Shown here: positions 1 through 40,000 of the stretch, piece after piece
Position numbering within the stretch: the first letter of the stretch is position 1
Layout: each line of letters begins with the position of its first letter
From: Terasakiella sp.
GTDB taxonomy: Bacteria; Pseudomonadota; Alphaproteobacteria; Rhodospirillales; Terasakiellaceae
Assembly (NCBI RefSeq): GCF_048571175.1
Contig: NZ_CP182348.1
Span: forward strand, 649,517-689,516
Direction of reading: 5' to 3'
Length of the DNA: 40,000 nucleotides
Made by a program: the position numbers and the translations under genes
The notes under the pieces: model-generated
The model's input: only the letters and a program-made list of their open reading frames with translations
Databases searched by the model: none
What the model was told of the DNA's origin: nothing

Positions 1-1
1 G

Positions 2-202
2 GTGAGTGAAACGGCTTGGTACTTGGCGGCCAACCCGAACCAGATCGACACCATCGAATATGCCTATCTGGAGGGCCAGCAAGGAGCCTATATCGAAACC
101 CGAAACGGCTTCGATGTGGATGGCGTTGAGATCAAGTGCCGATTGGATTTTGGGGCCAAAGCCATTGATTGGCGTGGACTGTTTAAGAACCCCGGCGCGT
201 AA
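2..202 (+). CDS. Major capsid protein, C-terminal fragment (ORF runs off the left edge)
   Basis: Open frame from the window edge. Its position is immediately upstream of the decoration-like and connector genes. The C-terminal sequence AWYLAANPNQIDTIEYAYLEGQQGAYIE...VEIKCRLDFGAKAIDWRG resembles Mu gpT/HK97-fold capsid C-termini as I recall them. Confidence 0.5.
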   Translation: MSETAWYLAANPNQIDTIEYAYLEGQQGAYIETRNGFDVDGVEIKCRLDFGAKAIDWRGLFKNPGA

Positions 203-226
203 CACGGGCTTTTCATAATCATTTCT

Positions 227-264
227 GACGAGACGGGCGGCCAATAGGTCGCCCTTCGTCTTTT
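227..264 (+). terminator. Candidate leaky intrinsic terminator after the capsid gene
   Basis: Imperfect hairpin: gacgagacgggcg (227-239) pairs with cgcccttcgtc (250-260), with a 2-nt bulge. It is followed by tttt (261-264). Confidence 0.4.
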
Positions 265-281
265 GGAAAAGGAAACCTTCC

Positions 282-617
282 ATGAAAAACTACATTCAAC
301 CCGGCCATACCCTCGCGCTTGCGGTTCCCTACGATGTTGCTTCCGGCGGGGGCTTCCTGCTTGGCGGTATTTTCGGTGTTTCCAACATTAGTGCCGTTGC
401 TGGCGAAGAGGTCGAGGCAAGCCTTGTTGGCGTCTTTGAATTGACCAAAGCTGCGTCTCAAACCTGGAGTGCTGGTGACAAGGTTTATTGGGATGACACC
501 AACAAGGTCGTGACCAAAACGGCGACAGGTAACACCCTTATTGGTGTGGCCGTTGAAGCCGTTGGTGGCACGGCCAGTGAGACCATTGGGCGTGTTCGCT
601 TGAACGGCAGTTTCTGA
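282..617 (+). CDS. Head decoration / DUF2190-like small capsid-associated protein
   Basis: 111-aa Gly/Val/Ala-rich beta-type protein directly after the capsid gene, with an RBS-like ggaaaaggaaacc upstream. Its pattern (GDKVYWDD...IGVAVEA) is typical of DUF2190-type proteins. Confidence 0.55.
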   Translation: MKNYIQPGHTLALAVPYDVASGGGFLLGGIFGVSNISAVAGEEVEASLVGVFELTKAASQTWSAGDKVYWDDTNKVVTKTATGNTLIGVAVEAVGGTASETIGRVRLNGSF

Positions 618-931
618 TGACTGCTGTGGGCATGGCGATGGATGTGCTGTTTGCCGATCCGAATATCGCATCTGACGGTCTCTACATTCCGTCCGGTGAG
701 GATGCCGTGCCTGTACGTCTCATCGCTCGACGGCCAGATGAAATTATTGGTTTTGGTGAAACCCGGGTTCTTTCAGAGACAACTCTGTTTGATGTCAGGG
801 TTTCTGAAGTGCCTGAGCCAAGACCTGGCGACCGAGTGACTTTCAATGAAAAGAGCTATGTCGTGCAGGGGGAACCTGAACGCAAAGACCTTGATCGATT
901 GGTTTGGACATTGGACGTGAGACCCATATGA
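617..931 (+). CDS. Head-tail joining/adaptor protein
   Basis: 104 aa. TGATG start/stop overlap with the previous gene. Position and size match head-tail joining proteins. No diagnostic motif was seen. Confidence 0.45.
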   Translation: MTAVGMAMDVLFADPNIASDGLYIPSGEDAVPVRLIARRPDEIIGFGETRVLSETTLFDVRVSEVPEPRPGDRVTFNEKSYVVQGEPERKDLDRLVWTLDVRPI

Positions 932-1578
932 AGCTTGCGACCTCCATTGCCGGTTCCATGAAAGCCGATCTCAAAGCTGAATTACGCCAAATTGAGAAAG
1001 CGGTTACTAGTGGGATCAAAGATGCCGGTGACGGGCTCAAGGGCAGTCTTCGGCGTCAGGTGATTTCTGCTGGACTGGGAACACGGTTGGCCCGCACCTG
1101 GCGAAACCGGGCATATCCCAATAAGGGCTATGATGCAGCGAGCCTTGTCTGGTCAAAAGCACCTCAGATTGTCCGTACCTTTGATCGGGGAACGGTCATC
1201 AAAAGCAAGTCTGGCTTTTGGTTGGCCATTCCAACGGCTGCGGCTCCGAAGCGAGGTTTTGGGGGAAAACGGATAACACCCTCCAATTTTCCTGAGCATC
1301 GCTTTGGGCCTCTGAGGTTTGTCTATCGGCGTGGACAGCCTTCCTTGTTGGTCGTCGATGGCGTTCGTGTGAGCGGCAAGACCGGTCGTGTTGGACGTCG
1401 TGCCAAAGGTGGCTCGTTCACCAAAACAGGTCGCATCAAATCGGGGATCACCACGGTGGTGATGTTTGTGATGGTGCCGCAGGTGAAAATGCCCAAGCGC
1501 CTGGATGTGCGCCGCGCGGCGGAAACCTGGTCTCACCGAACACCGAACCTAATTAATCGTCATATGCCATCGGAGTAG
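928..1578 (+). CDS. Phage neck/connector-associated protein (function tentative)
   Basis: ATG at 928 forms an ATGA overlap with the upstream stop (929-931). The track ORF starts at 904, but 928 is the coupled start. The protein is basic and sits between the adaptor and tail genes. Confidence 0.4.
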   Translation: MKLATSIAGSMKADLKAELRQIEKAVTSGIKDAGDGLKGSLRRQVISAGLGTRLARTWRNRAYPNKGYDAASLVWSKAPQIVRTFDRGTVIKSKSGFWLAIPTAAAPKRGFGGKRITPSNFPEHRFGPLRFVYRRGQPSLLVVDGVRVSGKTGRVGRRAKGGSFTKTGRIKSGITTVVMFVMVPQVKMPKRLDVRRAAETWSHRTPNLINRHMPSE

Positions 1579-1581
1579 ACC

Positions 1582-2016
1582 GTGCCTTCAAAAACCGAGC
1601 AGATATTGATCGCTTTGCTGTCGGCCCTAAGGACCATTCCTGATGTCACTGTCGAACGCAATTCAGCAGTGCCTGAGAAAATCCCGTCTGCTGGACTAAT
1701 CATCTTTCGCGATGGCATCGCCGATGAGCCGGAACAGGCTTTAGGTGGGTTTGGCGGAATTTATTGTCGCCAGGATACAGAGATTGAGATCTATGTCGAA
1801 AACGGTGATGCCGCTGCCCGCGACGCAGCCTTCGACACCCTTCTGCAGAAAATCGGCACCGTTCTTGATGCTGACCCTACGCTGGGTGGTTTGGCTTTCG
1901 GCCTGACTTACAGCCGCCCAGAAATCGACAGCGAGGCGGTGATCGGTGGTCCGGCCATCAAGGCTGGCACTTTGATTGTCGCTGTTGAGTTTGAAGCCGA
2001 CACCGCTCTCGGCTGA
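1582..2016 (+). CDS. Tail completion/terminator-like protein (DUF3168-like, tentative)
   Basis: 144 aa, GTG start 4 nt after the previous stop with ggag upstream. It sits immediately before the tail tube gene. Confidence 0.4.
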   Translation: MPSKTEQILIALLSALRTIPDVTVERNSAVPEKIPSAGLIIFRDGIADEPEQALGGFGGIYCRQDTEIEIYVENGDAAARDAAFDTLLQKIGTVLDADPTLGGLAFGLTYSRPEIDSEAVIGGPAIKAGTLIVAVEFEADTALG

Positions 2017-2042
2017 TCTTTTTACATTCTAGGAGAATACCG

Positions 2043-2993
2043 ATGGCCCGAGCCTATGGTTCGAGCGCCACGCTGCTGCTCAAGCGGGAAACCGCCTATG
2101 GGCAAGCAGCCAGTGGCGACTATATCCGCATGCCCTTTAACCGCTGCACCTTAGGCTCCGAACAAGGGCTCATTGATGACCCTGTTCTGGGACAAGGCCG
2201 CGATCCGTTGGCTCCCTTGCAAGATGTCATCAATGATGAGGGCGAAGTGGTGGTGCCCATGGACCCACGCTATCTCGGGATCTGGCTCACTGGCTTGTTT
2301 GGTGATCCGGTCACCACCGATAATGGCGATGGCACCTTTGACCATGTGTTTGCTTCTGGGAATGACTCCTTGCCCAGTTACACGGTTGAGGTCGGCATGC
2401 CTCAGGTTCCGGCTTTCTTCCAACATACTGGCGTTGTGCTGGGATCCATTGCGCTCGAGTTTCAGAGATCGGGTGCGGCTGCGGCAACGCTTGGCGTTAT
2501 CGCGCAAGGCGAGGTCCGTAACGATACGTCTCAAGGGGGAACACCGACTTCAATTGCCTTCACACGGATCAGCCAGTTTCAGGGCTCTATTACCCGGGGC
2601 GGAAATCCGATCGGCAACCTGACAGGTGGCTCGCTCAATTACTCTAACAACCTCGAGAAGATCGAAACCATCCGATCAGACGGCAAGATCGATGGGGCCG
2701 ATCCCACGGTGGCGGCGTTGACGGGTCGCATTGATGTTCGGTTTTCGGACACCACCCTGATTGATCTGGCGGCAAATGGAACGCCGGTGGACCTGACCTT
2801 CGGCTACACCGTCGGCAACGCCAGCGTCATGTTTGCCGCTCATGAAGTCTATCTGCCCAAACCCAAACTGGCCGTTGATGGTCCTGGCGGTGTGCAGGCG
2901 AGCTTCGATTTCCAAGGCGCTCTGAATGAAACAGCCGGACGCATGCTGGATGTCACCCTCACAAACGATCTGAATGGGAACGAGTACGCATGA
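2043..2993 (+). CDS. Major tail tube protein
   Basis: 316 aa with a strong RBS (aggagaa). It directly precedes the chaperone pair and the tape measure. The N-terminus YGSSATLLLKRETAYGQ...MPFNRCTLGSEQGL is of tail-tube type as I recall it. Confidence 0.6.
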   Translation: MARAYGSSATLLLKRETAYGQAASGDYIRMPFNRCTLGSEQGLIDDPVLGQGRDPLAPLQDVINDEGEVVVPMDPRYLGIWLTGLFGDPVTTDNGDGTFDHVFASGNDSLPSYTVEVGMPQVPAFFQHTGVVLGSIALEFQRSGAAAATLGVIAQGEVRNDTSQGGTPTSIAFTRISQFQGSITRGGNPIGNLTGGSLNYSNNLEKIETIRSDGKIDGADPTVAALTGRIDVRFSDTTLIDLAANGTPVDLTFGYTVGNASVMFAAHEVYLPKPKLAVDGPGGVQASFDFQGALNETAGRMLDVTLTNDLNGNEYA

Positions 2994-3502
2994 TCTCCTT
3001 AAAACAACCCAGTGAGCCGTTCGATATTGAGCTTCCTTATGGTGTCACGGTCACCGTCAAACCGCTGACCACCGCAGGAATGGCAGCGGCTCAGGCTTCT
3101 GCTCGTCGGCGGGTCGAAGGTTTGGAAGTTCAGAGCAAGGAATTGTTGGAAGCGGGGTTAGCTACCGAGGGCTTACCGGATTTTTCAGTTGATGCCGAGC
3201 GAGACGGTTTGTTCCAGGATCTGTTGATCAAAGAATTAGCGGTTCGCCATATCACGACTTGGTCTGGCATCGAAGATGACCCAGACGTGACGCCGGAAAA
3301 CGTCGCGGCCCTGATGTCTCTCTATCCCGTTGGTGAGCGGTTCTTTCAGGAATTTACCCTGAAACAGGTGCTGCTCACCGCTGCAAAAAACGCATCAGGG
3401 CTCTCTGCCGCTGGCACTTCCAGCCAGGCGGAGGGCCCCAATATTGCGAAGCGTGCGAAACGGACTGCGGACAAGCCTGTCCAAGACGCCGATACGCCCT
3501 GA
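2990..3502 (+). CDS. Tail assembly chaperone (lambda gpG-like)
   Basis: 170-aa acidic protein with an ATGA overlap to the tube gene. It lies directly upstream of the tape measure. Confidence 0.6.
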   Translation: MISLKQPSEPFDIELPYGVTVTVKPLTTAGMAAAQASARRRVEGLEVQSKELLEAGLATEGLPDFSVDAERDGLFQDLLIKELAVRHITTWSGIEDDPDVTPENVAALMSLYPVGERFFQEFTLKQVLLTAAKNASGLSAAGTSSQAEGPNIAKRAKRTADKPVQDADTP

Positions 3503-3714
3503 TCACGGATGAAGAACATGAAGCCTGGGACGTGCTCCAGGCCTGCCTCGGGCAGATGCGCGTGACCACGTCCGGGCATGTGCTCGGCATTGATCTGGGC
3601 GTGGCGCTTCAAATCGCCAAAGCCCGTGGGGCAGACCTTTCGGTCACCTCTGAATTGTTACAAGCGGCAGAGGCCGGTTTGGTCGAAGCTTTGAACACAC
3701 GAGAAGAAACCTGA
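2990..3714 (+). CDS. Tail assembly chaperone frameshift product (gpGT-like), -1 shift at about 3385-3391
   Basis: See the slippery site above. The -1 frame tail (...ITDEEHEAWDVLQACLGQMRV...) ends 1 nt into the tape-measure ATG. Alternative reading: an independent 60-aa ORF from GTG 3532, which has only a weak RBS. Confidence 0.4.
3385..3391 (+). promoter_or_regulatory. Candidate -1 programmed frameshift heptamer A_AAA_AAC
   Basis: In the zero frame of the chaperone the codons are gcA AAA AAC (3383-3391), which matches X_XXY_YYZ. The -1 frame is closed by tga at 3334-3336, then stays open from 3337 to the stop at 3712-3714. Confidence 0.45.
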
Positions 3715-6245
3715 TGGCCAAAGCCAAACATACATACGCGGTTCGCTTAGCGGTCGAGGGTGGGAATAAGGTCAAGGCCGAGCTCGTCAATGTTGGTGAG
3801 AGCGGGGAGAGATCCCTCAAAAAGATCGAACGGGCCGGTGGCAAAGCCTCGCTCGGCCTGTCTTCCCTTGGCGAACGTGCTCGAATGCTCACCACAGGGA
3901 TGCGGGCTCTCGGTGGCGCTTTGGTTGGCGCTGCTGCCGTGGGTGGTCTTGCGACACTGATTGATCGTTCTATCTCAGCCGCTGATGCCATCGGAAAAAC
4001 GGCGGATAAGCTCGGCGTTGGTATTGAGGCGCTGCAAGAACTGCGTTTTGCGGCTCAGTTGGCGGGCGTCCAGCAACAAACCCTCGATATGGGGTTGCAA
4101 CGTTTTACCCGGCGTGTGGCCGAAGCAGCCAAGGGAACTGGTGAAGCCAAACAGGCATTGACCGATATGGGCATCGCCCTTCGTGATCAACACGGCAACA
4201 TCCGACGTTCAGAAGATTTGCTGAATGATGTGGCTGAGGCTTTCAAGCGCACAGAAGACCCTGCCGAGCGCCTGCGTCTCGCCTTCAAATTGTTCGATAG
4301 CGAAGGTGTGGCGATGGTGAATATGCTGGTCGGTGGTGCAGATGCGCTGGAAGCGACCCGCCGACATGCCCGTGATCTTGGGATCGTGTTGGAAGAAGAC
4401 ATGGTCCGTAATGCCGAAAAGGCTCGCGACCAGTTAGACACTTTAGGCAAGGTGGTTTCTGCCAACCTGACCCGAGCGATGTTGGATTTGGCTCCGGCCA
4501 TTGCCGATGTCTCATCGGGCCTTGCTGATCTGGCGGCTGATGCGGCCACCGCCTACGAGCAGATCAAGCTGGCCTTGTCCGGTGATTTTAATTTCGAGGG
4601 CCTGTCGGAACGCTCGACGCGGCGTATTGTCGAAGAACGCCGCCAAGAGCTTCAAGAGATCGCTCGAGAGCTCAATGAAATCGGTGATGTCGGCTTTCTG
4701 GATGATCCCATTGCCTGGGGGCGCAAGGTAGCACTGGAACGCCGCCTTCAGGAACGGGTCGAACAATACCGCCAGTGGTCAACCAAACTTGCACTCATGC
4801 AAAGGGAGGATGGCGATAATGCGTCAGAACCTGATAGCACCACCACACCTGATGCCATTGAGGCTGATATCCGATCGGCTCAAGACCGGTCTCGACGCAT
4901 TGCGCAAATTGAAACTGATCTTCAACGCCAGCTTTTTGAGGCTACCCATCAGGGGGCCGATCGCATTCGGGCGGAATATGAACGCCTCGTCTCTGAGATG
5001 CAGGGCTTGATCGAACCAGACGGCGGCAATCTTGACCAGATCGGCGAGATGATGGCCCGCGCGGCGGCTGTTCGTGATGCCAAACTATTTCGTCTGGCTG
5101 AACAGGAAGCTGAAGCCGCCCGCAGAAAGCAGGCTGCCAATACCCGGATCATTGAAGGCCTGAGGGCCGAACGTGATGAATTGGCACAGACCGATCGCCA
5201 GCGGTTTATTTCTCAGGCGCTTCGGCGATTGTCTGCCGAGGCGACGGATGCGGAACGCACTCAGGTTCGAGACCTGGCCGGAGCTCTCTTTGATGAGAAA
5301 CAGGCCATTGAAGCAAGAACAAAGGCTGAAGAAGACGCAGCCCGCATCCGAGAACAGGGTAAGGCTCTGACAGAAGAGCTTCGAACGGCTGAGGAAGCCT
5401 ATGCCGCCGAGTTGCGAAAACTAAATGAGCTATTGGCTGCAGGGGCCATTGATCAGGAAACTTTCGCTCGGGCCTCCGAGCGGGCCTATGACCGGATGCT
5501 CCGAGCAAGTCAGGACTGGTCTGCTGGCGTTGTCCGAGCTTTGCGAGACTATGCCAGGGAATCATCTGATGCTGCCCAACAATTTGAGCAGGCAACCTCC
5601 CGGGCCTTGAAAGCCAGTGAGGATGCGTTTGTTCAATGGGCGACTACCGGCAAGGTGAGTGCCTCTGATCTGTTTAACTCCATCGCGGAAGAGGCCTTGC
5701 GAGCAGCCTACCGCATGGCGGTCATCAAGCCCTTTGGGGCCTTGTTTGAGGGCATCTTTGGCTCGATCGCGGGAAGCCTGTTCGGCGGATCTTCCGGTAT
5801 GGTCGGAGATTTCCCTGCACCGGGACCTGTGCAAGTGGCTCATGTTGGTGGCGTCATTGGATCTGATCCTTTGCCTAGCCGACCAATACATCCGACGGTC
5901 TTTGACAATGCGCCTCGCTTCCATGGTGGCGGTGTTGTCGGCAATGAAGTGCCGATCATCGCACAGCGTGGCGAGACGGTTTTTACGCCGGGGCAGATGC
6001 GAGCTCTTGGTTCTGAACTGGGCCAAAAGCCGGAAGTGAAGGTCAATGTCCATGTCGATAACCGGGCTCCGGGCACGGAAGCCAGGGCCCAGTGGCGATC
6101 GGATGGCGGCGGTGGTCTTCGGCTCGACATCATCGTGGAACAAATCGAGGGTCAGATTGCCCGCAACATCGGTCGTGGTGAAGGTTTGGCTCCGACCATG
6201 GAGCGACGATACGGGCTCAATCCGGCAGCAGGGGCATATCGATAA
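3714..6245 (+). CDS. Tail tape measure protein
   Basis: 843 aa, long Ala/Glu/Arg-rich predicted coiled coil, with a Gly-rich hydrophobic segment (IFGSIAGSLFGGSSG). It follows the chaperone pair. Confidence 0.9.
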   Translation: MAKAKHTYAVRLAVEGGNKVKAELVNVGESGERSLKKIERAGGKASLGLSSLGERARMLTTGMRALGGALVGAAAVGGLATLIDRSISAADAIGKTADKLGVGIEALQELRFAAQLAGVQQQTLDMGLQRFTRRVAEAAKGTGEAKQALTDMGIALRDQHGNIRRSEDLLNDVAEAFKRTEDPAERLRLAFKLFDSEGVAMVNMLVGGADALEATRRHARDLGIVLEEDMVRNAEKARDQLDTLGKVVSANLTRAMLDLAPAIADVSSGLADLAADAATAYEQIKLALSGDFNFEGLSERSTRRIVEERRQELQEIARELNEIGDVGFLDDPIAWGRKVALERRLQERVEQYRQWSTKLALMQREDGDNASEPDSTTTPDAIEADIRSAQDRSRRIAQIETDLQRQLFEATHQGADRIRAEYERLVSEMQGLIEPDGGNLDQIGEMMARAAAVRDAKLFRLAEQEAEAARRKQAANTRIIEGLRAERDELAQTDRQRFISQALRRLSAEATDAERTQVRDLAGALFDEKQAIEARTKAEEDAARIREQGKALTEELRTAEEAYAAELRKLNELLAAGAIDQETFARASERAYDRMLRASQDWSAGVVRALRDYARESSDAAQQFEQATSRALKASEDAFVQWATTGKVSASDLFNSIAEEALRAAYRMAVIKPFGALFEGIFGSIAGSLFGGSSGMVGDFPAPGPVQVAHVGGVIGSDPLPSRPIHPTVFDNAPRFHGGGVVGNEVPIIAQRGETVFTPGQMRALGSELGQKPEVKVNVHVDNRAPGTEARAQWRSDGGGGLRLDIIVEQIEGQIARNIGRGEGLAPTMERRYGLNPAAGAYR

Positions 6246-6262
6246 TCGGAAGGGTCTGAGAC

Positions 6263-6742
6263 ATGAGTATCACCTGGCCCAAGACCCTGCCGCTGCCAAC
6301 GGTTGATGGGTATGGCGTTCATCCCGGCGAAGCGATCCTTCGTACCGAGATGGAGGCTGGTCCCGCTCGTCAACGTCGACGCTTTACGCAGGTGCCGAGC
6401 CGCATTTCTGTGCGTTGGCTGTTTCGCCGCGAGCAATTCGCTCTTTTTGAAGCCTGGTATCGATGGCATGCCAAGGAAGGCGGGGAGTGGTTCGAGATTG
6501 ATCTTATGGGTGGGCTGGGCCTTGTCGGTCATGAAGCGCGCTTTACGCGCCAGTTTGAAGCCCGTTTGAAAAACGGGGTTCTCTGGGAAGTCACGTCTGA
6601 TCTGGAGATCCGGGAGCGGCCCACATTGGATGGGGATGCACTCGACATCTTCCTCGAGAACGATCCGACCATGTTGCTAGCGACTATTGCTGATTTAAAC
6701 ACACTTGTTCACCAAAAACTGCCGGGTCCAATGGCCTGGTAA
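6263..6742 (+). CDS. Hypothetical tail protein (occupies the minor-tail-protein-M position)
   Basis: 159 aa with an RBS (ggaaggg), directly after the tape measure. No motif recognised. Confidence 0.35.
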   Translation: MSITWPKTLPLPTVDGYGVHPGEAILRTEMEAGPARQRRRFTQVPSRISVRWLFRREQFALFEAWYRWHAKEGGEWFEIDLMGGLGLVGHEARFTRQFEARLKNGVLWEVTSDLEIRERPTLDGDALDIFLENDPTMLLATIADLNTLVHQKLPGPMAW

Positions 6743-6754
6743 GGGAACTCTTTT

Positions 6755-7615
6755 ATGTCTTTGCAAACTGATCTTGCGGCTGCCGTTGCACAAACAACGG
6801 CGGACGGACAACTACTACATCAAATCGTCCATGGGGATGACCAATCCGTCGTTCAAACGGAAGGCGGGAGTGTTAAAACCGTGGCCAAGGCCATGGCTGA
6901 CGTGGATGCCCAATTGCAGGGTAGCCTCACGGCGCTAGACGAGATGGTGGCTTCGGCAACCGACAGCGAAGCGCAGGCCGCCACCAGCGCGGCCAATGCT
7001 CTCTCCCATGAGCAAAGTGTCTCTAACAGTGCTGTGGCGGCAGCGACCTCGGAAACCAATGCCGAGGTCAGTGCCCAGTCAGCGGCGGACAGTGCCGATG
7101 CGGCAGCGTTGAGTGCCGCAAACGCTCAAACCTCAGAAACCGGGGCCGCGTCTTCTGCAACGGCTTCTGGCCAAGCGCAGGTGGCGGCTGAACAAGCAGC
7201 GGCCAATGCCGAGGAATCGGCGCAAGCCGCAGCAACTTCTGCCGAGGCAGCAGTAATGGCGTCCAGCTCTGCCACCAACTGCCAAGGCATCGCTCAAGGA
7301 CATGCGGAAGCGGCAGCCCTTTCTGCGCAAAACGCAGCTACTTCGGAGACAAACGCGGCCATCTCAGAAACCAATGCCGCCCAGTCGGTTGGACAGGCGG
7401 AAACCTCTTCTCTCGCTGCAAGCGCGTCTGCTGATGAAGCTCAAACGGCGGAAACCAATAGCACCTTCTGGGCCGGTGAAGCGGAAAGTGCGGCTGTTGC
7501 TGCGGAAGCGGCGGCGGTCATTGTCGCCAATGCCACCGGTCTTGATCTGCAAACGCTGATCGTATCGGCCAGGCGTGGATCGGACTATCGCGCCCTTGGC
7601 ATCGAACTATTTTGA
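6755..7615 (+). CDS. Tail-fibre-like protein with an Ala/Ser/Thr low-complexity shaft
   Basis: 286 aa. Globular N-terminus (LLHQIVHGDDQSVVQTEGGSVKTVAKAM), then repeated SA..A..SETNA-type units of the kind typical of fibre shafts. Confidence 0.5.
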   Translation: MSLQTDLAAAVAQTTADGQLLHQIVHGDDQSVVQTEGGSVKTVAKAMADVDAQLQGSLTALDEMVASATDSEAQAATSAANALSHEQSVSNSAVAAATSETNAEVSAQSAADSADAAALSAANAQTSETGAASSATASGQAQVAAEQAAANAEESAQAAATSAEAAVMASSSATNCQGIAQGHAEAAALSAQNAATSETNAAISETNAAQSVGQAETSSLAASASADEAQTAETNSTFWAGEAESAAVAAEAAAVIVANATGLDLQTLIVSARRGSDYRALGIELF

Positions 7616-7626
7616 GGGAACCTGAG

Positions 7627-8025
7627 ATGACGACCCTTGCTCACTATCAAACGCTTAAAACGGCTGAAGCCAATGCGTTCTCGGCCATCAGCGCCAAGCT
7701 GGATCAATCCAATCTGCGCATGGATGACTTCGCCCTCATGGTGAAGGCCGTGGAGCTCATGGAAAACATCCAGGATCCGTTGGCCTATGAGGCCTTGAAG
7801 CAAAAGATCGCCCAGAAATCTGTCGGCTTCTATTCCCCGGATTTGAGCGGGGAAGACTTGCTCATGCTGACCCGGGCCACCCGTATTGGCGACGTGCCTT
7901 TCGGTGCTGAAGAGCGCTGGAAGCTGATGAACCGGGATACCAGCAATCTGGATCTCGCCGGTGACGTCATGGTTGGCGAGCGTTCCCTTGAAGCCTTTGG
8001 CGAAAGCGTCCTTGAAAATCTGTAA
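7627..8025 (+). CDS. Hypothetical phage protein
   Basis: ATG at 7627 is preceded by gagggaa. The track start at 7612 is a TTG inside the upstream stop region. Confidence 0.5.
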   Translation: MTTLAHYQTLKTAEANAFSAISAKLDQSNLRMDDFALMVKAVELMENIQDPLAYEALKQKIAQKSVGFYSPDLSGEDLLMLTRATRIGDVPFGAEERWKLMNRDTSNLDLAGDVMVGERSLEAFGESVLENL

Positions 8026-8039
8026 TTGGAGAAACATCC

Positions 8040-8606
8040 ATGCCCCTCACAATCCCACCCATTCCGGACACGTCGCCTTTTGCGACCTTCGATGAAGATA
8101 TCGACATCTTCAGTAATTCGAAGGCCAAGGATATTCCGGCCAAGTTGAAGGCCATCACCGAAGCGTTGAAGGCTCATATCAACACCCTCTGGCTTGCCAC
8201 CGCGACCGGATTTGTAAACGACACGGTCATTGCGGACCTGAATACGGCGCTCGCCAACATCGAGGCCTTCAACAATGCCCTGGAAACTCATATCAACGAT
8301 CAATTGGCCGAGTTTGAGGTCAATCTGGGGAACTACCTCGGCGTTGGTGCCGGGTATTCGGTTGATGCAGCCAACGCGGCCCTGTTCACCGGCACCATTG
8401 TTTCAGGCGACTTGACCTACGACACCTTGGGCCGGGTCGTGTCTATTCAGCAAGGGCCTCGTCTCGTGGACAACATCACCTACGACGATCAAAGCCGGAT
8501 GACGAGCTATGACGAGACGCTGAGCATTGGCGGCATCGACTATGCCCGCAGCTTCACTTTCACCTATGCGCCCGATGGGCAAATCGACGCCATCACGGAG
8601 GTCTGA
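8040..8606 (+). CDS. Hypothetical fibre-associated protein with YD-repeat-like C-terminus
   Basis: 188 aa with an RBS (ggaga). The C-terminal motifs TYDTLGRVVSI, TYDDQSRMTSYDE and FTYAPDGQIDAI resemble YD/RHS beta-hairpin repeats. Confidence 0.5.
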   Translation: MPLTIPPIPDTSPFATFDEDIDIFSNSKAKDIPAKLKAITEALKAHINTLWLATATGFVNDTVIADLNTALANIEAFNNALETHINDQLAEFEVNLGNYLGVGAGYSVDAANAALFTGTIVSGDLTYDTLGRVVSIQQGPRLVDNITYDDQSRMTSYDETLSIGGIDYARSFTFTYAPDGQIDAITEV

Positions 8607-8608
8607 CG

Positions 8609-9952
8609 ATGGATATTCTGACGTTTAACGCTGTCAAACAGCAGCAACACCACCTGAACACGGACCTCTTGGATCCTTGGAAGCGTCCGGCCTTTGCCGT
8701 GGTGTCTATGGTTGGCTCATCCCCATGGGGAACAATTGTCTACAACCATTATCTCCAAGAAATGGGTCGCCAGAATTACAACGACAGCAGCTATACCCAA
8801 GGCTGTACCAGCAGTGATGGCACCGAGTTTTTTAACAACTGGTATTCTTACGGCCAGACCAATTCCAACATCTCTTCAACGGACTCGTCCTATGGCGACA
8901 ACACGGCCCGTTGCGGTCATCTGGGTCACATTGCCCTGGCTGTGGCTCCCGACGGCTCCATGATTGGCCGTGCAGCCCCTTATGCAGCAACGGCGCTTCG
9001 CAATGTCGGCGTTTGGGTCAATAACAAGACCAATAAGAACCTCGCCCTGTTTATGGAAAACCAATACGCCGGGGTTGCGCCCCGCGCCATCGCGCCAGGG
9101 CGTTTGTCCGGGACAGAAGGCTGGCACTTGGCCTGGACGGCGAACAAGTTCTACGCCCAGAACGATTTTGGCACTTACAGCAAGTACGGGATGATCGGAT
9201 ACAACGAGAAAACCCGCACCCTTGTGATCAATGAAAACACCAACGGTGGGACGGGCATGCGTTTGCATGTTTACTCAAGCGTTGCTCCCTTCGATATCCA
9301 CGCCTCAGACCGCAAAACCTGGTTCGATGCTCTGGACGAGGCCAATCATACCTTCTTTGACTGGACGGCAAACTCTGCGGGCTACAGCGAAAGCCTGTAC
9401 CGTGCCGTTGTTGTGCCTTGCGATGATGGGAAGGTGATCATCGTTCGGATGGAACCTCACAGTTATTGCATGCTGGATCGGTTCACGCCGGATGGTGCCG
9501 GTGGCTTCACACAGGAAGCGACTCACACGCTAAGCACCACAACGTCCTATGGGATGGAACAAGGGGATCGCAACGGTCTCCGCTTCCAGATCTCAAACGA
9601 CGGCAAATACGTCATTTGTTATCAGCCCTATTACTACTACGGGGCCGGGGCCGAGGTGTTCCTGATCCGGGTGTCCGACGGCAAGTATGTGTTCTTGCAG
9701 CATCAGGACAGCAGCTACGGGCGTTCTTTTGCGCCGATCCGCGACAGTGATTTCATGATTTCCTATAGCCCTAACTCTGACAGCGGCTACGGCATCTATA
9801 TGTCGCACATCGACACCAAGAGCATTTTTGAGGCGATCGCCGACAAGGGCGACATGAGCTCCAAGGTGCCGGGCTTCAATGTCTACATCTTCGACAGTGC
9901 CTATCACTCCACCAACTATCCTTACATCGTGCCGATCATCGGAGGTAACTAA
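8609..9952 (+). CDS. Orphan 447-aa protein, putative receptor-binding/tail-tip protein
   Basis: Strong RBS (ggagg). Composition is rich in Tyr/Trp/Asn/Ser/Gly/Thr, as expected for beta-rich binding domains. Called from context within the fibre module. No family recognised. Confidence 0.4.
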   Translation: MDILTFNAVKQQQHHLNTDLLDPWKRPAFAVVSMVGSSPWGTIVYNHYLQEMGRQNYNDSSYTQGCTSSDGTEFFNNWYSYGQTNSNISSTDSSYGDNTARCGHLGHIALAVAPDGSMIGRAAPYAATALRNVGVWVNNKTNKNLALFMENQYAGVAPRAIAPGRLSGTEGWHLAWTANKFYAQNDFGTYSKYGMIGYNEKTRTLVINENTNGGTGMRLHVYSSVAPFDIHASDRKTWFDALDEANHTFFDWTANSAGYSESLYRAVVVPCDDGKVIIVRMEPHSYCMLDRFTPDGAGGFTQEATHTLSTTTSYGMEQGDRNGLRFQISNDGKYVICYQPYYYYGAGAEVFLIRVSDGKYVFLQHQDSSYGRSFAPIRDSDFMISYSPNSDSGYGIYMSHIDTKSIFEAIADKGDMSSKVPGFNVYIFDSAYHSTNYPYIVPIIGGN

Positions 9953-9954
9953 TC

Positions 9955-10392
9955 ATGGTCGATAAAATCAGCTTCCCCCATAGCGACGACTGGGGCGTGA
10001 TTGGCCCAAATGGTCAATTCAAATTGCCTGTGCCTTCCAAACTCGGCCACCGCTTTCAGTTGGTCGATGGCAAGGTGGTCGATCGCTACGGAGGTGTCAC
10101 AGACGATGAGGTCAAACAGCAAGACGCCGATACCGTGGCATCTCAACAAGCAGCGGAATTGAAAACAGCACGATCCGCTCTTGTTGGCCGGGTTAAATCA
10201 GAGGCCGGTGAACGGATTACGGCAACCGATTGGAAAGTGGACCGTGCCAGAGAGCGCGATGCCCTGAACGGCACCACCACCTTGCAAGATGTCTACGCCG
10301 AGCGCGAAGCCATCCGAACCGCCAGTGATGAGGCGGAAACCGCCATTGCTGCGCTTGCCACATTGGACGAGATCCAGGCCTTCACCTGGTAA
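9955..10392 (+). CDS. Possible tail-fibre assembly chaperone-like protein
   Basis: 145 aa with an RBS (ggaggt). It is the last gene of the fibre module. The C-terminal half (ITATDWKVDRARERDAL...YAEREAIR) resembles fibre-assembly/DUF4376-type proteins as I recall them. Confidence 0.3.
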   Translation: MVDKISFPHSDDWGVIGPNGQFKLPVPSKLGHRFQLVDGKVVDRYGGVTDDEVKQQDADTVASQQAAELKTARSALVGRVKSEAGERITATDWKVDRARERDALNGTTTLQDVYAEREAIRTASDEAETAIAALATLDEIQAFTW

Positions 10393-10420
10393 AACACTCT
10401 TCCCCAATCGAACCAAATCT

Positions 10421-10445
10421 ACCGGCCTTGAGCCGGTTTTTCTTT
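10421..10445 (+). terminator. Rho-independent terminator closing the fibre module
   Basis: accggc-cttga-gccggt hairpin (10421-10437) followed by a ttttctttg T-tract. Confidence 0.6.
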
Positions 10446-10461
10446 GTCGGCGTTTTGATCC

Positions 10462-11004
10462 ATGCCTGATCCAACACTTAGCCAGGCCATCCGCGAGGCC
10501 TATGCAGCCGCGCCTTCCGATGTGGTGATCCTGCATACACTCGAATTGCGCCATCCAGCTTTTGTTGATGACGACGGAAGCCCGACGGCCATTCGGGTGG
10601 TGCGAGATCACCGTGATCTGGAAGCCCGCCTGGAGGCGTCTGCCCCCGTAAACGGTGGCGAGATGGTGACCTTCATTGCCCTTGCATTTGATTTGTCGTT
10701 GCCGCCCATCGACACGGCCCCCGTGCCAGAAATTACAGTGACATTGGACAACGTTAGCCGTGAGATCGTTCGCCATCTGGATGCGGCAGCCGTTTCTCAG
10801 GACAAGATCGAAATCACCTATCGGCCCTATCTCTCAACCGACCTTGAAGGGCCACAGATGGATCCGCCGATCACACTGGTGCTGACCGAGGTTGAGGCCA
10901 ATGCCCTGCAGGTGACCGGTCGGGCCCGAATGCTGGATATCGGCAATAAGGCCTTTCCGAGTGAGACCTATACGGCCAAGCGGTTTCCGGGGCTCACGCG
11001 ATGA
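10462..11004 (+). CDS. Minor tail protein, DUF1833 / gpL-like
   Basis: 180 aa. The pattern VVILHTLELRHPAF...IRVV...FIALAFDLSLP, plus its position before the NlpC/P60 and J-like genes, supports the call. Confidence 0.55.
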   Translation: MPDPTLSQAIREAYAAAPSDVVILHTLELRHPAFVDDDGSPTAIRVVRDHRDLEARLEASAPVNGGEMVTFIALAFDLSLPPIDTAPVPEITVTLDNVSREIVRHLDAAAVSQDKIEITYRPYLSTDLEGPQMDPPITLVLTEVEANALQVTGRARMLDIGNKAFPSETYTAKRFPGLTR

Positions 11005-11405
11005 CACATTGGGCTGAGAATTATATCGGCCTGCCGTGGTCCGCCACGGGGGAGGGACCGGACTCGTTCCATTGCTGGGCCTTCGTTTGCTGGGTTCAGG
11101 AGCGGCATTTAGGGCGGCGCTTGCCCGCAATCGCTAATCCCGAGGACCTGCTCGGCATCGCCCGAGACTTCCGCGATCACCCGGAGCGCAAACGCTGGGA
11201 TCTTGTTGAATTCCCAAATGAAGGTGACTGCGTCCTGATGCGCCAGGCCCGTTATCCGATCCATGTCGGTATCTGGCTCGATGTGGATGGAGGCGGAGTG
11301 CTGCATTGCGCCCAGGAAGCCGGTGTTGCTTTTCAAACCCTTTCGTCCCTGTCTGCCAATGGCTGGCGGGTTGAGGGCTACTACCGATTTGTTGGAACCG
11401 ATTGA
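11001..11405 (+). CDS. NlpC/P60 (C40) peptidase, lambda gpK-like tail protein
   Basis: Catalytic Cys context DSFHCWAFVCWV and His context YPIHVGIW. ATGA-type overlaps on both sides. Confidence 0.75.
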   Translation: MTHWAENYIGLPWSATGEGPDSFHCWAFVCWVQERHLGRRLPAIANPEDLLGIARDFRDHPERKRWDLVEFPNEGDCVLMRQARYPIHVGIWLDVDGGGVLHCAQEAGVAFQTLSSLSANGWRVEGYYRFVGTD

Positions 11406-13777
11406 TGCTCGCTGCCGTCACCATTGTCAGAAATCCATTCTATCCGGAGCGGGACCGGGAGGTGTGTCCGGTCCTAAGCCCAGTCACCATAACCCAGTGG
11501 CTTGATGGTCAGGGCGTCCAAGAGGCGCAGACGGGTGCAGCCCGGACAGGGACAAAAACCGACTGGTTTGATCGACCGACGATCTGCCTCTTTAACGGCC
11601 AGGCTGTTTTGCGGGCAGATTGGGGAACCACGTTCATCAATGACAACGACGTGGTGGCTTTCGTGACCTTGCCCCAAGGGGGCGGAGGTGGAGGTGGTGG
11701 GGGGAAGAACCCTCTGCGCACAGTCCTATCCATTGCGGTGATGGTGGCCTCTTTTGCGCTTGGCGGGCCTTTGGGGGCGGCCATGGGGATTTCGGCCAAT
11801 GCTGGGGCTGCCCTTGGTATTGGCGCAGGCGTTCTTCAGCAAGCTATCGGCGGGGCGATTATCTCGCTGGCAGGCATGGCGTTGATGAATGCCGTTGTGC
11901 CTGCGCCCAAGCCATCCGTGCCGTCGTTGAGTTTTGGATCCGTTGGTGCGCCACCAGCACCCAGCCCGACTTACTCCTTGTCAGCGCAGGGCAACGAGGC
12001 CCGTCTCGGCCAGCCGATCCCCGTCCTCTATGGCCGTCACCTGATCTATCCCGATCTAGCGACCCAACCCTATCAGGAATTCGTGAACAATGAGCAGTAC
12101 CTGTTTCAGCTCCATGTGATCGGGCAGGGTGAGTTTGATCTTGAACAGGTTCGCATTGAAGACACACCCATTGCGTCTTTCGAAGAGGTGGAGACCGAGA
12201 TCGTTGGGCCGGGCGGCAGTGTCACATTGTTTGAAACCGATGTGGTCACCGCGCCTGAGGTCGCCGGACAGGAACTGCGCAGTACCGGTGATGGCGGGGA
12301 CTGGGTTGGTCCGTTTACAGCCAATCCCGCTGAGACCAAAGCCGGTCACATCGGCATTGATGTGGTGTTCGCCCGGGGGCTCTATTACGCCAATGACAGT
12401 GGTGGGCTGGATACCCGCAGCGCCCAGTGGGAGGTTCAGGCCCGGACCATTGATGATGAAGGACTGCCGACAGGTGGTTGGGCATCCCTGGGTACAGAGA
12501 GCTATACAGCCTCAACCAATTCCGTCCTCAGGCTAAGCTATAAATACGTCGTTTCGTCCGGGCGCTATGAAGTGCGGATGATTCGCCTTGATACGATTGA
12601 TACCTCGTCGCGTGCTGGACATGAATTGCGCTGGGGGGCTGTCCGCTCGTATCTGGAAGGCACCCCGGATTTCGGCAATGTAACGCTGTTGGCCGTCAAA
12701 ATGCGGGCGACCGATAACCTGTCGCAGCGATCGTCTCGCATGATTAACTGCGTGGTTACTCGGAAGCTCTCGATTTGGACCCCTGAAACCGGGTGGTCAT
12801 CGCCTGAACCGACACGCTCCATTGCCTGGTCCTTCGCTGATGCCTGTCGAGCGTCTTACGGCGCTGGGTTGGCCGAGACACGAATGGACCTTCAGGCATT
12901 GACCGCTTTGGATCAAGCCTGGACGGAAAGGGGCGATACCTTCGATGGGGTTTTCGACAGCACCATGACGGTCTGGGAAGCCCTGATCCGTATTGCGCGA
13001 TGTGGACGGGCCGTTCCCGTATTGCAGGGTGGTGTGGTGCGGCTATTTCGGGATGCGCAGCAGACTTTGCCCGTGGCCATGTTCAGCCCCCGCAATATCG
13101 TCAAAGGCTCATTCAAGATTCAATACATCATGCCGGGTGATGATACGGCGGATGCCGTAACCGTGGAGTTTTTCAATTCCCGGACATGGAATCCAGACGA
13201 GGTCACATCCAGTCTTCCGGATAGTGCAGCAGAAAAACCAGCAAAAGTGATGCTTTTTGGTTGCACCAATGAACCGCAAGCCAAGCGCGAAGGGCTCTAT
13301 ATGGCAGCGGACAATCGCTATCGCCGAAAGTTGGTTTCCTGGCAGACCGAACTGGATGGCCTAATACCGACCTATGGGGATTTGGTAGCTGTCACGCACG
13401 ATATGCCGCGATGGGGGCAAGGCGGTGAAGTGGTTTCATGGGATCCGGAAACTTCAATTCTGGAAGTCTCAGAGCCGCTGGAATGGTCGAATGGAGATGA
13501 TCACTACATTGCCTTGCGCCGTCGCGATGGCAGCCCGGCTGGGCCGTTTAAGGTTCAAGCCAATGGTGATGATATGAGATCACTGAGGATCTTGGATGCG
13601 CTGGATTTTGTGCCTTACACCGGCACGGCAGAAGAGCGCAGCCACTTTGCCTTCGGTCCCGGAGAAGCTTGGAGTGCTAAGGCGCGTGTGATTGCTGTCA
13701 GGCCCCGTGGCGAGCAGGTCGAGATCACGGCAGTCGGCGAGGATGTTCGTGTACACGAGGCCGATCTAGCCGCCTGA
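11402..13777 (+). CDS. Fused tail assembly protein I-like / host specificity protein J-like central tail tip protein
   Basis: 791 aa. The N-terminal ~190 aa carry a GGGGGGGGGKNPLRTVLSIAVMVA segment and hydrophobic Gly/Ala stretch typical of gpI C-termini. The remainder has J-like motifs (GQPIPVLYGRH, YLFQLHVIGQGE). Confidence 0.7.
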   Translation: MMLAAVTIVRNPFYPERDREVCPVLSPVTITQWLDGQGVQEAQTGAARTGTKTDWFDRPTICLFNGQAVLRADWGTTFINDNDVVAFVTLPQGGGGGGGGGKNPLRTVLSIAVMVASFALGGPLGAAMGISANAGAALGIGAGVLQQAIGGAIISLAGMALMNAVVPAPKPSVPSLSFGSVGAPPAPSPTYSLSAQGNEARLGQPIPVLYGRHLIYPDLATQPYQEFVNNEQYLFQLHVIGQGEFDLEQVRIEDTPIASFEEVETEIVGPGGSVTLFETDVVTAPEVAGQELRSTGDGGDWVGPFTANPAETKAGHIGIDVVFARGLYYANDSGGLDTRSAQWEVQARTIDDEGLPTGGWASLGTESYTASTNSVLRLSYKYVVSSGRYEVRMIRLDTIDTSSRAGHELRWGAVRSYLEGTPDFGNVTLLAVKMRATDNLSQRSSRMINCVVTRKLSIWTPETGWSSPEPTRSIAWSFADACRASYGAGLAETRMDLQALTALDQAWTERGDTFDGVFDSTMTVWEALIRIARCGRAVPVLQGGVVRLFRDAQQTLPVAMFSPRNIVKGSFKIQYIMPGDDTADAVTVEFFNSRTWNPDEVTSSLPDSAAEKPAKVMLFGCTNEPQAKREGLYMAADNRYRRKLVSWQTELDGLIPTYGDLVAVTHDMPRWGQGGEVVSWDPETSILEVSEPLEWSNGDDHYIALRRRDGSPAGPFKVQANGDDMRSLRILDALDFVPYTGTAEERSHFAFGPGEAWSAKARVIAVRPRGEQVEITAVGEDVRVHEADLAA

Positions 13778-13800
13778 AATTTAATACGAGGAGAAAGCCG

Positions 13801-14091
13801 ATGAATTGTCCTTCAACGAAGGACGGGCATGTCGTCATGCCTGAGGAAGAATTTGAGCAACTGCTTGAGTTGGCCGCTGAACGTGGTGCAAAGCGGGCAC
13901 TGGCGGATGTTGGTCTGGTCGATGAAGAAGCGGCTGGCGATATCCGTGATCTTCGCTCTCTACTCGGCGCTTTGCGTGTGGCCAAGCATACCGCCTGGTC
14001 GACCATTGTCCGTCTCGTCACCACAGGGGTGTTGATCGCCCTGATGGCGGGGGTGGCCATAAAACTTAAACTGTTTGGGGGAGGTCACTGA
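13801..14091 (+). CDS. Small C-terminally membrane-anchored protein of the lysis cassette
   Basis: 96 aa with a strong RBS (gaggaga). One C-terminal TM segment (VTTGVLIALMAGVAI). ATGA-type coupling to the endolysin gene. Confidence 0.4.
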   Translation: MNCPSTKDGHVVMPEEEFEQLLELAAERGAKRALADVGLVDEEAAGDIRDLRSLLGALRVAKHTAWSTIVRLVTTGVLIALMAGVAIKLKLFGGGH

Positions 14092-14486
14092 TGCCTGCGT
14101 TCTCTGAAAAATCCATTGCCAAGCTTTCTACCTGCCACCCGCTCTTGCAGCGGGTTTTTCGTGAGGTGGTGCGGGAATTTGACTGCACAATCCTCGAAGG
14201 GCATCGAGACAAAGACCGCCAAAACCAGATGGTTGCTGAAGGAAAAAGTCAAATTCGATGGCCGGGCGGGAAACACAATACTGTTCCGTCTTTAGCCGTT
14301 GATGTGACGCCTTATCCCATCAAATGGGACGATCGGGAACGACAGACGTTGTTCGCAGGTTATGTACTAGCCACCGCCAAATCCATGGGCGTGACTCTGC
14401 GCTGGGGCGGCGACTGGGACCGGGACACCGAGGTCCGAGATAACAGCTTCGATGACCTCGTTCACTTTGAGATCGTGGAGGGTTGA
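14091..14486 (+). CDS. M15-family metallopeptidase endolysin (VanY / L-Ala-D-Glu peptidase-like)
   Basis: Motifs GHRDKDRQNQM, SLAVDVTPYP and WGGDW...DLVHFE give the H..D...H zinc-ligand pattern of peptidase M15. Confidence 0.8.
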   Translation: MPAFSEKSIAKLSTCHPLLQRVFREVVREFDCTILEGHRDKDRQNQMVAEGKSQIRWPGGKHNTVPSLAVDVTPYPIKWDDRERQTLFAGYVLATAKSMGVTLRWGGDWDRDTEVRDNSFDDLVHFEIVEG

Positions 14487-14489
14487 GCC

Positions 14490-14900
14490 ATGCTGGATAA
14501 ATTGATCGGCGGAGGCCTTGTCACTGCCGCAGAGGGCGTTGCCAATATTATCGACCGCTTTGTTGAAACTGATGAAGAAAAACAGGCCGCCGAGATCATC
14601 AAGGCCAAGCTGATGATGAAACCCAGTCTGGCCCAGATTGAGCTCAACAAGGTTGAGGCAGGGCACCGTTCCATCTTCGTCGCTGGATGGCGGCCATTCA
14701 TCGGCTGGGTCTGTGGCTTAGCGCTTTTGTGGCACTTTATCCTGTTTGACCTGCTGACTTGGGTGACAGTGAATTTCTTCCCCCATGTATCCGAGTTGCC
14801 GGAGCTCACTGGGACGGAGACGCTGGTCACTGTGCTATTTTCCCTGCTTGGCTTGGGTGCCATGCGGACAGTTGAGAAGTTTGGGGGGCGAGCAAAATAA
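14490..14900 (+). CDS. Holin, 3-TM GTA-type
   Basis: 136 aa. The N-terminal amphipathic part (VANIIDRFVETDEEKQAAE), then AGWRPFIGWVCGLALLWHFILF and further TM segments, resemble the 3-TM holin family of GTAs and alphaproteobacterial phages. Confidence 0.6.
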   Translation: MLDKLIGGGLVTAAEGVANIIDRFVETDEEKQAAEIIKAKLMMKPSLAQIELNKVEAGHRSIFVAGWRPFIGWVCGLALLWHFILFDLLTWVTVNFFPHVSELPELTGTETLVTVLFSLLGLGAMRTVEKFGGRAK

Positions 14901-14903
14901 AAA

Positions 14904-15752
14904 TCAAAGATTGATAAACCAGTCAGGGTCGACAGATACTTTCTCGACAAGTTCTGTTTTTATGCCAAGAGCGAGTTCTTTTAGTTTGTCCGCTAATTGG
15001 TCTCCATCAACGAGATCGATTGGTGCTGCTCCATCTCTCGTGGCTTCGTCGATAGCTGCCTTTGTGAAACTTCCTGTTGTAATGAAGAGCCCCCGATCTG
15101 CTCTGCCGACAGTAGCTCCTCTGAAATCTCGTATTTCTGGGGCTCCGACCGAGCCCTTATATTTTTTGCACTGGAAAGCGATGTGAAAACTCATCAAGCC
15201 ATTGATGCGAGCAATTCCTTTCCCATCAATTCCGCCATCTCCTGTGCGACCTGTTACCTCCACATGAATAAAACCTGATTCACGGAGTAAACGCTGCGTC
15301 AGACGCTCAAACGAGTCTGGGCTGATTTCATTGATTAGGACCTGATGTAATTTCTCACGCCATGCAAGGGCTTCATCTGGTTGCTCCGAAGAGTCTTCAG
15401 GAGTGTTTTCTGGTTCATTGGAGGCAGATCCCTTGTCTAGGCACCTGACATAGGTCACGATTTCCTTGCTGTCGATAGTTTCTGATTTTTTAGCTTTTTC
15501 AGTTAAAGCCCAGACACCTCTTGATGAATTCTCAAGGTAGCCTGCCTTCTTGAGATAGGTTCGCGCCCACGCTAAACGATAGCCGATTTCTGTTTGGCTG
15601 CTTTTTTCTGGGTTATGAAGAACAGCAAGAGTCTCATCATCAAATTTTTCAAGCTCTATAACGGCTTCATAGATTTCATCAATACTGCCAGACCCTCCAA
15701 GGTTAACGAGTGCTTTCATCAATGGCAGCATAAGCTGGTCAAATGTGACCAT
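14904..15752 (-). CDS. mrr: Mrr-family type IV restriction endonuclease
   Basis: N-terminal winged-helix Mrr_N-like region and a C-terminal catalytic core (GDGGIDGKG...HIAFQCKKYKG). ATG at 15752 has GGAGG 7 nt upstream; the track start at 15773 is a TTG. Confidence 0.85.
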   Translation of the reverse strand: MVTFDQLMLPLMKALVNLGGSGSIDEIYEAVIELEKFDDETLAVLHNPEKSSQTEIGYRLAWARTYLKKAGYLENSSRGVWALTEKAKKSETIDSKEIVTYVRCLDKGSASNEPENTPEDSSEQPDEALAWREKLHQVLINEISPDSFERLTQRLLRESGFIHVEVTGRTGDGGIDGKGIARINGLMSFHIAFQCKKYKGSVGAPEIRDFRGATVGRADRGLFITTGSFTKAAIDEATRDGAAPIDLVDGDQLADKLKELALGIKTELVEKVSVDPDWFINL

Positions 15753-16893
15753 GATTTTGTCCTCCAAATTCAAGAGGAAGCAGGTTCAAAAGCTGATCCC
15801 CGATGTTAGTCGCCGTTTCATCTAAATTCACTGTGCAGAAATGGATAGGGTGCCCTTGAATTGACACCTGTTCAGATACAGTTTTGTCGATGGTCGGATG
15901 TAGAAGCATGCCGGAAGTGGTGAAAGAATTTTTCTTACCTGGAAATTCCTGGCTCCGAAGATATGTATAGATTTGGTATAGGTATCCGCTTCTTAGAGTT
16001 TCCTCACGAAACCAGCCCTTTGTCGTGATTGAGTTAAATTTAGTGTCAATTACGAGTCTTTCGCCAGTTTCCTTGTTTTCGATCGAAATGTCGGTTTTCA
16101 TGATCGGCAATATAGCGTCAATCCCGTTAGTTCTTTTGTCAATTTGCCAGAGGAGCTGTTCGCCGGATGACACTCGAAATTTTGAGCGATTGAGTCTGAT
16201 TGCATAAAACCCAGCGATAGCCTTTTCGAATAATTTACGTAACCAACGTATATCGGTTTCGGGCCTTAAAATATGGCGATCTCCAGACATCTGTGTTGGA
16301 AGCATTAGGTCAAAGGCTAAGTCAGCTGCGCTTAGCATTTTTTGGTCCTCAAAATCGCTTCGTCCCAACCGTTCGCTCTTGCTTGAGTATCCAGTCGGTT
16401 TCCCTTGAGTTACGCCCAAACGATCCATGCTGAAAGCTAATGATCGGCAGTGCTTCGACAATTGTTTTTGAGAGGTAATTTTTGCTAGTTGTTCTAAAGC
16501 TGCTCGAACATAACGGTTTCTGGGGGTGTTAGTGGTAAGTCTTTCAAACGTGCAAGAAACTTTGCCTTTTTCGAGAAGCCGATGACTTTCTGTGTAAAGC
16601 GAATTAATTCGCCCTCGTACTTGTCCAAGAATTGCGGTCTCTTGGGTATAGCCAAAGCTAAGATTTCGGATGAGGCGACGTTCCACTTGGTAGCACAATA
16701 CTTCTGCTACCAAATCAGCAATATCCTCGGGGTTCTCAGTCAATCTAGATTTGTCAGAACCGAGATGTCGAAACATGTCAGATGCATACAGAACTAAAAG
16801 CCAGATATTTCTTACCGGTATTCCGCCCAAAAGTTGCTGGCTTAGAGCTGTAGGATTTGTATCTGGCGCATCTAGTGAAGCTGTATCCATCAC
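15739..16893 (-). CDS. mcrC: McrC-like nuclease subunit of the McrBC system
   Basis: 384 aa directly coupled to mcrB (GTG 16893 or ATG 16890, overlapping the mcrB stop). C-terminal PD-(D/E)xK-like segment DISIENKETGERLVIDTKF. Confidence 0.8.
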   Translation of the reverse strand: MMDTASLDAPDTNPTALSQQLLGGIPVRNIWLLVLYASDMFRHLGSDKSRLTENPEDIADLVAEVLCYQVERRLIRNLSFGYTQETAILGQVRGRINSLYTESHRLLEKGKVSCTFERLTTNTPRNRYVRAALEQLAKITSQKQLSKHCRSLAFSMDRLGVTQGKPTGYSSKSERLGRSDFEDQKMLSAADLAFDLMLPTQMSGDRHILRPETDIRWLRKLFEKAIAGFYAIRLNRSKFRVSSGEQLLWQIDKRTNGIDAILPIMKTDISIENKETGERLVIDTKFNSITTKGWFREETLRSGYLYQIYTYLRSQEFPGKKNSFTTSGMLLHPTIDKTVSEQVSIQGHPIHFCTVNLDETATNIGDQLLNLLPLEFGGQNHGHI

Positions 16894-19310
16894 AGTCCTG
16901 CCAGTAACTTGCTCTTAGCACTCTGAGAGCGATCAAGATCGTCAAACCAATACTCGTCCAGAAGTGGGCCAATTTCCGTTTGGACAACATTTCGATACCA
17001 GTCTAAAGCGTCTGTAATTTTTGCATTGAAGGCAGGAGTCACATAGCTATGACCTATTTTAAATTGCGCCCCCAGATTTCGATCATTCTCAATTTCGGCA
17101 TTTAAAGAGATAAGGCGCTCTTCGATGTTCTGAAGCACCTCCATATCTATTCCTGATTTTTCGTGAACCCATTTTTTCCAGGGATCACCAAACGTGGGCT
17201 TAAGATCGATAAAAGCAAAACGCCTACGAAGAGCCAAATCGACTAGAGCGAGGGACCTGTCTGCCACATTCATTGTGCCGATGACATAGAGGTTATCAGG
17301 AACGAAAACACGTTCGGAATCACTTCGACGATAACTTAGCTCAAGAGCTTCTGCCGGTGTTCTTTTGTCAGCTTCAAGAAGGGTTAGCATTTCACCAAAA
17401 ATTTGTGCAGGGTTACCCCTGTTGATTTCTTCAATGACGACAACATGCTTATTGCCTGCATCCTTTTTAGCCTGATTGATCGTCTCTAAAAACGGGCCAT
17501 CCACAAGGTCTAATTTCCCTTCCCCAGCGGGCCTCCAGCCACGAACAAAATCTTCGTAAGAAAGGTTGGGGTGAAATTGAACTGCACGAATTTTGTTATC
17601 GCTTTTGTGACCGATAAGGGCGAAGGCTAACTTTTTGGCCAGCCAGGTTTTTCCCGTTCCCGGAGGGCCTTGTAGAATCAAATTTTTCTTGTTTCTTAAG
17701 CGTTCCAAAATTGCGGCTAAGTTATCTTTTTCTAGAAAGCAGCCATCTTTGATAATGTCATCCAATGTATAGGGCTCGATAGGAGCGACCGCTGGCTCTG
17801 ATTCATCCTCTGTTTCATGTTCCAAGTCAGGGTCAGTTGCATTGGGGTGCGCGGAAGTGCCTGTGTCTTTGTATAGCCATGCAGCGAGAGAGAGTTCTGG
17901 AAACGAGTGAACAGGATACGCATCTTCCAGAAAGCGCAGCTCAAGTTCGTCTAGAATTGCCAAGTAGTCTTTTCCTGAGCACCTACGCTTCGGGCCGTTT
18001 TTACCAATTTCGATTCCGAGCTTTTTCTCAATATATAGCTGTGATTGACCATCAAGCGTGGGGAAATTCCATGGGCGTACCCAATAAAGGCCCATCGATA
18101 AATTCCAGCCAACGCCGTATTGTTGAGAAACAATGCCATAGCCCGAAAGGAATTCATCTCTGGCATCAGCGTCATCTTTATCCGCGAAATTTAGGGCTTT
18201 TTCAAAAAAGTCCCAAAGCCTCTCGATGTCGCCGTCTTCTCTCCTGTCTTCAAAACCGAAAAACCAGGACTTTTGATTGTTCAGGATTGGTATCCCTTCA
18301 AATGAGTCCGGAACTGGTTCTTTAACGTCCAAAAAGTCAGCTAGTTCTTTTGCGATGGCTTTTCTATTTTCATCAGTAATTCCCCTGTTGAATGTTCCCA
18401 TGGTGGTAAAGGGACAAATGTCTGTTTGACCTTTATCCTTGATGTAGGACAGGTCTAGTTTTTCGGCCAATTCGTTGATGAATTTAATAAGGCCTCTTCG
18501 GTCGTCTTTGTGTTTTAAAAGCGCTTGACCGATCGCTTCATAAAACTTGGTCCAGTGGAAACGTTTTGTTTCTACTGGCGTATCACCAAATCTTTCTTGC
18601 CAGAATGGTGCATTTCTAAAGCGGTCTAATTCCTGAGGTATATCATTGAACGTAAAATCAATGAGGCCTTTTGCCTCCCACCGATCAGGGGTTAAACGCC
18701 AAATCGTGCTTCTGTTTGTATAAAAATACCATTCCCGTGGTGTTTCATATTTAGGCGACCAGTCCACATCAACGGTTTGGCCATCACCATGGTTTTTGGT
18801 GATGACACCGATGACTTTGATACCCATTGCAGAAACGGATTGGCCTCCATTATCGAATGGCAGGTTGTGCTTGCGTGTGTACGACGATTTAATAGCAATG
18901 AGGTCGCCAGTTTTCATTGAGCGCACCACATCAAGATATTTATTGTCATAACCGTTTTGCCAGATCCCTTCCTCTATGAAGCTGTCTGTTTGATCTTCGG
19001 CTGCCTTGCCCCACGAAGCTCCCACGAACCAATATGATTTTGGGTTTGTGCTTGCCATTTTTGCTTTGGCAAGGATTGCATCTGTAATAACCCCTGCTAG
19101 TGGCAATTCGCTTTTGTCCATAATTGCTCTGATTTTAAGCTTGAGCTCAGCTTGGATGTCACTTTTTAAATGCCAATCAGTGTACGACTGGATCTTGTCA
19201 ACGACTTGAGCAACATCGTTTGTGACCGTGGCCAAATGGGATGCCTCTAGCTCCACCTTTTGTGAAGCTGCCTGTTCTAAAATGATTTTTCTTATATCTT
19301 CGGTCTTCAT
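16890..19310 (-). CDS. mcrB: McrB-family AAA+ GTPase with a ~540-aa N-terminal extension
   Basis: Walker A LILQGPPGTGKTW (about 17645-17668). McrB signature VVVIEEINRGNPAQIFGEMLTLLE and YVIGTMNVADRSLALVDLALRRRFAF. The N-terminus contains a PUA/EVE-like stretch (YWFVGASWG...KTGDLIAIKSS...IKVIGVI). Confidence 0.9.
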   Translation of the reverse strand: MKTEDIRKIILEQAASQKVELEASHLATVTNDVAQVVDKIQSYTDWHLKSDIQAELKLKIRAIMDKSELPLAGVITDAILAKAKMASTNPKSYWFVGASWGKAAEDQTDSFIEEGIWQNGYDNKYLDVVRSMKTGDLIAIKSSYTRKHNLPFDNGGQSVSAMGIKVIGVITKNHGDGQTVDVDWSPKYETPREWYFYTNRSTIWRLTPDRWEAKGLIDFTFNDIPQELDRFRNAPFWQERFGDTPVETKRFHWTKFYEAIGQALLKHKDDRRGLIKFINELAEKLDLSYIKDKGQTDICPFTTMGTFNRGITDENRKAIAKELADFLDVKEPVPDSFEGIPILNNQKSWFFGFEDRREDGDIERLWDFFEKALNFADKDDADARDEFLSGYGIVSQQYGVGWNLSMGLYWVRPWNFPTLDGQSQLYIEKKLGIEIGKNGPKRRCSGKDYLAILDELELRFLEDAYPVHSFPELSLAAWLYKDTGTSAHPNATDPDLEHETEDESEPAVAPIEPYTLDDIIKDGCFLEKDNLAAILERLRNKKNLILQGPPGTGKTWLAKKLAFALIGHKSDNKIRAVQFHPNLSYEDFVRGWRPAGEGKLDLVDGPFLETINQAKKDAGNKHVVVIEEINRGNPAQIFGEMLTLLEADKRTPAEALELSYRRSDSERVFVPDNLYVIGTMNVADRSLALVDLALRRRFAFIDLKPTFGDPWKKWVHEKSGIDMEVLQNIEERLISLNAEIENDRNLGAQFKIGHSYVTPAFNAKITDALDWYRNVVQTEIGPLLDEYWFDDLDRSQSAKSKLLAGL

Positions 19311-19349
19311 GACGGATTTCCAGTGTCAGCATACATTCAAGAATTTGGG

Positions 19350-22300
19350 CTATCGGGTCCAGGAGTTGGAGAGCGTTTCGGCTTGCTTTAAGACCAGCTC
19401 AACAGCTTCGGCTGCTTTGTCAGGCGGGTACTTCCACCTCTGAAGAGTCCGTCGGACAAGTATCTTGAGCTTTGCCCGGACACTGTCACGAACCTGCCAG
19501 TCTACGGTTGTTGATTTCCTGAGTTTCTCAGTGATTTCAACGGCGATTTTTTTAAGGATTTCATCACCGAGCTCGCGTACTGCACTCTCATTGTTGGCTA
19601 AGGCATCGTAGAATGCGACTTCATCAGGATTAAGGCCGAGTTCTGCTTCTCGAGCCATCTCCTCCTGAAACTCTTTCGCCATTTGAATAAGTTCTTCGAT
19701 CACTTGCGCCGTCTCAATGGCACGGTTGTGATATTTTCGAAGAGTTTCTTGCAGGCGGTCGGCAAACTTCTTTTCTTGCACGACATTGTTTCTGGTTTTT
19801 GCCTTGATGTCGTCTTTGAGAAGTTTCTCCAATAGTTCGACGGCAAGGTTTTTGTGGGGCATCTGCCGCACGTCTTCCAGAAACTCTTCAGACAAAAGGC
19901 CGATATTCGGTTTGTCTAGACCGCAGAGTGCAAAAACGTCAGCTACGCCCTCAGCAACAACAGCATTATCCAGAATTTGCTTTAATGCAGAATTCTTCTC
20001 TTCTTCAGTGCGCTTCTTGTCAACCGTTGTGAATTTGCTGATTGCAGCTTTGATGGCGCTATAAAAAGCGATTTCTTTTCTGAGATCTTTTGCTTCATCC
20101 AGTGTGCTGCTGAGTGAGTAAGCCTTGTTTGTTGCTAGTACTAAATCTAGGAAGCGCTTTTTGCCGTCCTCTATCCCAAGAAGGTAGTTCGCGGCAGGCA
20201 CCAGAAGTTTATGCGCATCCGTTTCAAAAGCAGACAAATCAAGACCGGGAGCCTGAGGTGTTTTGGCAAACATCCCTCTGATAGCATCCAGCTTTTCCAA
20301 TAATATGGCGAAGGCTTCCGCCGCGTTTAGGGTCGGTTGACCTTTTCCCTTGGCATCGGTGTAGGTTTTTAGAGCCTGCTTGAGTTCGTTGGCAATGCCG
20401 ATATAGTCGACGACAAGGCCGCCCGGTTTATTCTTGAAGACACGGTTCACCCGAGCGATCGCCTGCATCAAGTTATGCCCCTTCATGGGCTTGTCGACAT
20501 ACATTGTATGGCAGCATGGGGCATCAAAACCAGTTAGCCACATATCGCGGACGATCACGATTTTGAGCGGATCGTCTAGGTCCTTGAAACGTCTCTCAAG
20601 GCGTTTCTTGGTTTTCTTGTTGTAGATGTGTGGCTGCAGTAGTGCCTTGTCCGATGCCGATCCGGTCATCACGATTTTTATCGCGCCCTTTTCTGGATCG
20701 TCATCATGCCAATCTGGGCGAAGGTCAATAATTTCATTATAAAGATGAGCACAGATGTCACGGCTCATGGCGACAATCATTGCCTTACCGTCCATAGTGG
20801 CATTACGAGATTCAAAATGCTGCACAATATCGGTGGCAATTTCTTTGAGGCGAGGGGTTGAGCCTACCAGCTTTTCAAGGCGGCTCCATTCACCTTTGGT
20901 TTTTTCCCTGTTCCCGACATCTTCGTCATCTTCAATTACTTCGTCGACCTGATCGGACAGTGCCGCTATATCATCTCGGTTAAGGTCAAGTTTTGCCAGT
21001 CGAGACTCATAGTAAATTGGCACTGTCGCACCGTCGTCAACGGCATCTTGAATGTCGTAGATGGAGACGTAGTCACCAAAGACGGATCGGGTGTCTTTGT
21101 CTTCTTGCGAAATGGGGGTGCCGGTAAAGCCAATGAATGATGCATTTGGTATGGCATCACGCATATGCTTGGCATATCCGAATTTATAGCTTCCATCTTT
21201 GGTGAGGACAGCTTTAAGGCCATATTGGCTTCGGTGGGCTTCATCCGATATTACCACAATGTTGTGGCGGTCATTTAGAATGGGGTGAGTGTTCTCGTCA
21301 TCCAGAACCGCAAATTTCTGAACTGTTGTAAAGATAATGCCACCGGAGCTTCGTTCACTTAGTAGGTCACGCAGTGTATCCCGATCGTCAGCCTGAACCG
21401 GTGTTTGCTTCAAAAGCTCTTGGGCGTTGCTGAAGGTCGCAAAAAGCTGGCCGTCCAGGTCGTTTCGGTCGGTCACAATGATAAGCGTTGGGTTGTTCAT
21501 CGCAGGTTGCTGTAGGAGTTTCCCTGCGTAACAACACATGGAAATGCTTTTGCCAGACCCTTGCGTGTGCCAAACAACACCAGCCTTTTTATTTCCCCCT
21601 TCATGAGATGCTTCAATGGTTGCGGCGACAGCTTCGCGCACGGCATGGAATTGGTGGTAACCAGCTATTTTCTTTATGATTTTCTCGCCGTCTGTCTCAA
21701 ATAGAATGAAGAAACGGACATAGTCTAGAAACAATTCACGATCGAAGAAGCCCCTTACCATTGTTTCCAATTGCCATTCCAGTAAGGGCTTGTCGTCTTC
21801 ATCTTTAATCGTGCGCCACGGCATGAAGCGTTCTTGGTTGGCTGTCAGGGAGCCTACACGAGCTGTGTAGCCGTCGCTGATGATCAAAGCTTCATTAAAG
21901 ATAAAGAGGTCAGAGATTTCTTCTTTGTAGGTCTGTATCTGATTGAAGGCATCCCAGATATCGGCGTTTTCGTCTGAGGGGCTTTTTAATTCCAAAACGG
22001 CGATGGGCAGGCCATTAATAAAGCAAACAATATCCGGCCTGCGCGGCTGTTTGGTGCCGCTTACGGTAAATTGGTTGATGGCTTGAAAACGATTTGCAGC
22101 GATATTTTCAAAATCAATGAGAAACGCATGGTCGTGGACGGGTTTGTCCCCGTCTTTAAAATCAACCGGAATGCCGCTTAGCAGAAGGCGGTGGAAGGCT
22201 CGGTTATTTGTAATGAGATCAAGGCTTTCTGCGTGGCGAAGCTTCGCAAGTACCTGCTCTAAGCAGATAGAGATGGCTTCGCTCGGGATATGTTTGTTAA

Positions 22301-22463
22301 TTGCCGGGAAAACAGCGGTGAGCTGGTCCGTCAGCAGAACATCAGAATAATTGCCGCGTGCCGGATTGGCTCCATCAGGCGCGATGTCAGGGCCGTGAAC
22401 GACTTCCCAGCCAGTTTCCTTGAACCAATCAAGGCAGAGGTTTTCTAGTTGTTCTTCATTCAT
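19350..22463 (-). CDS. hsdR: Type I restriction enzyme R subunit
   Basis: 1037 aa. Motifs WHTQGSGKS (Walker A), ISDEAHRSQ (DEAH), typical N-terminus [14 protein letters not shown] and C-terminal helical tail. Confidence 0.95.
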
Positions 22464-23323
22464 TGTTCACCTCTTAATTCTGCCTGCTCAGTGCGGACCT
22501 CGTTCGAAATCAATTCGTTGCAATGAAGGGAAGAACCGGTCAGGTCGGGATATAAATTTGCAAAATGCAGGTTCATTCTGCGTAGCGCCATTAAACAATC
22601 TTGACGCTCATCTTTCGTTTCAATTGGGATATGAAGTTTGAAAATGTAATCTTTAAGGACGAGAGGGTCGTCCACATCGACTTCGTTTTCAGCCAGAGTG
22701 TTAATGATTGTGGTTTCGAGGCTTGTTTCACCGCTGGGGGACAGGGTGAATAAGCCATCTTGACTGATTAAACGGTCATGATCGCTGCTCAGTGGATTAA
22801 CAAAGAGGTCATGAGGAAAAAACGTTTCAAGGTTGCTTTTGTTCAAGCCGAATATGGCACGGCTATAGTTCTTTGGCTTCTCATGCTTTGGATCTTCCTC
22901 GTGCATGGCGAAAAACATGGCGACAAACGGGGAGTGAGACCAATCGAGAAGGGGTGTCCACAGGCCATAATGTTGACCCAGGGCCCATATGTCATCGGCA
23001 CTACCCATCTGAGAGACGGGAATTTTAGTTCTGCCGCGAATAGAGTATTTGAAATTCTCTAAATGGCGTTCGGCCCAGTCTTCTTGGTAGGTCCCCGCTT
23101 CTGTCATGCGGGCGATACTAGGTGTTAAGCCCCAAGATGCATTCCTTTGTCCGCGAAACAGCATTTCGCATGATGAGGACGCAATCTTTCCTGCGTTTGT
23201 AAGTTGCAGAAATTCTTCCCAATTCTTCAAACGGGCCACAGGGATGTTGCCATCCACTTTATCGCCGTGGATGACGAAATCGGGCCACTTAGGAGATTTC
23301 AGGAAGGGTTTCCGTCTAGTCAT
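22460..23323 (-). CDS. FRG-domain protein embedded in the type I operon
   Basis: Motifs [38 protein letters not shown] and [12 protein letters not shown] at 23323 overlaps the hsdS stop by 8 nt, and its stop forms ATGA with the hsdR start. Confidence 0.8.
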
Positions 23324-24695
23324 CAGCAAGCCCCTCCAAATCGATTTCTCCCGACAGGAGCTTGGGTAAAAGCGTGTCCCGGAGCGATTTTAGCGTTTCC
23401 TGCTCGACCAAATTGCTTTCAATGTTGTCAAGGTATGGAGCGGTCACGCTGCAGAATAGAGCTTGGATCTCTTCAGAAGGAACACAATACTTCAGTTTTT
23501 CCATATCTTTGCGAGTTACATGACCTAGGCCAGTGGTCTGCTTGTTTTTCGCTATCGCAATGAAAACAGGCTTTAGATGTTTAAGAAGCCAAAATGTGGA
23601 GTTCCGTTGGGCAGGCTCAGAGTTGACCACTTTGAAAATGTGCTGATTCAGCCAAGCTTCACCGCCAACCCAAATAAAGGTGTCAATTGAAGTCTCTGGA
23701 CTGCCCGACCAGGAAAATAATATATCTCCGGTGTCGAGTTTGAATTTGTCTCCAAGGTCTGTGTTCGTAAATTTTGTATTTCCGGTAATTCCACTTTTAA
23801 GTTCCGCAATTTTGATCACGGGCTTTGCATCAGGATCAGAAGAAAAATGCATATTTTTATATGCGGCACCGTTAATGAATTCAGCAGAATTGATCACAGC
23901 TTCAGTTGTCCAACCCTCGGGGATCGGGCCAAGTTCACTGTCTGCCAAAGCTGCTGGAAAGAGTGCGGCAGTAGCTTGGAGCTTAGCATAAGCTTCTGGT
24001 TGGTCAGCTGCCATCGCATCTAATGCGGCGCTGTCTTTGCCAGAAATGGCTGTCATCGCGGCGCGTTCGGCTTCGTCTTCTGTGCCGCCTGCTTCGAGAA
24101 CTTTAATTTTTGCCTTGGTTGGCTCAAAATCCACAAACCAGCTTTTGAAAATCGCTTGCGCCATTTCCTCCAGCGTTCTGTTGATCTGGTTGTTGATTTC
24201 GATTTTGTCGTCGAGCGCCTTTAAGTGGTCGCCAATTTTTCTTTGAACATTTGGGCTAGGTATATAGGCTCTGTATTGTGTGATTGCAGTTTTATCACCG
24301 CGTGGCATTTTAGCGCCTTTTGATGTCTGATCTGTGTAATCGACAAAGTGCTTGTTGCTCAGCAGGTAATATAAAAATGTAGGCAATACATTTTTTTTAT
24401 CTTTGGATCGAAAAATTAAAACATCTGGTGAAGCGCCGCCTTCAAAGCTTGCATGCCACACTTTGCGAAAGTATGTGCGAATGTTTGAAAATAATGTGTC
24501 GCCAACTTGGAAGTGATTAAATTTTGAAGCGGCCGGTAATTTAGACGCCTTTTCGACTCCTCCACGATCCACGATCATATTGTCGGTGGAAATATAAGTA
24601 TTTTCATCTACCTCATCGGCGGAAATTTTATCGCTGATTAGGTCAATAATATTGCCTAATTCATGCGTTGTGTTGAAATCAAAGTCAGCAGTCAT
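23316..24695 (-). CDS. hsdS: Type I restriction enzyme specificity subunit (two TRDs)
   Basis: Central conserved helix TLEEMAQAIFKSWFVDFEP and C-terminal LKSLRDTLLPKLLSGEI. ATG at 24695 overlaps the hsdM stop by 11 nt; the track start at 24752 lies inside hsdM. Confidence 0.9.
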   Translation of the reverse strand: MTADFDFNTTHELGNIIDLISDKISADEVDENTYISTDNMIVDRGGVEKASKLPAASKFNHFQVGDTLFSNIRTYFRKVWHASFEGGASPDVLIFRSKDKKNVLPTFLYYLLSNKHFVDYTDQTSKGAKMPRGDKTAITQYRAYIPSPNVQRKIGDHLKALDDKIEINNQINRTLEEMAQAIFKSWFVDFEPTKAKIKVLEAGGTEDEAERAAMTAISGKDSAALDAMAADQPEAYAKLQATAALFPAALADSELGPIPEGWTTEAVINSAEFINGAAYKNMHFSSDPDAKPVIKIAELKSGITGNTKFTNTDLGDKFKLDTGDILFSWSGSPETSIDTFIWVGGEAWLNQHIFKVVNSEPAQRNSTFWLLKHLKPVFIAIAKNKQTTGLGHVTRKDMEKLKYCVPSEEIQALFCSVTAPYLDNIESNLVEQETLKSLRDTLLPKLLSGEIDLEGLADD

Positions 24696-26415
24696 AACCC
24701 AACCCCGCCAAGTTAGATTTGATCTCATTCTCCAACGCTTCGGCTGTTTCAAACTGGGATGAAAGTTCAGCCGATAGACGGGTCATCTTTTCTGTAAACG
24801 GTTCTGTATCTTCTTCACCGTCAACGGCACCGACGTAACGACCGGGTGTAAGCACAAAGTCGTGCTTGTCCATGTCTGCTAATTCGGCAGAGAAACAAAA
24901 GCCTTTTTCATCCGCATAATCAGTGCCTGTTTTCCAAGCATGGAAGGTCCCAGCAATCTTTGCGATGTCTTTATTCGTAAAATCACGCAGCACCCGGTCT
25001 TTCATGAAGCCGATATTTCGAGCGTCGATGAAGAGTGTTTTGCCGCTGCGATCTCGTTTTCCATTGCCGCCCTTTTTGTTTTTGGTTAGGAACCAGATAC
25101 AGGCTGGAATTTGTGTGTTAGTGAAGAGTTGGCCTGGCAAAGCAACCATACATTCTACGAGATCGTTTTGGATGAGAGCCTTACGAATAACGCCTTCGTT
25201 GTTGGTGTTGCTGCTCATAGACCCATTTGCGAGTAAGAGTGCCATAGAGCCATTGTTGTTCAGATGATGCAGCATATGAAGAATCCACGCGAAATTTGCA
25301 TTGCCTGCAGGCGGTGTTTCATACCCTTTCCAGCGCACATCATCTTCAAGGCTGGCATGCCACCAGTCTTTGATGTTGAAAGGCGGGTTGGCCATCACAA
25401 AGTCGGCGCGAAGATCTGGATGCTGATCATCTAAAAAGCTATCAGCGTTTTTCTTGCCGAAATTAAAATCGATCCCGCGAATAGCCATGTTCATGGCAGC
25501 CAATTTCCAGGTGGTTGGATTGCTTTCCTGACCGTAAACCGAGATATGTTTCTTCTGCTCCTGAGCGTTGTAATGCTTTTCCGCAGCATGGGCTTCGATG
25601 AATTTATCATTCGAGACGAAGAAGCCCCCCGCACCCATGGCAGGGTCGTAGACGCGGCCTTTATATGGCTCGAGCATTTCTACAATCAGGGTAACAACGC
25701 TTTTCGGTGTGTAATACTGCCCACCCTGTTTTCCTTCCGCGAGGGCGAATTGCCCGAGGAAATATTCGTAGACGTGACCGAGAATGTCTTTGCTGTGCAG
25801 GTCCAGCTTTTCCCCTTCAAATTCCGGATTGCTGAAGCTGGTATCCGAGAATTTGTTGATGAGCTCTGTAAGGTTATGGTTATCCACCTGATATTGACTA
25901 ATGCGTGGAAGGACATTTTTTAGTTTTGGGTTGGCTGGCTTATCGCCAATCTTATAAGTCTCAATGGCTTCAAGCGCATTGTCGATCAGCTTTGAAATAG
26001 ACGTTAGCTTGATGTCTTTGCCGCTCTCGTCTTGTCCGATAACGGAACCAATGGGCTGGGCAGCCGTTGTTTTCAGGAAGTCCCAGCGTGATTGTTTGGG
26101 CACCCAAAAAACATTCTTTTCCTGATAATACTCGTGAAGTTCCAACTCGGCGCTGACGGCTTCTTCGTATTCTTCGTCGCTGCCATAATCGTCACGCGGC
26201 ATGAAGTAGATGTTGTCGTCGCTGTCATCTTCCGTGAATAATTTGCGAAGCTCATTGCGGCGTTCTTCGAATGCATCAGATACATACTTTAAGAAGATGA
26301 GCCCTAGCACCACATGTTTGTAGTTGGCGGCATCCAGGTTGTTGCGCAAACGATCGGCAGCTTTCCACAGTTTGTCGTCGAGCTCTTTTAAGAATTTTTG
26401 TTCTGCTGATTTCAT
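24685..26415 (-). CDS. hsdM: Type I restriction enzyme N6-adenine methyltransferase subunit
   Basis: AdoMet motif YDPAMGAGGFF, catalytic NPPF (FVMANPPFNIKDW), and an HsdM N-terminal domain (LWKAADRLRNNLDAANYKHVVLGLIFLKY). Confidence 0.95.
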   Translation of the reverse strand: MKSAEQKFLKELDDKLWKAADRLRNNLDAANYKHVVLGLIFLKYVSDAFEERRNELRKLFTEDDSDDNIYFMPRDDYGSDEEYEEAVSAELELHEYYQEKNVFWVPKQSRWDFLKTTAAQPIGSVIGQDESGKDIKLTSISKLIDNALEAIETYKIGDKPANPKLKNVLPRISQYQVDNHNLTELINKFSDTSFSNPEFEGEKLDLHSKDILGHVYEYFLGQFALAEGKQGGQYYTPKSVVTLIVEMLEPYKGRVYDPAMGAGGFFVSNDKFIEAHAAEKHYNAQEQKKHISVYGQESNPTTWKLAAMNMAIRGIDFNFGKKNADSFLDDQHPDLRADFVMANPPFNIKDWWHASLEDDVRWKGYETPPAGNANFAWILHMLHHLNNNGSMALLLANGSMSSNTNNEGVIRKALIQNDLVECMVALPGQLFTNTQIPACIWFLTKNKKGGNGKRDRSGKTLFIDARNIGFMKDRVLRDFTNKDIAKIAGTFHAWKTGTDYADEKGFCFSAELADMDKHDFVLTPGRYVGAVDGEEDTEPFTEKMTRLSAELSSQFETAEALENEIKSNLAGLGYDC

Positions 26416-26428
26416 CTTTTTCTCTCAT

Positions 26429-27364
26429 TCACGCATTGCTGACGTCAGTCAGGAACTGTTGGTTGTGATGGCTGGTATACCCTGGTGCAATCGCAAGGTT
26501 TTCAACGCCGTAAAGGGTTGGGGTGTTCTTCAGCCACAGATGATACTCTGGACCGGCTAGTTTATGGTCTTCGGTGCAGTCCACATTCCACTTACGGAGA
26601 AGGTAGCCAGCAACGGCGGCTCGAACCTCTACATTGAGCAGGTTGTCAGACATGCCATATTCAAGGCTAATGGCTTCCGGGTGTTTAAGGGCAGGATGCG
26701 GAACGATATGCATCTCAACAATTCGGTTCCACTGTTTGTCCGCGTCTTTTATTTCATGAGGCAATATCAATACGTTCTTTGCAAGTTTAACGCTGGCGAT
26801 CCTGTTAATTACAAAATCAGAAAAGCGCTCTCTTGCACGGTCAAACCCACGCACATGCCAGCGAAGACCATTATCGACCAGTGCGAAAGGGACTATCTCG
26901 CGTTTTGAATTGCCGCTTGATATGGATAGGTAGGTGATTTCAAGGGGAACCTTGTTGTGGATTGCCCTAGTGATGGCAGCCAGAATATCAATATTGGGAA
27001 AATTCAGCTCTGTTGGAGCTTCGGCGGGAACCAGTGAGCATTCCGGGCTGACAAAATCATCCCCATAGCCATGAAGAAGGGCTGCAAGTGTCTGGCTCCC
27101 CGAATATTCGAAAAGGGGTCTGAAACCGTCACGCTGGATATAGGTTTTTACTTTTGTGTCATATTCGATGTTTTTAGGGGTTAAGTCTTTGTATTGGGAA
27201 AGGTCGCGTGAGGCTGCGGCTTCCTTGATCCCGAATCGCTCGACCAAATCAGATCTATTAACTGAGCCTAGGAAATAGAGTTTGAAGTCGATATGAAACA
27301 GTCGCTCCTGCTGTGCTTGGCTGATTTCGGCCAGTTTTGCTTGGATGTCATCCCCTGCAGACAT
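26429..27364 (-). CDS. wHTH-WYL transcriptional regulator (BrxR/CapW-like)
   Basis: ATG at 27364 with GGGGAGA upstream. N-terminus ERLFHIDFKLYFLGSVNRSDLVERFGIKEAAASRDLSQYKDL and WYL core REIVPFALVDNGLRWHVRGFDRARERFSDFVINRI. Its stop lies 13 bp before the hsdM start. Confidence 0.7.
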   Translation of the reverse strand: MSAGDDIQAKLAEISQAQQERLFHIDFKLYFLGSVNRSDLVERFGIKEAAASRDLSQYKDLTPKNIEYDTKVKTYIQRDGFRPLFEYSGSQTLAALLHGYGDDFVSPECSLVPAEAPTELNFPNIDILAAITRAIHNKVPLEITYLSISSGNSKREIVPFALVDNGLRWHVRGFDRARERFSDFVINRIASVKLAKNVLILPHEIKDADKQWNRIVEMHIVPHPALKHPEAISLEYGMSDNLLNVEVRAAVAGYLLRKWNVDCTEDHKLAGPEYHLWLKNTPTLYGVENLAIAPGYTSHHNQQFLTDVSNA

Positions 27365-27501
27365 TTTTCTCCCCAGTTTTATAGCGTGCCAGTTGCGGCT
27401 ATAAAGTAGCGTATAGGGATATATGGTATTTATATATGTGTCAATATGATAACCACTAAGGGTGTTGGTGTCCGATGTTTTTACCCTTGCTCTTTTCTGA
27501 A

Positions 27502-27539
27502 AGGGACGTGCCAATTTGGCGGCAGACTGGCACGTCCCT
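27502..27539. repeat. Perfect 12-bp inverted repeat AGGGACGTGCCA-N14-TGGCACGTCCCT
   Basis: Read directly, 140-175 bp upstream of the WYL regulator start. There is no proper T-tract on either strand, so it looks more like an operator than a terminator. Confidence 0.6.
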
Positions 27540-27711
27540 AACTCGCAAAGCTGATTGCCTATCAATCAACCTTTCGACCAGCAATAAGGTGCTAGTCTTG
27601 GTGGGCCCAGAGCGGGATCGCCGCCATCCCCACCTCCGTCCTTGATCCGCCCCTCACGACGGCGTCTCCGACGGTCCCCGCGCTTATCGGGTCCGGGTCC
27701 CCTTGGATGCG

Positions 27712-28617
27712 TCACTCGCGCTCAAGGTCACGGGTGTCAGCGCCAACTGCATCCATTACTGATCGAAGCTCGCCGAACATTGAGCCATGATGGCGATCCA
27801 GATAGTCGGCGATGGTTTCATTTTTCAGAAGTTTTGATAGGTAACCTTTGGCGACGACCAATGTAAACATTGTGTCTCCAAGCGTGTCTTCGACATTTCG
27901 GTATTCTTGTTGCAGGCGTTCCATTTCCCGCTCCATCCGTGCAATATCCTCAGGCGAAACGCCTTTGAGCATGTTTTTCTTTTCTGGTTTCACGAGCTTG
28001 TCCGGGGGCATTCCGGCCAAAAGAACCTTGGCATAAGTGACGGTGTATCGGTTTGCGGACATCATCATTTCGCAAGCCTCGATCTGGGCCATTGGCTTCA
28101 TCTTTCGGAGAATGCCGAACACCTGTACACTCACCATTTTTTCCTTCAGAAGTTCGACGGCCTCTGGCGCAATGTTTCGGAGCATGTTTTGGCGCTCACG
28201 AATGCGCTTTACGTCCACGTCCAAAGCTTCCGCGATTCTTTCTTGAGAAACGCCACGTTCAATCGCTTTGACGATCATATTGTGCTCCTGCACAGCACTA
28301 AGGCGGTTCACACGCCGATTGTATGTAAAGCTCTCATCGTCCGTTGAGACCAGGCAGATGGCTTCTGTTTCTCCAAGCTGCTTCAGGGCTTCTAAGCGGA
28401 GGTGCCCATCCAGCAGGATATAGTTTTTATTCTTTCCGGATCCTGAGTCAGGAAAAACCGCCAACGGTTCAATGATCCCCACGTCTTTAACAGAAGCCAG
28501 GATAGTTCGATATTTGCGTGTCCGGTGAAGCCCCTGTGAGAGAGGCCTAGTTGGTGCGATACGGTCAAGAGGGACCTGGATCGTGTCATCCAGAAATCCC
28601 TTGGTGATGGTGGTCAT
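27712..28617 (-). CDS. ParB/Srx N-terminal domain protein with RepB-C-like C-terminus (paralog B)
   Basis: Motifs IIEPLAVF...YILLDGHLRLEAL, an HTH (VSQERIAEALDVDVKRIRERQNML), and an ATGA overlap with the upstream paralog. Confidence 0.7.
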   Translation of the reverse strand: MTTITKGFLDDTIQVPLDRIAPTRPLSQGLHRTRKYRTILASVKDVGIIEPLAVFPDSGSGKNKNYILLDGHLRLEALKQLGETEAICLVSTDDESFTYNRRVNRLSAVQEHNMIVKAIERGVSQERIAEALDVDVKRIRERQNMLRNIAPEAVELLKEKMVSVQVFGILRKMKPMAQIEACEMMMSANRYTVTYAKVLLAGMPPDKLVKPEKKNMLKGVSPEDIARMEREMERLQQEYRNVEDTLGDTMFTLVVAKGYLSKLLKNETIADYLDRHHGSMFGELRSVMDAVGADTRDLERE

Positions 28618-29480
28618 GGATGCAACCTCTCTGCAAGAGGTTGCGGCATGTCGCTGTATCCTTCCGCTCGAAGGAGCGTTCGAAAATGCTCATCCGCCAA
28701 GAGACGACGTAGTGCCGAGATCAGAAACAAAAGGCGCTGCTCGTTAACGTCAGCCTTCTTGATCAACAGTTTCTGGCGGTTGACTTCATCTTGATAGGTT
28801 TGAACCAGCTTGCGGGTTGAAAAGGGCTTGTCTGTTCTTCTTGAATGGGTGCGATAGCGTTTACCCATGAAGCGACGGCGCTCGATTATGCGACGCACTT
28901 TGATGAGCTGATCTCCACGCAAGGCCCCGCTTTCATATGCTTCGGTCAGGCCTTTCTGTAATTCGTTTTCGCTGCTGCGCGAAATTTCAACGGCCATGCT
29001 AAGCGGGATTACGTTCTTTTCTACTGCAGCAATGAGCCGTTCTTCTCCTTCTTTCAGTAGGTGAGAGATGCCACGAACGTAAGTCACGTCCAAGTCTGTT
29101 TTCTTGGCGATTTCCCGGGCGTTATAGCCACGTTCCTCAAGATCCTTTATCCCATGGAGAAGATCCATATTGGTGTGTTGGCGACGAGCTATGTTTTCAA
29201 TCAGGCTCATCAGGTAGCAGTCTTGCTCTGACGCCTTGATGACCATTGCAGGAATTTCCGTCTCGCCGAGTGCCTGGTATGCCTCAACGCGGCCCTGTCC
29301 GCATACCAAGTCATACCCATTCCGTGATGGGGTGACGGTAATAGGCCTTTTCAGTCCAATCGAAGCGATATTATCGACGATACCTGCGAAGACTTTCTTA
29401 TTTCGCACACGCGGATTGATCACCCTTATTTGGTCAATCGGGATCATTTGAATAGAGGGTGAAACCGGTTGGCTTTGCAT
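28614..29480 (-). CDS. ParB/Srx N-terminal domain protein with HTH (paralog A)
   Basis: Motifs IPIDQIRVINPRVRN, YDLVCGQGRVEAYQALG, and an HTH (YNAREIAKKTDLDVTYVRGISHL). Its start ATG shares 1 nt with the recombinase stop (TAATG). Confidence 0.7.
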   Translation of the reverse strand: MQSQPVSPSIQMIPIDQIRVINPRVRNKKVFAGIVDNIASIGLKRPITVTPSRNGYDLVCGQGRVEAYQALGETEIPAMVIKASEQDCYLMSLIENIARRQHTNMDLLHGIKDLEERGYNAREIAKKTDLDVTYVRGISHLLKEGEERLIAAVEKNVIPLSMAVEISRSSENELQKGLTEAYESGALRGDQLIKVRRIIERRRFMGKRYRTHSRRTDKPFSTRKLVQTYQDEVNRQKLLIKKADVNEQRLLFLISALRRLLADEHFRTLLRAEGYSDMPQPLAERLHP

Positions 29481-31057
29481 TATGCGACCTCCTTCAAATT
29501 GACACGGCGAGCGAGGCGATAAAGGTAGTCCAAGCTGTCAAACCGATAGATGTCGAGGTTTAGCCCGTTCTCCTCTGCAAGTCGTAGTTTTGGCAAAGCC
29601 ATATCGATTGAAGGCAGAAGGTAATAATCAAGCGGCTGTTCGTTGCCATGGGCCATTCGAACGGCAATGGTGATGTCTGGTCTAAGCCCGGTGTCAAAGC
29701 GGATATTCCACCGGAGGGATCCCGCGTTTGTTTCTTGGCAGCGGCTTAGAACCAATGAAACGGTGAATTCTCTATTGATCCATAGGAGGCCAGTTTCAGG
29801 GTCTGTCTCGACTGTGCAGCCGAGGGCTTCAATGTTTTGTATGGTTGAGGCAACGATGTCCGGGTGCATTTCCCGGAGATGGCGATTGATTTCGATATAT
29901 CGATAGTCTCGGTCTGGCTTATAGCCAATTTTGTGGTAGGCGCGGATGAGGCTGCCAAACCGATGTCGATAGGCCCCTGACGACGGCATTCCTTCTGTTT
30001 CGTCGATAATGATGCCGGATAGAGCGCCATGTTTTTGTAGCAGCGTTGATAGGTGTTCAAGCATTTCGTCATCAGAAAAGCGGCGGTTTCGCTCTTCGAT
30101 GATTGCTTGTGCCGCTTGGAAAATTTCTGGATCGACAATTCCTTCAAATGCACCTTCGTTTCGAACCCACATCTCTGGGGGGTTGTCGACACGTTTATTT
30201 TTAAGCTTGCAAGAGGATCGGTTGTAGAGGTTGTTGCCGATGTATTTTTCGTTGGTCAGTAGTTGATGAACGGAGGCTCGGGTCCAAGGCCTGTTCAGAT
30301 CCGTAAAGATACCCTGTTCATTTAGTCGCGCGGCTATCTGGGCCTCATTTTGGCCGTCTTCAACGAAAGCCCGATACATCCAGCTTACGGTTTCAACTTC
30401 TTCGTCAGGGCCGGGGATTAGAATGACACGATCTGTCTGAAGGCTTTTTCGGTCGCCACGGTTTAGAATGCCTTTAGGGGAGCCCGTTTCGTCAACCATC
30501 ATTCGGCGGAGGCCATAACCGGCGGGGCCACCTTGTCGATAACCTAGTTCGATCAGACGGCACTGACCGGCAAAGACCTTGACGGAGAGCTCTCGACTGT
30601 ACTCGCCAGCCATAGCTCTTTTCACCGTTTTCACGATGGTGGAGCTGATGCTTCCGTCATTCTCAAATTGCTCGGCGCAGTATTCGACGCGGATGCCTGC
30701 TCGTTTGCACAGGTACTCGTAGAAAGCGCTTTCGTCAGAGTCCTGGAAACGTCCCCAGCGACTGACGTCGTAAACCAGAATAACTGAAAAATCAGCTTGT
30801 CCCGCTTCTACATCGTTGATGAGTCGCTGCAAGCCATCTCGCCCATCTATGTTAAGGCCGCTACGTCCTTCGTCGGCATAGGTTTTGATAATCTGGTAGC
30901 CCTTGCGGGCGGCATATTGGTGAATCGTGTCACCTTGGTTTTCCGTAGAGTATTTTTGGTGCTCTGTGGACATCCGAACGTATTCAGCCGCCCGGATGAG
31001 CGTCGCGTTATTTTCGGGAGATTTATCCGGGGCTGAATCCTGTTTTTCTGTCACCAA
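29480..31057 (-). CDS. Large serine recombinase
   Basis: 525 aa. Resolvase catalytic domain (AAEYVRMSTEHQKYSTENQ, VYDVSRWGRF), followed by a recombinase domain and a long C-terminal region. Confidence 0.9.
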   Translation of the reverse strand: MVTEKQDSAPDKSPENNATLIRAAEYVRMSTEHQKYSTENQGDTIHQYAARKGYQIIKTYADEGRSGLNIDGRDGLQRLINDVEAGQADFSVILVYDVSRWGRFQDSDESAFYEYLCKRAGIRVEYCAEQFENDGSISSTIVKTVKRAMAGEYSRELSVKVFAGQCRLIELGYRQGGPAGYGLRRMMVDETGSPKGILNRGDRKSLQTDRVILIPGPDEEVETVSWMYRAFVEDGQNEAQIAARLNEQGIFTDLNRPWTRASVHQLLTNEKYIGNNLYNRSSCKLKNKRVDNPPEMWVRNEGAFEGIVDPEIFQAAQAIIEERNRRFSDDEMLEHLSTLLQKHGALSGIIIDETEGMPSSGAYRHRFGSLIRAYHKIGYKPDRDYRYIEINRHLREMHPDIVASTIQNIEALGCTVETDPETGLLWINREFTVSLVLSRCQETNAGSLRWNIRFDTGLRPDITIAVRMAHGNEQPLDYYLLPSIDMALPKLRLAEENGLNLDIYRFDSLDYLYRLARRVNLKEVA

Positions 31058-31208
31058 GGCAATCCTTCTTTTGTGCCGTTACACCGACATTTGCATGTAG
31101 GCGAGTTCGGCCTTCTTCGAGACTGCATGGAACCCTACGTGCCCTATGGGAAGTCACGAGACTCTAAAAAATCAACAGAATGTACCGTATTTGTCAATCA
31201 TTAAATAT

Positions 31209-31342
31209 ACAAAATGTTGGAAAAAGTAGAGGGTGAGGTGTCTGTCAACTCCCGGTAAATACGCATTTTTTATGGGATGAAAGGGGGGTGATTCTAATCT
31301 AAGGTACACAAAATGTTGTTGTTAAGGTGGTTGAAATGTTGG
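31209..31342. promoter_or_regulatory. Repeated ACAAAATGTTG motifs in the divergent recombinase/XRE control region
   Basis: Exact 11-mers at 31209-31219 and 31308-31318, plus GAAATGTTGG at 31333-31342, inside an AT-rich 295-bp divergent intergenic region. Confidence 0.35.
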
Positions 31343-31352
31343 ATTATGAAGT

Positions 31353-31685
31353 ATGGACAATAGAATTAGTGAACTTCGTAAGGCAAAAGGGCTGACCATA
31401 AAAAGGCTGGCCGAGCTTGTCGGGACGAGCAATCAACAAATCAGCCACTTGGAGAAGGGGCATCGCCGACTAACACTCGAGTGGATGGAGCGAATCGCGG
31501 AAGCCTTGGAATGCCACCCATCTGACTTGTTAAATGGTGGAACGCGCCTCGAAAACGATCGAGAACGAGCGATGATTGAGCTGTTCCGTGGCCTTTCAGA
31601 GGAGCAGCAGGAAGCATTTTTACAAGCGACTGCTGCGTTGGCGAAACCGATAGAGAAAGAAGAAAAGAAGGTCAAAGCCGGTTAA
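31353..31685 (+). CDS. XRE-family HTH transcriptional regulator
   Basis: Motif LRKAKGLTIKRLAELVGTSNQQISHLEKGHRRLTLEWMERIAEAL. Confidence 0.85.
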   Translation: MDNRISELRKAKGLTIKRLAELVGTSNQQISHLEKGHRRLTLEWMERIAEALECHPSDLLNGGTRLENDRERAMIELFRGLSEEQQEAFLQATAALAKPIEKEEKKVKAG

Positions 31686-31693
31686 ATAGGAAT

Positions 31694-31718
31694 GGCCGCA
31701 CCGGTATTGGCTGCGGCC
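31694..31718. terminator. Bidirectional hairpin between the convergent XRE and integrase genes
   Basis: ggccgca (31694-31700) pairs with tgcggcc (31712-31718), followed by ttt. Confidence 0.45.
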
Positions 31719-31729
31719 TTTGACTTAGT

Positions 31730-32896
31730 TCAGATGCTTCCGCTATTCAGGCTGTCAAAAATGTTGGAAGAAACAGAGCTGGCGGCTGCCTTGACGGGAT
31801 CTGCTGCTAGATGTGCATACCGGGCAGTTGTTTGAACCTGGGTGTGTCCGAGAAGCTTACCAATCATGGGCAGGCTCATTCCTTGTGCAACGGCGTTGGA
31901 GGCAAATGAATGTCGCAGATCATGGATGCGAACATCTTCAATGCCAGCACGCTTGCGGATCCGTTGCCAGAATTTCTGGATTTCTTTGCGGTTGGTTCCC
32001 GGGATTTTGCCACAGATAACCCATGGGTTCTTTGGCTGCCGTTTGAGATTTTTCAGGAGATCAAGGGCAGGGGGGCCGAGATGGACAACCCGTGCGCCAG
32101 TCTTTGAGTCTGATAGCCGTAGGCAGCTGTTGGCGAAATCAACCTCTGCCCATTTGAGTGACATGATTTCGTTGAGACGGCAGCCGGTGAAAATGAGGAG
32201 GCGGATAGCAGATATAGCGTAGATATCATCAACACCCATTTCCTCAGCTTCGTTCAGCACTGAGCCGAGGTCGCTTAGCTCCTTCTGGCTGAGGTAGCGT
32301 TCCCGTTTTTCTTCAGGGTATTTTTTGATGTGTAGCCGTGGATTGGAGCCGTCAGGGCGCATTCCCCACATCTCTGCCATCGAAAACATTTTGGAGATGA
32401 CCTCAAGGTTCCGATTTGCCTGGTATGGGATGTGGCGTAAATCGTGATGGAATTTGGCGACGTCGGCCCGTGTCACATCAGCGACCTTCAATCGTCCAAG
32501 GGCAGGCAATATGAAGCGGCGGAGGTTGCGTCGGTATTCTGTGGCGGTGCCTTGCTTGAGGCGGACAGAAATATGTTCTTGATCGAACCGCTCTGCCAGC
32601 TCTTTCACCGTGCAGGCTTTTCGGGCTCGGGAACGTTCACCAGCAGGATCTTCTCCGTCCTTGACGGCAGCTAAAACCTTGAATGCCATTCGGCGGGCTT
32701 TTTCGGGAGTGAGGACACCATGGGCCCCAAGGCTCATGCGTCTGTATCGATTGCCGATCCGGTATTGAACGATATAGGAACGACGGCCACTTGGTAAAAT
32801 GCGAACGGCAAACCCGGCAAGATCGTCATCGCAGATGATATAGTCTTTGTCTTGCGGCTTGGCAGCCTCGACAAGGCGTTTGGTGATTTTAGGCAT
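31730..32896 (-). CDS. int: Tyrosine integrase with DUF4102-type arm-binding N-terminus
   Basis: N-terminus DDLAGFAVRILPSGRRSYIVQYR. Catalytic motifs HDLRHSFAS and LGHTQVQTTARYAHL. Confidence 0.9.
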   Translation of the reverse strand: MPKITKRLVEAAKPQDKDYIICDDDLAGFAVRILPSGRRSYIVQYRIGNRYRRMSLGAHGVLTPEKARRMAFKVLAAVKDGEDPAGERSRARKACTVKELAERFDQEHISVRLKQGTATEYRRNLRRFILPALGRLKVADVTRADVAKFHHDLRHIPYQANRNLEVISKMFSMAEMWGMRPDGSNPRLHIKKYPEEKRERYLSQKELSDLGSVLNEAEEMGVDDIYAISAIRLLIFTGCRLNEIMSLKWAEVDFANSCLRLSDSKTGARVVHLGPPALDLLKNLKRQPKNPWVICGKIPGTNRKEIQKFWQRIRKRAGIEDVRIHDLRHSFASNAVAQGMSLPMIGKLLGHTQVQTTARYAHLAADPVKAAASSVSSNIFDSLNSGSI

Positions 32897-32945
32897 AGGG
32901 CACCTCTTTGCGGCTGATTAACTCTCGGTGATTGCTGCGCCGTTC

Positions 32946-33133
32946 TTAATCCCTGGAATCATAGTGGAATCATGAGGGCTGGTTTCGGCGAGCAACCGAT
33001 CGAATGACAGCGTAAAGCGATGTCTGAATTAGTCCAGTAATATCAATTGGTTATAGTGTTTCTGCGAAATCTTTAGAAATGGCCATATCACGGCTCATAA
33101 TCTGAGAGCAGTAGAACGAAATCCTGCGCATCA
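32946..33133 (+). repeat. Attachment-site-like block A: arm repeats plus a decayed tRNA 3-prime-half-like core
   Basis: Homologous to block B. 32946-32979 matches 36137-36170 at 28/34. 33055-33091 matches 36182-36218 at 29/37. The core 33092-33133 starts with the ggctcataa-ctga anticodon-loop sequence. TGGAATCA occurs twice, 11 bp apart (32954, 32965). Confidence 0.55.
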
Positions 33134-33235
33134 TCCTGCTATCAGAGCGAAAACGTGAGTAGTTCGGATATACAGGTTTGTTTTCGCTGTGTCCCGCAGG
33201 TTTCTGGCCTTTTTCGCACCTCTTTGAGTTCTCTT

Positions 33236-33259
33236 GATTCCAGAAGGGAGGCTGGAATC
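33236..33259. repeat. Inverted pair of the arm motif: GATTCCAG-N8-CTGGAATC
   Basis: Read directly. It uses the same TGGAATC heptamer as the arm repeats in blocks A and B and lies about 100 bp right of core A. Confidence 0.4.
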
Positions 33260-33460
33260 GGGAAAGCTAAGGCCTGTTGGGAGGGGCGGGTGTGCCGATC
33301 CTCAGGTTATTGGGTGCAGGGTTTTAAATGTGCAGAAATTGTGGGGATGACATTTTTAGGATTTTTTTTGCCATCAGTGCTGCCGACAAAAAGGAACATT
33401 AGTGCGATTGATTTTGAGGTCGCTGCTTTGTGCAGCAAAAATCTGAAAATGGAGAGTGAA

Positions 33461-33610
33461 ATGACTTCGAAATCCTCGCCCAAAGGGCAAATGACAAAGG
33501 CGGCAGCAGCTCGAATTCAAAGTGCCACGGCAAAAGCCAATGGCGGACAAGTTGCCAAAGGTAGTTTCTCAAGTCGAGCAACATCGGCGGCAGCACGAAA
33601 AGGCAAATAG
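33461..33610 (+). CDS. Small Ala/Lys/Ser-rich hypothetical protein (49 aa)
   Basis: ATG at 33461 with GGAGAG 6 nt upstream, and its own terminator downstream. Sequence MTSKSSPKGQMTKAAAARIQSATAKANGGQVAKGSFSSRATSAAARKGK. The upstream part of the 151-aa track ORF is not credible. Confidence 0.45.
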   Translation: MTSKSSPKGQMTKAAAARIQSATAKANGGQVAKGSFSSRATSAAARKGK

Positions 33611-33618
33611 AAGCATTG

Positions 33619-33651
33619 GGGCGAAAGTATGTGCTTTCGCCCTTATCTTTT
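33619..33651 (+). terminator. Rho-independent terminator
   Basis: gggcgaaag (33619-33627) pairs with ctttcgccc (33634-33642), followed by ttatctttt. Confidence 0.65.
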
Positions 33652-33670
33652 AGTTTCAGGGTTCCAAATA

Positions 33671-33865
33671 ATGTATTATTCAAAGAATAAAGATATCGCG
33701 GAAATTGTAAGGAAACATTTGCGAAATGGATGGTGTTTCCGACGCGGTAAAAAGCACGGGAGGCTAGTAGCACCGGGTGGCCGGTTTGTGATTGTTCCCA
33801 CAACGCCAAGTGATGGGCGTGCAATATTTAATTTCATGGGGGAGTTACGCCGTTGCTATGAATAA
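33671..33865 (+). CDS. HicA/YcfA-like small protein (64 aa)
   Basis: The sequence KDIAEIVRKHLRNGWCFRRGKKHGRLVAPGGRFVIVPTTPSDGRAIFNFMGELRR aligns by eye with the HicA pattern (GW/F..R..G.H..L..P.GR...VP). It overlaps the downstream ATG by 8 nt. Confidence 0.45.
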   Translation: MYYSKNKDIAEIVRKHLRNGWCFRRGKKHGRLVAPGGRFVIVPTTPSDGRAIFNFMGELRRCYE

Positions 33866-36101
33866 GAAGGAAATTAAGACGAAACCACCATATCCAACGC
33901 TAGGTGAAATTATTCAATTGCTAGCAACGGCATTTGGCACCAAGTCGGCTAATGCAGAAATAAGGAAAAAACTCGATCGATTGGCCAGGGAAGGCGATTT
34001 TGATTGGAGCCTCCCATCACAAATCGTCGATGAATTGTTATTGAAACCGCTTGGCGAATTTGACACGGATTATTCTGAATTTGTCGGTGATTTTGTAAAT
34101 TTCATATTGAAAGAGCACGTAAACCTTATATCGCGAGTTTCACTTGATGCCATGTCGCGACGAGATGCGACGCCTTTGCTTTTTGAAACAATAGGCGTGC
34201 GACATGTCGCGGAATTTTTAATCGCGTTAAAAGAGCAATTCGGTGGGCCTGATCTTGGTGATTTTCTCGGTCAAGAAGTGAGTCCACTCAACGTTGTATT
34301 TCAATGGTGTGAAGTGGCGCTGGAGCTTGATGTGGCAAACCTGCTGTTTTCCGGCAATAAACAAAAACGAGACGATATTGCCCGTTGGCGTCGAGGAGAG
34401 ACAGTCCCAGATTTTTTCGCTTCTATAAGGCCTATCCAGCGTTCGCTTATGGAATGTTGTCCAGGTCGGCAATCGGAAATATCTCTTTTCGGAAAATGGT
34501 TGATTACTGCACGAACTCTGTCATGGCTTATGAGAGAGGTAGAAAAGGTAGGGTTGGGTTCCCTAATTGGGCCAGTCCGTCAAGACATTCTGTTGAATTG
34601 CCCAGTGCGGGATATTGGGATGGAGTTGTCGTCTGCTAATAGTGATGCGGGGAATCGTTTGAGGGAAGTGGCTGAATGTTGTGGGCCGCTTATGTTGGTC
34701 GGTTTGAGCAGGACAAAGGATAAGTCCTCTGAGGCGCAGTCAAATTCCCGTGGAGAAATAGATCGCCTTAAAGGTTTGATTAATAAGCACGATGCCGATG
34801 GCCTTACGGGTTACATATTGGATTGGTGTGAAGGCCGGTGGCATATTTTAGCGGGTGATCAAGTGAAGGCGCTTGCATTCTACGACAGGGCTGCAGATTT
34901 GGCATTGTATAGGGCAGGGGATAATCAAAAGCAAATTTTGGAAGAGGCTCTTTCTCTTGCGGCGCACCTTGGTAAGAAGACCGTAATTAAGAAACTCAAG
35001 CATCGTGCTTTGGCTATGGGGTTTTTCTCTGAATTATTTGCGAAATTTTCAGATCGTCCCGATGTTGTTTCAGATTGGGAAATTGACCAGCTTAGTCAGG
35101 CGTTTAATGTTTTATTCCCCATCCATGCTCGTTTCCCAGAGGCTCTCAAGAGAAAACAAAGAGTAACCCCTTTTCCGTTTCGAGCTTTCTATCAACCTGA
35201 TTCCGATAAGAGGAAACCAGACTTATCAAACCCGGATCGGGTTATTGGTATTCCAATGGCTGATGGAACGAAAATGCGTCGTCCACAGTTAATATGGTTT
35301 GCCTCTGAAGACCGTGTGGATGATGTTCGTGAACTTCTCAAAGCAGGGGCCGATGTGAACATTTCTGATCACCAGGGTGGTTCAGCTTTGCTGCATGCAT
35401 TGCAGTGTGCCGAGGATGGGCGGGGGCGACAGGTTCTTGATCTGTTACTAGACCAGAGCCATGATAAAGAAACCCTCAATCGGATGACCGAGAAAAAGCG
35501 TTTGTCTCCCCTGTACGTTGCGGTGCTTTTAGGGGATCCCACTGTGGTGGAAAAATTGCTGAGAATGGGAGCGGATCCCAATTTGCAAGCAAGTTATCCA
35601 CCACAGACAGCTTTATATGTATGTATCGAACGTTTTGCGTTTTACCGACAGGGCTGGGGGGAGGAGCATTTCAGGCAGCGGATGGCTGAGCCTCAAAAGG
35701 AAGATGCGGAAATACACCGGCGATACTCGGGAGGATTAGCCGGTGCTATGGGTGATCGGATGTCGATAGAAAAATTTGGACCGGAGGGGGCAAACTTAAT
35801 GGATGCCTTGATTAAGCATTTTGTTCAAAAGGCCTCAGATGTGCCTCGGGGTGTTTTTTTGCGGATTGCGGAATTACTGTTAACTTTTGGCGCGGACCCA
35901 AATCGAAAGCACTCATCTCCTGGTCCTGGGAGGACGCCTCTCATGTTGGCGGCTGAAAATGATGCGCTGGATGCTTTTCGCTTAATGACCGCTCATGCAG
36001 GTGATCCAAGCTTCAAGGATGATCAAGGACATGATTGTTTTGCACTGGCCTGTGGATTTGGAAGTCAGAATGTAATGTCGTATTTGAAGTGTGGTTCGTA
36101 G
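33858..36101 (+). CDS. Large helical/TPR-like protein with C-terminal ankyrin repeats (747 aa)
   Basis: About 5-6 ANK units from roughly 35280 onward (VDDVRELLKAGADVNISDHQGGSALLHAL; LSPLYVAVLLGDPTVVEKLLRMGADPN; RTPLMLAAENDALDAFRLMTAHAGDPSFKDDQGHDCFALA). The start is taken at ATG 33858 rather than track 33792. No P-loop was seen. Confidence 0.75.
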   Translation: MNKKEIKTKPPYPTLGEIIQLLATAFGTKSANAEIRKKLDRLAREGDFDWSLPSQIVDELLLKPLGEFDTDYSEFVGDFVNFILKEHVNLISRVSLDAMSRRDATPLLFETIGVRHVAEFLIALKEQFGGPDLGDFLGQEVSPLNVVFQWCEVALELDVANLLFSGNKQKRDDIARWRRGETVPDFFASIRPIQRSLMECCPGRQSEISLFGKWLITARTLSWLMREVEKVGLGSLIGPVRQDILLNCPVRDIGMELSSANSDAGNRLREVAECCGPLMLVGLSRTKDKSSEAQSNSRGEIDRLKGLINKHDADGLTGYILDWCEGRWHILAGDQVKALAFYDRAADLALYRAGDNQKQILEEALSLAAHLGKKTVIKKLKHRALAMGFFSELFAKFSDRPDVVSDWEIDQLSQAFNVLFPIHARFPEALKRKQRVTPFPFRAFYQPDSDKRKPDLSNPDRVIGIPMADGTKMRRPQLIWFASEDRVDDVRELLKAGADVNISDHQGGSALLHALQCAEDGRGRQVLDLLLDQSHDKETLNRMTEKKRLSPLYVAVLLGDPTVVEKLLRMGADPNLQASYPPQTALYVCIERFAFYRQGWGEEHFRQRMAEPQKEDAEIHRRYSGGLAGAMGDRMSIEKFGPEGANLMDALIKHFVQKASDVPRGVFLRIAELLLTFGADPNRKHSSPGPGRTPLMLAAENDALDAFRLMTAHAGDPSFKDDQGHDCFALACGFGSQNVMSYLKCGS

Positions 36102-36136
36102 CTAAGGATTATCAAATTTATTCTGGCGGAATAAAT

Positions 36137-36218
36137 TTAATCAATGGAATCACTATGGAATCATGTGGGCACGAAATGTTGAGTATTGCTGCGAAATCGT
36201 GAGGAATTGCCAAATCCC
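36137..36218 (+). repeat. Attachment-site-like block B arm region (TGGAATCA x2 plus second conserved block)
   Basis: TGGAATCA at 36145 and 36156, 11 bp apart. Homologous to block A, as listed there. Confidence 0.55.
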
Positions 36219-36292
36219 ATAAGGTTCTGATATGTTGTGTTATATCGAAGATGTGCGAAAAGTAGAGCGCATCAGAGCATACTATATGTTGT

Positions 36293-36339
36293 GGCTCATA
36301 ACCTGAAGGTCGTCAGTTCAAATCTGGCCCCCGCAACCA
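36293..36339 (+). other. 3-prime half of an initiator-like tRNA-Met(CAT), from anticodon loop to CCA; probable attR core
   Basis: ggCTCATAAcctgaaggtcgtcagTTCAAATctggcccccgcaACCA matches the E. coli tRNA-fMet 3-prime half nearly base for base, with compensatory T-stem changes. No complementary 5-prime acceptor strand (tgcgggg) lies upstream. Confidence 0.7.
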
Positions 36340-36348
36340 AAAACTAAA

Positions 36349-36382
36349 GGTCTCGCCCAACGGGCGGGGCCTTTTGTTTTTT
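36349..36382 (+). terminator. Strong rho-independent terminator (original tRNA terminator)
   Basis: ggtctcgccc-aac-gggcggggcc forms a 10-bp stem, followed by ttttgtttttt. Confidence 0.75.
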
Positions 36383-36410
36383 GATACGTGGGTGGCATAT
36401 GAGGAATGTA

Positions 36411-36438
36411 AGTAAACAGGGCTGAAACGCCCTGTTTA
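36411..36438. repeat. Perfect 11-bp palindrome GTAAACAGGGC-tgaaac-GCCCTGTTTAC
   Basis: Read directly. No T-tract follows. Function unknown. Confidence 0.5.
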
Positions 36439-36534
36439 CACCAGTTCGCCCGGATAATTCACAAACTGATTTACCATCTGCATTTCTCTTTCAAAATCAC
36501 AAAAAATCATCTGCAAACGGGTGCAACCGATCCG

Positions 36535-38209
36535 GGCTGAGCGGTTTGCGTGAAGTAAATGTGGATATACACGCGCAAAAACAAGCTAAAATGGTTTGTG
36601 TTTGATTTTAAGTCAGCATAAAGCGTTCCGCTTTGACAGAACGCGCGGAGTTTTCCATTTTCGTGTTGCCTTGTTTTATCCGGGTGTCAGCCGTTTCCAG
36701 GCGGTGAAGAAGATGTTTTGGTAAGGATAGGCATCCGGGAAGCTCAATTTAATCCGGCGCACCGAGCGGATCACTTTGGCTCCAACCTTGAGCAATTTAA
36801 GCCGAATGGTGTTGGGCGCAGCCTTGGCCTGTTCAGTTTCCTTCAATGCTTTCAATCGAATGTGCGTCATCAGCGCATAGGCAAAGCCCTCCAGCAACAG
36901 GCGCAGGTAATTTGATCTGAACTTATGGGCGCTTGCACGCGAACCGAACAGGTCGAGTTGGCAATCTTTGATGCGGTTTTCCATATCGCCTCTGGGGCAG
37001 TAGATTTTTTCATAGAGCACACGCCCGACAATATCTTTGCCCGGTGTCTGTTTGTTGGCGATCATCTCTTTGCGCATCTGTTTAACCGCACGGATCACAC
37101 GCGGGCTGTGCTCATCCAGAGAGGTCATGAGAAAGCGCACATGCTGTTCGCGTCCCTCCTGATCTTCGATCTTGGCAATGACATTGTAGGGGCGGCCCCA
37201 GGAACCGCTCTTGGGAATATGGGCAAACAAGCCAAAGTTCTTGAGGAAGGTACGTCCTTCTTTGACCCGCTGTTTTGATGTTTGCGATCTGGCCTCTGTG
37301 GCTTTGCGCAACAGATAGGAATTACGCGCCAGCCCAAAGATAAAATCCACAGCATTCGCCTTGCACCAGCGGATCAGAGGTTTGCGCACAAAACCGCTAT
37401 CGCCACGCACCAGAATATCAACCTTTGGCCAGCGTTTTCGAATTTGCTTCACAATGCTGCTGATGGCCCGGCGTGCGCCTTTTGCCCCATCGCAATCCCC
37501 TTCGCGCAATTGTGCCCATAAGAGGTGTGGCCCGGCAAAAATATAGAGAGGCAGAAAACCACGTTGCTCATAATATCCGTTCCAGGCGGACATCTCCTGT
37601 CGCCCATGAACCTGAATATCAGTCGCATCAATATCAAGAATGATGTCATGGGGCGGCTGTTTGTGATGATCCAGAAACAGATCGCACAGTAGTTCCTGCA
37701 TTTTGTAAAAACGCGGGGATAGCTTGTGATAGCGTTTGTTGCCTGTTGTTGTGCAACATTCCACCCGTCCCAAAGTGACGGATGAGGCCAGCTTGTCTCT
37801 TTCCTCATCAGCCATCAACCGCAAGGCAGGATCATGACACAAGGCATCATGGTCATTTAAATCCTCATAGCCAAGCACCAGACCTGTTACCCGCTGAGCC
37901 AGTAAATCAGACAATCCGTGACGAACATAACGCTCATCACGCTTATCCCAAAAACAATCTGCCAACCGAGAAAACAGGTTCATCCGCTTTGCTGCTTCAC
38001 GTAACAAAACCACCCCGCCGTCCGACGTAATCTCCCCACCATCGAATGCCGCAACAACCTGCTTTTTGCCTTGACTGGAAAACAACATCGAAAAAACACC
38101 CTGTATTTTCTACATACAGTCTATTTTAACATAACTTACTGTTATAAATGAATTTATTAGGAGAAAGAAGAGAACTTGTGACGGATCCGGGATCTGGGAT
38201 CACTCAGCC
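36535..38209 (-). mobile_element. IS1380-family insertion sequence (ends approximate)
   Basis: Candidate terminal inverted repeats GGCTGAGCGGT (36535-) and the reverse complement of atcactcagcc (-38209) match at 9/11. The implied length of 1675 bp fits IS1380-family sizes. No target-site duplication was found. Confidence 0.35.
36676..38088 (-). CDS. IS1380-family DDE transposase
   Basis: 470 aa. N-terminus FDGGEITSDGGVVLLREAAKRMNLFSRLADCF...LAQRVTGLVLGYEDLNDHDALCHDP is typical of IS1380-family transposases. Confidence 0.85.
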   Translation of the reverse strand: MLFSSQGKKQVVAAFDGGEITSDGGVVLLREAAKRMNLFSRLADCFWDKRDERYVRHGLSDLLAQRVTGLVLGYEDLNDHDALCHDPALRLMADEERDKLASSVTLGRVECCTTTGNKRYHKLSPRFYKMQELLCDLFLDHHKQPPHDIILDIDATDIQVHGRQEMSAWNGYYEQRGFLPLYIFAGPHLLWAQLREGDCDGAKGARRAISSIVKQIRKRWPKVDILVRGDSGFVRKPLIRWCKANAVDFIFGLARNSYLLRKATEARSQTSKQRVKEGRTFLKNFGLFAHIPKSGSWGRPYNVIAKIEDQEGREQHVRFLMTSLDEHSPRVIRAVKQMRKEMIANKQTPGKDIVGRVLYEKIYCPRGDMENRIKDCQLDLFGSRASAHKFRSNYLRLLLEGFAYALMTHIRLKALKETEQAKAAPNTIRLKLLKVGAKVIRSVRRIKLSFPDAYPYQNIFFTAWKRLTPG

Positions 38210-38351
38210 AAAATTGATCATTCATAGACAGGTCCTCCTGTCTGTAATGAATCACAACAACGATTAAGATGCTAGAAAATTAATAGGTCCTGAGCCTAGC
38301 CCGTATGTTTTTACTCAGTCTGGACCCAAAGCCGAAAGAAACCTTCAGTTT

Positions 38352-38570
38352 CTATTTAGCCTTCTTTTCCTTCTCAGCATTCAGTCTCAATGCTTTCAAA
38401 GCTTTGGTTTTATCAAGCGTTATTTTCTTTTGTGTTTCTTTGGATTTGATGAGGGTATTGTCCTTAACCTTTGGCGGCCGGCTGTCTTGAAATTTGCCCT
38501 GATCGCCGCGTTCAATGGCCGCGATCATTTTATCGTCTGCGGTGTTTGGTCGGGTTGATCCTGATCCCAT
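38352..38570 (-). CDS. Small Lys-rich hypothetical protein (72 aa)
   Basis: Consensus AGGAGG lies 7 nt upstream of the ATG. No family recognised. Confidence 0.45.
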   Translation of the reverse strand: MGSGSTRPNTADDKMIAAIERGDQGKFQDSRPPKVKDNTLIKSKETQKKITLDKTKALKALRLNAEKEKKAK

Positions 38571-38727
38571 AATTATTCCTCCTCTTAAAAAAATAATTCA
38601 TCATCTTTATCTGACAGAGAAATGTCGATCTCGCCAACATCTGCCCGTTTTAAATAAGGTGCTAAAAGTTTCATGTCATTGCTAGAAATATAGACGGAAG
38701 CCGCTCTGGTTCCATGATGTCATTAAA

Positions 38728-39963
38728 CTACGCGGCGCTTTTTTTAGGCTTACCTCGATACCGTTTTGACTTCACTCGGCGGTTCGGAGACTGTCGAGAA
38801 CCCCGCTTAGTCGGTTTGGGTTCGTCCTGAGACGGTTGACCACCTAAAACGTCAAGTTGCTGCTGCATCAGTTTTTCAATATCACGAAGGTAAGCTTGTT
38901 CACTTGGATCACACATAGAAATTGCAGCACCAGATGCCCCAGCCCTTGCTGTTCGCCCGATACGATGGACGTAATCTTCAGCGATATTCGGAAGCTCGAA
39001 GTTGATGACGTGGCTGACATTGTCGATGTCAATGCCTCGTGCTGCTATGTCTGTCGCCACCAAAACACGGACTTCACCGTTACTGAAGTTTTTAAGTGCT
39101 TTTTGCCGTGCGCCTTGCGATTTGTTGCCATGAATAGCTGCTGACGTGATACCCGCTTTATCAAGCTGTTGTGCCACCCGGTTGGCGCGGTGTTTCGTCC
39201 GCGTAAAGACGATGGTTTTATTTATGGACTTATCGTCCAAGATATTAGTCAGCAATACATTTTTATCAGCAGCAGGCACGTAGTAGACACTTTGGGCAAT
39301 GCGTTCAACCGGTGTTGATTGCGGTGTCACCTCTATACGTACGGGGTCGTGCAGTATGCTGCTGGCAAGTCCAGAAACTGTTTTGGGCATGGTTGCGGAA
39401 AAGAACAGGGTTTGGCGTTCTTTTGGCAGTGCGGCAATGATTTTTTTAACATCATGGATGAAGCCCATATCCAACATACGATCAGCTTCGTCCAATACAA
39501 AGTGCCAAATGTGATTGAGTGAAATATGCCCTTGGTTCATAAGGTCTAAAAGACGCCCAGGCGTCGCAACCACAATATCAACACCGCGCTGAAGGGCGCT
39601 AACCTGTCGTTTTTGGCTCACACCTCCAAAAATAACGGTGTGTCGAACAGGGAGATGTCGCCCTAAGCTTTCAATAGATTCACCAATTTGAATTGCCAGC
39701 TCTCGGGTAGGAGCAAGAATGATACTCAAGGGAAATTTGGGTGCAGGTGGTTCCCAATCTTCGGCAAGTTCATGCAAAATGGGAAGACTGAAGGCGGCCG
39801 TCTTACCGGTACCGGTCTGTGCAATCCCCAACAAATCGCATTTTTCTAATAGAGACGGTATTGATTGTTCTTGAATGGGCGTTGGAGTTTCAAATTGTTG
39901 TTCTCGCAGTGCGCGCAACAATGGCTCAGACAGGCCAAGTGCCTCAAAATTTTTCGATTGCAT
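38728..39963 (-). CDS. rhlE: DEAD-box ATP-dependent RNA helicase, RhlE-like
   Basis: Motifs Q-motif [36 protein letters not shown] and [10 protein letters not shown], plus a basic C-terminal tail. ATG at 39963 is preferred over the track GTG at 39990. Confidence 0.9.
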
Positions 39964-40000
39964 AAAGTTTCTTTCGGCCGCGCATTTCACCCTGTTTTCG

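Follow-up and report, generated by a model that had tools for sequence, protein, structure and literature searches.

The eight genes at positions 14904-27364 of the window (the 40,000-nucleotide stretch of Terasakiella sp. DNA that was analysed) probably form a single defence cassette of operon-like build that was acquired horizontally and is the cargo of a prophage. Its eight reading frames are intact, lie on the minus strand and are coupled head to tail. The cassette occupies a variable prophage slot, and its design recurs in several Gammaproteobacteria; an earlier, sequence-only reading of this DNA had missed both points. That reading had otherwise described the cluster accurately. The gene order and every junction it gave are reproduced by the best start codons of the eight frames, the proposed families (type I RM, FRG, McrBC, Mrr and WYL) are borne out by Pfam, PADLOC and NCBIfam matches, and the strands and overlaps of the reading frames confirm that co-orientation and translational coupling are real.

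Eight coupled genes

At the head of the cassette is brxR (26429-27364; this and all cassette genes on the minus strand), encoding a wHTH-WYL-WCX transcriptional repressor of 311 aa. It starts at an ATG, with GGGGAGAAAA upstream. After a 13-nt gap comes hsdM (24685-26415), the product of which is a type I m6A methyltransferase of 576 aa (Pfam HsdM_N and N6_Mtase, 362 bits) with an intact NPPF motif at residue 343. An 11-nt overlap joins it to hsdS (23316-24695), encoding the specificity subunit (459 aa), which has two target-recognition domains, with two stretches of Pfam Methylase_S, and matches PADLOC Specificity_I at 300 bits. The FRG gene (22460-23323; 287 aa; PF08867, 84 bits) follows with an 8-nt overlap, and an ATGA overlap leads into hsdR (19350-22463), which encodes the 1037-aa motor-nuclease. 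HsdR matches Pfam HSDR_N, SWI2_SNF2, T1R_D3-like and T1RH-like_C, as well as PADLOC REase_I (1201 bits) and TIGR00348 (644 bits), and its D..ELK, GSGKS and DEAH motifs are intact. The nearest solved structure is EcoR124I HsdR, at an E-value of 1e-35 for a match confined to the motor domain. The type I system is thus represented by an intact HsdM, an adjacent two-domain HsdS and an HsdR with nuclease and SF2 motor motifs.

A 39-nt gap with a weak ribosome-binding site, which could hold an internal start, separates hsdR from mcrB (16890-19310; 806 aa; Pfam AAA_5). McrB retains the Walker A and B motifs of an AAA+ GTPase (GPPGTGKT and EEINR). With a 1- or 4-nt overlap it is followed by mcrC (15739-16890; 383 aa; PF10117), encoding the PD-(D/E)xK nuclease partner, which has an intact D..DTK motif and scores 372.8 bits against NCBIfam NF007277 (cut-off 338); an AAA+ GTPase McrB thus stands beside a PD-(D/E)xK McrC. 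Finally, mrr (14904-15752), joined by a 14-nt overlap, encodes a type IV endonuclease of 282 aa, with a winged-helix Mrr_N and an Mrr_cat domain (74 and 108 bits; PADLOC mREase_IV) and an intact D..QxK motif (D..QCK, QCK at residue 194).

The gene content had been likened to the immigration control region of E. coli K-12, in which hsdRMS, mcrBC and mrr kinds also stand side by side, so that an m6A-marking type I system neighbours two modification-dependent nucleases (PMC12707154). As far as content goes the likeness holds. The K-12 genes, however, form several transcription units of mixed orientation between fixed chromosomal anchors, without a WYL regulator or an embedded effector, and K-12 McrB has an SRA-like reader and lacks an HsdR-like tail. 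In contrast, the cluster in the window is co-directional, coupled and mobile; its E. coli-like content aside, the cassette is a hard-wired mobile block on a prophage.

A variable slot in a prophage

The cassette lies between the lysis genes of the prophage and a module consisting of two ParB genes, a serine recombinase and a tyrosine integrase. To its left, on the plus strand, the phage backbone (13801-14900) carries DUF6127, an endolysin-like gene and a holin, whose stop codon is 3 nt from the convergent stop of mrr. To its right, on the minus strand (27712-31057), are two ParB/RepB-like genes (27712-28617 and 28614-29480) and a large serine recombinase (29480-31057), all of these backbone assignments being made with Pfam. 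The prophage is located within an island of about 68 kb at a tRNA-Met. The 3' 47 nt of this tRNA are repeated at 36294-36340, and there is just one exact att repeat pair, placed so as to bracket the whole region.

In related phages the ParB-ParB-serine recombinase trio comes directly after the lysis genes, and in one of them (L120) the next gene encodes a 64%-identical tyrosine integrase. The ParB2-ParB1(-SerRec) unit starts 1.3-1.7 kb after the tail gene in L118, L120, L132, L134, L146 and L167, and a partial ParB2 only is found at the same distance in L119; in the window the distance from tail gene to ParB is 13.9 kb. In a further relative, L103, this place is taken, in the same orientation, by a different type I system into which an AAA_15/21 gene is embedded. 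These conserved flanks, which in relatives enclose nothing or other defence genes, are those of a prophage hotspot. DNA homology to IMG/VR relatives stops at 14900-14903, at the holin stop, which also speaks for cargo, though the borders given to proviruses in IMG/VR might be no more than gene-call boundaries. A foreign origin of the cassette is favoured by its GC content (44-48%, against 53-60% in the phage backbone) and by a search of 10 congeners, in which it was not found.

It could be supposed instead that the cassette is a chromosomal island, next to which, beside mrr, a prophage integrated by chance. Its GC content (44-48%) equals that of the host (47%) and differs by about 10 points from that of the phage backbone (53-60%). 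Several IMG/VR relatives also end exactly at the holin. Nevertheless, such a coincidence seems improbable. An att site was looked for at the holin/mrr junction and no att-like repeat was found there, the sole exact att pair encloses the entire region, the two ParB genes, serine recombinase and tyrosine integrase on the far side belong to the backbone of related proviruses, and relatives carry other defence genes in this very slot. On a P2-like phage contig (L175) mrr also abuts lysis genes, a further point against chance integration. The status of the cassette as prophage cargo rests on synteny rather than on an excision product.

Recurrence of the design and the HsdR-like tail of McrB

Blocks built as hsdM-hsdS-(variable effector)-hsdR-mcrB-mcrC(-mrr) are also present in Cycloclasticus, Hahella, Kistimonas, Teredinibacter, Alkalimarinus, Vibrio cholerae and Endozoicomonas, and in these blocks, from several Gammaproteobacteria, McrB carries an HsdR-like tail. 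The host of the window cassette, judged by its CcrM orthologue and by how its rRNA, tRNA and fMet genes are arranged (rRNA-tRNA-fMet), appears to be an alphaproteobacterium. BrxR heads some copies only and mrr is absent from some versions. The block in Teredinibacter keeps the 11-nt hsdM/hsdS and 14-nt mcrC/mrr overlaps, together with a gap of about 40-46 nt between hsdR and mcrB; the arrangement is therefore conserved and not a chance juxtaposition.

The slot between hsdS and hsdR contains, in one locus or another, FRG, SIR2, RhuM, AAA_15/21, GmrSD_N or DSPc genes. An FRG gene occupies it in all seven FRG loci (the window, L001, L087, L170, L171, L172 and L174). The window protein matches PADLOC PDC-S15 (PDLC04934) at 305 bits and contains FRGQR, with R57 and G58 invariant in 42 homologues, in line with the (F/Y)RG motif. 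The FRG domain has been assigned to the ART superfamily, with a predicted NADase activity, by sequence-profile analysis (PMC9503650), and the window FRG is accordingly predicted from its sequence to be an NADase-type effector of that superfamily. Its AF2 model (pLDDT 87) found no match below E 0.3 in a fold search of the PDB, and the ART proteins EcPltA and Arr are weak fold matches only.

This position recalls EcoprrI, in which a type IC hsd locus houses the anticodon nuclease PrrC, and the type I RM system of V. cholerae VPI-2, which embeds TgvAB (PMC11411939); the principle has been termed 'guilt by embedding' (bioRxiv 10.1101/2024.01.29.577857). As in those loci, an extra defence gene stands between hsdS and hsdR, in a slot of hypervariable content, and, much as in the window, VPI-2 has a type IV system wired into a type I operon, which covers modified phages. 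Unlike EcoprrI and VPI-2, the window has an FRG protein unrelated to PrrC or TgvAB, and McrBC follows hsdR instead of lying inside the operon. The FRG protein gave FRG/PDC-S15 matches only, with no homology to PrrC/RloC (ABC ATPase plus anticodon nuclease). By analogy it may nonetheless work like PrrC, though outside that family; from its position only, we infer that FRG would be latent under the RM complex and active when that complex is inhibited.

McrB is built of a tail (residues 1-86), an EVE/YTH-like barrel (93-206), a helical DUF8425 region (211-480) and the AAA+ GTPase (506-803), in an AF2 model of pLDDT 84. It matches residues 160-456 of E. coli McrB (E 5.5e-73), and no sequence match was found in it to residues 1-159, the 5mC reader McrB-N. 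The best Foldseek matches of the modelled barrel are the EVE proteins PH1033 (1wmm, 2hd9), 2gbs and 3eop, and YTH domains are also matched; McrB orthologues carry Pfam DUF8425 and McrB_lid. EVE/YTH-McrB fusions are credited to Bell, Wolf and Koonin 2020, and a YTH-McrB of T. gammatolerans is among those cited in PMC12707154. Here, as in those fusions, the conserved AAA+ GTPase is preceded by a PUA-like barrel in place of the reader of E. coli McrB, with McrC adjacent. The window McrB family differs from them in adding the helical DUF8425 region of about 270 residues and, in its type I-linked subset, the HsdR-like tail.

This tail, encoded at 19053-19310 (minus strand), is modelled confidently as four helices (AF2 pLDDT about 90), and homology links McrB residues ~20-86 with the ~70 C-terminal residues of HsdR (about 964-1031). 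Comparison of the two with hhalign gave 96.7% (E 3.8e-10, 66 columns), the HMMs cross-match in both directions, and the McrB tail matches positions 249-323 of Pfam T1RH-like_C; direct BLASTP against the window HsdR is weak (E 0.004), so that profile methods alone are convincing. When 1.84 billion proteins were searched with the tail profile, HsdR C-termini were the sole other family found, along with many fragments and a few odd fusions, possibly assembly chimeras; the search bears out the homology but yields no clean set of other effectors with a tail. In 13 of 13 loci, tail-bearing McrBs lie directly downstream of hsdR, 39-115 nt after it. The tail is absent from all 66 short-form McrBs. For 51 of these the sequence reaches 3.2 kb or more upstream, and in none of the 51 is there an hsdR within 800 nt. 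Some FRG homologues in other genomes carry such a tail at their C-terminus, and FRG-tail fusions recur. In the literature searched, no description was found of such a tail common to HsdR, McrB and certain FRG proteins. A read-through fusion of HsdR and McrB was weighed and set aside: the two share a frame in the window, but are separated by two stop codons, and in other loci the length of the gap is no multiple of three. A conserved element was looked for across loci in the hsdR-mcrB gap and was not found.

The C-terminal helical domain of HsdR has been proposed to contact the methylase (PMC5248579), a role to which a paper that PMC11411939 cites, Grinkevich 2018, also points by its title. Tentatively, the last ~70 residues of HsdR could be a portable docking module with which McrB and FRG plug into the type I methylase core. 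It is conceivable, though we hold it with some doubt, that the tail docks McrB (and elsewhere FRG) on M2S at the HsdR site, one recognition hub serving or gating several effectors; a variant of similarly modest likelihood has McrBC and FRG sensing anti-restriction proteins that strike the M2S hub. Type I restriction, type IV restriction and an abortive-infection effector might then, speculatively, amount to one integrated machine, or to a guard circuit around one hub. The homology, the HsdR C-termini found with the tail profile, the predicted fold, the distribution of the tail, the FRG fusions and the proposed methylase contact all favour docking. However, the 13 loci represent perhaps two or three lineages, and one ancient fusion, inherited with the block, could account for the pattern. 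In L047, hsdR and one intervening gene precede an McrB without a tail, the window FRG is also tailless, and within McrB conservation is lowest in the tail (30-36% identity, against 67-71% over the full protein).

It is unlikely, in our judgement, that the type I, McrBC and Mrr systems are independent neighbours that have merely accreted, each with its own promoter, with BrxR controlling itself and perhaps hsdMS. The gap and weak ribosome-binding site before mcrB would suit such a history, as would the absence of Mrr and of BrxR from some block versions, and the same families do act independently in E. coli K-12 (PMC12707154). Yet hsdR and mcrB are neighbours throughout, whereas hsdS, the embedded gene, brxR and mrr are exchanged between blocks, the codon overlaps of mcrB/mcrC and mcrC/mrr are conserved, and HsdR and McrB have their tail in common. 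Promoter-like sites are not enriched either, although the consensus scan was uninformative, with 11 such sites against 20.8 +/- 5 in shuffles, i.e. fewer, and terminator-like sites equal to shuffles.

Proposed BrxR control and biology of the cassette

The head regulator had been called BrxR/CapW-type, and it is: PDB 7QFZ (E. fergusonii BrxR) matches residues 10-297 of 311 (E 4.1e-94), so that the three-domain wHTH-WYL-WCX architecture extends over the full length, the RWHVR ligand motif is present (LRWHVRGF), CapW and Acinetobacter BrxR structures also match, and the orthologues carry Pfam WHD_BrxR, WYL and BrxR_CTD. The association of BrxR with type I and type IV restriction has been published (PMC9122601); Picton et al. 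tallied the neighbours of BrxR and obtained 17.6% for type IV and 16.2% for type I restriction. The mechanism of BrxR/CapW repressors has also been described (PMC9122601, PMC9122589, PMC11662680).

Upstream of brxR, a box, TGGTTATCATATTGACAC (27438-27455, minus strand), which includes the -35 element TTGACA (27439-27444), is near-invariant when the window is aligned with Teredinibacter (L085) and Hahella (L002). The proposed promoter has a weak -10 element in the window (TATCCC, 17-nt spacing). Just 3' of this putative -10 is a 13-nt palindrome, GCTACTTTATAGC (27398-27410, minus strand), with a further 8-bp arm, GCTATAAA, at 27378-27385; CTAC-containing palindromes are found in matching position in L085 (GACTACTAATCAGTC) and L002 (CCTACTATCTAGTTGG). 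The proven pEFER operator, GAAACCTACTG-N5-CAGTAGGTTGC, lies between promoter and brxR (PMC9122601), and the window palindrome, being placed likewise, is a candidate BrxR operator. A GC-rich hairpin (27502-27539, minus strand; 17-nt arms, 88% complementary) that separates the ParB-like gene from the brxR promoter was rejected for this role because it is not kept upstream of brxR in L085 or L002; it is likely to terminate the ParB/recombinase unit upstream of it or to mark the edge of the cargo.

The closest parallel is the E. fergusonii pEFER island, with BREX and BrxU (PMC9122601, PMC9122589, PMC9122588, PMC11662680). Both have a full-length BrxR, with the first defence gene following its own gene after a few nucleotides, a palindrome between promoter and brxR, and paired modification-blocked and modification-dependent systems; the window BrxR shows ~50% identity (tblastn) to closely related plasmid BrxR genes. 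They differ in that the window has type I RM, FRG, McrBC and Mrr where pEFER has BREX and GmrSD, in the sequence of the candidate operator, and in that the window island is prophage cargo and the pEFER island plasmid-borne. BrxR is optional in the cassette design. It is missing from otherwise identical blocks in Cycloclasticus, V. cholerae and a metagenome contig, so that WYL control is not intrinsic to the design and its extension to the distal genes is an assumption.

The question of self-compatibility raised earlier is a real one, but is better framed as Mrr against the m6A that the host CcrM places at GANTC. The host methylases are CcrM and two type I methylases, and no C5-methylase was found in the host genome. 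E. coli Mrr is sensitised by G6mANTC (PMC12707154); the window Mrr must therefore differ in specificity or stay low.

We suggest that BrxR would sit on the palindrome just after its own promoter, keeping a long brxR-to-mrr transcript low until single-stranded DNA from damage or infection released it, a response that has been shown for CapW. The type I enzyme would cut DNA without its m6A mark, while EVE-domain McrBC and Mrr might cut foreign-modified (probably cytosine) DNA that evades it. FRG, in the slot held by PrrC in EcoprrI, would be a back-up NAD-consuming or ADP-ribosylating effector, firing when the type I enzyme is blocked. The lysogen would be shielded from other phages, to the benefit of the prophage.

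Defence islands are usually seen as loose neighbourhoods. Here, one coupled block, made up of a type I enzyme with McrBC, Mrr and a suicide effector of variable kind, moves between bacterial classes and on phages, and two of the accessory proteins copy the HsdR tail, the part proposed to bind the methylase. If the tail docks, this would provide a concrete mechanism by which modification-blocked and modification-dependent restriction could act in synergy or guard one another, and would explain why the cassette genes remain together. The locus also offers a natural system for BrxR control of potentially self-toxic nucleases, for the coexistence of an Mrr homologue with CcrM methylation and for the use of defence cargo by prophages.

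Genes and regulator of the cluster

Eight long open reading frames lie on the minus strand within 14904-27565. When starts were picked by the presence of ribosome-binding sites, the junctions listed in the sequence-only reading were reproduced exactly. brxR (26429-27364) is followed after a 13-nt gap by hsdM (24685-26415), which overlaps hsdS (23316-24695) by 11 nt; hsdS overlaps the FRG gene (22460-23323) by 8 nt, and an ATGA overlap joins the latter to hsdR (19350-22463). After a 39-nt gap come mcrB (16890-19310), mcrC (15739-16890), with a GTGATG overlap, and mrr (14904-15752), which overlaps mcrC by 14 nt. The hsdR-mcrB gap (19311-19349) keeps the frame, spans 13 codons and has two stops (TAG, TGA) between the genes; elsewhere it measures 40-115 nt and is not a multiple of three in every locus. 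The gene families assigned earlier are each backed by Pfam, PADLOC and NCBIfam, and the catalytic motifs of the proteins are all intact. The cluster is thus a real, intact feature. Its individual components are ordinary; unusual are the hard-wired block carried by a mobile prophage, the optional regulator and a docking-type module common to its proteins. We infer the regulation of the cluster and the coupling of its systems.

The proposal that a BrxR/CapW-type regulator heads the cluster was borne out. The 311-aa protein matches E. fergusonii BrxR (PDB 7QFZ) over its whole length (E 4e-94), with CapW and Acinetobacter BrxR as further matches, and retains the RWHVR motif, which in CapW contacts ssDNA. 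Upstream of brxR, alignment of the window with Teredinibacter and Hahella revealed a conserved 18-nt box, TGGTyATCATrTTGACrC (27438-27455, minus strand), and at each of these loci a short CTAC-containing palindrome lies about 30 nt downstream of TTGACA. The palindrome in the window, GCTACTTTATAGC (27398-27410, minus strand), is a candidate BrxR operator; the proven operator of pEFER BrxR, GAAACCTACTG-N5-CAGTAGGTTGC, has a matching relative position (PMC9122601). The loci compared do not share the GC-rich hairpin that the window has upstream of brxR (27502-27539); it more likely serves to end the upstream ParB/recombinase unit. BrxR adjoining type I and type IV restriction has been described previously (PMC9122601).

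A recurrent block with a variable slot

An McrB scan of one genome per species yielded 80 loci, and look-ups of close homologues added more. With M, S, R, B and C for hsdM, hsdS, hsdR, mcrB and mcrC, and X for an unnamed embedded gene, the window reads brxR-M-S-FRG-R-B-C-mrr, Teredinibacter (L085) brxR-M-S-X-RhuM-R-B-C-mrr, Alkalimarinus (L173) brxR-M-S-SIR2-R-B-C-mrr and Hahella (L002) brxR-M-S-X-R-B-C-mrr. Cycloclasticus (L001) has a small HTH gene and no brxR, then M-S-FRG-R-B-C-mrr, while in Kistimonas (L003) M-S-X-R-B-C is followed by the first 49 codons of mrr only. Two V. cholerae loci read M-DUF1016-S-SIR2-R-B-C (L086) and M-DUF1016-S-FRG-X-R-B-C (L087), the FRG protein of the second bearing the tail discussed below; Endozoicomonas (L088) has M-S-AAA_15-X-R-B-C and a metagenomic locus (L174) M-S-FRG-R-B-C. 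Thus M, S, R, B and C are constant across these loci, with hsdR and mcrB adjacent, whereas brxR, mrr and the gene in the hsdS-hsdR slot vary. Window HsdR and Mrr share 82-83% identity with gammaproteobacterial copies. The host's rRNA-tRNA-fMet arrangement and its full CcrM orthologue mark it as most likely alphaproteobacterial, which suggests that the block has crossed from one bacterial class to another. Embedded genes have been described before in type I operons (PrrC; TgvAB, PMC11411939; Payne 2024); no description of a fixed M-S-X-R-B-C(-Mrr) block was found in the literature searched.

The slot holds typical abortive-infection effectors. In all seven FRG loci seen, the FRG gene lies between hsdS and hsdR. 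The window FRG protein matches the PADLOC candidate PDC-S15, and the Aravind group has assigned FRG to the ADP-ribosyltransferase superfamily and regards it as a possible NADase effector (PMC9503650). No significant PDB neighbour of its model (pLDDT 87) was found. Its gene occupies a position in the type I locus equivalent to that of EcoprrI PrrC, although the two proteins are unrelated.

An HsdR-like tail on McrB

Within McrB, residues 506-803 form the AAA+ part, which matches residues 160-456 of the E. coli protein. In an AlphaFold model of the N-terminal part (residues 1-505, pLDDT 84), four helices (3-86) precede a beta barrel (93-206), after which comes a helical region (211-480). The best PDB matches of the barrel are EVE proteins (PH1033, Rpa0253, THYN1) and YTH domains, although the multidomain query makes the E-values weak; EVE-McrB fusions have already been published. 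The first 86 residues match Pfam T1RH-like_C positions 249-323, and profile-profile comparison of this tail with HsdR C-termini gave 96.7% probability (E 3.8e-10, 66 columns), the common motif being TDW-x2-(K/R)-x4-AELK. HMMs of the two match each other reciprocally, and a tail profile searched against 1.84 billion proteins returns McrB fragments and HsdR C-termini. In three library proteins, P0344 (487 aa), P0391 (519 aa) and P0307 (358 aa), a T1RH-like_C region is fused to an Abi_C, relaxase or FKBP domain; these could be additional bearers of the tail or chimeras of assembly. The tail also forms the C-terminus of certain FRG proteins whose genes lie within type I loci (L087, L170, L171). 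No description of it on McrB or FRG was found in the literature searched.

At each of the 13 tail-bearing McrB loci seen, mcrB follows at 39-115 nt an hsdR whose product is of the T1RH-like_C type. None of 66 short-form McrBs has the tail. For 51 short-form loci, 3.2 kb or more of upstream sequence was available; in these, hsdR never lies within 800 nt of mcrB, and in two (L047, L055) it lies at 0.8-1.05 kb. The C-terminal helical domain of HsdR is a proposed methylase contact (PMC5248579). We take these observations as a lead that McrB and FRG may dock on or sense the type I methylase core, M2S. One ancient fusion event, passed on along with the block, would likewise produce the association of tail and hsdR, and for this reason we hold docking to be a tentative, rather unlikely reading.

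In the first of these two loci (L047:3-3756), hsdR is followed by a 243-aa unknown gene and then by the gene for an 816-aa McrB. This McrB has a Mrr_N-like winged-helix insert ahead of the GTPase and, among the McrBs seen, is the only type I-linked one that lacks the tail. In L004, L006, L009 and L011, a Mrr_cat-like nuclease gene lies directly upstream of short-form mcrB, instead of mrr downstream, its domain sharing 35-38% identity with window Mrr residues 132-281.

Prophage setting and self-compatibility

The host genome is 3.78 Mb with 47% GC; the prophage in the left part of the window has 53-60% GC, compared with 44-48% in the cluster. A tRNA-Met gene, downstream of the tRNA-Ile and tRNA-Ala of an rRNA operon, is found 31.5 kb to the left of the window (-31585 to -31509; G000:C1:617932-618008 on the host contig). 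Its 3' 47 nt recur exactly at 36294-36340, 68 kb away, and in degenerate form at 33091-33124. The intervening ~68 kb is therefore an integrated mosaic, built up from mobile elements that have accreted at a single tRNA. Between tRNA-Met and prophage, two 471-aa open frames with identical first 30 residues (-28386 to -26971 and -24495 to -23080) are probably IS copies, and a 470-aa DDE transposase is encoded at 36676-38088.

DNA homology to close IMG/VR phage relatives ends at the holin stop (14900-14903), where no att-like repeat was found at the holin/mrr junction. In six more distant phage relatives (L118, L120, L132, L134, L146, L167), homologues of the two ParB-like genes of the window stand right behind the lysis genes, starting 1.3-1.7 kb past the phage tail gene; L119 has a partial ParB2 alone at equal distance. 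Where the locus extends far enough (L120, L132, L134, L146), a serine recombinase comes next, followed in L120 by a 64%-identical tyrosine integrase. In the window the tail gene-to-ParB distance is 13.9 kb, and thus the cluster occupies a variable phage slot. In matching place and orientation, a closer relative (L103) has a type I system of another sort, in which an AAA_15/21 ATPase gene is embedded; its post-holin cargo (L103:13830-22289) also includes two unknown genes. L155 has a UvrD-like helicase at this place (13565-16542). In this phage group, the slot appears to be a defence hotspot. A JGI metagenome contig (L175:199-5832) carries long-form mcrB, mcrC and mrr (71%, 63% and 81% identity) directly against the lysis genes (lysozyme/DUF6127) of a P2-like myophage, which they overlap by 12 nt; the topology is that of the window, in a phage of a different kind. 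A search of 10 congeners did not reveal the block.

No C5-cytosine methylase was found in the host genome, and a McrBC directed at cytosine modification would be harmless to it. Three N6/N4 methylases are present, including a full CcrM orthologue (6PBD match, E 2e-165) and one in the prophage; at 3.53 Mb there is also a second hsdM of type I, about 6 kb from a further N6/N4 methylase (G000:C1:3528506-3535992), and the two probably belong to another defence island. The mark that CcrM makes is G6mANTC, which sensitises E. coli Mrr (PMC12707154); since the host has CcrM, the window Mrr must differ in specificity or stay low, in the latter case perhaps through BrxR. The prophage enzyme, a ParB-N and N6/N4 DNA methyltransferase fusion in a 475-aa open frame (G000:C1:640905-642329, window about -8600 to -7200), would add a phage-borne mark that the type IV enzymes of the cassette must tolerate.

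Follow-up and report, generated by a model that had tools for sequence, protein, structure and literature searches.

A McrB protein bearing an HsdR-tail-like N-terminal module, encoded directly behind hsdR in Terasakiella sp.: a possible adaptor to a type I restriction enzyme

Even where they are neighbours, as in the immigration control region of Escherichia coli K-12, the textbook systems type I restriction-modification and McrBC are usually regarded as independent of each other. In the McrB of that strain (EcoKMcrBC; PDB 6UT6, 6HZ4), an N-terminal 5mC-binding domain of about 160 aa precedes the AAA+ GTPase core and lid. The passages on McrB and HsdR in the survey of Bell, Wolf and Koonin (2020, PMC7641849) give EVE-McrB as the commonest EVE architecture in defence systems and describe EVE- and YTH-McrB fusions, including the McrB of Thermococcus gammatolerans (Hosford et al. 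2020, as cited there), in which a reader barrel of the PUA superfamily stands before the GTPase; these passages mention no HsdR-tail module. An effector that is encoded with, and functionally dependent on, a type I system is exemplified by PrrC, an anticodon nuclease that the type Ic enzyme EcoprrI keeps latent (PMC12707154), although PrrC belongs to the RNases and not to the DNA restriction enzymes, and its coupling is demonstrated, whereas that of the McrB described here is proposed. TgvAB of Vibrio cholerae VPI-2, a type IV modification-dependent system that is interleaved with a type I operon, as here, still confers protection if the type I genes are not expressed with it, and no HsdR-tail module is reported for it (PMC11411939); it is a precedent against obligatory coupling. 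The C-terminal region of HsdR has been credited with methyltransferase binding (PMC2878639, citing Davies et al. 1999), a function not mapped to the 80 residues considered below. A search of the literature on DUF3387, PF11867 and T1RH-like found no description of the McrB fusion reported here.

The window, that is, the whole stretch of 40,000 nucleotides that was analysed, contains a co-directional cluster (Table 1) whose combination of mcrBC, hsdRMS and mrr resembles the immigration control region of K-12. The genes mcrB and mcrC follow the same order and overlap as in K-12, and the mcrC product scores 372.8 bits against the NCBIfam McrC equivalog, above the cut-off of 338. No terminator or promoter was predicted in the spacer between hsdR and mcrB. 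In McrB, AAA_5 was identified at residues 543–698 (E 7.7e-27, Pfam) and residues 506–803 align to positions 160–456 of the NCBIfam model of E. coli McrB (254 bits); therefore, about 510–540 residues lie ahead of the GTPase core, in agreement with the extension of about 540 aa that had been claimed for this protein. The Walker A motif G-P-P-G-T-G-K-T and the McrB motif M-N-x-x-D-R-S are both present in the translation, and the fold of the core matches that of K-12 McrB (6UT6_D; Foldseek E 1.7e-22, TM 0.86, 42% identity). The full-length protein falls below the equivalog cut-off of NCBIfam NF008457 (254 versus 637 bits), its N-terminal DNA-binding domain differing from that of E. coli; in place of the K-12 domain, about 515 residues comprise a helical module, an EVE-like barrel, a helical domain and a linker. 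These features are best read as those of a GTP-driven, modification-dependent restriction enzyme of the McrBC type.

Table 1. Features of the hsd–mcr–mrr cluster (positions in the window; all on the minus strand)
Feature	Position	Strand	Basis or remark
mrr	14904–15773	minus	final gene of the co-directional cluster; Pfam Mrr_N, Mrr_cat
mcrC	15739–16893	minus	overlaps the end of mcrB; Pfam McrBC
mcrB ORF	16890–19310	minus	translates to an 806-aa McrB
McrB residues 516–806 and stop codon, AAA+ GTPase core and lid of the E. coli McrB type	16890–17765	minus	
McrB residues 481–515, acidic linker, probably flexible	17766–17870	minus	low model confidence
McrB residues 211–480, all-helical domain	17871–18680	minus	model; remainder of precomputed Pfam DUF8425 (PF28527)
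McrB residues 93–210, EVE/PUA-like beta barrel, putative modified-base reader	18681–19034	minus	AlphaFold model, Foldseek
McrB residues 1–88, four-helix "HsdR-tail" module	19047–19310	minus	PF11867, hhalign, AlphaFold
hsdR–mcrB spacer, 39 bp	19311–19349	minus	sequence scan
HsdR's own tail module, residues about 951–1031	19371–19613	minus	hhalign columns
hsdR (1037 aa)	19350–22463	minus	Pfam HSDR_N, SWI2_SNF2, T1R_D3-like, T1RH-like_C
FRG-domain gene (PDC-S15), between hsdS and hsdR	22460–23329	minus	Pfam FRG
hsdS	23316–24752	minus	Pfam Methylase_S
hsdM	24685–26415	minus	Pfam HsdM_N, N6_Mtase

A Foldseek search with the whole McrB model recovered the AAA+ core alone, and the N-terminal region was modelled separately. 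In this model (AlphaFold, pLDDT 90.4, pTM 0.77), strands span residues 93–206, and the top PDB matches were 2p5d and 1wmm/2hd9 (E 2.6e-3 to 8.9e-3, probability 1.0, TM 0.46–0.53; the aligned query range is not printed by Foldseek), which are presumably EVE-family proteins; a YTH match was weaker (E 0.19). The PUA/EVE-type barrel that the first-pass annotation had placed at about residues 97–215 thus finds support in predicted structure and not in sequence, in that residues 90–215 gave no EVE, PUA, ASCH or YTH match in Pfam even at E up to 10, nor in a profile search of the PDB. The barrel is described as a putative modified-base reader with a predicted EVE/PUA-like fold and, unlike that of the EVE- and YTH-McrB fusions, it has no Pfam match and stands between the HsdR-tail module and a 270-residue helical domain (DUF8425). 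A likeness of residues 211–480 to HhH-type DNA glycosylases was weak and non-significant (Foldseek probability below 0.4) and was not relied on. Model confidence falls below a pLDDT of 50 at residues 483–510.

The N-terminal module is predicted with confidence as a discrete unit of four helices, at residues 3–16, 23–40, 50–66 and 72–86 (AlphaFold, pLDDT about 90), with residues 87–92, modelled at lower confidence, linking it to the barrel. Its counterpart is the end of T1RH-like_C (PF11867, formerly DUF3387), which occupies residues 705–1033 of the neighbouring HsdR (E 3e-121, Pfam) and is present in the E. coli control genome. BLASTP of McrB residues 1–95 against the HsdR end gave an E value of 1e-4, and McrB residues 10–83 match positions 249–323 of the 329 in PF11867 with 33.1 bits for the module alone (residues 1–88; E 5.1e-8), 27.4 bits for whole McrB and 29.9 bits in a six-frame search of the genome, all above the gathering score of 26.8 bits. 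An hhalign comparison of six McrB modules with six HsdR ends, the profile alignment that had been suggested as a check, returned a probability of 98.4% (E 6.8e-15, 81 columns). Both sides share the motif T-D-W, two residues, K, four residues, A-E-L-K, and in the alignment to PF11867 the motif D-W ... A-[EK]-[LI]-K is conserved. A McrB-module HMM searched against about 5,400 ORFs of 86 loci detected only McrB N-termini, HsdR C-termini and one FRG C-terminus. Judged from these alignments, the McrB N-terminal module and the final ~80 residues of HsdR share true homology, although the McrB copy retains only the terminal ~75 positions of the domain, lies at the N-terminus rather than the C-terminus and evolves much faster. 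The resemblance that the first-pass annotation had drawn by eye is therefore significant: the McrB segment, residues 36–64, lies at 19119–19205 as given, and the HsdR segment is truly homologous but was placed slightly off, at about 19400–19520, its correct position being 19443–19535 (residues 977–1007). Searches of PDB sequences with the N-terminal region, the HsdR C-terminal domain and the N-terminal profile found no solved structure, and Foldseek against viral structures (BFVD) gave nothing significant and so no hint of phage mimics of the module. The second hsdR of the genome was considered as the source of the module and rejected, its tail scoring no better than that of the neighbouring hsdR.

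Some members of this McrB subfamily carry the module and others lack it. In each of the 15 distinct module-bearing loci besides the window, mcrB is located 18–60 bp downstream of a PF11867-type hsdR (the module-bearing loci being the window, L001–L003, L033, L043, L081–L085, L086, L087 and L091–L093, with L084 a duplicate of L083), and among 48 relatives that lack the module and have 3 kb or more of sequence upstream, none has hsdR within 300 bp of mcrB. The survey thus answers in the affirmative whether such N-termini are limited to mcrB genes next to hsdR, no module-bearing McrB without a type I neighbour having been found among the examined loci. This restriction of the module to mcrB directly behind hsdR suggests that the two restriction systems are physically or functionally coupled. 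In the McrB tree, the state of the module changes three times, each time in concordance with hsdR adjacency; one of these cases is L016, which is nested in the module-bearing clade, is module-less and is the one clade member not behind hsdR. L020 and L031 lack the module and have another gene between hsdR and mcrB. A sign test on the three changes gives p 0.25; the window-type hsdR–mcrB junctions may be one inherited block, so that independent events are few. Most of these junctions derive from one highly similar hsdR lineage (80–92% core identity among most, 97% between L001 and L002). There are also natural chimeras: between L083 and L087, identity reaches 98% in the McrB body and 95% in McrC, yet only 31% in the module and 35% in HsdR, and the DNA of L081 and L083 is 90% identical from mcrB nucleotide 277 to the mcrC stop, with no detectable similarity upstream. 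In such loci the module would have stayed with the type I genes while the remainder of mcrB–mcrC was swapped, although the breakpoint may simply be the start of DNA homology.

The same end piece was found on other proteins encoded inside type I operons. FRG proteins and an Abi_C protein match PF11867 at positions 253–321 and 253–320, respectively, and in L082 the FRG protein, HsdR and McrB of a single locus each carry the module. These proteins, unlike McrB, bear the module at the C-terminus and are encoded between hsdS and hsdR rather than after hsdR; FRG and Abi_C genes in type I operons occur both with and without it. The FRG protein of the window is of the module-less kind, and its homologues elsewhere have the module: it corresponds to positions 6–296 of the 416 in PADLOC PDLC04934, of which positions 329–394 match McrB residues 3–71.

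These observations are consistent with a proposal, given about an even chance, that the module is a portable adaptor coupling McrBC to the type I enzyme encoded immediately upstream. In this McrB, a putative EVE-like reader and a helical domain take the place of the E. coli DNA-binding domain, and the module derives from the C-terminus of an HsdR subunit. According to the proposal, the module would link the McrB hexamer to the type I enzyme by contacting either that surface of the HsdM2–HsdS core on which HsdR's own tail docks or else HsdR; the HsdM–HsdS methyltransferase core is a candidate partner. The type I enzyme and McrBC would then act as a coupled unit, in which the type I complex may position, restrain or license McrBC, or McrBC may back up the type I enzyme. 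The docking or regulatory interface shared with the type I complex, which the first-pass annotation had put forward as speculation, fits the adjacency, the concordant gains and losses, the chimeras and the presence of the module on embedded genes. A broader version, in which the last ~80 HsdR residues would be a general docking tag through which McrBC, FRG and Abi_C proteins plug into one type I complex, with several defence activities sharing the methyltransferase core as their hub or sensor, is offered tentatively and seems somewhat unlikely. An HsdR-derived module on McrB and on other type I-embedded effectors offers a concrete and easily testable way into physical cross-talk among defence systems. 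Binding, if confirmed, would account for the nesting of accessory defence genes in type I operons, for the wiring of "guard" or back-up layers to a restriction enzyme and for the role of the uncharacterised DUF3387/PF11867 end; if there is no binding, the locus still illustrates cleanly how a domain is captured and modules are exchanged where defence genes adjoin.

The divergence of the module bears on how such an adaptor could work. The module is the least conserved and fastest-evolving part of McrB (29–51% identity among loci with window-type HsdR), whereas conservation within HsdR is highest in its tail (83–98% among window-type loci), as expected of an interface; this inequality is hard to reconcile with the two binding one conserved surface in an identical manner. 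The window-type McrB module is, moreover, far closer to another HsdR subtype than to the tail of its own neighbour (E about 1e-13, as for the HsdR ends of L033, L043 and L083, versus about 2e-3), which would likewise argue against an interface identical to that of the neighbouring HsdR tail. The HsdR of L002 is of the window type and 97% identical to that of L001 and its HsdM only 48%, and therefore a specificity of the HsdR tail for HsdM is not evident. The rapid divergence, together with the conserved basic residues that are abundant on helix 3 of the module, the derivation of most window-type junctions from one hsdR lineage and the independence of the embedded TgvAB from its type I host (PMC11411939), would suit a rather unlikely alternative, in which the module is an autonomous accessory domain of McrB, serving for example in non-specific DNA binding or as an oligomerisation aid, that was captured once from the 3′ end of a nearby hsdR, adjacency reflecting origin and island co-transfer and not contact with the type I enzyme. 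Module-less mcrBC of this subfamily is, however, highly mobile and found in many genomic contexts, yet copies with the module were seen only beside hsdR; the module is missing in L016, L020 and L031, and unrelated type I-embedded proteins bear the same end piece, all of which count against an autonomous domain.

A special case of coupling, in which the type I complex would keep McrBC latent through the module until a phage anti-restriction protein that disables the type I enzyme releases or activates it, draws on the analogy of PrrC, which is activated upon type I inhibition (PMC12707154). It could also account for the occurrence of this module on FRG and Abi_C proteins of these operons, which are candidates for abortive-infection-type proteins, and fast evolution of the module would fit an arms race; it nevertheless appears improbable, since McrB has a complete reader domain and GTPase together with an intact McrC, and so appears to have target recognition of its own. 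PrrC is not known to contain a homologous module, and EcoprrI presumably belongs to another HsdR C-terminal family, both of which count against such a guard. That the module is a translated but functionless relic of an hsdR 3′-end duplication is disfavoured as very improbable because, although it is the least conserved region of McrB, its dN/dS of 0.08–0.26 in close pairs points to purifying selection, its frame, length and core motif are retained across genera with McrB bodies only 56–75% identical, its predicted fold is confident and it is cleanly lost where hsdR is not adjacent.

A word-based search with residues 1–92 retrieved a single protein, 97% identical, because the module diverges too fast for such a search. 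The McrB-module profile matched 237 proteins of a representative library at E up to 0.001, mostly metagenomic fragments of HsdR C-termini; P0252, P0342 and P0354 were rejected as N-terminal modules, being truncated HsdR ends with extra C-terminal sequence, and some of the odd domain combinations in this library are probably deletions or assembly chimeras. In a census of 401 genomes of the same class, PF11867 was present in 44; a 290-aa frame in G275 proved to be a degraded hsdR remnant, and the only genuine tail-only PF11867 fusion was the McrB of the window.

The cluster on the minus strand of the window is co-directional and comprises, in order, genes for a WYL regulator, hsdM, hsdS, an FRG gene, hsdR, mcrB, mcrC and mrr; no terminator was predicted in the 39-bp spacer between hsdR and mcrB. 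The coordinates given for McrB by the first-pass annotation were correct. The C-terminal 290 residues of the protein are closely related to the E. coli McrB GTPase, as indicated by an AAA_5 match (Pfam, E 7.7e-27), a match to positions 160-456 of the NCBIfam McrB model and a Foldseek match of the AAA+ core to 6UT6 (E 1.7e-22, TM 0.86, 42% identity), and McrC scores above the NCBI equivalog cut-off. Precomputed annotations assign the middle region of McrB to DUF8425 (PF28527) and its end to McrB_lid (PF28529).

Two AlphaFold models, of the whole McrB (pLDDT 82) and of residues 1-482 (pLDDT 90.4, pTM 0.77), divide the region in front of the GTPase into the parts listed in the table. The best PDB matches of the N-terminal model were 2p5d (MJECL36) and 1wmm/2hd9 (PH1033), with E 2.6e-3 to 8.9e-3, probability 1.0 and TM 0.46-0.53, followed by a weaker match to a YTH domain; we take 2p5d and 1wmm/2hd9 to be EVE/PUA-like proteins. 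The barrel sequence is recognized by no Pfam model, so the PUA/EVE-type barrel proposed by the first-pass annotation has support from its fold and not from its sequence. The 270-residue helical domain gave weak, non-significant fold matches to HhH-type DNA glycosylases (OGG1, MutY; probability <0.4).

Features of the gene cluster and of McrB in the window
Feature	Window position	Strand	Residues	Basis
WYL regulator to mrr cluster	14904-27565	-		
mcrB	16890-19310	-	806 aa	ORF
McrB four-helix unit			helices 3-16, 23-40, 50-66, 72-86	AlphaFold models
McrB short linker, lower confidence			87-92	AlphaFold models
McrB beta barrel			93-206	AlphaFold models
McrB all-helical domain	17871-18680		211-480	AlphaFold models
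McrB disordered acidic linker, before AAA+ core			483-510	AlphaFold models
HsdR segment resembling the McrB N-terminus	19443-19535			
hsdS-hsdR slot	22460-23329			

The resemblance of the McrB N-terminus to the HsdR C-terminus, first seen by eye in an HsdR segment whose actual place is given in the table, is a real homology by evidence of increasing strength. Pairwise BLASTP aligned the two ends with E 1e-4. Pfam aligned McrB 10-83 to positions 249-323 of the 329 of PF11867 (T1RH-like_C), the HsdR C-terminal domain, at 27.4 bits for whole McrB and 33.1 bits (E 5.1e-8) for residues 1-88 alone, both above the gathering threshold; a six-frame genome search gave the module 29.9 bits. A profile of six McrB modules aligned with one of six HsdR ends over 81 columns (hhalign, probability 98.4%, E 6.8e-15). 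When an HMM of 13 McrB modules was run on approximately 5,400 ORFs of 86 loci, its matches were of just three kinds: McrB N-termini, HsdR C-termini and, in a single FRG protein, the C-terminus. This HMM scored the HsdR ends of loci L033, L043 and L083 at E ~1e-13 and the window-type HsdR end at E ~2e-3, a preference indicating that the module in window-type loci is, as judged from sequence scores, descended from an HsdR subtype other than the adjoining one. The second type I hsdR of the same genome (L089, G000:C1:3533982-3535001; 1047-aa frame, full PF11867 domain) was rejected as the source, its tail being no closer in score than the neighbor's.

Relatives of the McrB N-terminal region number in the thousands (2,849 at E <=0.001 among 8,000 candidates scored) and include a class of ~806-822 aa, mostly annotated with PF11867 and bearing the module, and a module-less class of ~721-735 aa, which makes the module an optional addition of 90 residues to a widespread McrB type. 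An Arenicellales McrB of the same subfamily (L070:9731-12211) carries another N-terminal extension of ~125 aa, without a tail-HMM match or an adjacent hsdR. An insert of ~130 residues separates the helical domain from the GTPase in L018 (9953-12574), L020, L023, L026, L027, L031 and L034, and that of L018 weakly matches an Mrr nuclease domain (E 2e-5).

Genomic context was compared in 80 loci of species-representative genomes and in loci obtained by exact protein look-up. Every module-bearing mcrB in this sample (the window; L001, Cycloclasticus; L002, Kistimonas; L003, Hahella; L033, Pseudoalteromonas, and L043, Bermanella, both with a diverged module; L081 and L082, Vibrio cholerae; L083 and L084, the same element in sister samples; L085, Endozoicomonas; L086, Teredinibacter; L087, Alkalimarinus; L091, Simiduia; L092; L093) starts 18-60 bp downstream of a PF11867-type hsdR. 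Among the module-less relatives, 48 have 3 kb or more of sequence upstream, and in none of these does hsdR lie within 300 bp; many are preceded by mrr instead, and in L020 and L031, which lack the module, another gene lies between mcrB and a nearby hsdR. On an McrB tree made without the module columns, the trait changes three times (the window's clade; module-less L016, nested within it; the L033/L043 pair versus its module-less sister L051), and hsdR adjacency changes with it in all three, although three pairs are too few for significance (sign test, p 0.25). The hsdR genes of most module-bearing loci belong to one lineage (core identity 80-92% among most, 97% for L001/L002), and these loci may therefore represent a single inherited hsdR-mcrB junction; L083, L033 and L043, whose HsdR is very different from that of this lineage (33-35% identical), add independent combinations.

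Natural chimeras bear on the same linkage. Between L083 and L087, identity is 98% for the McrB body, 95% for McrC, 31% for the module, 35% for the HsdR core and 47% for HsdM; the corresponding values are 89, 94, 42, 70 and 55% for L033 versus L043, where synonymous divergence is saturated in the module and not in the body, and 97, 97, 91, 97 and 48% for L001 versus L002, where hsdM was exchanged and hsdR and the module were retained. The DNA of L081 and L083 is 90% identical from mcrB nucleotide 277 (codon 93, where the linker meets the barrel) to the mcrC stop, with no detectable similarity upstream of that nucleotide. The module thus travels with hsdR and not with the rest of its own gene, but the breakpoint may have been set by the divergence of the module and not by selection of matched partners, because homologous exchange can start only at similar sequence. 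In L002 (1213-8661), HsdM is 78% identical to that of L033 and only 48% to that of L001, whereas HsdR is 97% identical to that of L001; the methyltransferase genes appear to have been replaced while HsdR stayed the same.

In general type the enzyme is a familiar McrBC, with a reader barrel and a GTPase, bearing an accessory module without prior report: no account of a McrB fusion to DUF3387, PF11867 or a T1RH-like domain was found in the literature. EVE-McrB fusions are well known (PMC7641849), and DUF3387/PF11867, which the E. coli control genome also encodes, is described only as an unknown-function domain associated with restriction enzymes (PMC5490813). Binding of the HsdM-HsdS core is attributed to the HsdR C-terminal region (PMC2878639, which cites Davies et al. 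1999).

The distribution of the module points to coupling of McrBC with type I restriction, a specific hypothesis that is cheap to test. The N-terminal module would serve as a tether between McrBC and the type I enzyme of the upstream genes, contacting either the methyltransferase core or HsdR, and the two systems would then act as one unit; we give this adaptor model an even chance, and infer its partner, stoichiometry and outcome. Control of an effector by a type I enzyme has a precedent in PrrC with EcoprrI (PMC12707154) and a counter-precedent in TgvAB, a type IV system that is embedded yet functions by itself (PMC11411939). In window-type loci the module is the least conserved part of McrB (29-51% identity in most pairs, higher only in very close ones; body 67-82% in most), and the tail is the most conserved part of HsdR (83-98%; core 80-92% in most pairs). 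This contrast in sequence conservation is the main argument that the two tails would not share one interface in the same manner. A rather unlikely alternative is that the module acts on its own, helping in DNA binding or assembly, and owes its linkage to hsdR to history; a guard arrangement, a sub-case of coupling, is less probable again. That the module is a relic is highly improbable given its dN/dS of 0.08-0.26 in close pairs, by which it is maintained, its conserved frame and its clean loss.

The module also occurs on other proteins. In PADLOC PDC-S15 model PDLC04934, positions 6-296 match the window's FRG protein and positions 329-394 match McrB 3-71; the 423-aa FRG protein between hsdS and hsdR in L082 ends in PF11867 positions 256-321. 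That V. cholerae locus has three carriers: FRG (4342-5613, C-terminus), HsdR (6790-9954, C-terminus) and McrB (10001-12460, N-terminus). FRG-plus-module proteins form ~98 clusters in Vibrio, Alteromonas, Shewanella and others, and the same end piece closes one Abi_C protein; module-less FRG or Abi_C genes occupy this slot in the window and L091. A PF11867 census of 401 genomes from the taxonomic class of the window found 44 with the domain, and the window's McrB was the sole real tail-only fusion. L095 (G275:C1:3905410-3905757; 285-aa ORF, 290-aa open frame), within a high-GC genome, was rejected as a fusion because it looks like a degraded type I hsdR C-terminal remnant.

The cargo of the hsdS-hsdR slot (L081-L087, L091-L093 and the window) differs in almost every locus, hsdR-mcrB-mcrC being constant, and includes FRG, FRG with the tail module, SIR2_2, Abi_C, AAA_15/AAA_21 with a small gene, RhuM with an unknown gene, and DUF1016/YhcG. 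In the metagenomic loci L092 (10423-14451) and L093 (9567-13597), the island end directly adjoins phage genes for lysozyme, tail and tape-measure proteins, and the window's prophage genes (below 14900) lie on that side too; a prophage hotspot may carry the restriction island as cargo.

Follow-up and report, generated by a model that had tools for sequence, protein, structure and literature searches.

Type I restriction-modification (RM) enzymes are usually described as three-subunit enzymes, and PrrC has long been the main example of a fourth, guarded effector. In the 40,000-nucleotide stretch of Terasakiella sp. DNA analysed here (the window), a gene coding for an FRG-domain protein lies between hsdS and hsdR, which raises the question of what such a gene does inside a type I operon. 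A first, sequence-only reading had placed it in the slot held by prrC elsewhere, and had proposed either an effector guarded by the RM complex or an accessory regulator of the enzyme. We favour, with a probability of roughly 0.4, the reading in which FRG is a restriction-coupled accessory effector of this type I enzyme, in the manner of PrrC or DarTG2. The evidence comes from the gene and its operon, from the distribution of its relatives, from the conserved core of the protein and from a C-terminal module that most of its relatives share with HsdR.

The FRG gene and its operon

The features of the locus are collected in Table 1. The minus-strand open reading frame of FRG can be extended to a TTG codon (22460..23329, 289 aa), but the ATG at 23323, which gives a protein of 287 aa, has a GGAGG box lying 9 nt before it and corresponds to the start codon of P0001, a homologue with 96% identity, so that the shorter form (22460-23323) is taken as the correct one. 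The contig collection contains no exact copy of the 289-aa form. The extent given to the gene in the sequence-only reading, and the codon overlaps that it described on both sides, are thereby confirmed: the stop of hsdS and the start of FRG overlap within ATGACTAG (8 nt), and the stop of FRG and the start of hsdR within ATGA. RLISQDGLF and the other motifs quoted at that time were all found in the FRG ORF.

A search against Pfam assigned the protein to the FRG family PF08867 with a score of 84.4 bits (cut-off 25, E 1.1e-23), over profile positions 3-92 of 94 and residues 56-148 as numbered on the 289-aa ORF. Fourteen PADLOC models of the PDC-S15 group also match it, the best being PDLC04934 (E 1.7e-91), with a match that covers model positions 6-296 of 416 and thus leaves out the C-terminal part of the model. 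The FRG gene is real and no chance ORF, since 690 homologues were recovered at E <= 1e-5 (with identity down to about 34% among those listed), since the genome loci carrying relatives at least 36% identical belong to many phyla, and since AlphaFold2 returned a confident model (pLDDT 86.4, pTM 0.83) built on 118 sequences. In this model an alpha/beta domain spans nearly all of the protein. The earlier description of the product as essentially one FRG domain holds in a wider sense, the homologues conserving the whole core from residue 20 to residue 270, whereas the Pfam FRG model itself comprises only about 90 residues. Internal promoter-like and terminator-like signals around FRG occur in numbers at or below chance.

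The genes hsdM, hsdS and hsdR around FRG make up a complete type I system, and Walker A and DEAH motifs are visible in the hsdR sequence. They belong to a longer row of minus-strand genes, in the order WYL regulator, hsdM, hsdS, FRG, hsdR, McrB-like, McrC and Mrr, with a G+C content of 43-48%. This row starts right after phage tail genes of 53-60% G+C, and beyond it lie ParB/RepB-like genes, a serine recombinase and a tyrosine integrase. The McrB equivalog model matches the McrB-like protein at E 2e-75, below the trusted cut-off of the model. At another locus, L142, a BrxR-type WYL gene stands in the same position as the WYL gene of the window.

Table 1. Features of the FRG locus, numbered from the first nucleotide of the window.
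Feature	Position	Strand	Evidence
WYL-domain putative transcriptional regulator, directly upstream of hsdM	26429..27565	(-)	WYL E 1.6e-12
hsdM, methyltransferase subunit	24685..26415	(-)	HsdM_N + N6_Mtase E 3e-108; PADLOC MTase_I E 2.5e-166
hsdS, specificity subunit (coordinates from the first start codon of the ORF; true start probably near 24695)	23316..24752	(-)	Methylase_S, 2 stretches; Specificity_I E 8e-90
FRG-domain gene, 287 aa	22460..23323	(-)	ORF, SD box, overlaps, PF08867, PDC-S15 model, AlphaFold2 (AF2)
hsdR, restriction/translocase subunit	19350..22463	(-)	HSDR_N, SWI2_SNF2, T1R_D3-like, T1RH-like_C E 3e-121; TIGR00348 E 2e-193
HsdR C-terminal helical tail module, residues 930-1036	19356..19676	(-)	PF11867 tail; FRG-tail-only HMM 49.7 bits
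McrB-like AAA+ GTPase, directly after hsdR	16890..19310	(-)	AAA_5 E 8e-27
HsdR-tail module in McrB-like N-terminus, residues 10-87	19050..19283	(-)	PF11867 + tail HMM
McrC-like nuclease subunit	15739..16893	(-)	McrBC PF10117 E 1e-18
Mrr-type type IV restriction endonuclease	14904..15773	(-)	Mrr_N + Mrr_cat E 3e-31; PADLOC mREase_IV

FRG in the hsdS-hsdR slot

The FRG of the window belongs to a lineage found almost always immediately after hsdS and before hsdR. The sequence-only reading had suggested counting how often FRG genes lie between these two, and a scan of genome contigs limited to one genome per species yielded 80 FRG loci, whose ORFs were called and searched with the Hsd proteins of the window. 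The count bears out the position as a regular one. At the 45 genome loci where FRG is at least 36% identical to that of the window, hsdS lies directly upstream in 43, with a gap within +-20 bp in 36 of these 43 and a 4-bp overlap as the commonest arrangement, while hsdR lies downstream on the same strand in 42 of the 45. The exceptions are contig ends, locus L005, where a long cargo with GmrSD and Fic runs to the end of the contig, and locus L038, a true exception. Hosts of these 45 loci include Alpha-, Beta-, Gamma- and Deltaproteobacteria, Spirochaetes, Planctomycetes, Bacteroidota, Bacillota, Fibrobacteres, KSB1 and Margulisbacteria.

No hsd genes were detectable within 8 kb at any of the 34 genome loci with an FRG at most 35% identical, nor, in an independent scan of viral contigs, at 48 loci with FRGs in the same range of identity. 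The sole close relative on a viral contig (37% identity) lies in the order hsdM-hsdS-FRG-x-hsdR. Distant FRGs comparable in size occur by themselves on plasmids, on islands and on contigs of phages; some are carried by conjugative plasmids, among small genes beside toxin-antitoxin and IS elements, and relatives on viral contigs are common, as seen from the 48 stand-alone loci and from phrog_4962.

Defence genes of unrelated kinds have a general hotspot at the hsdS-hsdR junction. PrrC, TgvAB and DarTG2 have been described in this slot (PrrC: PMC3874165, PMC12707154), DarTG2 in a study of an EPEC defence island whose authors consider the site to be a potential recombination hotspot (PMC12255303). 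The slot is not reserved for FRG either, since an E. coli system with an HsdR 71.5% identical in DNA to that of the window has DUF4268 in this position and no FRG.

Within the FRG loci themselves, additional cargo is distributed unevenly. Between FRG and hsdR, 23 of 42 loci hold a cargo of 0.26-2 kb, which includes Abi_2-like, AlbA/RecG-like, AAA ATPase, DUF3800-like, RhuM, Fic, AbiE-like, GmrSD and DSPc phosphatase genes, whereas the interval between hsdS and FRG is long enough for a gene at a single locus. Were the side of insertion random, a split of 23 versus 1 would have a probability of about 3e-6 (two-sided binomial), a figure to be read with the loci being related to each other, and the hotspot may simply coincide with the 5' end of hsdR. 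In two lineages separate from each other, the gene that comes after FRG codes for a small DSPc/Rit1-like phosphatase, which could hint at reversible phospho- or ADP-ribose-linked chemistry.

The FRG core and the HsdR-like tail

Residues R57, G58, R72, Q117, H118, D127, S131, R184 and Q188 are conserved family-wide, as judged on the RM-embedded lineage together with 80 distant FRGs, phage ones included, and all of them are present in the FRG of the window. The motif LFRGQR occupies residues 55-60 of this protein and a conserved GQH...LLDW block residues 116-132; R57, G58, H118 and D127 are 97-100% conserved even in the 80 distant FRGs.

Burroughs and Aravind (2020), with Iyer et al. (2022), are said to have defined a Frg clade of the ADP-ribosyltransferase (ART) superfamily. 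The Aravind group has placed Frg in this superfamily, with a possible NADase activity and a potential role as antiviral effector in the immune systems of prokaryotes (PMC9503650). The earlier remark that FRG domains have no established biochemical function holds for experiments in the literature searched, but an ART/NADase assignment (PMC9503650) and the PDC-S15 listing do exist. In the structural check for enzyme-like sites, also suggested at that stage, Foldseek gave no significant match and only weak ART-like ones (best E 0.28, probabilities <=0.18). Among these weak matches, both searches returned the ART-fold protein TreTu, and the first one also EcPltA, IcmQ and ExoA. No Pfam ART family was matched by the 35 members tested, even at E 10, and a sequence search against solved structures (PDB) gave no usable match for the FRG protein or for the 118-sequence profile.

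In the model, R57 lies in strand 54-59, S131 just after strand 125-129, and the invariant Q188 in the loop before strand 191-194. Set against the ART triads R-S-E or H-Y-E, which are carried on strands 1, 2 and 5, the succession R57/S131/Q188 might recall R-S-E with Gln replacing Glu, a resemblance in the order of elements only and not a superposition; the position expected for the catalytic Glu of ARTs holds an invariant Gln. The proposed ART membership of FRG rests on the literature assignment (PMC9503650), and the weak matches of the fold searches speak neither for nor against it.

Many FRG homologues are longer, at 390-460 aa, and are annotated as FRG plus PF11867. Their C-terminal residues, about 110 in number, align with the last ~110 residues of HsdR, and the motif VDW..R....A.+R...R..L+...YP is common to FRG and HsdR tails. 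PF11867 was matched by 29 of 29 sampled FRG tails, and the HMM built from FRG tails alone recovers the HsdR tail of the window (Table 1). In the AF2 model of P0024, a tail-bearing FRG 61% identical to that of the window, a core (1-278) is followed by a disordered linker (282-303) and by a four-helix tail (307-394). The FRG of the window ends at residue 287, and neither Pfam (PF11867) nor the tail HMM gave a match in it.

The window FRG is most likely a derived form that lost its tail, since in a neighbour-joining tree of 198 cores its tail-less clade is nested at a tip inside the tail-bearing RM-embedded group, with P0024 inside the clade. In the same tree the tail-bearing RM-embedded FRGs form the backbone and the stand-alone FRGs the outgroup; the window protein is 36-66% identical to the RM-embedded group versus at most 35% to the stand-alone FRGs. 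All eight tail-less relatives examined, the window among them, lie between hsdS and hsdR (the window, P0001, P0014 from Serratia, P0012, P0046 from Vibrio harveyi, P0008, P0034 and L001), and the order hsdS-FRG-hsdR was also found for two tail-bearing proteins, P0024 and the FRG of Rhizobium pRL11 (WP_011654852).

Cognate FRG and HsdR tails show no extra likeness over non-cognate ones (20.6% versus 20.5% identity), and co-evolution or gene conversion of the tails was rejected for this reason. A tail on every occupant of the slot was rejected as well, the DUF4268 occupant in E. coli being without one; among the variable cargo ORFs of the scanned loci, no tail module was found in any.

In work on EcoR124I and EcoKI, the C-terminal region of HsdR has been implicated in binding the HsdS-HsdM complex (PMC2878639, PMC5248579). 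The position of the tail in the FRG proteins suggests that it may dock FRG where HsdR docks, and the fusion of most members of the lineage to the C-terminal module of HsdR makes a physical or functional link with the Hsd complex plausible. The C-terminus of the window HsdR has no detectable similarity to EcoR124I or EcoKI, nor to any solved structure, and the solved-structure search gave no usable match for the tail profile or for the C-terminal 338 residues of HsdR. EcoKI HsdR, which had been expected to carry PF11867, has EcoEI_R_C, a different C-terminal domain, and a link between this tail and the classic proteolysis work was consequently dropped. The tail, which is the strongest argument for docking, is not directly applicable to the tail-less FRG of the window.

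The module also occurs in a protein that is neither FRG nor HsdR. Residues 10-87 of the McrB-like protein match PF11867 positions 249-323 at 27.4 bits, just above the cut-off of 26.8 (E 2.7e-6), and a tail HMM built without the McrB-like sequence matches the same N-terminus at E 2.7e-9. This N-terminus represents a third copy of the HsdR-tail module in the locus, and it is closer to the FRG tails (25.8 bits with the FRG-tail-only HMM) than to those of HsdR (12.1 bits with the HsdR-tail-only HMM). As the N-terminus of McrB homologues is normally a DNA-recognition domain (PMC12707154), the presence of the module in the McrB-like protein would fit a DNA-binding role as well as a docking or adaptor role.

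Role of FRG and comparison with known systems

As a restriction-coupled accessory effector, FRG would be a functional part of this type I enzyme and more than a passenger in its operon, serving as an alternative or additional subunit of the complex. The tail would place it at the site used by the HsdR tail, either on the HsdM2-HsdS core or on DNA which this core is holding, and the FRG core would be an NAD+-using enzyme of the ART superfamily, following the literature assignment. FRG would stay quiet in the normal complex and would be triggered when the complex meets foreign DNA or when a phage anti-restriction protein blocks it. Firing would then consist of NAD+ depletion or of ADP-ribosylation of a target, and would amount to a second line of defence, as with PrrC and DarTG2 acting from the same slot. 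For the tail-less FRG of the window, association would have to use other contacts, and the sole link visible from sequence is its co-translation with HsdS and HsdR. The proposal of the sequence-only reading, an RM-guarded effector or regulator, is in part supported by the position, by the survey and by the tail fusion in relatives, but the window FRG is itself without the tail and shows no homology to PrrC. The coupled effector also has against it that the slot is a hotspot, that the E. coli relative holds DUF4268 there and that distant FRGs work as stand-alone genes.

A serious rival to the coupled effector, if a somewhat unlikely one, is an autonomous defence gene embedded in the operon, that is, a sensor and effector in a single gene that does not have to contact any Hsd protein, as with TgvAB of Vibrio cholerae VPI-2, and whose location between hsdS and hsdR would result only from the help that operon linkage gives to its spread and expression. 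PADLOC classes PDC-S15 as a single-gene candidate, Payne et al. make the case that embedding may be selfish, and the many unrelated systems in the slot, the stand-alone life of distant FRGs of similar size and the missing HsdR-like tail of the window FRG all agree with such autonomy. It accounts less well for a lineage that occupies the slot at 43 of 45 loci with essentially no other context, and for an hsdS-FRG coupling that is kept while other cargo goes downstream (23 loci versus 1). Most members have moreover gained and kept an HsdR-derived module, which is difficult to understand unless FRG and HsdR have an interaction in common.

FRG could also be a regulator of the restriction enzyme, competing for the HsdR site through its tail or modifying an Hsd subunit, and so tuning restriction versus modification; it could in this way delay restriction in a new host, or relieve it when host DNA is unmodified. 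An HsdR-like tail on a flexible linker would be an obvious competitor for the HsdR site, FRG is translationally coupled to both hsdS and hsdR between which it lies, the cassette, being mobile, comes into new hosts time and again, and a need for restriction alleviation is known for type I enzymes (PMC4231737). We nevertheless consider such a regulator improbable: an enzyme-like core with invariant polar residues, common to stand-alone and phage FRGs, exceeds what a competitor needs, the tail-less clade keeps this core and loses the supposed competing element, and closely related type I systems manage without FRG.

That FRG is a mobile-element or phage gene without a role in defence, serving for example anti-defence or element maintenance and carried with the island, is very unlikely, because the relatives common on viral contigs, or found on conjugative plasmids near toxin-antitoxin and IS elements, are distant (at most 35% identity), and because the window lineage is restricted to type I operons on chromosomes across many phyla, with a common orientation and translational coupling, an arrangement atypical of anti-defence or mobility genes. 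In favour of such a gene, the island in the window has phage tail genes on one side and recombinases on the other.

The coupled effector can be extended to the whole locus, in a form that we regard as doubtful. The HsdM2-HsdS core of this type I family might be a hub that takes several effectors (HsdR, the ART-like FRG and perhaps the McrB-like GTPase) by way of one small helical adaptor, the HsdR C-terminal module, so that one DNA-recognition complex would direct several killing activities. The tail-less FRG of the window would then be a later, differently wired derivative.

The embedding of FRG in such systems is already catalogued, since the window FRG matches PDC-S15, and the ART assignment is already published. 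We found no description of the strict adjacency to hsdS, of the fusion to the HsdR tail, of its loss in the lineage of the window or of the copy in the McrB-like protein, some of which may be mentioned by Burroughs and Aravind (2020). The window copy itself is a catalogue-level finding, a member of PDC-S15 in its usual place, and the value of the locus lies more in the features of the family. If FRG docks on the methyltransferase core, the restriction complex would offer a testable case of effector swapping, the FRG domain would gain a first biochemical handle (NADase or ADP-ribosylation), and the way in which such systems respond to anti-restriction proteins would be explained. If FRG is autonomous, it is still a single-gene defence candidate with clear catalytic residues as targets.

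Among known systems, PDC-S15 is the nearest. The PDC set (Payne et al. 2024, preprint) consists of candidates collected through 'guilt-by-embedding' in BREX, DISARM or type I RM systems, and the FRG of the window both matches the PDC-S15 models and shows the embedding in a type I RM operon on which the collection is based. It differs in that the best model includes an HsdR-like C-terminal part, which the window FRG does not have. PDC-S15 is a catalogue entry for candidate phage defence that comes without a proposed mechanism; nothing on it was found in the Payne preprint, neither 'PDC-S15' nor 'FRG' occurs in its text supplements, and no anti-phage experiment on PDC-S15 or FRG was found in the literature searched.

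The Frg clade of the ART superfamily belongs to the same Pfam family, PF08867, as the window FRG. HsdR is related through the module alone: its last ~100 residues, in the PF11867-type enzyme, have a homologous counterpart in relatives of the window FRG, but FRG has no nuclease or motor domains, and the window FRG is without the shared module.

DarT is a DNA ADP-ribosyltransferase, and thus a member of the superfamily to which FRG is assigned; DarTG2 and FRG also share the same slot. There is no detectable sequence similarity between them, however, and whereas DarT has the antitoxin DarG, no gene accompanies FRG constantly, although one for a DSPc-type phosphatase occasionally follows it. FRG is in addition often fused to the HsdR-derived module.

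PrrC is the established case of an effector held latent by an RM complex and released when the phage peptide Stp inhibits the enzyme (PMC12707154, PMC3874165). The parallel drawn in the sequence-only reading stands as one of position: prrC is embedded between hsdS and hsdR like FRG, in an operon of type IC (PMC3874165; PMC12707154). FRG as a homologue of PrrC was rejected, no ABC ATPase, P-loop, PrrC or RloC match having been obtained with Pfam, PADLOC or NCBIfam; PrrC combines an N-terminal ABC-ATPase domain with a C-terminal anticodon-nuclease domain, and FRG has neither. The systems around them also differ, the EcoprrI locus being of type IC and the window system having a PF11867-type HsdR. 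Next to PrrC, FRG represents a second, unrelated and much more widespread family, which is linked genetically to hsdS more tightly than other cargo is and which in most of its members also includes a piece of HsdR.

The HsdR tail module on the McrB-like GTPase

Comparison of the McrB-like GTPase with PF11867, whose C-terminus corresponds to the helical tail module of HsdR, gave a match at its N-terminus just over threshold (27.4 bits, cut-off 26.8), and by this sequence similarity residues 10-87 are a predicted copy of the HsdR C-terminal tail. The module is nearer to the tails of FRG proteins (25.8 bits) than to those of HsdR (12.1 bits). It is also present in a 96%-related contig (L081), and was absent from the McrB-like genes of two comparison loci, L050 and L140. 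The coordinates of the features discussed here are collected in the table.

Features in the window and in loci of FRG relatives and related Hsd systems
Locus	Feature	Coordinates	Strand	Remarks
Window	Phage tail genes	1-14000	+	G+C 53-60%
Window	Tape measure gene	3714-6245	+
Window	Tail-tip J-like gene	11402-13777	+
Window	McrB-like GTPase gene	16890-19310	-	Adjoins hsdR
Window	Predicted HsdR-tail-module copy in McrB-like gene	19050-19283	-	aa 10-87, N-terminus
Window	hsdS ORF as listed	23316-24752	-	TTG start 68 nt within hsdM
Window	WYL-domain protein gene	26429-27565	-	Immediately 5' of hsdM
Window	Large serine recombinase	29480-31057
Window	Tyrosine integrase	31730-32896
Window	Ankyrin-repeat protein	33792-36101
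L011, Mannheimia haemolytica	FRG core	7923-8648		241 aa, own ORF
L011, Mannheimia haemolytica	HsdR-like tail	8694-9140		148-aa own ORF, tail HMM E 1e-13
L038, Spirochaetia MAG	Tail-bearing FRG	7944-9095		Outside any type I operon
L040	Second FRG copy past hsdR, with hsdM fragments before it	7685-10211		FRG copy E 2e-51
L082, Serratia entomophila	Small DSPc/Rit1-DUSP-like phosphatase gene	10833-11243		Directly after tail-less FRG
L139, metagenomic contig	Small DSPc/Rit1-DUSP-like phosphatase gene	9831-10325		Directly after tail-less FRG, overlapping it
L083, E. coli SA186	DUF4268 protein	6899-8092		Replaces FRG in slot after hsdS

FRG loci of other build

In Mannheimia haemolytica the separation of core and tail reflects a frameshift or else a natural split. 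The Spirochaetia gene is the sole tail-bearing FRG found outside a type I operon; neither hsdS nor hsdR lies near it. Apart from unknown ORFs, it has as neighbours an N6_N4 DNA methylase, lying 4 kb upstream, and a downstream helicase of SF1 type. The second FRG of L040 may be a partial duplicate or part of a decayed second system.

The metagenomic contig L139 is unrelated to the Serratia locus, and both have the same order of FRG followed by phosphatase, an enzyme which may act as a partner of FRG or reverse its action. A type I system close to that of the window, with DUF4268 in the slot, occurs in 44 E. coli genomes; in SA186, the one inspected, this protein has a weak PD-(D/E)XK match, and genes for a TIR-domain protein and a WYL protein are found upstream.

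FRG genes that are distant and stand alone turn up frequently on predicted phage contigs (48 loci, L091-L138), where they match phrog_4962, of unknown function. On a Vibrio harveyi conjugative plasmid (L085), an FRG gene sits within a run of small genes beside a HigB toxin-antitoxin pair and an IS5 element. Such genes may serve defence or counter-defence.

Operon start and genomic setting

The position of the WYL gene is held in L142, a comparison locus, by a BrxR-type WYL regulator, and the WYL protein may regulate the entire defence operon. The true start of hsdS is probably an ATG about 57 nt downstream of the listed TTG (MTADFDF...), which would leave a short hsdM-hsdS overlap.

The defence cluster, of G+C 43-48%, borders the phage tail genes of G+C 53-60%, and the region beyond it (27712-39990) carries two ParB/RepB-like genes, recombinases, the ankyrin-repeat protein, a DDE transposase and a DEAD-box helicase. 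The block of RM, FRG, McrBC and Mrr genes looks like prophage-end cargo or a separate integrative island. A make-up similar to that of the window is found in the Vibrio harveyi island L140, which harbors an Ank protein, integrases, a resolvase, hsdMS-FRG-hsdR and McrBC.

Follow-up and report, generated by a model that had tools for sequence, protein, structure and literature searches.

A widespread, uncharacterised ~4-kb cassette built round a large serine recombinase and two ParB-like proteins

What is the role of a large serine recombinase whose gene is coupled to two ParB-like genes in an operon with no partition ATPase? The question is raised by a 40,000-nt stretch of the Terasakiella sp. 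genome (contig NZ_CP182348.1, positions 649,517–689,516; the window), where genes for the recombinase (SR; 29,480–31,057; 525 aa, from the ORF list and Pfam), ParB-like protein 1 (PB1; 28,614–29,480; 288 aa, with a ParB N-domain, HTH and helical C-terminus) and ParB-like protein 2 (PB2; 27,712–28,617; 301 aa, with a degenerate ParB N-domain, HTH and long C-terminal helices) lie in this order on the minus strand. The translational coupling that had been proposed for the trio is seen at both junctions: at AGGAGGTCGCATAATGC the TAA of SR and the ATG of PB1 share one base at 29,480 (TAATG), and at TCCATGACC PB1 and PB2 overlap by ATGA (28,614–28,617). SR starts at TTG (31,057) or GTG (31,054), with a ribosome-binding site (AGAAGGA) in front. 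A structured RNA of ~130 nt (27,573–27,704, minus strand) begins 8 nt past the PB2 stop, on the operon strand. On the other side, a spacer assigned as the divergent promoter/operator region (31,058–31,352, no strand assigned), AT-rich and with one weak sigma-70-like match (minus strand, 31,325–31,296), separates the operon from a divergent gene for a 110-aa XRE-type HTH regulator (31,353–31,685, plus strand; Pfam HTH_3, E 1.6e-14). This regulator is the cassette's fourth gene, absent from the trio as originally described; it is kept with the trio in L004–L006 (90–97%) and L012 (61%), while in 46 of 81 loci the same divergent slot holds another HTH family (~115–150 aa; motif RT..NW..G..PS...L).

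A gene-neighbourhood census identified the trio as a conserved, coupled unit, with the order SR-PB1-PB2 in 75 of 83 fetched loci; of the remaining eight, contig ends truncate four and the other four have decayed. The original prediction that such trios recur in alphaproteobacterial genomes holds as to recurrence, but not as to confinement to that class, as the 83 loci span Alpha-, Beta- and Gammaproteobacteria and Verrucomicrobia. Of 400 sampled Pseudomonadota species, 25 (~6%) have a PB2 homologue, and cassettes lie on 67–111 plasmid records, in chromosomal islands and in predicted proviruses. Literature searches, by terms and by the accessions of the proteins of strain C58, found no functional study, in keeping with the earlier statement that none was known. 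The trio forms the core of an uncharacterised cassette of ~4 kb that is widespread and recurs, without annotation, as a passenger in defence islands and prophages. The SR tree is at odds with taxonomy, a sign of horizontal transfer.

SR carries an N-terminal resolvase domain (PF00239, E 9.5e-24), nucleophilic serine included, and, following the long alpha-E helix, a recombinase domain (PF07508, residues 219–323, E 2.4e-23); the catalytic block YVRMST.HQ.YSTENQ is invariant among 29 SR homologues. An AF2 model (pLDDT 73.6) matches the SPbeta SprA, PhiC31 and Bxb1 integrases over ~330 residues in Foldseek. These integrases, the TnpX/TndX transposases and CcrA/B of SCCmec have the resolvase catalytic and recombinase domains in common with SR, whose likely job would also be site-specific insertion and excision of a segment between short sites. 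SR differs from them in having no detectable zinc ribbon (no PF13408 match in Pfam and no CxxC pairs in the sequence) and no long coiled coil at the modelled C-terminus, where model confidence is moderate. Instead, residues 330–525 form its own C-terminal domain of ~195 residues, conserved among homologues and modelled by AF2 as a helical bundle plus beta domain. SR is a large serine recombinase with a non-canonical C-terminal domain, and its partners are always two ParB-fold genes and often an RNA, where those recombinases have a small directionality factor. XisF of the Anabaena fdxN element, also a large serine recombinase, depends on two accessory proteins encoded with it, XisH and XisI, an arrangement like that of the trio, although XisH and XisI are not ParB-fold proteins. 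SR scores only 19.9 bits against the NCBIfam XisF model (cut-off 375), is likewise far under the CcrB and CcrC cut-offs, and its gene had no match in a distant blastn search of E. coli genomes.

The description of both partners as paralogues with a ParB N-domain, HTH and helical C-terminus proved accurate. PB1 matches Pfam ParB_N (PF02195) and RepB, and its residues 11–202 align to Thermus thermophilus Spo0J (phmmer). PB2 matches Pfam RepB (E 1.3e-41), its family profile matches Noc, Spo0J and KorB across residues 6–170, and its AF2 model (pLDDT 76), with helices at residues 222–300, matches ParB, KorB and Noc over ~200 columns in Foldseek. With 27% identity over 139 N-terminal residues (E 7e-9), PB1 and PB2 are, as judged by sequence similarity, distant paralogues. 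The arginine patch is altered in both as reported earlier (VCGQGRVEA in PB1, LDGHLRLEA in PB2), and family-wide, CGQGR.EA (box II of PB1) and LLDGH.RL (PB2) being kept in at least 90% of ~100 homologues. Neither protein shows the combination of a GERRxRA patch and an ENLQR box that serves CTP binding and hydrolysis in the ParB-CTPase clamp: PB1 keeps EN.ARR as box III, conserved across the family, and PB2 loses ENxxR, with TYN(K/R)R family-wide in its place.

The nearest parallels in fold and in the order of N-domain, HTH and C-terminal helices are KorB of RK2, BisD of ICEclc and Noc, ParB-fold CTP clamps that act outside segregation and that, like PB1 and PB2, have no ParA partner and occur in a mobile-element setting. 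BisD is one such case in the literature (PMC12409273). The three differ from the cassette proteins in their GERRxRA box (GQGRxEA in PB1; DGHxRxxA in PB2, which also has no ENxxR) and in that PB1 and PB2 are paralogues always found together, their likeness to clamps being one of sequence and predicted fold. A 2025 survey of the ParB-CTPase fold makes no mention of recombinases (PMC12704722).

Cassette genes are labelled 'plasmid partitioning protein RepB', an annotation that misleads. The C-terminal two-thirds of the PB proteins do match Pfam RepB (PF07506), but NCBIfam RepB and parB_part scores are under their cut-offs (28.7 bits against 201.5 for partition_RepB), and repABC systems have RepA and RepC where the cassette has neither and its carriers have their own partition genes. 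No ParA was present inside the cassette in any locus inspected, and the one profile searched (PF13614) had no match in the ~68-kb composite element that holds the window copy, in agreement with the absence noted earlier. A 30-kb Paraburkholderia plasmid that carries the trio encodes Rep and ParA of its own. The trio is not a classical partition system, as had been argued from the missing ATPase.

Maintenance without ParA is a separate matter. PB1 and PB2 might retain or position carrier DNA, for example by tethering or clamp spreading, while SR acts on a site within or next to the cassette to resolve multimers or co-integrates; plasmids, prophages and islands would then acquire the cassette for its stabilising effect. 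RK2 parCBA, a resolvase plus accessory proteins, provides a precedent, and the range of plasmid, island and proviral carriers, the ParB/KorB/Noc fold with HTH kept by both ParB-like proteins and the single copy in most sampled genomes all fit. However, plasmids that carry the cassette encode Rep and ParA themselves, neither ParB-like protein retains the GERRxRA patch, and SR belongs with the large, integrase-like recombinases and not with the small resolvases; we consider this reading rather unlikely.

The ends of the cassette bear on what SR moves. In Paracoccaceae, copies from different genera are 92–97% identical but have only ~3.9 kb in common: homology starts at the HTH stop and gives out shortly after PB2 or the RNA, and the flanks are mosaic. 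Sphingomonad cassettes have the same limits. The Agrobacterium plasmids pAtC58 (strain C58) and pAt1D1460 share a 3,904-bp cassette at 96.9% identity, set in different flanks. Each occupied locus contains a 20-mer close to GCCTTGAAGGGAATTGAACC exactly two times, one copy at either end of the cassette (chance expectation 0.07 per locus); the unoccupied pAtCFBP5507a contains it once. Agrobacterium plasmids with the left flank only, in two independent contexts (AbiEii and Fic), end inside the same core; no single plasmid with both flanks joined minus the cassette, i.e. no clean empty site, was found in this genus. In a second lineage (L036), a 28-nt repeat brackets the cassette (z 6.6). Because a 20-bp direct repeat brackets the Agrobacterium cassette and is single at the unoccupied site, the recombinase most likely moves the cassette itself, and we judge the chances about even that the trio lies at the heart of a compact (~4 kb) mobile cassette that is self-contained. 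The same bracketing repeats and once-only core fit cassette insertion and count against a maintenance module.

Other candidate sites and arrangements were rejected. A scan of all loci for the tRNA T-arm-like core, as a general target, found it in the Agrobacterium lineage only. An integron-like array, in which the core repeat would delimit neighbouring toxin genes, was rejected because that repeat is present at the two cassette ends only. In Paracoccaceae, a ATTCTCCGCA inverted-repeat cluster found past the HTH gene was considered as an att site, but it coincides with the start of the neighbouring Fic gene and has no counterpart at the right end, so that an operator is the likelier assignment. 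For the copy on a Pseudomonas aeruginosa megaplasmid, an empty-site search by flanks returned two identical plasmids only, with no informative polymorphism.

The window copy itself is a resident cassette nested in a composite island/prophage integrated at tRNA-Met, between the island's tyrosine integrase and variable defence cargo. An att-type repeat search round the cargo and cassette gave no bracketing direct repeat above chance, and no clean empty site was found for this copy. In close relatives, the cassette, tyrosine integrase and att block form one collinear block, and the window copy may therefore be fixed in the island backbone. Among the best 30 homologues of the island tyrosine integrase, only two carry the cassette.

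This context also bears on whether SR is the integrase of a larger prophage or island, with the ParB-like proteins as its directionality or accessory factors, in the manner of XisF with XisH/XisI or of the DsiB modules of Dehalococcoides ssrA islands. Many IMG/VR provirus contigs start or stop at this recombinase, although the limits of such proviruses may be set at recombinase genes, so that this evidence is perhaps not independent, and in seven loci the cassette follows closely on a phage tail/host-specificity gene. Eleven of 15 serine-recombinase prophages of Paracoccus belong to one integrase cluster, which has no identified att site (PMC6536676) and might include cassette members. Modules of large serine recombinase plus ParBc protein are known from integration in Dehalococcoides, where islands at an RNA gene (ssrA) have a ~540-aa serine recombinase (DsiB), a ParBc protein and an embedded tRNA-like RNA locus together (PMC3146451). 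That module, however, has six genes, including a second small recombinase (DsiA), RecF-like, Mom and polymerase-domain proteins, and only one ParBc protein to the cassette's two ParB-like proteins, and DsiB overlaps attL at the island end (PMC3146451), whereas the window trio is internal. The window element already has a tyrosine integrase by the tRNA-Met att copies, and identical cassettes occur in unrelated flanks elsewhere. A larger-element integrase is accordingly very unlikely, and movement of the cassette alone remains the preferred reading.

The trio lies directly beside defence genes in the window, and its neighbours elsewhere recurrently include Fic (19 loci), HipA (15), AbiE, McrBC and type I RM. 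Relatives 75–95% identical in the cassette have entirely different cargo from ~114 bp past the PB2 stop (BrxR with type I RM in the window; other WYL or HsdM cassettes in L004–L007), their homology stopping just past the core helices of the RNA, within its 3′ portion. A tie to inter-element conflict, with the cassette either a cargo-exchange platform at a site just past the RNA or an undescribed defence or addiction system, would account for both patterns. Yet PADLOC 2.0 had no model match for SR, PB1 or PB2, the genes downstream of the cassette lie in either orientation, the Agrobacterium core repeat brackets the cassette only and does not delimit adjacent toxin genes, and any passenger of accessory regions would be expected to have such neighbours in excess. 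We regard a conflict role as highly doubtful; the link between the trio and the defence cluster is one of neighbourhood only.

The RNA in which the homology ends was missed in the original prediction. It is better conserved than the genes, hardly varying among relatives that share only 75% identity in coding DNA. An nhmmer profile located it 30–90 bp past PB2 in 72 other loci, and about 60% of cassette lineages have it; cultured hosts with an RNA-bearing cassette include Cereibacter ovatus, Paracoccus sp. ME4 and Sphingobium sp. R-21. RNAalifold predicted 33 pairs, 22 with compensatory changes; in a sequence-only alignment 97.1% of cells pair and 15 of 26 pairs show double changes. None of 500 shuffles was as good, slid controls pair at 34–45%, and many G-U pairs are present, on the operon strand only. 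The single-sequence folding energy is no better than that of shuffles (z 0.79); the case for a conserved structured element is drawn from covariation only. A cmscan of 26,000–34,000 against Rfam gave no match for the RNA at E ≤ 1 (one chance hit lay elsewhere), while our covariance model R1 scores 136 bits on the window RNA, a sequence that was in its seed. In lineages lacking the RNA, neither the covariance model nor inspection of the downstream sequence found an equivalent. The possibility that the RNA duplicates a host RNA gene as an att mimic was rejected, as the RNA is single-copy in the genome and matches no Rfam family.

We infer the biochemical role of each part of the cassette, made up in the window lineage of a divergent HTH repressor gene, the SR-PB1-PB2 operon and a 3′-end structured RNA, as follows. 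The HTH protein would hold the recombinase operon repressed. Once expressed, SR would cut and rejoin short sites at both cassette ends, so that the DNA excised and inserted is the cassette and not the 68-kb host element. As accessory factors that probably work as a pair, PB1 and PB2 would bind DNA and either set the direction or synapsis of recombination or retain the circle after excision. The RNA, transcribed with the operon as its 3′ tail, may act as a regulator or cofactor. In a stronger version, the RNA would be an obligatory partner and the cassette a ribonucleoprotein recombination machine, in which RNA loads, bridges or gates the PB1/PB2 pair and so licenses SR. Conservation of the RNA across lineages is too strong for a programmable guide, and a structural or allosteric role is the version left by the evidence. 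We think this stronger version decidedly unlikely; if true, an RNA-licensed SR would be a form of serine-recombinase control, and a use of the ParB fold, without described precedent.

Genome engineering makes wide use of large serine recombinases, and how accessory factors control them is under active study. The cassette represents a large natural family, present in ~6% of sampled Pseudomonadota species, whose recombinase lacks the zinc-ribbon/coiled-coil control domain normal for the class and is invariably coupled to a pair of ParB-fold proteins, in many cases also to a conserved RNA. The system could reveal a new mechanism of directionality or retention, show the ParB fold in a new role outside segregation and define a new class of RNA, and the cassette copy on pAtC58 of Agrobacterium fabrum C58 (ATU_RS24135–24150) makes it directly testable. 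Sampled genomes usually hold a single copy of the cassette, unlike a proliferating transposon; one holds two.

ORFs were found on the minus strand at exactly the predicted positions: a 525-aa large serine recombinase (SR; 29480–31057; Pfam Resolvase and Recombinase) and two ParB-like proteins, PB1 (288 aa; 28614–29480; ParB_N and RepB) and PB2 (301 aa; 27712–28617; RepB). The coupling originally described is present, with one base common to the SR stop and PB1 start codons (TAATG, preceded by AGGAGG) and an ATGA overlap between PB1 and PB2. The trio is single-copy in this genome; its proteins score far under the cut-offs of the NCBIfam partition, Ccr and XisF models, and PADLOC has no model for SR, PB1 or PB2.

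SR retains all catalytic blocks and in its AF2 model ~330 residues match SprA, PhiC31 and Bxb1. The last ~195 residues are conserved, lack cysteine pairs and have no Zn-ribbon match; in the model, this C-terminus folds into helices and a beta domain and not into a zinc ribbon with a coiled coil. PB1 and PB2 are, as proposed, paralogues, albeit distant ones (27% identity over the N-terminal 139 residues). The predicted ParB N-domain and HTH were recovered in PB1 by alignment to Spo0J across both, and in PB2 by profile and structural-model matches to Noc, KorB and ParB; the C-terminal end of PB2 consists of long helices. The motifs quoted in the original prediction (GQGRVEA in PB1, DGHLRLEA in PB2) are present, and the arginine patch is indeed altered: PB1 retains EN.ARR with GQGR replacing GERR, while PB2 has DGH.R and has lost ENxxR. 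Nucleotide binding by these proteins therefore appears possible and canonical CTPase chemistry doubtful.

A pattern-seeded scan for PB2 relatives, limited to one genome per species, gave 153; 80 loci were retained and three plasmid loci added. SR, PB1 and PB2 are in fixed order on one strand in 75 of these 83 loci, the others being truncated by contig ends (four) or decayed (four), so that the trio is a conserved unit. Its recurrence in alphaproteobacterial genomes was anticipated, but hosts also include Beta- and Gammaproteobacteria and Verrucomicrobia, and trios are carried by plasmids and by 30 IMG/VR contigs. Identity across lineages is 58–66% for SR and 40–55% for the ParB-like proteins. 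Of 400 evenly sampled Pseudomonadota species, 25 encode a PB2 homologue, with one copy per genome. A 13.5-kb linear ‘plasmid’ record from Lactiplantibacillus plantarum (NZ_CP110863.1) also encodes the unit, with an SR 61% identical to the proteobacterial SR of the window, but this record is probably contamination or a mis-assigned contig.

Genes that recur beside the trio are Fic (19 loci), tyrosine integrases (17), HipA-like kinases (15), phage tail/host-specificity genes (7), AbiE, McrBC and type I RM, which are typical accessory-region contents. A role as a maintenance module is given lower weight, as one 30-kb carrier plasmid encodes its own Rep and ParA, which argues against a partition system for the replicon. 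Our literature search found no paper on this gene set, and a 2025 survey of the ParB-CTPase fold (PMC12704722) does not mention recombinases. The nearest described arrangement, the Dehalococcoides ssrA-island integration module (PMC3146451), has a different gene set.

Comparison of close copies delimits a cassette of ~4 kb. In Paracoccaceae, 92–97% identical copies in different genera have in common only the segment from the stop codon of a divergent HTH gene to just past PB2 or a putative structured RNA that follows it, with mosaic flanks; sphingomonad copies have the same limits. The clearest case of a cassette with its own ends is in Agrobacterium, where 96.9% identical cassettes of 3,904 bp in pAtC58 (strain C58) and pAt1D1460 have unrelated flanks and are each bracketed by a ~20-bp direct repeat. 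Each occupied locus has exactly two copies of the repeat core (0.07 expected by chance), and plasmids with only the left flank break off within this core in two contexts that are independent of each other, one following AbiEii and the other Fic. As to the empty sites proposed for study, the related plasmid pAtCFBP5507a retains the left flank and a single core without the cassette, but no perfectly clean empty site was found, both flanks being joined in no single Agrobacterium record. A 28-nt repeat brackets the cassette in a second lineage (L036). Separately, an 11.3-kb cassette-bearing Caulobacter contig (L060) has a perfect ~19-nt inverted repeat at its ends (1–20, 11325–11341) that is absent from a 99.3% identical copy (L059), suggesting that a repeat or IS is present on both sides in inverted orientation.

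The putative RNA (27573–27704, minus strand) corresponds to ~120 nt 3′ of the PB2 stop that are nearly invariant among relatives with only 75% identical coding DNA. A profile of this stretch has matches in 72 other loci, 30–90 bp past PB2, and one in the window's genome; Rfam gave no match. From 38 diverse copies aligned with MAFFT, RNAalifold predicted 33 pairs, 22 with compensatory changes. In a trimmed alignment pairing holds in 97.1% of cells, and both sides have changed in 15 of 26 pairs; none of 500 shuffles reaches the real value, and slid controls pair at only 34–45%. G-U pairs, which would turn into A-C mismatches if the opposite strand were transcribed, are frequent on the operon strand; this favours an RNA transcribed in the operon's direction. 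Searching 150 other alphaproteobacterial families with a covariance model gave full-length copies in 7, each adjoining PB2, in one case a decayed remnant. Neither the model nor downstream sequence revealed the RNA in Beta/Gamma, Verrucomicrobia or Agrobacterium lineages. Mapped on the SR tree, its presence requires at least six changes, pointing to an old RNA repeatedly lost or replaced beyond recognition. At L129 (5770–6492; G111 contig 40) an intact RNA lies beside an apparent decayed PB2 C-terminal remnant, where it seems to have outlasted the genes. A strong hairpin with 17-nt arms (27502–27539) lies ~35–70 nt after the RNA, beyond the homology break described below in the direction of the cargo, and may be a terminator of the operon or have a role at the BrxR gene.

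The genome is a single 3.78-Mb contig (47% GC). An intact tRNA-Met gene (genome 617931–618007) is located 31.5 kb to the left of the window, and a perfect 47–49-nt copy of its 3′ end is found at window 36293–36341; together they bound ~68 kb, so that all of this DNA is a composite integrated element. It contains IS copies, an SNF2 helicase, a lambda-like prophage with a gpA terminase and with tail genes at 55–58% GC, BrxR-led restriction cargo and a 3.2-kb islet; as predicted, no ParA (PF13614) was detected in it. The cargo is followed by the trio, a divergent XRE gene, a P4-type tyrosine integrase (31730–32896) and a degenerate att block. Four relatives (95% and ~75% DNA identity) show homology across the trio up to and including the att block; it stops sharply on the cargo side at ~27597, just beyond the RNA core helices and within its 3′ portion; beyond this the relatives carry different cargo, e.g. 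WYL or HsdM genes <30% identical. No repeat bracketing the window's cassette was found. Of the 30 proteins most similar to the tyrosine integrase across 401 alphaproteobacterial genomes, only the window's own and one 91% identical adjoin the cassette. In a gammaproteobacterial MAG contig (L017, 5540–7469), cassette and RNA precede an att-like block and the gene of a tyrosine integrase 58% identical to the window's, so that the cassette is on the opposite side of this block from its place in the window. These placements indicate that the cassette is an acquired passenger of the island lineage, not backbone of the integrase family. Readings of SR as integrase of the whole larger element, or of the cassette as a platform for cargo, are given lower weight.

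DDE_Tnp_1_4 transposase ORFs are found in the window (36676–38088; 470 aa) and in L084 (3333–4769 and, putatively, 7224–8660; each 479 aa stop-to-stop), the latter two flanking an SNF2-family helicase with distant homologues in the cargo of L004, L006 and L007. A ParB_N-DNA methyltransferase fusion upstream of the gpA terminase (L085, 3105–4529; genome ~640905–642329) matches the ‘ParB-Tls locus’ arrangement known from Paracoccus phages (PMC6536676) and is unrelated to the ParB-like proteins of the cassette.

The small gene divergent from SR belongs to one HTH-like family (RT..NW..G..PS...L) in 46 of 81 loci; in the window's lineage a Pfam HTH_3 protein occupies this position. Three to four copies of ATTCTCCGCA, including an inverted pair, are clustered at ~6865–6965 of L039 and at equivalent positions in about 17 Paracoccaceae loci, between the end of the HTH gene and the start of two different Fic genes; this cluster is probably an operator.

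Follow-up and report, generated by a model that had tools for sequence, protein, structure and literature searches.

The window, i.e., the whole stretch of 40,000 nucleotides of Terasakiella sp. that was analyzed, contains a copy of a self-contained, horizontally mobile and widespread cassette of three co-directional genes, and the operon order is a small gene designated sm, a hairpin, a hicA-like gene and a large gene for a helical N-domain joined to ankyrin repeats. The following features have been assigned, with the evidence used for each given in parentheses.

33461..33610, + strand: sm gene, 49 aa (Shine-Dalgarno sequence, family HMM)
33618..33643, + strand: GC-rich stem-loop (terminator-like scan, folding, comparison of intergenic sequences)
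33671..33865, + strand: HicA-like gene, 64 aa (PADLOC, AF2, Foldseek, hhalign)
33858..35180, + strand: N-domain of the 747-aa protein, residues 1-~440 (conserved motifs, AF2)
35181..36101, + strand: linker and ankyrin domain, residues ~441-747 (Pfam, AF2, Foldseek)
36346..36374, + strand: intrinsic-terminator-like hairpin (terminator-like scan)

According to the ORF list and the sequence, the 64-aa gene extends from ATG at 33671 to TAA at 33863-33865 and includes the string NGWCFRRGKKHGRLVAPGGRFVIVPTTPSDG quoted in the earlier note, and the 747-aa gene extends from ATG at 33858 to the stop codon at 36099-36101. The 8-nt overlap of this pair (ATGAATAA), which had already been described, was confirmed by both sources; the two genes are translationally coupled, and in each of the 28 genome loci whose large gene has both the N-domain and the ankyrin part (N+Ank), the gap between them lies within -4 to +36 nt. 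An alternative start of the small gene (ATG 33629, 78 aa) falls within the hairpin at 33618-33643 and finds no support in the homologues, all of which begin with M-x-Y-S/C. Since the small protein family, with its 11-18 invariant residues, scores 78-146 bits against its HMM at more than 110 independent loci, and since the large protein has 79 database relatives with a lowest identity of 33% over the full length, sequence comparison indicates that both ORFs are genuine genes and not chance ones.

The 64-aa protein is basic (pI 10.4) and was matched by the PADLOC model PDLC02910 “HicA-like” with E = 5.2e-23 and 78.7 bits over positions 2-60 of the 61 in the model. Its AF2 model (pLDDT 89.7) has a dsRBD-like a-b-b-b-a fold (H7-18, E22-24, E30-33, E39-42, H50-63), for which the best two Foldseek matches in PDB were the HicA structures 1whz (TM 0.53) and 5yrz_B (TM 0.56-0.60, probability 0.93), with E. 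coli HicA 6hpb_A at rank 17; the E-values were weak (0.2-0.5) because the protein is tiny. No match was obtained in Pfam or NCBIfam, so the protein lies below the gathering threshold of Pfam HicA_toxin (PF07927), and among 45 relatives this model gave sub-threshold matches in 21 (best E = 2e-4). A profile search of PDB sequences did not recover HicA, and its winged-helix matches to heat-shock factor (E~0.06) were rejected as chance since the fold search and topology indicate HicA. Two motifs, G-x-x-H-G-K-L (with His29) and VP-x-TPSD-x-RA-x-x-NF, characterize the family; no variation is seen at His29, at Gly20/30 or in the VP-TPSD motif across the 45 sequences, and Gly26 is conserved in at least 90% of them. 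By hhalign, His29 pairs with His23 of E. coli HicA (GKKHGRL vs GSNHLKL), the catalytic residue of that toxin. The fold, the PADLOC model and the conserved His thus uphold the HicA-like character proposed for the small protein, and it is regarded from its model and sequence as a HicA-type putative RNase.

For the large protein, the earlier note had claimed a TPR-like helical N-region of ~500 aa. The all-helical part of this claim stands, because the AF2 model (pLDDT 90.6) consists of helices only in the N-region, including helical hairpins at residues 318-386; its length is ~420-440 residues (~420 against the ~500 claimed), and the TPR part is not confirmed by Pfam, in which no TPR match was found at E<=1. 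The N-domain matches nothing in Pfam, NCBIfam, PADLOC or, by profile search, PDB sequences, and a conserved HEPN-type motif was sought in it and not found. Its family comprises 397 clusters at 50% identity (E<=1e-3); among 145 representatives, 111 are N+Ank and 32 are N-only or fragments, with no other fusions. It has numerous invariant charged residues and the motifs PPYPxLGE, DRLAREGDFDW, LDAxSR, RWRxGxxxPD, GRWHxL, ALYRxGxxQ and KxLKHRA. Two proteins tested as relatives of the N-domain, i.e., a 597-aa TPR-like partner in locus L074 and a ~345-aa protein convergent to a pVip-HicA-like pair, were unrelated.

The N-domain is followed by a linker with a beta-hairpin in the AF2 model (residues ~441-476) and by an ankyrin domain (~477-747) of about six repeats with a helical insertion at ~585-660. 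Pfam upholds the C-terminal ankyrin repeats noticed previously (Ank_2, E = 1.6e-17; Ank, E = 1.5e-14; residues ~478-581 and 690-744), with additional matches to Ank_3, Ank_5 and Ank_4, and the Foldseek PDB matches of this part were exclusively DARPins or ankyrins. The 747-aa protein is mildly acidic (pI 6.3), and a P-loop, whose absence had been pointed out before, a TM segment and a signal-like N-terminus are all absent from its sequence. There was no HicB or DNA-binding match in Pfam, and this result, together with the all-helical and ankyrin architecture of the AF2 model, agrees with the earlier view that the large partner is not HicB. The large protein, a member of an uncharacterized family, occupies the position of HicB in hicAB operons, while being unrelated to it. 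The existence of N-domain-only homologues without a HicA-like gene indicates that the large protein also functions independently of the latter.

The first gene of the cassette, sm, lies upstream of the HicA-like gene, has a Shine-Dalgarno sequence GGAGAG upstream of its ATG and encodes a protein of 49 aa with pI 12 and no acidic residues, MTSKSSPKGQMTKAAAARIQSATAKANGGQVAKGSFSSRATSAAARKGK. Both this third gene and the intercistronic hairpin had been missed in the earlier note. The sm protein gives weak Pfam matches to SMP and Ifi-6-16, with weak SMP/LEA-like repeat similarity, and no HicB features in Pfam. Matches to the sm family HMM were found upstream of the HicA-like gene in 28/28 N+Ank genome loci and in 67 of the 75 metagenome loci that have room upstream of this gene. 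The sm protein shares the strongly basic character of the putative toxin and is therefore improbable as a charge-complementary antitoxin, and the role of a classical antitoxin was thought unlikely.

The stem-loop at 33618-33643 has an 11 bp stem and a tetraloop (z = -2.9 by folding). Its structure is conserved, with a hairpin at this position in 84 unique intergenic sequences (median z -3.46, z<-2 in 73/84, median stem 11 bp), every Watson-Crick pair type being found at each stem position; just 4 of the 84 have a T-rich tail after it, and its 3' end lies a median of 13 nt ahead of the HicA-like start codon. This element may attenuate or partially terminate transcription, or may be a stabilizer or processing site of the mRNA 3' end. 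The second hairpin (36346-36374), which is strong and terminator-like, has a 13 bp stem followed by a T-run and lies 245 nt past the stop codon of the large gene, probably marks where the operon ends; a 94%-identical metagenome copy ceases to be similar at 36343, near this hairpin.

The HicA-like and sm genes are both present in all 28 N+Ank genome loci, and the N+Ank gene was found in 41/47 loci of a metagenome sample obtained by a DNA pattern search anchored on the HicA-like gene. The pair is thus conserved as neighbors elsewhere. A lack of such conservation had been named beforehand as one ground for giving up the pair, and what was found is strict conservation. The trio spans Alpha-, Beta- and Gammaproteobacteria with unrelated flanks. 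Eight N-only loci of Pseudomonas and Cellvibrionales lack HicA-like and sm and have a different, G-rich small gene upstream; a distant homologue on Acinetobacter plasmids, similar to residues 305-747, retains the HicA-like gene. The presence of the HicA-like gene therefore follows the ankyrin half and not the N-domain.

The cassette is autonomous of its surroundings: its immediate neighbors fall into unrelated clusters (upstream 49/66, downstream 37/49) and are too varied for a single type of element. Integrases or transposases are frequent immediate neighbors, and the window cassette itself lies between the ORFs of an integrase and of an IS transposase. It is accompanied by two ParB/RepB genes, one large serine recombinase and one tyrosine integrase, and this block shares 94% identity with a metagenome contig that has different outer flanks. 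Its wider surroundings include Mrr, McrBC, type I RM, WYL, recombinases and IS, and DISARM-like, BrxR-GmrSD-type I RM, type III and IIG RM, SoFic, KwaB and CapP genes were found near other loci. The association of the cassette with defense genes is of a qualitative kind; at E<=1e-15, PADLOC matched only a modest share of 102 large neighbors, tallied per model and not per protein. The N+Ank family has no match in 50,697 phage records or in IMG/VR and is nearly absent from 72,556 plasmid records, with the divergent copy on Acinetobacter plasmids, and its hosts are free-living environmental Proteobacteria or come from activated-sludge, freshwater or marine metagenomes. A location next to a prophage had been taken in the earlier note to fit its proposals; since the tail genes (1-14 kb of the window) are 19 kb from the cassette, beyond a restriction island and recombinase genes, this proximity is incidental.

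Genes of the same HicA-like clade directly follow pVip genes at L062, L068, L075, L105 and L117 and on a Sulfitobacter plasmid; their proteins score 82 bits against PDLC02910, and these loci have no recognizable antitoxin. In the window, a Pfam search of 20 large ORFs gave no radical-SAM or viperin protein. In the PADLOC accession numbering, PDLC02910 is placed near pVip PDLC02903-05, i.e., the viperin models; an assignment of the PADLOC “Ankyrin” and “HicA-like” models to Dpd or another system was rejected because the numbering puts both with viperin models. The combination of pVip and HicA is Class 10 of Gerdes (2024; PMC10865869), who also posed the question of why these loci have a HicA-like gene without an antitoxin. 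That members of the clade adjoin pVip in this manner suggests that these proteins may not be constitutively toxic.

We consider the cassette a good candidate for a new module of the toxin-antitoxin or anti-phage kind. In our main reading, to which we give a probability of about 0.42, its three components make up a TA-like or abortive-infection module, and the putative effector is the HicA-like protein. The HicA-like protein would be a latent RNase, which the mildly acidic scaffold protein would bind and silence, most likely via the ankyrin half because the presence of HicA-like follows this half and not the N-domain. On sensing of a trigger such as phage infection, the scaffold would release or activate the HicA-like protein, and the resulting growth arrest would block phage spread or stabilize the island. 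The very basic sm protein would be overproduced because the hairpin cuts read-through or stabilizes the sm transcript, and it may act as a third, regulatory or nucleic-acid-binding component. Points that speak against this reading are the lack of a Pfam HicA match and the weak structural E-values of the window protein, the pVip-linked members of the clade with no recognizable antitoxin, the N-domain-only homologues without a HicA-like gene, the strong basicity of sm and the qualitative nature of the association with defense genes. The more specific proposal of an undescribed, widespread three-component immune module, in which a helical and ankyrin sensor restrains a HicA-clade RNase and frees it on infection while sm and the hairpin set the stoichiometry, is put forward as rather doubtful in its full form.

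The same genes can be read in other ways. The HicA-like protein may be a dsRBD-type RNA-binding accessory or regulatory subunit and not a toxin, with the large protein acting as effector or enzyme through its N-domain; it might then bind the hairpin in the transcript that encodes it or supply an RNA ligand, with sm or the G-rich small protein serving as cofactor or substrate. N-domain proteins that stand alone in Pseudomonas and Cellvibrionales behind the other, G-rich gene, the many invariant charged residues of the N-domain and the joining of the clade to pVip without an antitoxin are consistent with this, as are the conserved dsRNA-forming hairpin at a median of 13 nt ahead of the HicA-like start codon and the order of a small first gene and then a hairpin, which implies a stoichiometric excess of the first product. 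However, the invariant His at the catalytic position and its neighboring Gly would be superfluous for a pure RNA binder, and the N-domain has no recognizable catalytic fold or motif (no Pfam or PDB match, P-loop or HEPN-type motif), and we regard this reading as unlikely.

If the toxin and its partners are as in our main reading but serve for post-segregational stabilization of an integrative island and not for phage defense, the movement of the window cassette with the ParB/RepB, serine recombinase and tyrosine integrase genes of the 94%-identical block, the integrase or transposase genes often found as immediate neighbors and the divergent copy carried by Acinetobacter plasmids would all be expected. 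Addiction modules are typically abundant on plasmids, whereas the family is nearly absent from the 72,556 plasmid records; moreover, the neighbors are too heterogeneous for one type of element and restriction and other defense genes are often alongside, making this role quite unlikely. The earlier note had also suggested a eukaryote-directed ankyrin factor of symbiont or phage type; such a factor would be secreted, and the small upstream ORFs would be incidental. Matches to models of Legionella Dot/Icm Ank effectors do exist, but they are confined to the repeats and reach 21-28 bits against cut-offs of 500-1400. Because the protein has no signal peptide or TM segment, the hosts are free-living or from environmental metagenomes, the family gave no match in the phage records and IMG/VR, and the gene is strictly linked in an operon with HicA-like and sm, this idea has become extremely improbable.

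The present analysis defines a family of well-folded, uncharacterized N-domains and a conserved RNA element between two cistrons. In hundreds of lineages, it connects a distinct HicA clade, found also with viperins, to a large protein of an uncharacterized family. Control of the RNase by this protein, if true, would mean that a TA toxin can be gated in a new manner, in which a repeat-scaffold sensor replaces a labile antitoxin, and would provide a route for explaining the antitoxin-less HicA-like genes at pVip loci. Fourteen HicA contexts have been catalogued (Gerdes, 2024; PMC10865869), and a helical and ankyrin partner is not among them; if the immune-module reading is true, the cassette would be a 15th, non-HicB context for the HicA family. 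The ~430-aa N-domain family, with its about 400 clusters at 50% identity, would then also receive a function for the first time. A search of the literature on HicA with ankyrin, defense, dpd or reverse transcriptases found nothing relevant.

Comparison with known systems is as follows. Repeat-sensor defense proteins include the Avs/NLR-like STAND proteins with TPR sensors and, with ankyrin repeats, the PADLOC candidate PDC-M72A and MzaA. The large protein of the cassette is likewise large and repeat-containing and has putative defense-island neighborhoods, and its ankyrin part matches PDC-M72A (E = 6e-12) and MzaA (1e-6) through generic repeats only; it has no NTPase domain (no P-loop) or fused effector. 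Tripartite TA systems are represented by toxin-antitoxin-chaperone (TAC), paaR-paaA-parE and retron-type systems, and the cassette resembles them in that its operon of three genes encodes a small putative toxin together with two more proteins, whereas its components are non-homologous to theirs. HicA RNases are usually regarded as partners of HicB, which has a partial RNase-H fold and, in most cases, a DNA-binding domain of the HTH, RHH or Phd type. As in canonical hicAB (E. coli HicAB, PDB 6HPB; Classes 1-4 of Gerdes, 2024), the cassette has a small basic upstream protein with an a-b-b-b-a fold and a His at the catalytic position, and its HicA-like gene is co-directional with and translationally coupled to the downstream gene in a mobile or putative defense-island setting. 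It differs from hicAB in its 747-aa partner, which has a helical domain and ankyrin repeats in place of a partial RNase-H fold, HTH or RHH, in the additional conserved upstream gene and hairpin, and in a HicA-like protein scoring under the Pfam HicA_toxin threshold. At the pVip loci (Class 10 of Gerdes, 2024), the HicA-like gene comes after a radical-SAM viperin gene and overlaps it, with no sm and no N-domain/ankyrin gene, in contrast to the cassette; neither has a recognizable HicB, and the HicA-like proteins of both belong to the same clade.

The earlier note described a pair of overlapping genes, and we found it as described: ORFs of 64 and 747 aa share 8 nt on the plus strand, and the peptide quoted for the smaller one is present in the window. 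Two elements that had been missed lie immediately upstream, namely a 49-aa ORF (here sm) with a good Shine-Dalgarno sequence and a GC-rich stem-loop of 11 bp. An upstream alternative ATG for the HicA-like gene, at 33629, was rejected; it falls inside the hairpin and has no support from homologues. We are confident that sm, the HicA-like gene and the large gene form a real three-gene operon, and that the resulting cassette is autonomous and mobile.

Features of the window
1-14 kb: phage tail genes
14904-27565, minus strand: defence island with Mrr-type endonuclease, McrC/McrB (AAA_5) and type I RM (HsdR, HsdS, HsdM)
27.7-32.9 kb: two ParB/RepB genes, large serine recombinase and tyrosine integrase, directly before the cassette
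33461-33610, plus strand: sm, 49 aa
33618-33643: stem-loop between sm and the HicA-like gene
33671-33865, plus strand: HicA-like gene, 64 aa
33858-36101, plus strand: large gene, 747 aa
36346-36374: strong terminator 3' of the large gene
36676-38088: IS after the cassette, beyond which a DEAD-box helicase gene is also found

The adjacency of the two genes is conserved. In a scan anchored on the helical N-terminal domain (N-domain) of the large protein, using one genome per GTDB species (37 loci), a HicA-like gene lay directly upstream of all 28 genes encoding N-domain plus ankyrin repeats (gap -4 to +36 nt), and sm preceded it in 28/28. Eight N-domain-only genes of Pseudomonas and Cellvibrionales have neither HicA-like gene nor sm, and one from Lysobacterales retains the HicA-like gene. 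A census of metagenomes with a degenerate DNA pattern for the HicA-like gene gave 82 loci, skewed toward the clade that supplied the pattern; N-domain plus ankyrin followed in 41 of the 47 loci with at least 2.3 kb downstream, and sm was found in 67 of the 75 with upstream room. The cassette occurs in Rhodospirillales, Rhodocyclaceae, Burkholderiales, Rhodanobacter, one Verrucomicrobia MAG and marine TARA contigs. Neither the N-domain family nor the HicA-like clade was found in 50,697 phage records, a motif scan of IMG/VR gave no N-domain, and the family is nearly absent from plasmids. A divergent copy on Acinetobacter soli plasmids has 25% identity over residues 305-747, and its HicA-like gene retains the His. 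On plasmid CP119217 (6001-8480), the sole plasmid-borne version found, the unannotated HicA-like ORF overlaps by 1 nt an annotated 763-aa ankyrin protein, adjoining IS3, a DUF262-HNH (GmrSD-like) gene and an AAA gene.

The assignment of the 64-aa protein to HicA stood as regards fold, defence model and catalytic-position His, and failed for curated profiles, as the window's protein has no match in Pfam or NCBIfam. PADLOC model PDLC02910 ('HicA-like') matches its whole length (E=5e-23). The AlphaFold model, built with 45 homologues (pLDDT 89.7), has the order helix, three strands, helix, and its best two Foldseek PDB matches are the HicA structures 1whz and 5yrz_B (TM 0.53-0.60; E only 0.2-0.5, in keeping with a length of 64 residues), E. 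coli HicA (6hpb_A) ranking 17. Sub-threshold Pfam HicA_toxin matches were obtained for 21/45 family members (best 2e-4), the window's protein having none. In an hhalign comparison with E. coli HicA, whose sequence was checked against 6HPB, GKKHGRL pairs with GSNHLKL and the invariant His29 falls on His23, the catalytic residue. Gly20/30, a VP-x-TPSD motif and an NF motif are also invariant. We are confident in the predicted HicA fold with a His at the catalytic position.

The HicA-like protein is coupled to a partner that is firmly not a HicB, as had been proposed. Pfam detects ankyrin repeats over the last ~270 residues of this large protein, in agreement with the earlier note, and neither a P-loop nor a TM segment nor a signal-like N-terminus was found. 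A confident AlphaFold model (pLDDT 90.6, pTM 0.86) has helices throughout residues ~15-420, a linker with a short beta-hairpin at ~441-476, and ankyrin repeats with a helical insertion reaching the C-terminus. The proposed helical, TPR-like N-region of ~500 aa is thus all-helical over a shorter span, and Pfam finds no family in its first ~455 residues. The N-domain, which has no relative among PDB sequences, belongs to an uncharacterised and well conserved family of 397 clusters (50% identity, E<=1e-3); among 145 representatives, 111 carry ankyrin repeats, 32 are N-domain-only or fragments, and none is fused to another domain.

The sm protein is extremely basic (pI 12, zero acidic residues) and weakly resembles SMP in Pfam. 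The hairpin recurs at the same place in 84 distinct sm/HicA-like intergenic sequences of other loci (range L001-L131), with a median stem of 11 bp, most commonly a tetraloop, and a median z of -3.46 against dinucleotide shuffles (z < -2 in 73/84). Since all Watson-Crick pair types are found at each stem position, structure is conserved and sequence is not; since a T-rich tail is present in just 4/84, the majority are not canonical intrinsic terminators. The hairpin may act as an attenuator or a processing site, or be bound or cleaved by the HicA-like protein, which has a dsRBD fold. At the loci of one marine clade and at Pseudomonas N-domain-only loci, sm is swapped for another small basic Gly-rich protein with a PGGNWPS motif, 5' of a HicA-like/N-domain-ankyrin pair in the former (L057, 2167-2331) and of N-domain-only genes in the latter (L004, 5751-5936), so that a small basic first gene accompanies the N-domain even without the HicA-like gene.

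The tail-module genes in window 1-14000 are phage or GTA-like (DUF6441, tail tube, tape measure, GpJ-like tip attachment protein), with GC of 0.53-0.60 vs 0.43-0.51 in the island; the whole window has no tRNA genes. In the defence island (14.9-27.6 kb) an FRG-domain gene is inserted between hsdR and hsdS, and a WYL-domain regulator lies at the island's end. An 8.8-kb block (27595-36343), containing the two ParB/RepB-like genes, both recombinases and the cassette, is 94% identical to JGI metagenome contig L120 (5056-13810) with differing outer flanks, and resembles an integrative-element backbone whose cargo can be exchanged. Elsewhere the cassette adjoins DISARM-like genes, BrxR-GmrSD-type I RM, Tn3, IS66, integrases and a PAAR gene. 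Immediate neighbours are highly heterogeneous (49 clusters/66 upstream genes and 37/49 downstream), with integrases, transposases, methylase, Fic, SRAP and KilA-N among their Pfam families; PADLOC matches (E<=1e-15) among 102 large neighbours at 24 loci include type III and IIG RM, GajB-like, DruE, SoFic, KwaB, CapP and DrmD. These raw matches hint at a possible enrichment in defence and mobile regions. In a Burkholderiales clade (L027, L033, L035, L036, L039, L040, L043, L088), a ~526-aa AAA ATPase with weak IetA/TRIP13-like PADLOC matches always precedes the cassette, and convergent 157-aa and 377-aa proteins without family plus an XRE regulator lie 3' of it; together they may form a larger conserved unit.

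The HicA-like clade also occurs outside the cassette. On one Sulfitobacter plasmid and at five loci from metagenomes, its gene is 3' of and overlaps a prokaryotic viperin gene (pVip; PADLOC pVip E=1e-91), with neither sm nor the N-domain gene present, and this linkage accounts for the PADLOC model. From accession order (PDLC02903-05 are pVip models, followed by 02908 'Ankyrin' and 02910 'HicA-like'), we infer that both models, undescribed in the library, were placed with pVip. In a recurring layout (L068, 422-2537; L105, 6972-9246; Sulfitobacter plasmid NZ_CP025811, 4117-6238), the overlapped viperin gene and HicA-like gene are followed by a convergent ~345-aa protein (41% identity between L068 and L105), which, compared with the N-domain and C-terminal HMMs of the cassette, matched neither. 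On a TARA contig (L074, 4872-7053), sm and a HicA-like gene of divergent sequence, scoring 59 bits with the PADLOC model, are accompanied by a 597-aa protein with sub-threshold TPR matches, unrelated to the N-domain-ankyrin protein it replaces; other repeat proteins may thus also serve as partners of HicA-like proteins.

Our preferred reading, held tentatively at roughly two in five, is that the cassette works as a tripartite module of TA-like or abortive-infection type. The HicA-like protein would be a latent RNase bound by the large, mildly acidic protein, probably via the ankyrin half, whose presence the HicA-like gene follows; sm would be made in excess through the hairpin. This mechanism is weakened by the N-domain found without a HicA-like gene, by the HicA-like clade sitting with pVip and no antitoxin, and by an sm too basic for a classical antitoxin. 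The same three observations favour the main rival, a HicA-like RNA-binding accessory to a large effector, which we consider doubtful. The same molecules serving another purpose, addiction to the island, is an unlikely account, and a eukaryote-directed ankyrin factor, as the earlier note had also proposed, is very improbable: generic ankyrin similarity is its sole support, and the secretion-signal check was negative.

As a candidate the cassette is robust, widespread and amenable to experiment, although its function is putative. The 14 HicA contexts of Gerdes 2024 (PMC10865869) include, as Class 10, a hicA gene located 3' of pVip, and none with an ankyrin or large helical partner. The combination of HicA-like protein with N-domain and ankyrin repeats was found described neither in the searchable literature nor among catalogued HicA contexts, and its building blocks (HicA fold, ankyrin repeats, TA-like operon layout) are already known.
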